Source of the DNA: Styela clava
Taxonomy: Eukaryota
Direction: 5' to 3'
DNA length: 64,000 nucleotides
Assembly: GCF_964204865.1 (NCBI RefSeq)
Contig: NC_135251.1
Coordinates: 30,070,001 to 30,134,000, forward strand
Shown here: one piece after another, positions 1 through 64,000 of the stretch
How the letters are laid out: every line of letters starts with the position of its first letter
Numbering within the stretch: the stretch's first letter is position 1
Translations under genes and position numbers: made by a program
Notes under the pieces: model-generated
Database searches by the model: none
What the model was told of the DNA's origin: nothing
The model's input: only the letters and a program-made list of their open reading frames with translations

Positions 1-13582: not shown

Positions 13583-14671
13583 CCCTCGCCATAAATTTCG
13601 TTCAATAAATATGGAAGTTCAGAAATAGATCATAACGTAGGCAGAGAAGATATAAAACTTTCCTCCTTCATTTTCAAACACTACAGACCTTCAAAAGACA
13701 TAGTACGCAAAGAGCATTAGAAACGCAGGTAGAATAAAATTGAAAATGTTAGACACCGATACAAAGCAACACATCATTTGTTTTTATCCAGTTGTGAGGA
13801 GTTTCTCCGCGAACGACTGAGATGTATAACACGCGATGGATACATATTTAGAGATACACACCAACTACTGAAACATGACAACAATATGACGTGTAACTCA
13901 AAAATGACATTCTTGTAGTCTAAAAATAAGACCAAAACCAGGAAGTCACATAAACTTGGATCAGTCATTGATCTGCACAAAAATAAAATATTACGTGAGG
14001 TGGTAATATAATAACAAATGAAATTCTTCCACGAAGTTTTAAAATTATTACAATTTAGCCAGTCTGAGCAAGAAATTTGAACAGAAACGCGATGCCTATA
14101 ATAAGCAGGATGGGATTTCTAAGGCAATATATCCAAATATATTCTATCTTGCACAAAGATTACGGTAGGCGCGCACAGGTTGGAACCCCGATGTTGCGGT
14201 TATCGAGTATACGTCGCGCTTGAAACTGAACTAAATCTAACTTATCGATGTCAAACAAACTTATGGGGTTAATGATATATCGTGGGTCGCCATAATGTTT
14301 TACTTGAATAAATATTTTGAGGTATTTTTTGTATTTTAATTCAAGAGTTCGAGCCTTATGAATCGCAAAGCCGTATTGGATTTGCAGATAAAAATTGTAC
14401 ATACATAAAAAGGTTTATTTGCGTTTGTCACATGTGTGAATCTGGAATTTTATGCAAGGAACACAATGTCAAACTGGCAACAATCTAACGTAAACAAGAA
14501 TTTCACACCGGTATTACTTATCAGTGACGTCACAAAGTTGTTCTATATGCGTCGATAGACCAACATATCTTGAAAGGCGAACGTAAGTCTATTATCTCCT
14601 TGTTTCTTGCATTTACTGCAGACAAGATTTTACAAGAAGCTTGAAAATGGACAATGTGCACGTTGGCGCAC

Positions 14672-15521
14672 TAGGGATGTAAGTTTCAGAATTTCGAATC
14701 GAAGCGATTCGAAACAACATCAATTCGAAGCAATTTGTGATAAATTGGCTTGATTCTATTTAAAATATTAATAATCTATATAATACGAGACGACGCGGCG
14801 GCGTGTCTCATCATCGACCAAAAGTGTTTATTTTGCCTATACGTTTATGAGTTCCCGAGTCGTAACACTCCGGGGTTCTTATATTTCATATGGGTTACAG
14901 CTTTAGAGGAAGCGATGGTTTCGCTCAATTTTTTTCAACCTATTCAAAATGTTAAGAAATTTTACAAATATGGCATTATATGAAAGTTTCTCTAAATTAC
15001 CTATATGTGATGTCATTATAATACCAACATTATTTCTTATTAAAACATAGGAGTGCCATGCTTCCCTCGGTATAATTTGCTTTCTTCAAAATCACGGCGC
15101 AAGTGGGACTAACGCATATTTCACTGACGTTTATCATTTGGATGATTTTTGAAGATTAATTTTGAAAATGCTAAATTTTTAGAATACAGCCTGAATTCAG
15201 TTAGACTACGGTGCCTTCCTCATTAAATTTTGAATGAATACTTGTTAAGGACGCGCCGTAATAGAAAAAAATATGTTTTGTTAGATAGAGGTACATTCAG
15301 TTATATTTACTTATTACATAAATTAATGTTTGTTTCTTTTAACTTTCATTCTTCAAGTTCAATATTGTTATTTAATCTTAATTTAGCTAAAGTTTTTCCA
15401 AATTTTAAGAAAGTTAACGATAATCTGATGTTATACTAAATAGAATCAGATTCGGAAATCTTCGAATCAGAACATTCCGACTCGGAATTCGAAAATAAAA
15501 TATCCCAAACTTACACCCCTA
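14672..15521 (+). mobile_element. hAT/Ac-type MITE (TAGGG...CCCTA)
   Basis: TIRs tagggatgtaagttt / aaacttacaccccta with subterminal ttcgaa repeats. A diverged inverted copy lies at ~49670-50511. Confidence 0.75.
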
Positions 15522-15940
15522 TTGGCACCCGAATATTGTTTATTAAGATGGTAAATGCTATTTTCGGCTGGCCACTGTACTGCTTCGTCGTCTTAATTAA
15601 AGTTGACCATTTCATTGACATATTTTGCCATGTCAATATCTTGATTTGGATTACCCCAATATATAAAGTTGAAAGTCTATAACTTTTTTCAACCTGATAT
15701 GTGGGAGAATGACGGTGTATTCAAAATGTCGTGTACCACGTTTCCCACTTGACAAGTGGGACACGACATTTTGGAGACACCCGGATAATGATTTAGAAAC
15801 TTTAGCTCAGACTAGAGTGTAGGTTCCCAACCGTCGGCCCGCGTAGTTTTTGTCGGTTGTATATGTATTGTATAATATATATTTGTTTTGTTATTGGTCT
15901 GTCGGTGTTGGTTAGATGCCAGACACTTGTTGACAACAGA

Positions 15941-16294
15941 TAAGGATAGGATAGGATTTACATATTTATCCCGGGGGAGAGGAAAGCCGATAAGACGGCT
16001 TATCCATATGGCGAACCACGGCCTCTCGTCCGGTTACCATTCCAAGTCGGGTATGGGATTAGTTTTTTACTGTATTTTATTTTTTTTTTTCGGAAGCATG
16101 GACTTGGTGGTGGAGGAAGCCGTAACCGACCAGCGGTTACGTGAACCACCTAACGACGGCGAGGAGTCCAGCAATCCTCTCGCACATAACCATCCCTGCA
16201 TGGGATTCGAACCTGCGAACCCACGCAGAGTAATTAGATGTGCGGTGGCGAGCGTATTCCTAACGCTTAGCCCGTTGAGCCACACCGCAGCGCC
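15941..16294 (-). mobile_element. tRNA-derived SINE, near full length
   Basis: Pol III A box TGGCTCAACGGG, B box GGTTCGAATCC, (atcct)n tail; closely similar to the copy at 27195-27535. Confidence 0.85.
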
Positions 16295-16393
16295 AGATCC
16301 TGGTTTTCAGTGTTGTGAATACTGGCAGTATGGAACAACTTTCCAATTTCGAGAAGCTCGCTACTAGACTTGGTATTTATAGTTTATTTATAC

Positions 16394-17623
16394 CAGTGGT
16401 CGGCAACCTTCTTCAAGTGACGGACCGGTGAAACCTGACCATAATTTTGGCGGACCACTTTTATACGAACAAACATAGATACAGTTAAATGCATATTACG
16501 AGTAAAAAAATTCATTTGGCATATTCGAAAACAAAAGTGATGCTATATTTAATCGAGATCTGCATTTGTTTGCTGCCCATTGACTGTTCCCCATTGGAAG
16601 ACATGGTCGATAGTGATACACGTAACATGTTACAGTGGCGTAGCAAGACTCTCGTGGGCCCCCCCGCAAAAATATTTTGTGAAAATGACCCTAAAAACTC
16701 TCGGACATAAGCTAAAACAACGCTTTTTTTATTTCGTAAAAAAGCATAACATGTCGCTATAAAAAGGCAATGGTAACCTAAAATTTGCCGTTTATCTTGG
16801 TTACTTTAATTTTTTCACATGTTCTTCCTCTTCTGCCCCTTTTCTGCGTTTCTGTGCGCCACTGAGAGGTTTTGCTTTCGACATCATTCTGACAGCCTTC
16901 GTAATTTTGTCGGTGCGATCAAACCACAAGACGCCGAAAATCGACGACTCCTTGGCATTGTTACGTAACAAAACAATTTGAGCAGACCTAACATCAACGT
17001 TACAAGATGTGCATTACTTGTTTTGCGTTGCAGCTTTTGGTTTGCGGCTTAAATTTCTAAATTCTAACCGCTTGGGCCCCTTTGCGCTGTGGGCCCTCCC
17101 GCGACCGCGGGGGTGGATGCTACGCCACTGGTTGCTTACGTCCTGCCTATTTCGGTGTTGACAAGACCATCCCATCGTTCAAAGAAGTTTCTAAGGATTC
17201 ATTGCCTCATTTGAGAGCTTAGTATGACAAAGATCGCAAACTGGACAAATTTCGTTGCTGTCACGTACGGTTACAAATCCAACAGTCACGTTGTTAGCGA
17301 GAATCATCATTTTGTTTAAGCGTATATATTTACGGTTTAAGACATCTTATTTAGACTGATGCGGAACTTTCTCACGCAGAGGCAAAATTGATGCAGCATT
17401 ATTGCGGCATATTGACGTAAAAATTATTTACGAAGTCAGACATGCTGCTCAGATGCATTGTATTTGTCTGTTTTGCTATTGGGTGATGTTTTTTTAGCTG
17501 TGGTTGTTAAATTGTTGGGGTGTTATTTGAGCCTTGTCGGTTTTTGTGTCAACCTTCTGCGGACCGGTAGTAACCTTTCCGCGGGCCTGCAATGGGCCGC
17601 GGCCCGGTGGTTGCCGATCACTG
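16394..17623. mobile_element. hAT non-autonomous element containing a nested second hAT element
   Basis: TIRs cagtggtcggcaacc / ggttgccgatcactg; TSD atttatac/gtttatac (7 of 8). Confidence 0.8.
16633..17130 (-). mobile_element. Nested hAT (Tip100/ZMYM1-like) deletion derivative
   Basis: TIRs cagtggcgtagc / gctacgccactg. Minus-strand 16884-16801 reads MSKAKPLSGAQKRRKGAEEEE, like the SGAQKRK start of this transposase group. Confidence 0.75.
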
Positions 17624-20544
17624 GTTTATACGGTCCATCTGCTAAACCGGACCTCACCCGGTGAATAACATAAATAACTATCTGTCGCGATCTCCTCAAT
17701 TTGGATGCGATGCATATTAGAACTGGCAATTGTCTTACATCGGCAAAATACCATCGGTGAAGTAGCAAATCAAAAAGTCTAACTAACAGTTGGAAAAATT
17801 GTTATTTTCATATTACAGTAGTTTGAAGTAAATTATTTCATTTACAATTAGATACATAGTTTATTTTTGTTAATTCGTGTTAATGCAACTCACGTAAGGA
17901 GATATTAACATTTTTTTTAAATGATAGAACCTTTTGCTAGTGAGTTCGATACAAAAGAGAATCCGTCTGACTCCCAGCGTTAGTTATACCCAACCGCGCG
18001 CGTCGAAAAACTAGGTTTAAAAAGCCCCAAAAAAATTCTTTTTTGTTTTGATATCCCAGCCCTATATTTGTAAATTGAATAACCAAACACCAGCGATTTT
18101 ATGAAAATTATCACTTTTAGAATTAAGGCGGAAGCAAGCTTTCTGCACCGTGTTTGCATCAAATGGCATACCCAATTTTACTATGATATTCAAGACCTCA
18201 GCGTGTACTTCAAATCAGAATATATATAATAAATAAGATGTTTGAATGAATCTTTGGGTAGAATTTGTTCACGAAAAACGAATCAAAAATTAATTATAAT
18301 CGCGCAGTTTACCACACATTTTGCTTTTGTTTTTGGTAAGTACGAAAATACAAATAAAAAAATACATATAATCGATCAGTTTACCACACATTTTGTGTAA
18401 ATTGCAGCGGTATTTTACAATAGTAATGCTAAGGTAAGTCGAGGCGCCAATGAGTTACGTTGAACAAAATTAAATTCCTGTACGTTACGGCATTTTAAAT
18501 GCTGGTACCGGTCATGGATTTGAATATTTTACGCGATAGAAAATCATCCTAGCAAAAGCCGATACTTCTAACTATTATTATCCAACTTTTTGGGGGTCAT
18601 GGTAACAATAACGGCTTAACATAATTTTCACTTTTTGGACGTAATGGAAATGAATGCATAAAAAAGAAGACATGCAAGGGAATGGCCGCAATGCCCATCA
18701 CGCAACCGTGCAAATTTTCCCAACCAAATGCGGGGCACACTCGCACAGAAGATAACAAACAATCAAAGTGCCGATTATATTTCATCGACATTATAATACG
18801 TGAAAACGCGCAGAAAATCCGTTGAAGATTTCCGCCGAAACACCTAGCTGACAACGAAAAGTTACTATCATTCGGAGTTATTCGAAAATTTACCGAAAAT
18901 ATATTCGATTCGTTTTGGACAATACCGCCTCGATTTATTTTAGCATCTAAAAAAACGATATTAAAGGTGGTCCCGCAAAGTAACACTCTCCTTGAAAGTG
19001 GGCCGCGATATAAAAAGGTTGAGAAGCGCTGAAATTTTGTGCACGATATTCGATATTCTTATACACACTAACAACGATATTCAAATGTCGTGATATTCGA
19101 ATATTAAAATCGAATTGGACATCCCCGGTGTCAATATATTTGGGCATTGCTCTCTTGTTTGTGTCATTCTATTACAATTACGGGATGGTTATTATAGTTG
19201 GTGTTAAAGTTATTTCTGTTTTACTGCGCTCCTTCCGCTGTTCTTGTAATAAATTTATTTGATGTATGTTAGATAAGTTCTGCTATCTATTCTAGATGCC
19301 TGCGATGGATTAAGATCAGTAGAGGCTCGTTTCTCTTCTCATGTAACGCGACGGTGGCTATGTTTTCCAGGGAACGAGGATCAAAAACCAAACGAAGTTC
19401 CAAGGTCTTCTGTCAAATGCTTTTATGATTTTGTTATCAGTTATTATTTATGTCTTTTTTTATCGCCTTTATGCTGACTATGGCATGGAGTCGAACCAAA
19501 TAGACAAAACGTTTATTTCGTCGTGCAAGAAATAGCAACAAAAATTTACAACAGATAAAAAATTATGCATTACAGTAACGGATTTCATTGCAATTGACAG
19601 AAAGTCGCGAAGGACCAGAAATGGTCATCATAAGTCAGCGACACCTAGATTTAAGACGAGTCAAAAGTAAAAATTGCCATAAAAGGAAGCAATGGATAAT
19701 AAGAGAAATTTAGTCATACAAATAAACAGGGAATGATATATATAAATCTTCATATACGGTAGCATTTGTGAGAAAGAAAAAAAAATTTAATTCGGGAAAA
19801 TTCATTTAGTACATTTAAGTTTTAAAATTAGTTCACCACATTATATGATTTACACCTGAATGACATTACTTACGACCGAGCGCATCCAAACTTATAAAAT
19901 CAAATAGCCAGGCAATTAAGAATGTTATCATCGTGGACCGTGGTCGTTGAACAGAAACATGCTCCCTGTGCCCTACCCATTGCCGAGCTAACCACAGGCG
20001 GCTTGAAAAGATTAGTAATTAAACCAGTGTATTACAACCCCTAGGCCACGGACCCAAATGAGTCTGTAGACATATTGGATACATTGATCATTTTTTATAA
20101 AAATAAACAATAATATTAAAAGTAATTAATATAAATAACAACAATAAGAATCGCATTTCTCTTAATTTCTATCGTATCAGTTTGCAAAACCTCCATCATT
20201 TGTTTACAACAATTGACCTTCTTGAGTGCGCGCTGCTATTGTGCAATAACATAGGTTTATTCATGTACGTTTTACTGATCATCCCAATTTATCTCACATT
20301 ATTATGTCCGCAGATTGCCGTGATATTTTATTGTAATGGTTTTATTTTGTCGTAAGTCGACGCAACCGCGAATTACGTTGGGTACAATTAAATTATTGAA
20401 GAACGACATTTTGAATTCTGGTAGTTGTCATGAATTGAATATCACGCGACAGAAAAAGTCATTGAACGCCGAAAACGTTTGATCGCAGCGACCTTTTCAG
20501 AAGCCATTGCATGGGAATTCCCGATTCCAGCATCTTGTGTCTCA

Positions 20545-21260
20545 GAGCACCAAACTGTAGTGAACCTTGAACTCCAGAAAGTTGATAATTGGCTCAGAGC
20601 AAATAAATTATCCCCGAATTATTCCAAAACAAAATCTATGTTGTTCTATATATAATATAAAACACCTTGTTACCAATTTTAGAGTAGGCGTTGGCAAATG
20701 GCAATAATACAATTTAACAAACTAAAATCATTAAATATTTGAGAGTCACAATTAATTGGGAAATGAGTTGGAAACCACATACAGCCCAGTTATTCAAGAA
20801 ATTATCGCAAACTCTTGGAATATTTTACAGATTAAGGCACTCCAAAACACTTAATTAGTATATATATTTCAGTTTATTTTACTCTCGTTTACAATATGGC
20901 TTACTTAGTTGGGGTTCAGCATCAAGGTCTTCCTTACAGTCAATACAAATTCTGCGCAAGTTTTAGGATGAATGGCATTCGCAGAGAAAAGTCGTGTAAC
21001 TAATTTGCAGCTTAACTATCAGTATGAAATCCTACAGCTGTCGGATATAGTGCTTAGTCTTTAAGGACTATTTCACCCCATTACAAAAAGCACCGTACAA
21101 GGTCTCAAATAAACGAAGATTATTTTACTCCGCAAGTGTCCACTGAGGTGAAAGAACGTCTTTGAAGTATATGAGTGTATAGGCTTGGGGCAATGTTCCA
21201 TCTGAAACCCAATAAAGTTATCCGCATGTTTTCAATAGGAAACTGAAATTTTTTTCCACT
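20545..21260 (+). mobile_element. Decayed LINE (CR1/L2/Crack group) ORF2 fragment
   Basis: Frameshifted translation VNLELQKVDNWLRANKLSPNYSKTKSMLF ... KYLRV ... SWKPHI ... IYFSLFYSRLQYGLLSWG, typical of the region just after the RT domain. Confidence 0.8.
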
Positions 21261-22230
21261 GAAAAAGGCTTACCCAAATTTGTCTACTTAATTAATACTT
21301 TAATTATATTAATATGCTTTTATAGTAAATGTGCCGAACCTTGTATTATAATACTATAAATTCAACTGCTTCGCATATTAAAACTGTATATTGAACGTCT
21401 TAATCCTCTTCCAACTTTTGTTATAAGTATAATTGAATGGTTTTTTTTTCGTCTTTTTTGACACATAACGATGTTTATTATTATTGTTTAATTCGAAAGC
21501 CATTGATAATAATACCTCCTATCTTTTTAATATTGTTAATCTGATTGCCTCGTTATTTTTCTCTTATATTTGAGTCGGTAGCTACTTGTCCAACAATATT
21601 TAATTCCAAAAACTAAATTAACAACCTATTATAAATATTTGTAAAATTTGAACTAAGCTCTTGATAATTGTCGAGACTCCAAAACTTCACGTGCCCAATT
21701 AACATCACGACTTGCATTATTAACTTTAATATATTTTATTGCTGCCTCAGTATATATTTACGCTACTATTTAGATGTACTGGTATAAGCGTTGGATTTCA
21801 CTTTAGCGCCACTGGTGCACATCTGGGGACAATGAATGAATCTGAGGACGCTCGTTGTTGCCAGTTTATTATATTTTATCTTTTGTTAAAATCAACCAAA
21901 TAAGAAATATTAGTTAAGTATGAATTGTGTATATTAAAGTTACATTTAGAATTGTGACATTAATAATATTGAATTTCAAAGAACTGAGGAAATAGATAAA
22001 TTATATATTTTCATTGATCTCTTTGATCATAATATGTATTCGAAGTTGGCAACATTATGTATCAATATTATTTTCGTTTTTCCCGCGTTACGATTTCCCG
22101 TTTAGAGATTCCGCTCTGGCGACAGTCCAGTCAGCTGTGCTTATTCCGCCGCTTTCCTTTCCAGTTTATTTTAAAGTTGTTGTTCTCATTTCACAAGCCT
22201 TGATATTGAAACGACGCATGCAATTGAACG

Positions 22231-23745
22231 ATGGCTAAAGTTCAAATTGTGAACGTGGAGGTATTAGATAATCCATCGTTGTTTTTCAATCCTTTCCAAT
22301 TTCAAATAACTTTCGATTGCATTGAAAATCTTTCTGATGGTGAGTATAAAACGTAGGTCTAATGTTTGATATTACTGTACCATGTACAGATGGATAACAA
22401 TATTATTATTGCAAATGGCTGTATGATCTCGCTCTACTGCCAAATTGTCAATAACATATGGCTGTATGGTATCAGTCGATGATTGGCAAGTTAGCGCACC
22501 TTGCAACCCTCAGACAATGTTTAACTCAAAATTTTGTGCATGCAGTCCAGGGATTGCTGAACTCGTTTTGTCATGGCTTTTGCAGGGTAGTAGGATAAGT
22601 TTTAAAAGACTCCTAGTGCTGTAGTGCAATAAGTCACTAGCACTACGGTACTATACAAATATTTTCTGCTTTCTATCACTGTTTGATGGTTTTGAAATTA
22701 CCTGTTACGTCTGAACATATACTGCAGTACTGGCAGACTGGTATAAGAGGATAAGCTCCAACAAAAAAGTAGCCGGGAATTATTAAACAGGCTGCTCGGA
22801 GTGAAAGCTTCCTGATATATTTTCTTAATATTTCTATTCATAGATTTGGAGTGGAAAATCATATATGTGGGATCTGCTGAAAGTGAACAACATGACCAAG
22901 AGTTGGATTCTGTGCTAGTTGGTCCAGTCCCTAGCGGACGGCATAAGTTTGTTTTCCAGGTTTGCTATATATGTTATATACTAATATGATCGCTAGGTGA
23001 AATTAAAACATCCATCCACTAAAGAACATTGCCACATGTGAAGAGAAATGTCAATTTGAGCTAGTTTATAGAACTATTAAAATGTTACTTACTACTATTA
23101 TATGGTTACTGAATTAGGGAGCTACCTTTTGCTAACATTAACTAATTTTTACCAGGCCGATCCTCCAAAAACTGAATTGATACCAGTGCAGGATGCTGTG
23201 GGTGTGACGGTTGTAATAATAACATGTACTTATCACACTAAGGAATTTATTCGAGTTGGTTACTACGTAAACAATGAATATGATGACTTGGAGCTCCGAG
23301 AAAATCCCCCTGAGAGCCCAGACTTTAGCAAGGTAAGATTTCATCAACGGTCGTTGACGACATTCTGAGCATTGTTTCTCACTGTATATTCGAACAACGC
23401 TAATGAGTAATATGCCATATTTCAATAGTAATAAATATATATTTTTTCTTTCGCCAGCTCACAAGGAATATACTAGACAGCAAGCCCAGAGTAACAAGAT
23501 TTAAAATAAACTGGGACAATAATGATGAAGAACTTGTCGCTGATGAGAATATTCCTCCGGATACAGACTTTGCTAACAGTTTAAATCACGATAATTCATC
23601 TGCATTATCGAGCTGCAATTCCAAAGCACCATTCGGACAGATATCAGGCAATGTGGCTGGCGAAGTTACGAGTAATGACAAATTTTGTAATCCCCCGTAT
23701 GAAAATAGTACGGACTCCATGGACATGCGGATGTTTGTAGAATGA
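22231..23745 (+). CDS. ASF1: Histone H3/H4 chaperone ASF1
   Basis: Exons 22231-22339, 22844-22959, 23156-23332, 23458-23745. [53 protein letters not shown]; acidic tail ending [14 protein letters not shown]. Confidence 0.97.
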
Positions 23746-23811
23746 ATCAAGTATATTGCACATTATTCCTTTCAATCGGGAGGTCGCTGCATGAAGAATC
23801 TAGATGGAGGA

Positions 23812-26800
23812 TCATTTTGCGACCGCATGGACAAGAATGTGATGAATGTAGTCAAACTCGTATGTCCTGTCAATTTCTATGTCCGTTATCCGCAAGCCCG
23901 ACACACCCTGTATAATAATTAGTTTTGATATATTAACGATTTTCTATTTTTCTTTTGAAAGCACAAGATACTGTTGTAATAAAGTTACCATTCATTAGTC
24001 GCTCTGCTATTTCGTAACAGGACTTGTGTATTGGCAGTAATTGCAAAGTTTATTATTTACTGTTGCACATACCAGTAATCCTGGTGTTATAGGAAGTAGA
24101 TCAAAATCGACCGAGGTCGAACACTTTGGTTCCAATTTCTTCAAATTAAATCCAGATATTCCCTTCCACAAAATATTTGTTTGATTCTCAAACGATACTG
24201 ATAAATTTTTTGGTCTTTCACTGGGAATAGAAGTAAAACATCAGATATAAAAACTAGCTCAGGAGGCTATTATCCTCAGTAGTAACAAATTTGTTATGTT
24301 GTTATAACAAATTTTGATATTACTGACTATATCATTGCGACAAATGATGAAAAGTTCGTTATTGAAGTCAATTTTCACTGAACAACAACGGTGTTTTGGA
24401 TATAAAGAACCAAAGAATGCAATTTTGACTTAGGATCTGTAATACCTCTTGGTGGTTCATCTATGACTATATGTGATGATCATATTGAAAATTAACATAA
24501 CATACAGTAAATATGTCCAGTCGTGTGTAATTTTATAATAACAATTACAACATCAACTTACCTGCAATTAGTTACTTGACATGACATTTTGAATGAATCC
24601 ATTGCCACAACTTCACTTGGCACACTCTTCACATCTATCCTTATGTCAGAGTGGCTAATAGGCTGAAATGAAATCAGCATGTGAAGAATGAGACATATGT
24701 TATTTTACACCAAAATAGGAGGCTCCTTTTCTGAACTTGTTGTACCGTGGATTTGATTAAATATATCTCTTTTTTATTATTAATATTTAAAATTGAGGAA
24801 ATAGCTAGGAGTTGTAAAAGATGGTGCATCGACCAGCACAGCTTAAAGAAAACTGCTCTTGGTCCTCCTAACCATGTATTATCGACTGAGCATTCTCACT
24901 TTCTAATTATTCATAAAACTTCCTAAATTTGTTTTGTACATGTTCAACAAATCTCACCGGTCTTTGAAGTTGACTAGTTTGAAGTCTTCCTCTTTCGCCA
25001 AGTGCAGTCTTCCATACAATGTCAAGCTTGCCAATCGCTGATGGTGCCTTGTCAAAAGCTTTGGATATGCTACCAGGTTTCATAATGAGTTGATATAAAT
25101 ATTGCCTTGTGTCCTTCGGCTTGAGGTATGGTTGACTCTCATAGGTGCTGAAATATATGATAATTGCCATGTTGCAAGGGATTTTTAGAAGCGAGGTGAT
25201 TAATTCAACTCTTCATAAGTATTCAATAATGAAAATATTGGGATTGAGGAAAAAACTTTTACCGAACCCTATAAAACACAGGGAACCATGACATGTTTTA
25301 TGTTCCCCAGCTGAAAAGCACTGTGATATACATAATTTACATATCACATCAAATAAGCCCAGAAAGTTGTTGGCACAGAAAAAAAAATCTTACCTTTGAT
25401 CGTCAATGGTGTTGAGAGGCATTGTAGTATAAAGAGATGATGGTTCAAAACTAACTTTCTCAATACACATTGCACTGTTTGTAATGTTCTGGATTTGAGC
25501 TTCAAGGAAAACTTCATGAGGCTAGCAATAAAATTTCAATAACAATATCAGTTTTAATCTTGGTGAATTTTCTGTAATAGCTCAAATTCTTTTTATAGTA
25601 CCAATGGAAGTTTTGGACATAATTAATCACTTTTAATTGAACAATATACACATCACTTCTGCTATATTTTTATGAAACTAATATAAAAATATTATATTCA
25701 AACCTCAGTATTATAAAATTTTGTTTTGACATCCAATGGCTTCAATACTTGAAACTTGAAGAATTTTCGGAAAAAATTTTGCACACCTGCATTTTTATAT
25801 GAAACACTGCAAACCAATCTGAAATAAATAGGATTTCATAATTCATCAGCATCAAATGATGTGTTTCGTTTAAATTCTTTTTCCATCTCTGTATATATTT
25901 CCTTTTTTGTACAAAAAAACAATCAACTATAGTACCAGAATCTCAGCAAATCCGTGAAATAAACTAAGTGTGTGTGGTATTTCAATATAGGGAATTAAAT
26001 TCACAAAATTCCAGTACATGTGAGTTCCAAGCTCCTTTACTTCATGTCTCATGACATCATCAATGGAATTTTCAGGCGATAAAACGTCTCGTGAGGCAGG
26101 CTGCGTTAAGCTAATTCTCTGCGAGCCAGTTTGCAGATCTGCCTATAAAAAAACAACGATCAATTTGAATATTATCACAATTCAAATATTACTGAACAAT
26201 GAACATCTTCGGAAAAATTCAAAACTATTGCCTTGAATTTTTGTAGTAAAGGGAGTACTTTAATTGAGGCAATATTATAATTCAGGTGAATTTTTTTGCT
26301 GCATACAATTCTCAAGGCAGATGGTTACTCCCTTTATTAATATATGAAGCCCTTAGGGTTATAAATGTATAATATATAAAAAACCTTGACAACGACATCT
26401 GTTGCTTCCTGTGTACTATCATTATGTACACTGATGTAACTGACGAATGTTTCACCCAGAAAAATATTTCCAAAGCTTTGTGGAAGTGACAACAGTTGTT
26501 CTGAAACAAAATTGCACTTGATGTGAATAATAGTTGACATTAAATAAATTTGCCTGGACGAAGCAAATGCACATCTACACAATGAGCCACTGACTGCCAA
26601 GAGTAAATAATATTGTTGACTGGCCTTTAAACAATGTACTATGCAACAAGAAAGATATTCCAGGGAGGAAGAAATAAATTTGCATAGAATATCAAATCAA
26701 GCATGCTTACCTGTGCATAATCCAGATCCCAAATCTCCAATCTTGTTTGATGAATTTGTATCTTCAACATGTGATAGTGAGATAGGCATCAACATTGAAG

Positions 26801-27943
26801 GTTTTGTCAACCTCATAACTGAAACATAACAAAATTTGACACATGATGAATTTCATAACAATAAATGAAAAATAGATAATAAAATGTAGCCACCTGAATT
26901 GGCTACTTTTTCTCAACTGTAAAGCCAACCCATGAGTGCCGCAAAACATGTCACATATTAGTTACTTAGAGATAATGAAGCTGAATACCTCGTCCAAAAG
27001 AAACAAATTTTGCACACAATACCAGAATATTATAAGTTTATACACGGCAAGTAAAAAAAGATCAGAAACCCTCTAGCTGGTTAAATTTCAAGAGATTGTG
27101 AGATTACACAGCTTATTTCTGTAGTTGGAGAAGCATTGAAAATTTTGTATTGATTGAAGGATTAAAGAAAGAATGCTTATATAGCTGTACAACTGGCGGC
27201 GGTGTGGCTCAACGGGCTAAGCGCTAGGAATCACTCGCCACCGCACCTCTAATTACAGAATTACTCTGCGTGGGTTCGCAGGTTCGAATCCCATGCGGGG
27301 ATGTTTATGTGCGAGAGGATTGCTGGACTCCTCGCCGTCGTTGGGTGGTTCACATAACCGCTGGTCGGTTACGGCTACCTCCACCAGCAAGTCCATGCTT
27401 CCGAAAACGAACAATATAACTAATCCCATACCAGACTTGGAATGGTAACCGGACGAGAGGCCATGGTTCGCCATATGGATAAGCCGTCTTATCGGCGTTC
27501 CTCTTCCCCGAGATAAATATGTAAACCCTAACTGTATATTGGGTAACACTTTCGCTGTTGGATGTTTATGAGACTGCTAGTCATGTATGGCTGTACAGGT
27601 AAACTCGAGTATGATTAGATCACATATTGCTGTATTGGTTGACTTATGTACCAAATTATCCCCTGCACGGGATTCGAAACTGTAAACTCATGCATGATAA
27701 TCTGAGGTGTAGTGGCAAAAAGTGTTGCGGTGCACCACACCGCTGTTCGAGTCAGCAAGTAGACTAGACAAGTTCTACTGCAGTACTGTGTTTCTTATCC
27801 TCCTTGCCGAGGCAGCAACAATGCCCTTCTGTCAGTGGAAAGTAACGTGTAACAGTATCTAAACATTTTTGACTACCGATTCATAAAACCAGAAAAGTTC
27901 AGTCAACATTACCTCTCAGTGCCAGAATGTGTTCTTTATCCAT
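23812..27943 (-). CDS. TRAPPC13: Trafficking protein particle complex subunit 13
   Basis: 10 in-phase exons: 27943-27913, 26818-26711, 26500-26385, 26142-26018, 25818-25704, 25521-25394, 25147-24958, 24662-24562, 24220-24073, 23907-23812. [74 protein letters not shown]. Confidence 0.95.
27195..27535 (+). mobile_element. tRNA-derived SINE in TRAPPC13 intron 1
   Basis: A box at ~27204, B box at 27281. Same family as 15941-16294; decayed copies at ~345-620, 27655-27745, 28810-29050, 49245-49445, 56570-56690, 60175-60435. Confidence 0.85.
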
Positions 27944-28061
27944 TGCAACTTATCTGAGATAGGCTATCTCCCATCGGCTAAACGATCTGATTCCAAGTTT
28001 GCTACCAAACTGCACACCTTAGAATGAATCAGAGATGGAATTTACCACAGCCAATATGCTG

Positions 28062-28525
28062 ATAAAACACTCAATTTTTTTTTTTTTTTATAGATAAAAT
28101 AATAATATAAATCATAACATACAGATGAGACAGTATAAATTCCATAACAAATATTGATCACTTGTATCCATATTGTAGCATACCGGTATCCATTGTAAAT
28201 CCCATTTGTTGTCATCATCAATTATATGTTCCATGATGCCATTTACCATTATTTTAATTAATGCATGAAAAAGAAAATCTTAAGAATTAGTTCCACTTCA
28301 TTACGATAAACACTTCTAGTCATATTTATATATATTTGCATAATAAATCAAGTTCTTCACAATAATTAGGTAAATTTCTCAGTCCTGTAGTCGTTCTATA
28401 TTTCTCCTACACTTTATTGAATTTCTTATATTATTGACTACATTATTCACTCTTGGCATTACATTTTCAAAAATCACTCAATTTAACACTCACTCTATTT
28501 TATTATTATATAAAACACTCAATTT
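28062..28525 (-). mobile_element. 5'-truncated non-LTR retro-insertion with poly(A) tail and ~16-bp TSD
   Basis: ataaaacactcaattt at 28062-28077 and 28510-28525 flanks a ~430-bp insert that begins with a T15 run (poly-A on minus); TT/AAA junction on the minus strand. Confidence 0.7.
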
Positions 28526-29284
28526 AACAGAAAGTTGGACTGCTTGGGCCTTCGACATCGATAGTTGGACAACAATCATCTATGGCCACTAGCTATGAAC
28601 AATTTTTATTTATTAGTTTTTATTAATTATTTTATCATATGTTAGTCGTTGTCTGTTATGCTGATTATAGAGTCGAAATAAACCTATACTTATTATCAGA
28701 AGTCTTTCACTTTCAAAAACGGGGTTGATTGAAATCATAATAGAAATGTAGTGAGGCACAAATAAAAATCAGTAGAACATCATATTGTTTTCACGAGTAA
28801 TCTATATAAGTTAGGCGTTGGGGATATGTTCGCCACCGCGTGGGTACGAATCCTGCGGAGGATAATTATGTGCGAGAGGATTGCTAGTTCACGTAACCTT
28901 CCTACAACTCCCTCCGCCATCAAGTTCATGCATTTGCAACAAATATATGACTAACCAATTCCATACTCGACATAGACTGGTAACCAGACAAGAGGCAGTG
29001 ATTCGCCATATGATTCAGCCGTCTTTAATATGTAAATACTATCCTATCCTACTAGGGTGGAATCCAGATGAAAGCAATTAACAGCATATTCACATGTGCG
29101 AAAAAAGTAACGAACATGACAGTCAAGAATGTAGCTTGATTAAAAATCTGAGCAAGTGATTTTCATTATTAAAATTCCTGTTAGAACAAGAGTCCAATTT
29201 ATCTAATAGGGAATTAAATATTGACGCGAGACTTGAAGCAGTTTATTGTATGTTTTTAAGTTTGTATGTTGGTTTGATGACAGC

Positions 29285-29510
29285 ATATTTGCACCCGTAA
29301 ACTGCACCCATGACGCACCTGTATTTATATATATTTGCATCTATGAATATTTGCACCCACGTACAATTGCACTAGCGAACATTAGCACCCTCGAACAATT
29401 TCATTTATGGACATTTCCACGCATAGACATTTGTAATTGTATCCATGTATAGTTGCACCTGTGCTCATTTTCACCTTTGGATATTTGCACCCGCAGCCAT
29501 TTTCACGCGC
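29285..29510. repeat. Degenerate ~20-bp-period ATTTGCACC repeat tract
   Basis: About ten variants of atttgcacc(c) at roughly regular spacing. Confidence 0.55.
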
Positions 29511-30867
29511 GATTATTCTTGTTTTAGGCAAAGTTATATTTTCTCATTATTAAATATATTTATTAGGAATTAAGACAGATTACATATTGTAATTGCACTC
29601 ATGGCTACTTTCACAATCTTTTTTCACTGTCACCACGCGTTATAATTCTATCGATACTAAAATATATTGACACGAAAGCAAAAAACGTAATACGGGTATG
29701 CAATCTGCCACAATAGACTACGCCACTACGGTACCTGACCACTAAAGAGAAAGCGGATCCGTCACGAGGCAATTTTAAATCCCATAGAGCGCACAGTGAA
29801 TTTAGGACTAAATAAAAGTAAAAGCCTTCTAGAAAAACATACAACCTTTAACCACCAAAAATTTCAAAAGCACATGGCCCGTAAATGAGAAAAGCGATAC
29901 TTGCATTTGTCATTTCCTACCCCCCTTGCCTACGTCATTCAAAGAAATATGTCACCGCGACCTCAAAACCACGTCAATACGAGAAGGATATCTTGCTGGC
30001 TAGTGAGTTCATTGTCGCAGACGCCAGTGAGCGCGATCGTCGCTATACTTTGACAAGCTCTATTACGTGATTGTGACGTACATATTGTCAAAAAACGGAC
30101 GGCTTATCGAGTGAACCTATTAAACAAACATCCGGCGTTTTTCTTATCATTTGAAATGAATAATTTTATTATCACCAAAAAAGGAACTTTGCCTCGAATT
30201 TCAGTTATTAAAATTTATAAAGTATTTGGTTTTTACAGCAAAAAGCTCAACGTACTTGAATTGTATTTTCTATATACCAATTGTCTTTTAAACTGTCAAC
30301 TGATCAGTGTTGAAGAGACCCAAGTCAGTGAGTCATTCACGGTTGCCTATGAAAGCCACTATAATTTGTTAACTCGAAAGAGCAGCGATTCGGTATGAGG
30401 CTCAGGAGTCTATTTAGTGAATAGACTTGATGTAAAACTGAATTTTTAAAACTTGTTGGGACTCTGACCTCACTCGAGACTCCAATGGCCCTTGAGTGGC
30501 GAAACACGACTCGGAGATTGTGGACTTGTACCGGACACTGGAATTGACTCAAGCTTAACTAAACGTTGGGACCCATTTGATTTCAGCAATAATTTAACTA
30601 CCATGAACAAATTTTATTGTATATCATTTTAATTTTAATCGACACAAAAAATAACTTGTTTTAAAATTCTGAATCCCATCACTAATCCTCTTCCACTTTT
30701 GCCTATGGCAGTTATCTTCTTTTAACGAAAAACCGCGAGCGCATTACATCAGATTTACGGTAGCGTCTGATTAGTTGGCCACAAATAAAGTCATTACTTC
30801 AGAGTTAGCGTATTGCACAAGAGAAGCGTCAATAAGGGGAAAAACGTAGAGGAAGGTGGGCCTAGGC

Positions 30868-31507
30868 CAGGGGTGGGCAACCTTTTAAAACAAAAATACA
30901 CAATAATAAACCTTCTAAACATGTAAGCTACGGACAGATTCACTATTCGGGAAAATATCAGCCCGGCAAATAGATTTGATCACTTTTCTTATTCTATATA
31001 AGTGAGATTTCTGCTGCTGCATTACCGTTGCTAAAGATTTACATTGGAATTATATTTTGTAACTTTCAAAGAAATATACGAGAGACTACTGGTTATATTT
31101 CTTTCGAAATAAATTTATTTCAGTAAGTTAGCAAATAACTCTAACCAACATGAGCTGTACAACTTCATAAATCAATCAGAAATGAAGAAAAATGGTGTCA
31201 CAGACTATATATATAACTATATATTACGTAACAATGAACCACCAATGAATGCTGTGTCCCATCACAATTCATCAAGAGCTAACTCATTTGTTACGTCATA
31301 ATATATTTCTTTGTAGCTATATGTCATGAAAAGACAAAAAGAGTTTAAAATTTTAAATGAATAACAGATTGTTAACAAACGATAATGAATAAACAAACAC
31401 CGAGTTTCATCAGATAAATCAGAGCCTCGAAACTTTTTATCTGAAAGAGAATGATCTCGTTTCTGAGGCTTCGCTCGCGTGCCGAATAAATGGGTTGCCC
31501 ACCCCTG
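30868..31507. mobile_element. hAT MITE
   Basis: TIRs caggggtgggcaacc / ggttgcccacccctg; perfect TSD gcctaggc. Confidence 0.9.
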
Positions 31508-31641
31508 GCCTAGGCCCCAGGGGCACAGTGGAAAATCAGCTCTCACACTCATACTATATCCGGAATCCGGTCTGCGGTTGGATGTTTGAATCCGCCCTTC
31601 TGTTAGTTACAACGTCTCCGCAAATGGACAACGGCCTTGTG

Positions 31642-32599
31642 CAGGGGTTCCCAACCTTTTTATCTCAATTTCCCACTTCCAATTAGGCTGAGTTGGTATT
31701 TCCCATTAGATATGGACTTGTTTTAAAAAGACTAATTTCCTTGTCAATAATAATTGGTATGTCTTTCTATAATAAAGGCTTGCAATTGGTGTAGAGGTTG
31801 AAATCTCGTGAAAATATTTATTCCGCCGTCTAGCATCCCAAGACAGTGACGATCCGTTTAAAGAAAATCAGTGTTATCTATCGAATAGAGAAATTCAACG
31901 CTTAAAATTACAAAAAACGCATCAAAGTTTACATTACATTACACCGTTCATATCAATTCTGCTGTTTTTTTTATATGGTAGACCGGAAGTCTATCTTTGA
32001 AAATTCGCATTGCTATTGGACAAGGAGATCCGTTCATTTTTGGCGCGCAGACTTACTCGGCAGAATACCATCACACTCCACGAGACAAAGTTTTATTTAT
32101 GTCCCACCGATGTTATGGAATTTTTGGTTCTTGCTATTCAGAGGACATCTATATTTAGATAAGCCATTACCTTTTATTAACAATTTGGCAGAATGGGGGG
32201 ACGGGTCAAATATTTGTTCGCCTACCCAATACTTCTGAGACATTTGAATAAAAACTGTTCTTTTTTGCGCCTCTGCGACGAAAATCTTCTTGCGTAATGT
32301 TCAAAGCTATTGGTGCTCGTTTGAGGCATGCCTTCGAGGTTGTTATCGGCCGACCAAAGATCAAAATGAGTTGCGTAGCACGATCAGAATATCATGTCCA
32401 ACAACGTGATATTTTACTAAAGTTTTGATTAATTGAATAGGAATCTTTTTCCGCTTCATGGCATATGTTGTGATTTTCATTGTGTAATATTTAATAATTG
32501 TGTTGTTGTGCGTACATTTTGAGAGGAGCATTAAATTTCCCACCTGCAACCTCCAAATTTCCCACTAGTGGGAAATTTCCCACCGGTTGGGAACCACTG
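31642..32599 (-). mobile_element. Decayed hAT (Buster/ZBED5-like) element
   Basis: TIRs caggggttcccaacc / ggttgggaaccactg. Frameshifted minus-strand remnants (QEDFRRR, IART..FHNIGGT*IKLC, ISLSN) resemble Buster transposase IAKxKKPHTIGE..IPLSN. TSD not evident. Confidence 0.7.
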
Positions 32600-35589
32600 T
32601 TGTAGAGCGACGCAAGCTATGAAGTGAAATTGGTTTTAGCGGGTTGAAAGTTTGAAACTAAAATTTCACTTTTCCAGTTTTTTCTCTTTTCTGCTATAGC
32701 CTTTTCAATATGAAAAACCACCGTCTGATATTTTTCAGATTTAGTCCACTGTACAATAATATTCATAACGTTGACGAGTGAATGTTCGTTACTAATCTCG
32801 CCGTGGGACAGTCTGAAAATATTTGTTTCCTATGGGGAACAATAGCCGGGGTTCACTGGGACATGTTTACGGAATTCTTTGAAAAAAATATTTTGGTTGA
32901 ACATTGATTACAAAAATATTAAATATCGAAATTTGAAGTCCCCCTGTTCTTCGGACGATTATTTACTTATTTTTAAGGGCATACTTCGTTGAATTGAACA
33001 GAATGTGCGCCAGGGTTTGTCCGAATGTGCCCAACAAGGTGAAAAGGTGGGACGCTTGACAAAGGTTTTTCAAGGCATGTTGGTGGTAGGATGTGTGTCT
33101 CAAGGAAATTTCTTAGTCGCCGAATAAAAACCACATTCACCACGCTCTGTATTAGTCCAGCAAAGTGAAATGAATGTGTAGTAGAATAAACGGCTCAAAA
33201 TCTGCAACAACAAAAAATGTCCCAACCTTTCAAACTTTTCCCTACATAAGCATAAAACGAGCAACGATCTTGACTTGGTGTAAGCAAGCTTTATGTCGAG
33301 CAAGTTGTTTGATCTATTTTTCCCACGTGTTATTTTTACGTCGAAATGATGTCAACTGTTACTTGCTGTTTTTCATTTGGTTAGCGATTTTGACTATACT
33401 AGGTTGATGAATGAAAATCTGAGTTCGCATTCATTACAAGTCATAACAATGGGATGTCCGTCTCTCGGCGTCAAATATCAATAAAATATATTTTGCTGCG
33501 AATGTACAAGGAATGTTGGTCGGTGCAATCTAAATGAAGGTGCTAATATCTCTTGGTGAAAATATCGGTTGTGCAGAAGTATGCAGGCGCAAACATACGT
33601 GGGTGCAGAGTTAATGAAACCGCTGATGGTACCGTTCAGTAATTCTAAGAAAGTCCCTAATTCAAACAACTTGACATTGTTAATTTTGAGTATTAGTCGT
33701 TATCTTCACGTGTTTTGAATTGAAATCACTAAATTTGGATCACTTCTTGAAAACATAGTACCAGAACGGTCTCATGATCAAAGATATATTTGTTGTGTTT
33801 ACAATGGTGAAAATTCCCGCCTGTTTTATATCTAAGTGTTTCACATCTTCAAATTTTATAAAGTAAAATACACCCTCTTAGCCTCCTAACAGGCCGAATG
33901 TTAATCTCATGTAATTTGCAGTTCGCGATGTTGGTTGATTAACTGCCAAAGCTTTTTAAAATATTCTTTTAAATTTTGCATGTTATTTTTTTACTGGATG
34001 GAAAAAATAAACTTGACCATGACTATCGCTTGGTTTTTGCGCTTTCGCCTACGTAAACCCTATGACCTATCCTATATGGTTGTTTTAGAAGAAATCGGTG
34101 CATAGGGGAACATTTAGTTTTAAGTGATCATAGTTTTTTTGTGCTTCTGTCTTTATCAAATATTTATATTATCTTTCCCACGGCATAGCTCCACATATTA
34201 AGCTCCCACCTATAACCCACCCCAAATGCGGGAGACAACTGTTCAAATCCAAGGGCTTGCTACTTAGATTTTGTAATGTCATAAAGCTTAGACGCCTACG
34301 AAAGGGAGAGATTGGTAAGTCTACATCGTCGAACTTGCCAAATAGGCAGTTTCTATAGTTGACAGAACCGCCCGATCAGTGAAACGGATCTGACTTGGTC
34401 ATGGAAAAGCAATTAGCAAGATCAGCGGCGCGATATGCGATTAACGCCCATATTTTATTTTAACAGCAATCCCTGAGGCGTTCGGCTCCATTACGCATGC
34501 ATGGCGAATGTTGTTCGCCGTCTCTCCAGGCCATAATGGTGCGCATGCCTGCGCGATCGATCACTTTTGGTCGCACAAGCTATTGTTCACGTCTGAAGTC
34601 GGTTTGTTTTCATTTCGTTGGTCCTGAGGTTGCGATGTATTTCGGAAGCGCTTCTCGGACTTTCTTCGTTTGTCATACCCTGCTGGAATCATTCAGCCTT
34701 AGTGATAGACCGCGTCACTGATTTTGAGTAAAGCTGACTATAAGACGACAGAGCAGGTTGGTCGTGAATAGGAAATAAGTATTCAAGGCCTACGCAGTAT
34801 ATTTATAACGTATGCTTGAATATCTAGAAATGTGAATAATGTGCTGAGTAATGTAATCCATTTCCTCATTCTTGTGAGTTCAGGTTGGAATAGCTGATAA
34901 GACCAGGCAGACGAAAAGGCAATTGATAAAATAGGACATCATTGGCAATTCGCGTGGCTGTCAGAATAATACATTTAGATACGTTTCATTTCCAATATCG
35001 TCATGCAATTTCTAAGCAATGCCCCAACGACTGTGACGGGATAGGGTTCACGAATATTATCAATATTCATTTTACAGCACTGGCATGTATGAGAGATGTA
35101 TGTTTTAGCATAAAAACATTGTGTTGATAGCCTTTATATAGTTGCATATCGATGATAACCGAGACCGCAATTTTTTAACCTCGTCAGTATGGTATACAGG
35201 AATTACAGTTTTCGTATTTAATATGGTCGTGGATATTACCTTCGGGTCTCACAGCCAAGGATGGTGCATGGAAAGCTATACAAAATAACGCGGAGGAAAT
35301 TGTGTTCAGTATTAACACAATAGAACCGACGAGACAACTTCGTTTCCTCAATTTCCGTAAACATTAATACCAATAATAAAGTCAGTCATGTTTTTGTACG
35401 TTCTATTTGTGGGACTTTTTGTGCGTATTTAAAAGCTATTATGCTTTTTAATTGGTATAATTGAAAATCTTTTAAATTTAGCTTTAAATTTTGCTGTTAT
35501 TATTTGCGGAGAACAACGAATACTTCATATTTATGTTACTTGCGCTGAGTTGCGCCCTATATGAAATTCTCGTTTCTGACTTGTTTCTA

Positions 35590-35959
35590 CCGTGTTACCC
35601 CGGAAATAAGACCGGGTCTTATTTCAAATTTCTTTCGAAAAATAACACGAGGGCTTATTTTGGGGGGGATGTCTTGTATTTACATTTATTAAAAACAAAG
35701 TTACAAAGTATAGAATTACGAGATTTTCAAATATACAAAATGTAAAGACCGATATCCATTTAATAAAAATAACACGTTCTCGACTCTCACACGTTTTAGA
35801 TTAATTATTTAAAACGTGTAGGAGAGATTTCTTGCTATCGACTAGGTAAAAAAAAAATCTTAAAGGTCTTATTCTAGGAGGAGGGATTATACTAAAATCA
35901 TTTTCAAATTCAGGTTAGGCCTTATTTTCAGGCTAGGTCTTATTTTCGGGGAAACACGG
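35590..35959. mobile_element. Tc1/mariner-pogo (Tc2-like) MITE
   Basis: TA-flanked TIRs ccgtgttaccccggaaataagacc / ggtcttattttcggggaaacacgg; second copy at ~54418-54804. Confidence 0.8.
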
Positions 35960-36120
35960 TAGTTTTTGATTTTTAGAATTGCGTTTCGTTAATTCCGCGG
36001 TTTCGAATGATTTTCTTAAACTTATGGCTTTTGTTTCTAATTTTCACAGTGAATGTCAGCTTTTAACTGGTAGGCCTATTGCTTCATGTTCAGCAGTAGT
36101 GTTAGTTGAAATATAGTGAT

Positions 36121-39100
36121 ATGGAGAAGAACGATAAGCCTTCAACTGAACAACAGCAATTGGCTTGGAGCCAAGAAATTCCAAATTATGGAGACAAACT
36201 GCTTAAGCGTTTGGAAGAATTTCGAAAGACTACAATTTTGTACGATGTTCGCGTTCGCGCTGAAGGCGGAGAATTCAATGCTCACAAAATAATTCTAGCT
36301 GCTTGTGGCGGAATGTTCAGGTTAGATGATTAAGCAGTTAATTGGTAATTTTCTTGTTCAATGACTATTTATTACATTTACAGCGGAAATAATCGTGTTG
36401 TTTACGATGGCCGCAAAGGAATAATTAACATTATTTCGTTAATATAGAGCTTAGAACAGGCGATTATTATATTTCAAGTCTTAAAATGCTCTAATTTGGA
36501 TACTGGGATAATAAATTGTTGCGAAAGATACACATCTTGAATTTTACACTTCGAATAAATGTGTTGTTCACTTCAAAATTGATTCCTTTGAGGTTTTGTT
36601 AACAAACCCGCATATCTGGTTTGTAAACTTGCGCGGATTCCACAAATGAGGTAATTAAAATTCGAGACTGATTAACTTCATGAATTCCACCCGAGATCAT
36701 TAAATTGTTAATTCCCAAAATATAAAAGTCTCGTTTTATTTTTTTTAAATAGAACATGTTTCATCGACGAAAGTAAAAAGATGATATCCAGTTCAATAAC
36801 GGAATTGAAACTCAATTGCCCAGCACAAGGCTTGAAACCGATAATAAAGTTCGCCTACACTGGAGCATTAATTGTCACAAAACGAAACGCTGTGGCAACA
36901 ATGATAGCTGCTGAAGTAACAAAGATGAGAGAGGTATGTTTATGCATTTGCTAAGTAGCACTTTTTCAGGCGCTGTCTTGAATTGATGTTGAAAGTTGAA
37001 AAGGATCATCATACATTGACAATAATTTACAAACAGTAACAGCGAGTCTTGCTTGCTGAGATAGCGCGGTTAAAAGAATTTAGTATGCCGAAATATGATA
37101 CATACATTTAGTATAGTAGGCGGTCAAGAAATAATTTCAAAAATTAGTTGTTTTATGGGGTTTTAGTCGAATGCATACTTATACTTTGCGGATTTGCTTT
37201 GGAAATTGTTGAACGTAACCATGTGGTTCTATGAACTGGTTTTTATTATACATACTCGTTTCAATTAGAAATCATTTTAACGGATCATACGTAATAGTGA
37301 TGACTTCAAACATGCATCCGCGACAGTTATACCATACAACACCATTATAGGATTACAAAGCAGTTCGGTTTATCAGTTGTTTCAAGTGAAATCCATTCGT
37401 TGGAACCAGGGTAACTGGCTCTGCATTGTTTAACATTGCTCGTATAAATGACTTTCACAACATGATGAGCTTGTGCGTCTGGATCAGATTGCCATCAATG
37501 CGTGACTCAACTATCACATCATAAAGCGGCGTGAATGGATGTTTCCCGTAGCATCGATTATTTTGTTTATTTCTGTTGTAGTTGCTTAGACACTTCTTTC
37601 CCTCAAGGTGGTTAAATATATTACGTGGTTAAATATATTAAAAAATGAAGGTTTTGACCATGCAAAACAGTTTGTAAACGTTAACTCTTCAAAACACCCT
37701 TGGAATAAGTATCAAAACTTCTGCTGAAGTGCCTGGGAATTTTTCTGGTGCCAACTGCCAAGGATCGTGGAAACGTCCATAGTTCATGGGCTTTATTGGT
37801 CGATCAATGCCCATGGACCTCAAAGAGGGGAACTCGTTGTTTAAATATAAAGCCGTGTCTACTGAAGTATTAGAACAAATGGGGCGAATGTCCGTCCAGA
37901 TGGATAAATTATGATATTCGTTTAAATTTTATACAGCTACTACGCAAAACAACAGAGCAGGGGTCGGGAACCCATGGCTCGCGAGCCATATATGGCTCTT
38001 TTGGTGACGGCATATGGCTCCCAGAAAAATCTGTTATTCTAAGATTAAGCTTACTATTGTTACTAGACTTCAAACTATTTTATGGCCAAATTTGGCAAAA
38101 AATTCCCAATGCGTTTGAAAACGCGGGCCCATCGCATGTCTATGTTATGTAAGAGAATTACCAGACAGGCATTGTGACAAAACATGGGGATTCTGGAACA
38201 TATATTGTGACATCACAAAGCGATAGAGTTTTAAAATACTACGGAGATGCCTAAACGAAAAAGGGTGATAAGTATCGTATATTTCAACTTGGGCTGCATG
38301 TGAGCAACCGTTCAAGGCCCGCAGCAACAACATGCAGCATCAGAAGTCACATTAAATGTATAATGACATAGAATGTGTTGACTTTTGAGTAAACTTTTCA
38401 GGCCTGATTAAGTGAAGAAATGTTATATGGCTCGCATGGAAATGCAATTGAAAATATGTATATTTTAGGGCTCTCTTGACCAAAAAGGTTCCCGACCCCT
38501 GCAACAGAGGGTTAATTGAAATTAGGAATCTGGTCAAAATAATGTAACAAAAAGATTATTAATTTCCTTCAGGTTCAGGAAATTTGTGCCGACATTGCAT
38601 TAAAAGAATATGGATGGATTATATCTTTCACTGACGAAAAGAATTCAGCCGTTGTTGAAAAATTACAGAACGTGTTGTCTGCACACGCATCCTGTTTCAA
38701 GAGTTTGGAAGAAATTGCTGTCGCACAATGGGATGATAACAAAAATCTACCATTTTTAGAAGATATAAGAAGTAGTTTTCCCGATTCTGTTGAGACTTAT
38801 CAGAAACTTGCGGTATGTTTATCTGGAGCCCGCACACTGATTAATAACAACACTAAATCCAACGAGGCACCAGACGCGGAGTCCGAAAATTCTGGTAAAA
38901 ATGTCAGTGAACCGGTTTTGGAGGCAAAGAGTCCTTTAAAAAGAGTAGAAATTGAAGAACCCGTAACTAATGGAGCACCCGATAATGTCGACTCAGGAAA
39001 ACCACAAGTAACGCTGAACAATGAAAAAGAAATATCGACTCAACAGATTTCTCCAAAACCGGCTGATAGTGTCAAAAATGTACCTGCCTGGCCCCCTGTG

Positions 39101-40028
39101 AGAAAGCCTCGATCATCCGTCAAGACAAAAGCCGCACCGCCGCCACCTTCACCAAGACAGCGGGAAGTAGCACCAAAGTCTCCTGCGGCTCTGCCGCCTC
39201 CTCGTCCACAAAAGCTACCGACAAAAGTTCCGCCTCCGAGACCAAAACCACCAGCGGTGAAAACGATTTCAGTAAGTTAGCTAGTAAAAATTAGTTCGAA
39301 ACCAGCATTTTGACAAGACAACATTACGAAAATAAGTTCAAATTACATTTGATACATGAGCATATTTGTTGCATTCGAAATTTGCGTATCAGCGATACAT
39401 GCGTGGTATTGATGAATAGTGATTACTGGTATGGAATCATTGTACCAAGGGTTTTGCCCTTGTGAGTTATTTTAGCAATTAAAATTTGATTCAGATTTCA
39501 AAATTTTCACTCTGTGTAATTCCAGAGTAACTGATCAGAGAAATTTTGAAACCCTGTTGCCGACATCCTCAATGCACTAGGCCTACTGTTAAATTTATTA
39601 TTTTCAGAATCGATTGTGGTATTGATACTTGGGCAAAAATCCCCCTGTTAGCAAAACGGAAATTAATTCACGCTCGAAGCAACAGGGAACTAAGAACAAA
39701 ATTAAAAATAAAATGTGAATGTCTTGACAAGGTTTGAATATTTTGGTATAAAATCCTGACCCAATAGGGTTCTGGCAATCTGCGCCCAACACTTTTGATT
39801 TTTGATATTAATTACGAGAAACCAATAGCATATAAAAATAAAACCACCATCTTGGAGCCAATTCGAACTAGCGTAGGTTAATTTTAGAAATGTTTCTGAC
39901 GTTTAGGACAACGTGATAATGAATGGAACGCTAACGTTATACTCATGCTTTACCAGGCTGAAGACGGAAACTCTTCCAACAATGATGCGGAAGTCGATTA
40001 CGACGACAGCTTGAACCCGTTTGCATAA
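36121..40028 (+). CDS. BTB/POZ protein with Pro-rich tail and C-terminal acidic NPF motif (no kelch or zinc-finger domain)
   Basis: Exons 36121-36320, 36753-36933, 38573-39271, 39957-40028. BTB motifs LYDVRVRAEGGEFNAHKIILAAC and IIKFAYTG. The donor GTAAGT at 39272 joins in phase to an exon preceded by CTAAC..ctttaccag, giving AEDGNSSNNDAEVDYDDSLNPFA*. Unspliced read-through would stop at 39280. Confidence 0.85.
37958..38501. mobile_element. hAT (Charlie-type) MITE in BTB gene intron 2
   Basis: TIRs caggggtcgggaacc / ggttcccgacccctg; perfect TSD caacagag. Confidence 0.9.
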
Positions 40029-41185
40029 TACGGCTTTGTCAATGGTCGTCATTGCCGGTATCCACATCGCGGTAAACACTGTGGACGGATGCTTTTTGAG
40101 TACTGAAGAAATCTCCACAAAGCTCGGATTTATCAGTTGTACAATACTTCTATGTGCCTCGCAGGTTCGAGGTTCACACAGAATTGGCACCACTACGTAA
40201 AAAGCGCAGGATCCTTACAGCCCTATTTTTTTAACATATATATATATTAGTCAAGTCACAACACGTGAGCATACATCGGACAGTTCAGATAATATAAACG
40301 CAAATATAGCAAAACTACTAACATTTCTTTCTTGCAATGTCAACACCTTACGTCTTATTTAATTTCAAATAATAGTCACGCATGTAGTCTACTTTGTATG
40401 TTATATTTATATAATGTTTATTCGATGTTCTGTATTTCTGTCAGATGTGATCTTTATAGGTAATGGGATGGGTCAGTTAGCCTCTTGAAGTGCAGCCGAT
40501 TATCTGTACCATAATGTGTACCAAGAACGTCTCCGACACTTGTCACTGGATGAGTGTCTTATTCATTTATATTCCTGTTTTCTAAGAAATAACCATTTGG
40601 CAAAAATGTGACAGAAAAATAACTTTACTCAGTTGTCGTTGCTTATTTTCGGGATTCATCTATTGTCTTGTCGTCCATGACTTCCTCTCATTCAGAGCGT
40701 GGAGAAATTGCTGAAATAGGCTTTTATGCAATATTATTTTGAGTGTGTGTTCCTTGCAGCATCCCATACCGTATTATATGGTAGCCGTTGTATCAAGCCC
40801 ACTACCCGACTCCGTGAAGAGCAGGTGTGTGTAACCTTTAATACAGGAGGGCCAGATACAAATAACTGAGTGAAACCGGGGGCCGCATAGGCTTTCTAGT
40901 AGTTACAAGCACAAAAGGTTTGGTTATTGATCTTATGACATGCGCTGTTTGCTTCGCACAAGCTAGCTGTTGGGATTGTGACATCATAGGCATATATAAT
41001 GAATTGGAGGCTTTACAACGCAAAGGGATCGGGATTGCTAGCATGCACCAGGTTGAACATAATTTAAAAACTCATTCGCGTGACGCACACCGCTCAAATT
41101 GGCACTTCTCCGCGGGCCGCACAAATATTCCTTGTGGGCCGCATTTGACCCGCAGGTTACATACCCTTGGAATCTAGACTTAGAG

Positions 41186-41586
41186 CAGTAGTTCCAAAAT
41201 TTTTTAATATATTTACCCCCAAATTGAATTGCCAGTGGCTCATTTACCCCACAATTTTCGGTGCGTAATATCACAAAGTCTAATACTATCGCCTATGCCC
41301 TATTGCACCTTCCAATTCAATTTTAGAATGTCAAACTTGTGTTCGATTAACATTTTAGCCTACTATCTATATAGAGAGGCACTGTAATGATGTATCTGCC
41401 ATGAGCGCGACTGACTCCGTTTTGACTTAGCAATGCTCATTGACGAGATGTGTAAGTTTTTTCGAAGATCAGCTAAAAGGTCGGGTATTACAATGGAAAT
41501 TGTTGATCATTGAACGCCTGAATTTTCCCCTGAAACTATCAAATTACCCCTTCAGAGGTGATTAGCCCTAGTTTTGGGAACCACTG
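41186..41586. mobile_element. Decayed hAT MITE
   Basis: Ends cagtagttccaaaa / ttttgggaaccactg; flanks acttagag / gtgtagag. Confidence 0.6.
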
Positions 41587-41987
41587 GTGTAGAGGACGTC
41601 CTGGGTTGGATCAGGGCGAGGGCTGATGTGGCCGTGGCCCAATGCTCAGTATCAAAAACAGGCCCGCCGATGTGATCCTACCAATACCTCTTTGTCTAAC
41701 TAAAACAGCTGATCTTAATTAAATAACTGAATCCATGAGATATTCATTTACTGATGTTCTTTAGCTGCCGCGTAGGCCACGTTGACAAAATAGCACCGGT
41801 CTTGACGACTTGCTACCATCGAAATGCAACTACAGACTGCTGTCAGAAATTAATTTGAATTAAATGACTAAATCAATGAGAGATTTATTTTACTACGTGT
41901 CCTGCGTGGGCCACGTCGGCGAAAGAGCGCCGGTCTTGACGATTTGTTACCATCAAAATGCAACAGTTGGTAAACTGCAGTCTGCTG

Positions 41988-42395
41988 CAGAGGCGTACGG
42001 GGGGGGGGGGGTATGGGGGGCTGTATTTCGTCGTATTCGCGTGCATCCATGAGACAGGATCGTCGCAGTGATCTTGCACTTCTAAGTGTTGAAAGATAAA
42101 CAAGGGAAAAAACAGATTTTGATGACGTGATTAACCAGTTTGTGACAGTGGAATAAAGAAAAATAAATTTATTGTAGACTATGTAAATCATATTTGACAG
42201 TAACTGAGTTGGACATTATGGACATATACTATGTTTTGTATAGCTTTGCTTCTTCTTTAAATAAAATGTTCCATTACAATTTAAATTGTTTTTACATATA
42301 CAATTAAATGTAGTAGAAAATATGATTAAACGTGGAGGTCGGGGCGCCAATTTTATAGTTTGCCCCGGGCGCAAAATATCCTGGCTACGACTCTG
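41988..42395. mobile_element. hAT (Tip100-like) MITE
   Basis: Ends cagaggcgta / tacgactctg; perfect TSD gtctgctg. Confidence 0.75.
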
Positions 42396-43329
42396 GTCTG
42401 CTGTTAGAAACTAATTTGTATTTCATCAATATTTTTTAGATTTGTTACTCAAATCTGTAGAAATCTGCAAGACAGATATCAACTTTCTACAAAGGGTCCA
42501 GAGTTGATTTATATTGTTGCGCAAAAGACAACTCAGTCTGCGACTCGAATTGACATCCATTGAGTTTGGATAGATGTCCGCGTTCCGTTGTTCTTATCAG
42601 AAAAATGAATTTGACACACGACAATTTTGATTTTCATTACACGGGTTTTTCGTTCACATAACTTTCATACGTTTATATTTCTAAGAAATATTTTAATAGC
42701 TTAACATTTAACTTCATTGGGATTCAATATTTTTAAAAAGTAATTGCCCTGGCATAACGTAGGCCTATCTATCGTTTGAGTGTAACTCTGATGATTTTCA
42801 GTTGTCAGGAGAAAACCCAACCGCAAATTTTTTTGCCGTTTTTTACATAACAAAATAAACAATTCTTGAAACAAAAAGCAAAAATTTGAAGCGCGTTATA
42901 TTCCATTCCTAATTTACTATCCAATTTACGCCAAGTATCGGAGTACGTACCAACGGGATAATACTCTATGAAAGGTCATCGCATAATTGGGGTCAATGTC
43001 CACCGTACATGAGAATGTAAAGGTGTAAATTTGAGTCCAACTGAGCTTGTTGGCTAAACTTGTCTGTGTGTGTTTTTGTGCCAGAACATTGAAGTGTGTT
43101 ATTCAAACAGGTTTTTATGTTCTATCCATTTCAATATAACGGATGTGTGTTATAGCAATATAAGCACGTGCTTAGGGGACCAGGGTAAGAGGACACCACA
43201 AAAAATTTCATGGACGAATTTGTAATAGTTCGGCCGTGTTTAATGAAATAATTCGATATTTGCCCAGTTGAACTAATGATTTTTTTCCTTCTTGGCCTTG
43301 CTTTTCATAACTTGGCCATCAGTTAGTAA

Positions 43330-43715
43330 TAGAGCTGGGCATTTTCGAATACCTGATGATTTCAGAATCGAATCGAATATTTTTTTCGAATGAAAATACT
43401 TGATAGATATAATATTGTATGTAACTTTCTTACTGTATTAGGTTCTCCATAAATTACCGACAACATAGAATACAGCACTCAGGCAGATTTCTGAGCGTTG
43501 ACACACAATAAAAAAACACGTTTTCGTCGATAACTCTTTACAGAAAAGAGTCATATGTCGGAATTGCGTTGCAAAAATATGGCTTCAAAAAAAATGTGAG
43601 AAGTTCACCTCCACCATTGGCGGAAAGAAAAATAAAAACAAGATGGCGGCAATTCGAAATATTGCTCTGAACCGATCGGAATAACTTACTATTCGATTCC
43701 AAATGCCCAGCCCTA
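43330..43715. mobile_element. hAT/Ac-type MITE
   Basis: TIRs tagagctgggcattt / aaatgcccagcccta, with tcgaat subterminal repeats. Confidence 0.7.
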
Positions 43716-45438
43716 TTTAATAATGAATAAGAAAACGTTCCTATTCAATTTCAGATAAAATGGTGCACCAGTTTCAATAAAACAGAAATGAACCGTGTTC
43801 AGCTAATTGATGTACACAAAAAGAAACAAGAAAAAAAGACTAAAACTGCCCTCTTTTCATTCCGATAAATAATATCTTGTTTGGTTTATTGTGTTTATAT
43901 TTTGAATGGCACATATGGGGCCTCAAAGTCTTAAGTGCTTAGGTCCCCTATGAAGCATGATGCGGCTCTGTTCCGATGTAGAACCAGGCCCTCGAAAGTC
44001 CAAACTCGGCCATGTCTTTCAAATAGTACGAAACCCGGCCAGTACTTCGGACCGGCTTGGGACTAGGAATGCGAAATCGACATTTGATCTAAGTTTCCAT
44101 TTCTGCAGGATTCTACATGTAGAGAAATTTCTAAAATACGCCTGCACGCTCTTTTTCGATCGCGAATTCAAGGATCGAAAGTCCAAGACATCGTTAACAA
44201 ACACGATACTGTTGTACCTTCATTCTTAATCGCACGCGTTCTTGCGTTAAATCAGAGACAAATTGACTAGAGTCGAAATTGCATTTGTCAACGTCACTCT
44301 TATACAATAGGAGCCGTTACTTCTAACGACTGAATCCCGTCTCCAAAACGTGTCTTAATTTCGCAAATTGAATCACGAGTAATTCTTGGTTTTTTAGATT
44401 AAGAAATGAATTTGAATATTGGAGCCGAGTTGCACTCGTTTCCGAAGGGGCAAGGCTTAACAGAATCAGTTTAATCAATATTGAAACAAGCGGGTTTCGG
44501 GAACAATGATCGCCCACCCCGATATTCTATTTATGCTCCATAACAATAGTTACTCTACAATTCATTCCAGAATTTTATTATCGAAATCCTACCTCATAAC
44601 ATTTAACCATTTAGAATTAATCTAGTATGAGAAACCAAGGTTTTGTTGAACTCTTTCTCAAACCCTGTTCTGAAACAATTAATCATGGTCAAGATATACC
44701 ATGTCAATGATGTCAAAGAGCTGCTTTTATAATTTTATTGCACATAACTATATATATAATATATATGTAAGGACAAAGATATCAAGAATGGAACGTAATA
44801 TGCCATTTGTGTGTAAATGAAGCAATGACTATTGAGATTCAACCCCTAAAATTACTTCAACACCATCAAGGAATTGCACCAAAAAAGGGAATTTTGTGCT
44901 ATTTGAAAAAAGTTATGAGCGTAAATATCGTTCAACCAACCAGAAATCGAACGAAAAGTTTCTAGTTCACATACTACTTCTTTGCCTCGATTTTTTAGTT
45001 TGTATAATTATGGTAATCGCATACACATAATAACTGACGTCTTGTACAACCTTTGTCACCCTAACTAACCATTGATTGTTTAGGACGTCAGATATGGACA
45101 GATGAATAAATTATTCAATGTACTAGAGAAAATACGAGTGGTTCAATGGACAACAACATTACATTTTTCCATACAATAAACTTGGCATATACTATACATA
45201 AAAAGGATAGTAAAAGAAAAACTGGCACAATAATTTCTGATTGAACATTGATAGACTCAGTTGCCAAGCTTTATCTTCACAATTTTTCTAACCAGAGTGT
45301 TAAATGTACACAGCTCATAAAAATATCATTCAAAACTGCAACTGTACGATCTGTCACAGTTGAACGCAGCAAAAATATTTCACACTGCTGCATCAAATGT
45401 ACAATTTTCATGAACCTCCGCTGCGGAGAACAAAATCA

Positions 45439-48400
45439 TTACCAGATAGGAATGTAACTGTCAATTTTTGCCCGATGTCGTTGCGCAATGCATTCAGCAA
45501 TCCAGATTATATTTCGGCATTCCTGTTCTTTCAATTTAACATAGGAGTAAAACACCCCGTAATGAAACTGTTGCAGGAAACTATTCACATTAAGAGAAAC
45601 CTAAAACGGAATGCAGTATAACAGTCAAGGCAAGAAATTCAATATCAGCTTCCCATTCTTGACGGAAGAATATAATAGAACAATTTTTTCTCATTGAACG
45701 GTTGAAAATAAAGAATGAAAAAGATTTATCATCATTCAAATCCACTTACCTCATGCTCAAAAAATTTATCTTCAAGAGTTTTATCACCAGGATTGTTTCC
45801 AGTTCCATCAAATAGAGGTTTGTATTCCTATTGGAAAAAAAATAGAGAAATTTGCAAAGAGGGTGAACTTTTCCCAGCATTCTATCTTCATTAGCACAAA
45901 AATATTTCTTTTCATTTATAGCAAATAAAGTTATGAAAAGCAAAACAAAATGAAGCATTACATTTAAAACAAGTACTTGGAAAAATTAACTTTTGTAGTC
46001 ATGGTACAAAATAATGAAATGAGATCAATTAAAAATAAGATTAATATTTGCCTTTTATCCTGTGTACTTTGAGATAATTAAATGGAAAATGTGGCTTGCA
46101 AAACACTTTCTCAAGTATTTGGTGCTATAAGTAACAATCAACCAGGGAACTATAAATTGAACTTAAAGAGGTTTTTGAATGAAATAATATAGAAACTTAC
46201 AGCATAATATTCTGCAATTGCTTTTACTGAATCATATTCATCGGCTTGACTTAGAGCTGCAAGTCCATAAGGATGAAGCTTTCCACATTTTGGATATAAC
46301 TTGGCTCTGTCTTCCTTTGTTAGTTCAGTACCGAATGAATTAATCGTGATGATAAAGGATCTGCGATCTGCCTCAAACTAAATGAAAATATTGTTAAGAT
46401 TGTTGATTATTATTTTACTTCAATAATCACTGTTTGATTCAAAATGTGACAAAGGTACTGATAAGCCTGGTATTACAGAATCGTAAAATTATGACCTTTT
46501 TTGTTATTGTATACATTCGAAGAGATTTGAAAATACTTATTTTCTTCGTTGTTTAATAAGATAACATTTTAAAGATAGTATAGTAATTACCCTGATGGGG
46601 TACATCCTAGCAAGTGTCAAATTTGACTCCTACTTAAGAAAAAACGTATGGAAAAGAAAATAACAATTTATAGCCCACAAGTTACGTGTAAATAAACTAT
46701 TGCGGCATTATCTACAGCAGGGCTTCTCAACTGGCGGACCGCGGTCGAATCAGGACCTTTCGGGTATTCGATTCTCATAACTCTTTATTTTGGATCATTA
46801 GCCCCACTTTTGAAGTTTCCTTTTATAAAATCATATTTATAGATTTTAAAATATATATGAAAAGAACTATAACGTCATAACAAACAATCTTGATTAGCTA
46901 ATAATCATTAGTCAGCCGAGGGGATTGCGTGTTTGAGGATGCCGAATATTATGTCTGGAAAGTCCGGACCCAGATATTTTTGAAGTTTTGTATGCGGACC
47001 TTCGGTAAAAATAGTTGAGTAGCCCTGATCTACAGTACCAGATGTGGACCTCCAGAGGTATGTGTACCAAGATGGCGCACAACCTGAACATAGTATATGT
47101 ACCAGGTTAGGGTTCAGGCTGTTCCCCATTTTGGTGCACATACTTCGGGAGCGCCCCAGATGTATGTATGAAAAAACTAGTACAATCTTTTATCATATTA
47201 TACATAATACTCATTATATGCCATGAAATTGATAAAAATTAAATATTTATGAGAAATTTCAAATACAGCATTTCAAAAAAATCATCAGACTTGCCTCGAA
47301 CATACAGATTAATTAACAAACCTCAACCATAGGTTTTTTTTGACAAATATTAGGCTAGTTGCATAATAATTCTTCCACTTACTGCAAGAATTTCACACAT
47401 GACTTCTGCAGTAGCTCCTCCTGTACTTTTACAAAAGTTGTAAAAGGATTCGATGTATGCTTTGTAGAGAGTATTTCGAATGATTTCTATGTTCAATTCA
47501 TCAAGATCACGTTCAGAAATGCACTCTTGAAAAAATGGTGCTGAAAACATAATAAAAAGAGTGATGTTCCATCCAGATTAAATTGAGTTTTGTTATTGAA
47601 GTATATTTTAGTAAATTCAAAAAAAAATTATTTAACTCGTAAGATATGGTAATCTATAGGACATCACATAATCATAAATAGGTTACTATATTGGGCAATT
47701 GGTAATCAATAAGCAGGTCAAGCACAGATCACTTATAGAAAGCTAGTTGTGAAAAGATACTAATCCAAACTAAAAAAAAAGAAAATAACTTGTTTAAGTA
47801 CTTATTCTTATATACCGGTAAATTCATTTTAATTACAAACAGTGCATTGCTATCAAGCATATATAATTATGCTTCATTTATTGATAAAATATTCAATAAT
47901 GTAACAACTTGGAATGGGGAGTTAAATCTACTGAAAGAATCTTACCTAGAGGTGTATCAACAAGTATTGCATTGAATAATTCAGCTGGAGTGCTTGCAAT
48001 GGTTACGGTTTCCATTTGATCAAATATTCCCAATGGATGACATTTGGATACAAGTTCAGAAAGTTGTCGTTGATGAAGTGTTCCAGTAATCAATAGAATA
48101 ATGTTGTCGATCATATAACTATACCTGCGATATTGAGAAAGTATTAATATGACCCAGTATATATATAAGTATATATAACAGCACAAACATATGAGCTCTG
48201 CTAAGAAGGAAATGTGAGTAACGGTGTTGAAATATTTTGTCCTAATCTGTACTGTAGAACAGAATTATTAAGCAAACATTGAATATTAAAGCTTCAACAT
48301 TTAAAAAATGAAAATAAACACAAATATAACAAAATTAGAAGTAAGTTACGTTATGTAATCCAAAAATGTTGCCAATGGTTCATATGCATGATTACGGATA

Positions 48401-48845
48401 TAGGTGAATTCCAACACCAGTTTGTCTCTCAATCTGTCATCAATTACTGAAACAGTCAAAGGTGAAGGCTCATTCGCTAAGAAATTCCCGTAATCAGTTC
48501 CTTGCAGATGAAGCTTTAGATCTAAGAAATGTTATATTACGATATTAATAACATTTTAGGGAATAAATCAGAAAATACATATCAGTTATAATAGAGTTTT
48601 ACAGTTATAGAGCTTTCTGAGATATTATTATTTGACATTGTAATCTTGTAACTTTCTTCAAAATTATTTTTAATAAATCATTGTGATAACTACATAATAT
48701 TTATCCTACCTTCCAATGTTTCACACTGAGTAAGCTGACGATAGTCTTCTTCTTTCAAAACACCATCCTTGAACCCACGAACCAATCCTTCCAAGAATCC
48801 AGAATCAACATTGAAAAACATTTCCGAAAAACCAATAGCAGCCAT
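45439..48845 (-). CDS. ATP6V0D1: V-type proton ATPase V0 subunit d
   Basis: Exons 48845-48710, 48521-48350, 48124-47946, 47540-47383, 46377-46201, 45827-45750, 45600-45439. [95 protein letters not shown]. Confidence 0.97.
46718..47027. mobile_element. hAT MITE in ATP6V0D1 intron
   Basis: TIRs cagggcttctcaac / gttgagtagccctg; perfect TSD atctacag. Confidence 0.88.
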
Positions 48846-49669
48846 ATTTCAAGAGGTTATTGGCTTATTACTTATTTTCCTGATTGAATTTTAAAATATA
48901 TTTTGTAAATGTTATCATAAAAATACCAAAAAATACAGTACTATCAGACTGTAAGTATACAAGTATGGTAACAGATAATATTTGCGATATATTTGAAAAC
49001 AGAGCAGTGACGTTTTATGGGTCGTCAACGTCATCAATTATAAAGCTTTTATTTCAGGTTTTTGATTTACTTTTCTTTTTTTATTAAGCAATTTGTACGC
49101 TGTAGTTGTGTCATGCCCAACTACAACAGGCAGACAGGTGCTCGATATTGTTTGATTTTTTTCAGAACTGCAGCTAGATTTTGGATTTACAGTTCAGTGT
49201 AGTTTGTTTTGTTCATGTGAGCACGCAAGAGTCAAACATGTCAGCCGCCGCTGCAGGGTTGTCCATGTAACTACTGGTTGGTTACGGATTACATCCACCA
49301 TCAAGTCTGCAATGCAAGTACAGAAGTACATGCATCTGAGTACAATTAACTGATCCCAGAATCCCATACAAGGACATGGACTCGTACAGTCAGACGGGAC
49401 CGGACGATAGACTCCGGTTCGCTATATGCTAAGTCGTCTTATCGAGGCTAGTTCACTAAACGCCGTCAAGTACTTTTAGTTGGCGTGGCATAACCAATTT
49501 TGCAGATATTATTCCCAACTCTCCACCTTACTACGCCATCCCAAAATAACGTCACTACAACACCACATTGATGAAATAAGGCCCGCTAAAGTACCGCTAT
49601 GGATTATAGTCTGACACGTGCAGACGATCACCCAAAATCAAGCAGACTATTTCGAATATTTTATTTAGG

Positions 49670-50511
49670 AATCAATATTTCCGAATCTGATTCTATTTAG
49701 TATAACATCACATTATCGTTAAGTTTTTTCCAAATTGGGAGAACTATAGCATAAATTATGATTAAATAACAAATAACAATAATGAACATGAAAAATGAGT
49801 GAAGTTAGTAGAAGAAAACATTGAATTCATGCCCAAACTACAAAATATACTAGAGAATATTTATTTTGTTACATAGAATACACTCAGTTATATTTACGTA
49901 TTACATAAATTTATGTTCACCAACAATACCAAATATATAGTGATTGTTTCCTCTAGAGTTAACCTTTAAAATTCATCCAAATGCTGAAATGATAAACTTC
50001 AGTAAATCATGCTTTAGTACCGCTTGCGCTGTGATTTTAAAGAAAGCAAATGATTTTAAAGAAAACAAGCGAGGGAAGCATCGCATACCGTACCTATGTT
50101 TTTAATGAGGAATAATGTCAGAATGTTGTTGTTATACCGGTACAGTTATAATGACATTACATAGGTAATTTAAAGGCACGCTTATATATGACATATTTCT
50201 GTATTTGTAAATCTTCTTAACATTTTAAATAATCTTAATAAAATTTAACGAAACCATTGGTTCATCTAAGAAAGCTGTGACCCATATGGAATATAACTTA
50301 CGACTGTACGACTTCTGGACCTGGGAATGCTGTAAGCGTAGAGTAAATATACGGTTTTGGTCGACGATGAGACAACGCTGCGTCGTGCAATCGCCTCGTG
50401 CTATTTAAATTTTTTTTTTTTTAAATAGAATCAAGTCGTTTTTCTCAAATTGCTTCAATTCGAATTGACATTGATTCGAACCGCTTCGAAATTCTAAAAC
50501 TTACATCCCTA
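49670..50511 (-). mobile_element. Inverted, one-end-truncated copy of the MITE at 14672-15521
   Basis: Reverse-complement similarity along its length (ccgaatctgattctatttagtataacatc ... aaacttacatcccta). Confidence 0.75.
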
Positions 50512-51700
50512 TTTGAGGTGTTTAGTGAACATGCGCCGTCTAATCGACATTTCTTGTCAGCGGCACTGAGTGATATAAATACAGAAATATATAAGCTAGG
50601 GTGGCTTACCCACTTTGCGGCCACGACCTATTTGCGACCATCAACTTCATCGATTAAATTAATGCCGAAAAAATTAACGAACCGCGACGATATTTCGCAC
50701 ACGTTATCGTCCACTCATCCCTCGTAGCTCTGCAAAATTACACTAAAATGCGGCCACAAACAAAAAAGTTACGACCGAAAACCCGACCGAAGAAAAAAAA
50801 CGGACCATTTTTGTCGCCAACTACCCATTGTTCCTTTGAAAAAGCCTAAAAATCCACACAAATATAAGAGATAAAAAGATGAAACTTGGCAGGTGGGTAG
50901 AGTTGTGTTTCTTTTAACCATCTTTGAAGTTTCGCGTTTTTACATTAAAAAGAGGGGGAATACTGGAATAGGAGGGTGCGCATTTCCAATACGTCGATAA
51001 TATCTTTGTCGACCAATTTGCGACCACCGTGTTTTAGTCTGTTTGATTGCTGTGATGCGGTGCTTTGTTTATAATTTGAAGAGTTTTGTTCGAAATAACC
51101 ATGTTCTTAAAATATATGACGGTCAGAAATGCAATAAGCCAATTTTTTTCACGCATGGCTGCGTATGCCCTAGTCTCGACGCAGCAGAAACGATGTTCAA
51201 GGCTTGAAATCCGTGGTCGCACACTGGTTGTTCGGTCGCAAATATGTCTTCAGAGTGTCGTACTTTGGTGGTTTGTATAGCTTTAACCCCTGTTCGTAGA
51301 AAGTTAATTCGAGGTTCAGCGTGTAGAATAAATGCCAATGCACCTACCATGAAAAAATTAACGGGTTAGAAATAATGGTTTTTGTTTTATAGCGGTTTGA
51401 ATGAAATCGTCCGCAGACTGGCTACACCATCCTATACCAGTACTGCCTTACCAGCTGCAGAGCTGCTTTGCAGCCTTAGCATTTTGTAACATCTGAACAC
51501 TGGAAAATCAGTCAACTGTCTGACTGTGACAATATCCAAATATTAACCTGAAGTTACATAGCTACATGCCGGTACCGTATGTTTTTGAAGACTGAATTGT
51601 ACCGTACGTATGTACAGAGCTAGTTCTGACGGTTTGCCGAGCAAATCCGAAATCAATAGCTAACGAAAACGGAAAAGCTGTCGATCTCAACCTGATGGAA

Positions 51701-51718
51701 TCACATGACATCACGTGA
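51701..51718. promoter_or_regulatory. Tandem MiT/TFE (M-box/CLEAR) E-boxes, candidate ATP6V0D1 promoter
   Basis: tcacatgac-a-tcacgtga, 2.9 kb upstream of the ATP6V0D1 ATG. Confidence 0.45.
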
Positions 51719-53207
51719 TCAGAGAAATGCGCAACAGTGGCCATGTTCATGTCGGATTGAGTGAAACGTTGTGCATATTTTTTATGTTGTTGTGCTTAGA
51801 ATTCCTTTTTTTTTTCGTTGTAAGAAAAAAAATCCATTTTCTCATTAACTACTGGACCACTTGTTTTGAAATTTTCAGTGTTTGAAGATTGTATTTGTCG
51901 CTACTGGACACGAGAGGGAGATTCGGTTCTACTAAATATATGTATGTTTATTTGCCTCAGAAATATAACAGTAGCCTATCTGCATAATAATTAAACAGTA
52001 AAACAGAGACGGGAATACATGTTCAAGACCTTACTGGCCTAAGACACAGATGTGCGACATGCACCCCGACTAACAATTAAACAATGTTAAAAAAGACAAT
52101 ATAATAGGCTACTGTACGTGTTTTGGCAGTAACAATTACAAATCAGCGGTAGGTTAACAATGACGTAACAATCGGAATTTATGCCGCCGCTCAGACAATT
52201 TTTTTGCTCAGACTGATTTAAGCGTGGTTGCCTTTCCTCGACTTTTGACCCCCAAAAAATTCTTTCTATTATTTACCATTGCAAAATTTTCGGGGCTATT
52301 TTAAGAGTGCTTTTGTGAGTTGGCGCCTGTAAAATAGGGTTTGTGTTTCAAACCATCATTATGATTCATCGCATACAACAATCTGTTTTTTAAAAGTACC
52401 GGTAAAGAATTTTAGCCTAGTCTGCGAAAACGAGGTAACGTTACGATTACGACCACGCTTGAAAATCTGTCTGAGCTTACGGTCTGAGTGAGAAAAGTGT
52501 CTGAGCGGTTGCAAAAAGGGAACCTTGTTACGTCACTTTTTGCATCTTGCTGATTGGCCAATGTCACGAAGTAAACAAGAAAGTCGATGTTCGGGGAGAG
52601 GTCCATTGCCTCTTTTTGATAGTTTTGTGCGTTATTAGTCAGTCGTTAGTTGCGTTTCCAAGAAATAGTTGTATATCAAATAACTTAATTATCATTATGT
52701 CTGCCGAGGAACTTCAGTTTAGTTACAACAATCAAAAATTGAAACTGAAAACGCTGCGATAGACTAGCCTCTAAAATCAGTACGTAAGCAGCACGTGGTC
52801 TACTCTATTGTTTTGAATAATGATAGTTTTGGACATGTGAGTGAATGTGCCATTTATTTTTTGAGTCGGCGATGATTTTAATATTTCATGTCGGTTGTAA
52901 TAATTTTATTTTTATTTATAAATTAATACCGCTAACTTAAACTGATATTGTCATTAACGACGCCTCGATAACGATAAAATACGCGACAGATACTAAATTT
53001 TATTTCAGAGCTATTTTATAAGCTCTAAATTGCAAAAAAATGAGAAAATTTCCCGTTATGTTCGGTCACTATCGAAACATGAAAACAATTAATTAGGACA
53101 CAATTTACTTTTATATTTATTGCCGGGGACGCACAAACTATCTTGACTAAATTGAAATAGACAATATTATTTGTGTAATATCAAAAACATCCTCGACGTC
53201 TTATAAG

Positions 53208-54415
53208 TAGGGTTGTGATTTCGTGACCAGTTTTTGAAATCCCGGTATCGTGATATCCCGGGATTGAGCCGTATAATCCCGTGATTAAGTAAAAGATTGA
53301 AACAACTTGCATGACAAGTAACAACTTGCATGAAAATCACGTATTTATTTCATGTAATATCGACGCAGAAGTATTAGAGCATCTAGGGCAGTGGTTCCCA
53401 ACCTTTTTTTTTATATCGCGGCACACTATTTAGCTCTTTGAATATTAGCGGCACACCTATCATAAAAGCACGAACATTTACTACCCATTAAGAGTGCGAT
53501 AGTCGAGCGCGAACAAATGGTTAATAGTTATCGATATTAGAACTGTTTTCTTACATTAATGTAAACGAGAGCGTCTTCGGAGCATCTCACATTATTGTAG
53601 AAGTTGCGCACCGCCCCTCCATGTTACGCCCTTATTATTATCGCATGCATTCTCACTTACAATTCAAGGTTTTTCTCATTGCCAAAATCATTCAATAGTG
53701 TTATTGTCGGCATTTGCGAGAGAAATGAAAGTGGCAAACAAATTGTATTTCATTACAACAATTAATTATTATCGCTTAAAACACTTCATTTCATTGCATC
53801 AGTGTTTGGACTACCACGCGTTTCGCCAGATTACTGGCGTGATTACAGATCGCAAGGGTGGTCAAAATAGTACATTTTCATCGAATCGCATAATTTTAAC
53901 GAATTGTCGAATATCGGGTTGAATTCGGAATTTTATTCCGATTTTTAAATTTTGGGTCAGCTTTGATCTTTTTTTGTCACCGTTTGTGAATTAACCGTCC
54001 CAATTTTAAGCTAAATCAATGAATATTATCATTTCTGACGGCGGAATGCGGATTTTACTTTTCAAAAGTGTGACTGTTTTATTTACTGAATGACATTTTG
54101 AGTTCAAATTATGATTAAATAAATCAGTAATAATGGCAATTCTACTAGTCAAATAATAATTACTTGGTACAATTTGAGAAAAATTTCGCACAACAATTCC
54201 ACTTTCACTCACACTGTACGCGTGAATGGCTTTTTTTCAATTAAGTATTGAATAAAATGGTATGTTAGTCGTTGGGTATAACCAACCATTTGTGAGAATA
54301 TCTATATGTGGGTAGCAAAGTCTTAAAATCCCCGGATTTTTACGAAATAATTGCGGGATCGGGATTGGAAAAAAACAGTCCAAATTTCGGGATCGGGATT
54401 CCCCGGGGTCCCAAC
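53208..54415. mobile_element. Composite of nested hAT-type MITEs
   Basis: Outer tagggttg..atcccg subterminal repeats at left, cgggat repeats ..caacc at right; an inner cagtggttcccaacc end at ~53389. Confidence 0.55.
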
Positions 54416-54417
54416 CA

Positions 54418-54804
54418 AATAAGACAGCGTTTTATTTCGATTTCCTAAAAATAACACTAGGGCTTATTTGGGGGGGGGGAGGGGGGGTATTTATGTGTCT
54501 TATATTTTAATTTATCAAAAACAAAATTATAAAGTAAAGAATTACGATATTTTAAAATATGCAAAATATAAAAAACCGATATCCATTTACTTATGAATAA
54601 CACGTTTTCATGCAAAATATCTGCAAAACATAGATTATTAAGCATTTAAAACGGGTAGGAGAGCTAGCTTGCTAGCGACTAGGTCAAAAAAAAAATTCGC
54701 GTTATTGACTAGGTATTATTTTAGGGGAAGGCTTATATTAAAATAATTCTTAAAATTTAGGCTAGTTCTTTTTCAGGGTAGGTCTTATTTTCGGGAAAAC
54801 ACGG
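54418..54804. mobile_element. Tc2/pogo-like MITE, second copy
   Basis: Colinear with 35590-35959; right TIR ggtcttattttcgggaaaacacgg followed by TA. Confidence 0.75.
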
Positions 54805-54998
54805 TATCTCTGTGCTCTCCACCAAAGTGACTATCACTTTGCTCTCCACCGACCCGACAAGTGGTTTATTGGTTGTCACGGCGACTGGACAGCTGATTGT
54901 GAAATGGATTACGACTGCGCTGACTTATTGACACACACGCGACTCGGAAACGGCACTGAAAAGCAGGGAAGATTAAATAGCGCACAGTGCATTCAAAG

Positions 54999-57900
54999 AT
55001 GCTTCGACAAACTAAATGGCAATTGGAAGCATCTGATGCTGTAAGTTGGCATCAAGACGAAGCTTTGAATTCAACTATATTTTTACTAAGAGAAATGGGA
55101 CCAACCAGTTTTTTGTTGAAAGAAGAAGAAGAAGATAGGAAACTAAAGGTGAACATGCAGCCATTGGCCTTTTGTACAAGAAGAAATAAAGTTATTACGT
55201 TATTGCTGGCTTATGTGTATCAAATTGGTGGCTGGACCAAATCTGCAAATTGGTAGATATTCAAGATAGGTAGATCTGTAGATAGATACATGGATTCATA
55301 CAATTTTAGCTTATATAGACTACCGTACTGATGCAATGGAATAACATTTTTTTTAAATGCGTCAAATATCACATTATTCGATACAGAATCTGAATTTACT
55401 AAATAAGAGTTTTAACAAGTGTGAAAGCATCTTTAGGGCTTGGTAGTTGGAGCATTACATATTTATATTTTGAAAACTGTAAACAAATTTCGAATTTTTT
55501 CTAAATTTTAGAGTTTATTAATGTATCAGAAGTTTTTTAGGTTAACATTGGAGATCCACACAGTTGTACATGCGATGTTTTCAAGAGAGAAAGAAACCCA
55601 TGCAAGCATATATGCTGGTTAATTTTGAAGAAATTCAAGTGGCCAAGAACAAATGAATGTTAGTTTCATTTACTTGAAATATTTATTTATAATCAAAACC
55701 ATATCGCCTATAACTATGCAAATGTTTCCTTTTTGTCTAAATCATGTTCCTATGAAGTTTGATGCATCATTATTTTATTTTGCATTCATAAGTTACTGTA
55801 GTAACATTTGGATGTAAATTTTAATGGAGCTGTACATTGCGATGGTATCTTGATGGAGAAACTGAAATTTATTTTTGAAATATAGTGTTACTTTTGCAAT
55901 TATTTTGTGGGGCAGTAGACTACGGTATAGTTATATATTGACATGGAGTGCATATTTATATTACCGGTATATATTTTTCATATTCAAGTATCATATCAAC
56001 ATGGCCTGGTAGAAAGAGAAATCAATCAATTGCTGCAAGGTCCAAAAAAGGTGAAGAAAGAGCAACCCAAGGGAAATAAAGATATAGGTAAAAGTTGACC
56101 AATCTTTACATATTATCATTACTGATAAGAAATAGTCAATGAAATAGAGATGATTGATTCAAACTTGATTTGTGCCTCAGTAACCATTCGGTGCTCCCGA
56201 AGTATGCGAACCAAGATGGCGGACATCGGAACGTAACATGGGTTGATGGGTAACAGGTTAGGGTTAGACTATAATTTTTTTCCAATTTTCCTTATTTTAG
56301 TCCTATTATCAGTTCGAAGACTAGCCAAGAGCCTCCCGTAGTATTTATACCTAAAATTATGGCCTAACCCTAACCTAGTACACATATTACATTCCGATGT
56401 CCGCCATCTTGGTTCGCATACTTCGGGAGCCCCAACCATTCTCTATTTTTGACCAAGGTACTTCAGAAAAAGGAACTGCACAACAACGAGCTATTTCAAA
56501 ATTGGATGTTTGTCCCATATGTCAAGAAGAATTATTAGATAATCATTTGCCTGTAACATATTGCAGGTAAGAGTGGGGTGGTTCATGTAATTGCTGGTCA
56601 ATTATGGCTTCGTCCACTGTCAAGTTCATGCATCTGAAACAAAAGACTGGCTAGATAATCCCATACCAGACATGGACTGGTAAGCCTATCCTAGAAAAAA
56701 ATATTATATAGTCTAAAAAATTCCTAATTTAGTCTGGTAATGCCTGATTTACAGTATGTCAAATTTTATAATGCAAACAAAGTATGTTGGTGAATCTCTT
56801 AGCATTGCATTTTGGCATCTCTTTTCTGTATGCCATCAATAATTTGTGGAAATTTTGGACTACAGATATGGTTGCGGAAACAGTGTTCATATCAAATGCA
56901 TGAAGATTTGGGCAGAACATCAACGTCAATCATCAAAAGATGATGAAATTAGATGTCCAATGTGTAGAGAAATTTTTGGAAGCTTTTATAAATTGCTTGA
57001 AGAACTTCGGAATGCTTCTGGCGATGATATTGAAGCATACAGACTGGATGTTCATTTTTCAATTTCTTGTAATGGATGTCAAATGTGTCCCATAAAAGTA
57101 ACTAACGAACCCTCTTTTTGAGATTAGTGCATATTTATCCTGATGAATCGTTTGTTGTAAATATGGGATGTATATACTTAGACGTACATGCCATTAATAT
57201 ACAATTGGATCCCAAAAAAACAGAACCCATTATTTCTTGATTACTTCTATGAAAATGAAGAAGGTGTAATTAACACTCAAAATTTGTTTGTGTATGATTG
57301 TATACAATAAATTCAGTAACCTAGTATGCTTCGCACAAAGGTTATGTTCTCTCTAGAATATGTTTCCAATGGCCTTGGTTCTATTTCTTTTTTGGGTCGC
57401 CCTATATTTTACTCTTCATACAGTGAACAATTTTTCTTTTTCATATATCAGGGTAAATGCTACAAGTGCACAACATGTTCTTCCTTCTATTTATGCAATA
57501 CCTGCTTCCACGGTAACAAACATAGGCATCATTCATTTGAATTTCGTCTAAAAAGAACAAATCGTTGGCGCCCTGCAAAGTCTCGACTTCAAACAGATCG
57601 GGAACTCGCTATTATTAATGATTTGTCCACTCGTGAAATTACAGACAATGATTACGATTTATTACTGCAATTGGACAGGTTCGTGCCGTTTTTACCCATA
57701 AATTTTGTCTCGTCCAGTCAGATTGTGGCAATTATATGTAGAGAGTTAATGATATTTTATCTTTAGCTTGAATGAGACCTCTAATAATGAATGTTCAATC
57801 CTCTAGAAATAAACAATTCATTTTGATTTAGGTATTTTAGCTAGACTTATTAACTAGACTAACTCTGTAAAATCATTTATTTATGTTAATTGTTAAAGCA

Positions 57901-59663
57901 TGCTTAATTTCATTACTTTCAAATATACAACGTTTTAAATTATATTTCGTATTGATACAACCAGTTAGATTTTTCAGTTCTGTTTTTAGCTCAAGTGGAG
58001 ACACAGCTCCAGTTGATTTGTGTGGATTACCTGAACATGTCATCAACACTCTTCCAATGATGAAAGTCAGACCTGGAGCTAAACTACTTGTGCCTGGCAA
58101 GCAATGTAGAATATGTTTACGATCATACGAGGTTGGCGAATATGTGAGAAAATTACCAGAGTGTAAACATATATTTCATCGAGAATGCATTGATGATTGG
58201 CTTTCAGAAGATCACAGGTAAATTCAAGGAACAAAAATTGTATTTTTTTTCATGTTGTTAAACGACATTTTTATTAGCATAAAATGCCAAAATTATTCCA
58301 ACATTTTAGCTTCGTTTGGGGAAGTTACAATATAATTTCAGTGAAAGTACTTCTTGGTTAGAACATAAAAAAATGAGTATTTGAAGTATTTCTAAATTTT
58401 AATATATCTAGACCAGAGCATTGGCTTATTAAAAATGTTTTTGATGCCTCAATTTTATTTCAGAATATTTTGCGTACTATTTTGAAAAAAATTGATATAG
58501 AAAGTCTTTCACAACTTCTTACTGCTATACAGGAGATGTCCAATTGATAAGAGACTGGTGGTGGGAATGCATCGTAGACAACAAAGTGCAACTTCAACGA
58601 GTAGACAGAGAAGCAGGCAACAAGATATTGAAGCAACTGATATGTCTACAGAATTAATGATTCCTGGAATAGGAATTGCAAAATTACAGAATATGCAAGT
58701 AAGTTCTGTTAGGAATTTTGTTGTTGCTGATTCCAATTACTATTTTGTATCATTTTTGAGTCAGTCTCTTGGGCATGGACAGATTGAGATTATTATATTT
58801 CCCATTCAAAATAATTTTTTGAATAAAGAAGAAATGTTATATTATGAAAATTGGAAATATGAACTTATAAAACATCACTGTTGTTGCACACTGAATAGCA
58901 TATATCTACGTCCAATGATTTTTTGAGCTTAATGCAGATGACATTTTTATTGTCTGTGAAGCTGTGATCTGTTGCGACAGTTTTTCATATAGCCAAGTAC
59001 CATGGCAAAACCATCATGGTGGGAAATTGTACACTTCTGTCTGCATTCAAAATATATACTTTGATAATCTATGTCTATGACATTCGAAAACTTGATATAA
59101 ATATGGCTGCCACACTCTTATCTGATTACATTCTAGTAGTTCTGATGCCGTGAGTACCATTTTCCATGGGTATAATTGAAAATTGTTTATGATTCAAAAT
59201 GTTCGTAATTTTCAATATTATTCAAAATCAGAATGACAGGAGGTATAATGCTGATGCAAGGAATGCAAGCAACATAGACAATCGAACACTTTCAACTGCA
59301 ACTAATTATCAGTCATCAAGTTCTGTAAACCCTGTTGGAATCACAATTGAAGATGTTGTGAGTGGCTGTCACACACTTAGTTTAAGCAGAAAGGCCGAGT
59401 TAAACCATAGATCACGTCACTTATCTCTTCCTCCTCAAAACCCGTTGCATGTGAGACAACGAGCTAAAAGTCGATCAAATCATGCATTTACTCCAAATGG
59501 AATTGCAAAAGGATCAGTTGTCCGATCTAGAAACCGATCATTTGAACGGAAGACAGCTCCACATTCTTCCCAAGTAGATCTATGGTTGACGGGAAATTCT
59601 CCTTTGTCCGGAACGGATTTACAAAGTATTCAACCCATGACATTTGATGATGACCTGCCATAG
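54999..59663 (+). CDS. ZSWIM2: E3 ubiquitin ligase ZSWIM2/MEX (SWIM, RING, ZZ, RING)
   Basis: Exons 54999-55148, 55541-55658, 55989-56087, 56458-56566, 56866-57097, 57452-57678, 57990-58217, 58533-58698, 59232-59663. LLREMGPTSFLLKEE, CTC..CKHICW (SWIM), CPICQEEL..CGNSVHIKCMKIWAEH, ZZ CNGC..KCTTC..LCNTCF, REITDNDYDLLLQLD, QCRICL..CKHIFHRECIDDWL. Confidence 0.93.
56190..56433. mobile_element. GG...CC MITE with 8-bp TSD (Merlin-like), long TIRs and TTAGGG-like motifs
   Basis: TIRs ggtgctcccgaagtatgcgaaccaagatggcggacatcggaa / ttccgatgtccgccatcttggttcgcatacttcgggagcccc; TSD aaccattc; related copies at ~47046-47156 and ~63217. Confidence 0.8.
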
Positions 59664-61034
59664 AAATATTTATATCTGTTCTACGCCAAGCATAAGCAGC
59701 ATATTGGTGCATTCCATCAGAAGTATGTGTTCTCAAAACTGTACAATCTATTTGGCGATGATTCAATTGATATTGATGGATAATCTGTTTAGTAAGTTTC
59801 CCCGCCTGCAGTATAAATGTGAGATTTTATCCTAATTCTATTCAAAAACTGTTGTGGATTGTTTCTTCAAAATGGATTCTTTATTATCTTGCTTGCCAGT
59901 TCCCCCACATAATTTTAAATTTATTTATTTTATTCACTTTTCAAACGGTTTATTTTTGTATTGAAATGAATGTTTATTTTATGTGTAAGATTCTAAGCTC
60001 TTCCAGTCTCAATCTGTGTTCAATTTCATTTGTGTTTGAAATAATTAAAGTCGCTTGAGAATTCGTGTGAGAATTTAGTATGAGTGCTTCGTAAACTATT
60101 TTGTCAGTGTGATAAATAGACTTTCTGGAGGTACGGTATATTGCCACCATGGAATTTGCTGTGACCGCATCATGCTAGACGCCGCACCTATGATTACCTT
60201 GCGTGGATTTGAATCCCTTGGGGGATAAATGTGTGCTAGACTAGAGAATTGCTGGACTCCTTGCAACGAAGGATGGCGCACGTAACCGCTGGTCGGTTGC
60301 GGCTTCTTCTTTTGTCAATGCATCTGAAACTAATAATTGGCTAACTAGTCCCTTACCCGACATGGACTGGTGACCGGGCGAGAAGCCGTGGTTCGCTGTA
60401 TGATATTAACCGGTCTTATCATCTTTTCTTGGGGGTAGAAATCCATCGAAAAAATAGCATACCGGCGGATTCTTCCATCATTGAGTGCTATAAATTTGAT
60501 TGGTCCATCAGTTGCGAAGACGGGAGTGTTTTTTTCAACAAGAAGATCAATTTAGATACTTTCAGCAGTGATTGTGCGGGAAAAACATAATGACTGTCTC
60601 TAATCAATCCGTGTTTGAAGCGACACCCTTCTCTGGGTTCGATCATTGATGATCGTGCATGGACTTATGTCACTGACTAGGATCATGTTAATGCAATCTA
60701 TCACTGTGTGTTCTCGCAGTTCTGTGAATATCCCAACATGGAAAGGGTGTATCTTGCTTAAAGACTGTCCTTCTCTATAATAATCAATGATCATCCTGTT
60801 AGAGACGAGTTTCTGAAGGCCCATTATGGATTATATTCAAGATAAAAACTTATTTTGCCACGTTTAGAACAAACCTAATTTGGAAACGCGTATCTAATTC
60901 TCACAATACCAGTAACTTTATTGCCTGAGGCTTATTTTTGCTACTTGAATGCCTGGGGCGGAATTCATCGTACTTGGTAGTCGAAAAATTCGGTGCAATC
61001 GACAACGTCGCATTTAGAACTGTTAGTAAACACT

Positions 61035-64000
61035 ATGGCACGGGCTCAAGTCATAGTCCTAGGATTTTTTCTCATTGTATCATGCACTTATCTAATTCAT
61101 CAAGAGTATGTAGGCGGACTACAAGCTTTTAGAAGAAGCCAGGACAGTTTTATAACCGATTTGGATAATTGCAGTCCGCACAGACTAGCAGTCATCATAC
61201 CATTCAGAAATGTATTTGACGAACTTATGGAACTAGTACCCAGTCTTCACGAATTCCTTGTCAAGCAATGCGTAAATCACAAGTTTTACGTCATAAATCA
61301 AGCCGACATATTCAGGTATGACATTTTCAATAAAATAAGGAATAAGGGGTTTTATTATTAAGTTCGCACCGAACAGTAATGTGGATATTTGTAGTTTATT
61401 TATATATATATTTGTAGTAATTTATCAGTTCCAAACGATAGATGTTCAGGACAACCGCAAATAAAAAGAGGCGTGACTACCTACACAGAAATAGTAAAAA
61501 TTTGAATTATTATTTGTAAAACTTATCCAAATGCGATGCTATAAGTGCGAAGCACCACCGACGTTTGCAAATTGTATTTCATCTGACATATTGCTTTGGT
61601 GGGAATGACAAAATTATATCAGGTAGTAGAACTCTCAAAATAGCTTATGCGTGATGTAGATCCCTCAATTTAAAATGAATTTACGCGGACACCTTATTCT
61701 AAAACCCACCCGATTACTTTACTACATTACTTTCAAAATACCTTTTATTCTTTTTCTGCTTTCTACAATTTTTTCTTTATTTTGCAGATTTAACAAAGGG
61801 TCGTTGGTAAATATAGGATATCTGTTGTCTAGAGATGAGTGCGATTATTTGGCAATACATGATGTTGATTTACTACCTCTTAATTCTCAACTGCAGTACT
61901 CGTTTCCAGAGAAGGTGAGAAAAAAACCAAACATTTTACAAATTGTTTATATCTTTAATGCTACAAAAAAAGTCGAGTCAATTTTTTTCTTTAACAACTG
62001 TTTACATCGAAGGTCGCACGTTTGTGCTAACAAGCATAGTATAGTAAACATTAGGCTTTTATTTCGTTTATTTAAATTTTAAACTTAGTCTGGATGGGGA
62101 TTACCGAATTAGTCAATCATCATCAGGATTGGATACAACTGTTTGGCGTCACCTGGCCAAGCTTCGCTACGAGTATAGCTTATTCCCTACAATTTCTTTG
62201 GAGTGACTATCTATCAAATAGAACGATCCGGCGCGCCACCGCCAAAATGTATTCCAAATTTGTTTTATACAGGGCCCATTTCATGTTGCTTCACCAGAAT
62301 ATCATCCATTTCTCAGCGGAAAAACATACATTGGAGGAATCATACTCCTAACAATGAAACAGTTTGAGAAGGTACATTATGAATATATATTTGACTAAAA
62401 CAAGTAATTTCAATATGATATCTAGTCCAGGTATTTTTAACGCAATACGTAGACGAAACGTCAGTATTCACTAGATACAGTTGTTTAACATCGATCTAAA
62501 TATTTTTTACAACTTTTATCACACGCTTTCATTAATTTAGGTCAGAGGAATGACCAATACTGATTGGGGCTGGGGTGGAGAGGACAACGAGTTTTATATG
62601 AGAATATTGAACCAAAATATGACGGTGAGTTATAGAGGAAACAAGTTTAGCATTAAGGGCTGCAACTTGATCAATGTTTAGATAAAAATTATTTAACTTC
62701 CAGAGATCAGTTATATTTGGCTTCAGGTGGATCACTAATGATAAAACGATAAGATTCTGATGTGAGCACACTGACGTAACAACTTCCATGTGACTTTTTA
62801 GAACGACAGGTAACCAGTATCAGTCCTACATATACAAAAATGAAACGGAAGCCAAAATTTTGTAACCAAGAGTACGATGCCAAATATATGGGCACGAAAG
62901 CCAAAACGAAAAAGTTTACCGTACCTAGTCTACAGTGCGTCACCGGTATCAAATAACCTCAGACCTCCGCGTAGCACGAGTTTGCATAATCGAAGTGGAA
63001 GACAGTCGTCACGCTTGGAGGATTGAAAACTGATTTTCCATGAAGAAAATATAATCCAGCAATATTTTGGAAAAATATCAGATCTCAGAGAAATCATGGA
63101 AAATTTAGGAATAAATAAATAGCCTTCTAGCGACAATAACAATGTTTAATCACTAAAAATTTCAAAGCAATTGTTCCAATAAAAAAAAGAAACAAATTTT
63201 TTTCACAACAAAAAATGGACCTCCAGAAGTATATGCACCAAGATGGCGCACAACAACAACATAATACCAAAACGATCCGTATGTACATTTCGTGTTCAAT
63301 AAGCGAAGTGTAGGAAATGCTACGAGAATTATTCTAGACGTTGACGTTAGGCATTAATTAACAGGTCTATTACACCAGATTATTCACAGATTTTATTCCG
63401 GTGCTAGGGTCCGTAATCAATATCCATCGAAAAAAAAACGAGAGAGCACCATGATGTTGTTTCCAAAACATGCATGTCTTTTGGAACATCAACTAACTAA
63501 TTCCCAAACTTTTGTTCCCATATTTTCATCGGTTTTAATTGAAGGTAATTTGTTCATATGAAAGTCTGGGTTTTAGTGTTCTAATTTCTTTGACAGATTT
63601 ATAGAAAGTCTGGACTTTCAACTGGGAAAGATAATACGTTCAAGAATCTTCATAATCCAATCAAACGACCGCGAGATAAAAAGAGGTTTAATAAAGAACA
63701 CAAGGTATAATACTACAGAAAATTGCATCCTTTATTGAAATTTATCTTCCGTTTTCGAAAGTTACTCTTTATGCTTTATGATCTGGAATGAACTATATAT
63801 ATAGAGATTAATGATTTCATGAATTAACGAAGAATGACTGCCTGAATGCATCTTTACTTTCTTCTCTTCATCAAGTTGGAGGTTTAGCATTTAATGATAT
63901 GTTTCACTTAACAACCCAGTTTTGATGTGTTTTTTGCAGGATGTTTTTCAAATGGAGACGAATACCGGATTCCATGATGTCGAATACAATATCTCATCAA
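61035..64000 (+). CDS. B4GALT7: Beta-1,4-galactosyltransferase 7-like (GT7); 3' end beyond window
   Basis: Exons 61035-61315, 61788-61914, 62273-62371, 62541-62624, 63597-63704, 63940->64000. Type II TM segment, [47 protein letters not shown]. Confidence 0.88.

Follow-up and report, generated by a model that had tools for sequence, protein, structure and literature searches.

A Styela clava BTB protein with a family-specific helical unit and a tail of conserved candidate EH- and SH3-domain ligands

Results and Discussion

Gene structure and splicing

A gene in a 64,000-nucleotide window of the Styela clava genome (contig NC_135251.1, positions 30,070,001 to 30,134,000; coordinates below are those of the window) encodes a protein that begins with a BTB domain and ends with proline-rich motifs and an NPF. 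An earlier note, made from the letters alone, took it for a kelch-family-like BTB protein whose substrate module had been replaced by SH3 and EH ligands, and proposed that it is either a Cul3 adaptor or a dimeric scaffold acting on the endocytic machinery. The locus raises the questions of whether such a protein is made, whether its tail motifs have meaning, and whether its BTB domain is likely to engage Cul3.

The coding exons (36121-36320, 36753-36933, 38573-39271 and 39957-40028), whose introns all run from GT to AG, specify 383 amino acids and a stop codon. With exon 3 as the query, this product was found to be identical to the NCBI entry XP_039259988.2 of LOC120336389, and a genome search found the locus to be single-copy. 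The parts of the gene are as follows.

34989..35380, + strand: 5′ non-coding exon; GT..AG joint 35380>36050 in one X1 contig (one of four runs)
36050..36320, + strand: start-codon exon (ATG at 36121), encoding the N-terminal strand and the first half of the BTB domain (residues 1-67); exon chain, contigs
36753..36933, + strand: coding exon 2, encoding the second half of the BTB domain (residues 68-127); exon chain, contigs
38573..39271, + strand: coding exon 3, residues 128-360; exon chain, contigs, genome search
39957..40028, + strand: last coding exon, residues 361-383 and stop; exon chain, contigs
40029..~40819, + strand: 3′ untranslated region; contigs, with the 3′ end beyond their reach

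Splicing was assessed in contigs from eight of 15 listed sequencing runs, seven of them transcript-like (their RNA nature is a guess; none of the runs is registered as RNA) and the eighth, X10, with even, DNA-like coverage across intron 3 and no joint there. Introns 1 and 2 are spliced out in all four runs examined for them. The joint 39271>39957, which the earlier note had predicted, is listed in six of the seven transcript-like runs, from three studies: directly in X1, X3 and X4, and in X5, X6 and X7 in the form of an allele whose two synonymous changes adjoin the acceptor. It is spanned with at least 31 letters on each side in four runs (X3, X4, X5, X7); in X2 the contig breaks at the joint, which is itself unlisted. 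Since the contigs join 39271 to 39957, the protein ends in DAEVDYDDSLNPFA, its last letters being YDDSLNPFA, and the small last exon that the open reading frame track had missed is borne out by the exon chain and the identical database entry. The four allele changes listed in this exon are all synonymous. The competing splice routes named in the earlier note did not appear: past exon 3 the contigs continue with the terminal exon and the 3′ untranslated region, and an alternative acceptor at 39608 (ending NRLWY*) was rejected for its absence among the joints listed, a list that leaves 60 rows unshown and is drawn from contigs, which are apt to drop rare forms. No further NPF follows 39271 in any forward frame up to ~45270. 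LOC120336389 is a real spliced gene.

The donor of intron 3 does overlap an in-frame stop (GTA AGT TAG, with the stop overlapping GTAAGT), as the earlier note had observed, and from intron retention the note derived an isoform without NPF. All three coding introns behave alike: an in-frame stop occurs within 3 to 7 codons in each (within 4 and 7 in introns 1 and 2), and each has low-depth unspliced contigs, those over the intron 3 donor having a depth of ~5-6 (X2, X4, X6), which is no gauge of level. Because early stops and unspliced contigs are common to all three introns, the contigs of the runs examined give no specific support for a regulated retained-intron isoform lacking NPF.

Family and relatives

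The genera Styela, Phallusia, Clavelina and Ciona represent three ascidian orders, and named members of the family were found in five species of these genera: besides S. clava, in Phallusia (P0002, 508 aa), Clavelina (P0003, 573 aa), Ciona intestinalis (P0154, 462 aa) and Ciona savignyi (P0007, 258 aa, without a tail, probably incomplete and left out of the tail counts). Two further marine records (P0008, P0010) are relatives. The seven members form a single branch in the careful tree (support 100/100). The architecture of the family is a long-form BTB domain followed by its own kind of helical unit and then by a disordered tail of very variable length, the tailed proteins having 284-573 aa. 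Database labels of the members are 'proteoglycan 4', 'rickA-like' and 'uncharacterized'.

Search matches outside the family align with the BTB domain alone, and a profile of residues 128-222 matches family members only, with no non-tunicate orthologue among the 172 proteins searched. Because the searches for relatives were non-exhaustive (150 of 697 matches were listed, and a profile search that scored 7996 candidates missed known members), restriction of the family to tunicates is graded as likely. In a metagenome scan, the first exon of the family was found at two of 30 loci, with exon 2 unseen in the adjoining DNA, and the match of ten family fragments ends at the position of the first intron.

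Tail motifs

The tail contains PPPPSPR, LPPPRP, VPPPRPKPP and the terminal NPF just as the earlier note described them. Its class II label for the proline motifs was wrong: a strict PxxPxR is absent from the Styela protein and is not conserved by position in the family. Four motifs stand in the same order in five of the six tailed members, Styela included, in a tail that otherwise aligns poorly; their patterns were drawn after the alignment had been inspected.

39095..39112, + strand: motif 1, PxxKPR, residues 302-307, of a loose PxxxPR type; 5/6 members; partner uncertain
39122..39184, + strand: motif 2, basic-APxxP, residues 311-319 with a degenerate copy at 322-331; 5/6 members; resembles syndapin-SH3 ligands
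39194-39208, + strand: a shorter PPPRP in the tail, separate from motif 3
39230..39262, + strand: motif 3, PPPRPKPPAVK, residues 347-357; 5/6 members; family pattern PPPRP[KR]PPx[VI]K
39999..40022, + strand: motif 4, YDDSLNPF, residues 375-382, with NPF at 40014-40022; family pattern YDDxLNPF

Motif 3 is the best conserved of the proline motifs. When the tail was shuffled, motifs 3 and 4 each appeared in none of 5000 shuffles, motifs 1 and 2 singly in 2.5-7%, a bare NPF in 1.6% and PPPRP in 0.7%; the real argument against chance is the conservation of the motifs rather than their rarity in shuffles. The conserved terminus that the earlier note had proposed to look for in orthologues exists, as YDDxLNPF in five of the six tailed members, with PPPRPKPP conserved as well. 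NPF itself, whose lack of conservation would have told against the reading, is present in all six tailed members (in two copies in five of them) and in none of 109 other BTB matches of at least 200 aa. A genome-wide pattern, Yx[DE]xLNPF, was set aside as uninformative, with 15 matches against 18 in the control.

In each of the five tailed relatives, the 8 positions after at least one NPF contain 3 to 6 acidic residues. The Styela protein has a single NPF, stops one residue later and has acidic residues only before it, and it is the reduced member of the family. P0010 differs in lacking motifs 1-4 and having acidic NPFs only.

Candidate ligands and partners

All EH domains are reported to bind NPF (PMC13282721), and those of EHD proteins to favour acidic flanks (PMC13282721, PMC3667729). 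Since the Styela protein has one NPF and no acidic run after it, a preference for EHD is argued from its relatives. MICAL-L1 is described as binding syndapin 2 through the basic PxxP sequences KKKPAPLPP and KTKKRPAPRAP and EHD1 through NPF (PMC3667729), and the syndapin consensus is given as +++APPPP (PMC4003247); motif 2 follows a loose basic-APxxP pattern in five of six members and only approximates the strict consensus. The PX(P/A)XXR core reported for CIN85 (PMC2702278) is not matched by motif 1. The MICAL-L-like protein of the same genome has a similar motif set (KPRART, YRKSLNPF, KKKRPAPAPP). The genome also contains genes that we take from their architecture to be Eps15-, Reps-, EHD-, intersectin- and syndapin-like, and their products are candidate partners. 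Prediction of a complex between residues 344-383 and the EH domain of one Eps15-like protein (L002) gave a score of 0.04 against a mark of 0.34, in an alignment-free run of a method unvalidated for peptides.

BTB fold, helical unit and ancestry

Pfam reports a BTB domain only (PF00651, residues 31-135, E 3e-16), in agreement with the statement of the earlier note that kelch, MATH and C2H2 domains are absent. Nothing else exceeds the cut-off in the six members scanned, whether kelch repeats (also absent by phmmer), MATH, CH, LIM, bMERB, ankyrin repeats, a FYVE finger or C2H2, and a C2H2 pattern matches none of 27 family sequences. No membrane-binding domain was found in the protein. A structure model built from 37 sequences (pLDDT 71.9, mostly >90 at residues 41-170 and 191-220) predicts a long-form BTB domain with a short hairpin between alpha3 and beta4, three more helices up to residue 224, and a disordered tail.

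36754..36792, + strand: alpha3-beta4 loop, residues 68-80; phi-x-E not in register; modelled as a short beta-hairpin
38612..38863, + strand: family-specific helical unit, residues ~141-224; helices 152-170, 189-195 and 197-224
38864..39271, + strand: linker and proline-rich tail (residues 225-360), both predicted to be disordered from low pLDDT and the lack of secondary structure

The family retains the N-terminal strand and helix that BTB homodimers typically have, and the modelled BTB domain matches dimeric BTB structures. Against the model, Foldseek ranks BACH1, BCL6, ZBTB7A, KLHL11 and KLHL3 about equal. In VIA-align, KLHL3 (Z 12.7, rmsd 3.8, 136 residues aligned) is tied with BCL6, ZBTB5 and PLZF (Z 12.2-12.5), and KEAP1 has Z 11.5 (rmsd 4.1, 146 aligned). 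The KLHL3 alignment lays residues 23-221 of the model on residues 32-169 of the chain, so that the helix after the BTB domain overlaps the start of the 3-box and the remaining BACK domain is unmatched; the same overlap is modelled against KEAP1, KLHL22 and SPOP. The 3-box sequence pattern is nonetheless present in one of seven members versus 17 of 25 controls. BACK itself (PF07707) is absent from the six members scanned; a profile of 46 BACK stretches reached at best E 0.02 on the 27 family sequences, and hhalign gave a probability of 0.2%. Atlas matches all fall under the 0.9 mark, including a lead to a BACK cluster at 0.84.

Ancestry was examined with 105 of 139 BTB domains (34 unlabelled rows were left out) over 123 columns, in which the family has a long branch. 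In the quick tree the family falls within the BTB-BACK proteins (SH-aLRT 98), in line with a kelch-family-like BTB domain, but the careful tree has it in an unresolved fork (support 14/81) and so gives it no placement. The claim that a substrate module was replaced is therefore not borne out.

Cul3 contact residues

About 80% of the surface between KLHL3 and Cul3 is reported to lie on the BTB domain, and KLHL3 with A77E, M78V or E85A is reported to have no measurable Cul3 binding (PMC3616122); the 3-box is said to increase the affinity (PMC3597819). In the alpha3-beta4 loop, phi-x-E is in register in none of the seven members, versus 35 of 40 BTB-BACK controls combined: 18 of 21 parsed BTB-BACK-kelch proteins (of 25) and 17 of 19 parsed BTB-BACK proteins (of 21). 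Among BTB-ZF controls it is in register in one of 17 parsed (of 19). The AM pair before the F is likewise present in none of the seven members, and a looser pattern picks out, in Styela alone, an I-D-E that is off register by three residues. With both phi-x-E and AM at 0/7, binding of Cul3 by the protein is unlikely, as judged from sequence, and its independence of Cul3 is likely. Cullin genes are present in the genome, split into short exons.

Proposed role and alternatives

Of the two roles put forward in the earlier note, the dimeric endocytic scaffold is the likelier, and the Cul3 adaptor is weakened by the missing contacts and the undetected BACK domain. On balance, we favour a BTB dimer that would serve as a two-armed scaffold, gathering EH and SH3 proteins on membranes of endocytosis or recycling and probably not recruiting Cul3. 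The BTB domain would homodimerise and carry two long tails, the NPF of both tails would engage EH domains of the EHD or Eps15 type with avidity, and the proline motifs would bind SH3 proteins of the syndapin type. The dimer would cluster fission or recycling machinery and reach membranes via its partners, with no part for Cul3. The dimer, the partners and the location are what we infer as likely.

A non-canonical Cul3 adaptor, in which the helical unit takes the place of the 3-box and the tail either recruits EH and SH3 proteins as substrates or places the ligase on endosomes, is unlikely. It would account for the modelled overlap of the post-BTB helix with the start of the 3-box in four structures, for the quick tree and for the Atlas lead below its mark; the genome has cullins, and CUL3 is reported to work with the endosomal BTB-NPF protein Rabankyrin-5/ANKFY1 (PMC5703617). 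Against it stand the loss of both phi-x-E and AM from the domain that holds most of the known interface, the modelling of the loop as a hairpin and not as helix alpha3.1, the failure of the profile tests to detect BACK, and the careful tree. Less probable again is a BTB domain that heterodimerises with, or tethers, another BTB protein or partner, the motifs being functional and the protein that partner's cargo or recruiter instead of a homodimeric hub. Conservation of the remodelled loop and the helical unit throughout the family suggests a dedicated surface, and there are many BTB genes in the genome (56 matches); no candidate partner was found in this analysis, however, and the conserved N-terminal strand and helix are of the homodimer type. 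It is very improbable that the tail motifs have nothing to do with trafficking and are either incidental low-complexity sequence or what remains of a decayed gene. Disorder, variable length and labels such as 'proteoglycan 4' and 'rickA-like' could be read that way, but the ordered conservation in five of six members, the distribution of NPF (6/6 versus 0/109), the synonymous changes of the last exon and the splicing seen in three studies speak against it, and by conservation this reading is largely refuted.

Comparison with known systems

Several known proteins resemble the favoured scaffold in part. Rabankyrin-5, like the LOC120336389 protein, is described as having a BTB domain at its N-terminus as well as an NPF, which binds EHD1 (PMC3498075); it differs in having a FYVE finger and 21 ankyrin repeats, one of which contains its NPF, whereas the Styela protein has neither module, and its NPF neighbours SH3-type motifs in a disordered tail. 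MICAL-L1 and MICAL-like proteins are closer in the tail, with a disordered region reported to bind EHD1 through NPF flanked by acidic residues and syndapin 2 through basic PxxP (PMC3667729). By analogy, the LOC120336389 tail may work like theirs, a comparison by motif likeness alone between proteins that differ in that BTB is present here and CH, LIM and bMERB are not. The BTB-BACK-kelch proteins KLHL3, KLHL11 and KEAP1 share the long-form BTB domain followed by helices (structural matches of Z 10-13), but the Styela protein differs from KLHL and KBTBD proteins in lacking kelch, a detectable BACK domain and phi-x-E in register. Proteins of the BTB-ZF/BACH/NAC1 type (BCL6, BACH1, ZBTB7A) provide the best PDB sequence and Foldseek matches to the BTB domain and mostly lack phi-x-E too; they differ in their C2H2 or other DNA-binding modules, in place of which the Styela protein has trafficking-type motifs. 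KCTD3 and SHKBP1 (Sb1) have a short T1-type BTB domain. They also have WD40 repeats, and KCTD folds reach only Z 5-6 against the model; KCTD3 is described as a BTB protein recruited by the SH3 domains of CIN85.

Both a BTB domain with an NPF (Rabankyrin-5) and the binding of BTB proteins by SH3 domains are thus already known, and no principle is overturned. No description of the family, or of a BTB domain combined with just a helical unit and a tail of MICAL-L-like motifs, turned up in the literature within reach, which left out most subscription papers. A possible but doubtful history is that tunicates stripped a kelch-type E3 adaptor of its propeller and Cul3 surface, kept the BTB domain as a dimeriser, added MICAL-L-like ligands for EHD and syndapin, and replaced BACK with the new helical unit, so making a bivalent membrane-remodelling scaffold out of a component of a ubiquitin ligase. 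If the proposed role is true, a BTB domain of the kind used in ligase adaptors or repressors would have become part of a trafficking scaffold, in a clean case of naturally lost Cul3 contacts. In the vertebrates' sister group, the protein would then be an unannotated component of endocytic recycling, a trafficking role that its current database labels miss. The Ciona orthologue makes the role testable in that organism.

Allelic variation in LOC120336389

Three linked differences in the tail, W300S, one silent substitution and V303L (window 39090-39098), were present in all seven transcript-like runs, which are taken as RNA only by guess, and were absent both from X10, an eighth run with DNA-like even coverage of the last intron, and from the window sequence. 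Both alleles retain PxxKPR.

Short high-copy repeats, probably non-autonomous elements, lie within or next to the gene at three places:
35590-35960, first intron
37950-38500, intron preceding exon 3
40820-41200, directly beyond the 3' UTR

Neighbouring genes

Domain matches place the following other genes in the window:
1404-7480, exons on the minus strand that match kringle and, under the cut-off (E 3e-6), ricin-B-type lectin domains
23407-26696 and 47893-62082, matches to ASF1 (weak), TRAPPC13, V-ATPase d subunit, a RING-finger protein and a group-7 glycosyltransferase

The minus-strand exons likely belong to a single mosaic extracellular protein. No BTB-kelch or MICAL gene was found among the window's open frames of at least 110 aa.

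BTB and NPF proteins elsewhere in the genome

About 25 BTB genes lie in tandem at G000:C1:23019509-23304492. Many of them consist of one open frame of roughly 560 aa, and the array has the appearance of intron-poor BTB-kelch-type genes that expanded recently. Four more, whose open frames are each some 710 aa long, stand in tandem at G000:C4:19657875-19689092 (locus L015); in L015 a BACK-like region appears to be repeated ahead of kelch-like repeats. At another locus (L041:1420-2001; G000:C14:5360502), a frame of 194 aa carries YPDKLNPF and a second LNPF, and may encode an EHBP1-like or other NPF protein.
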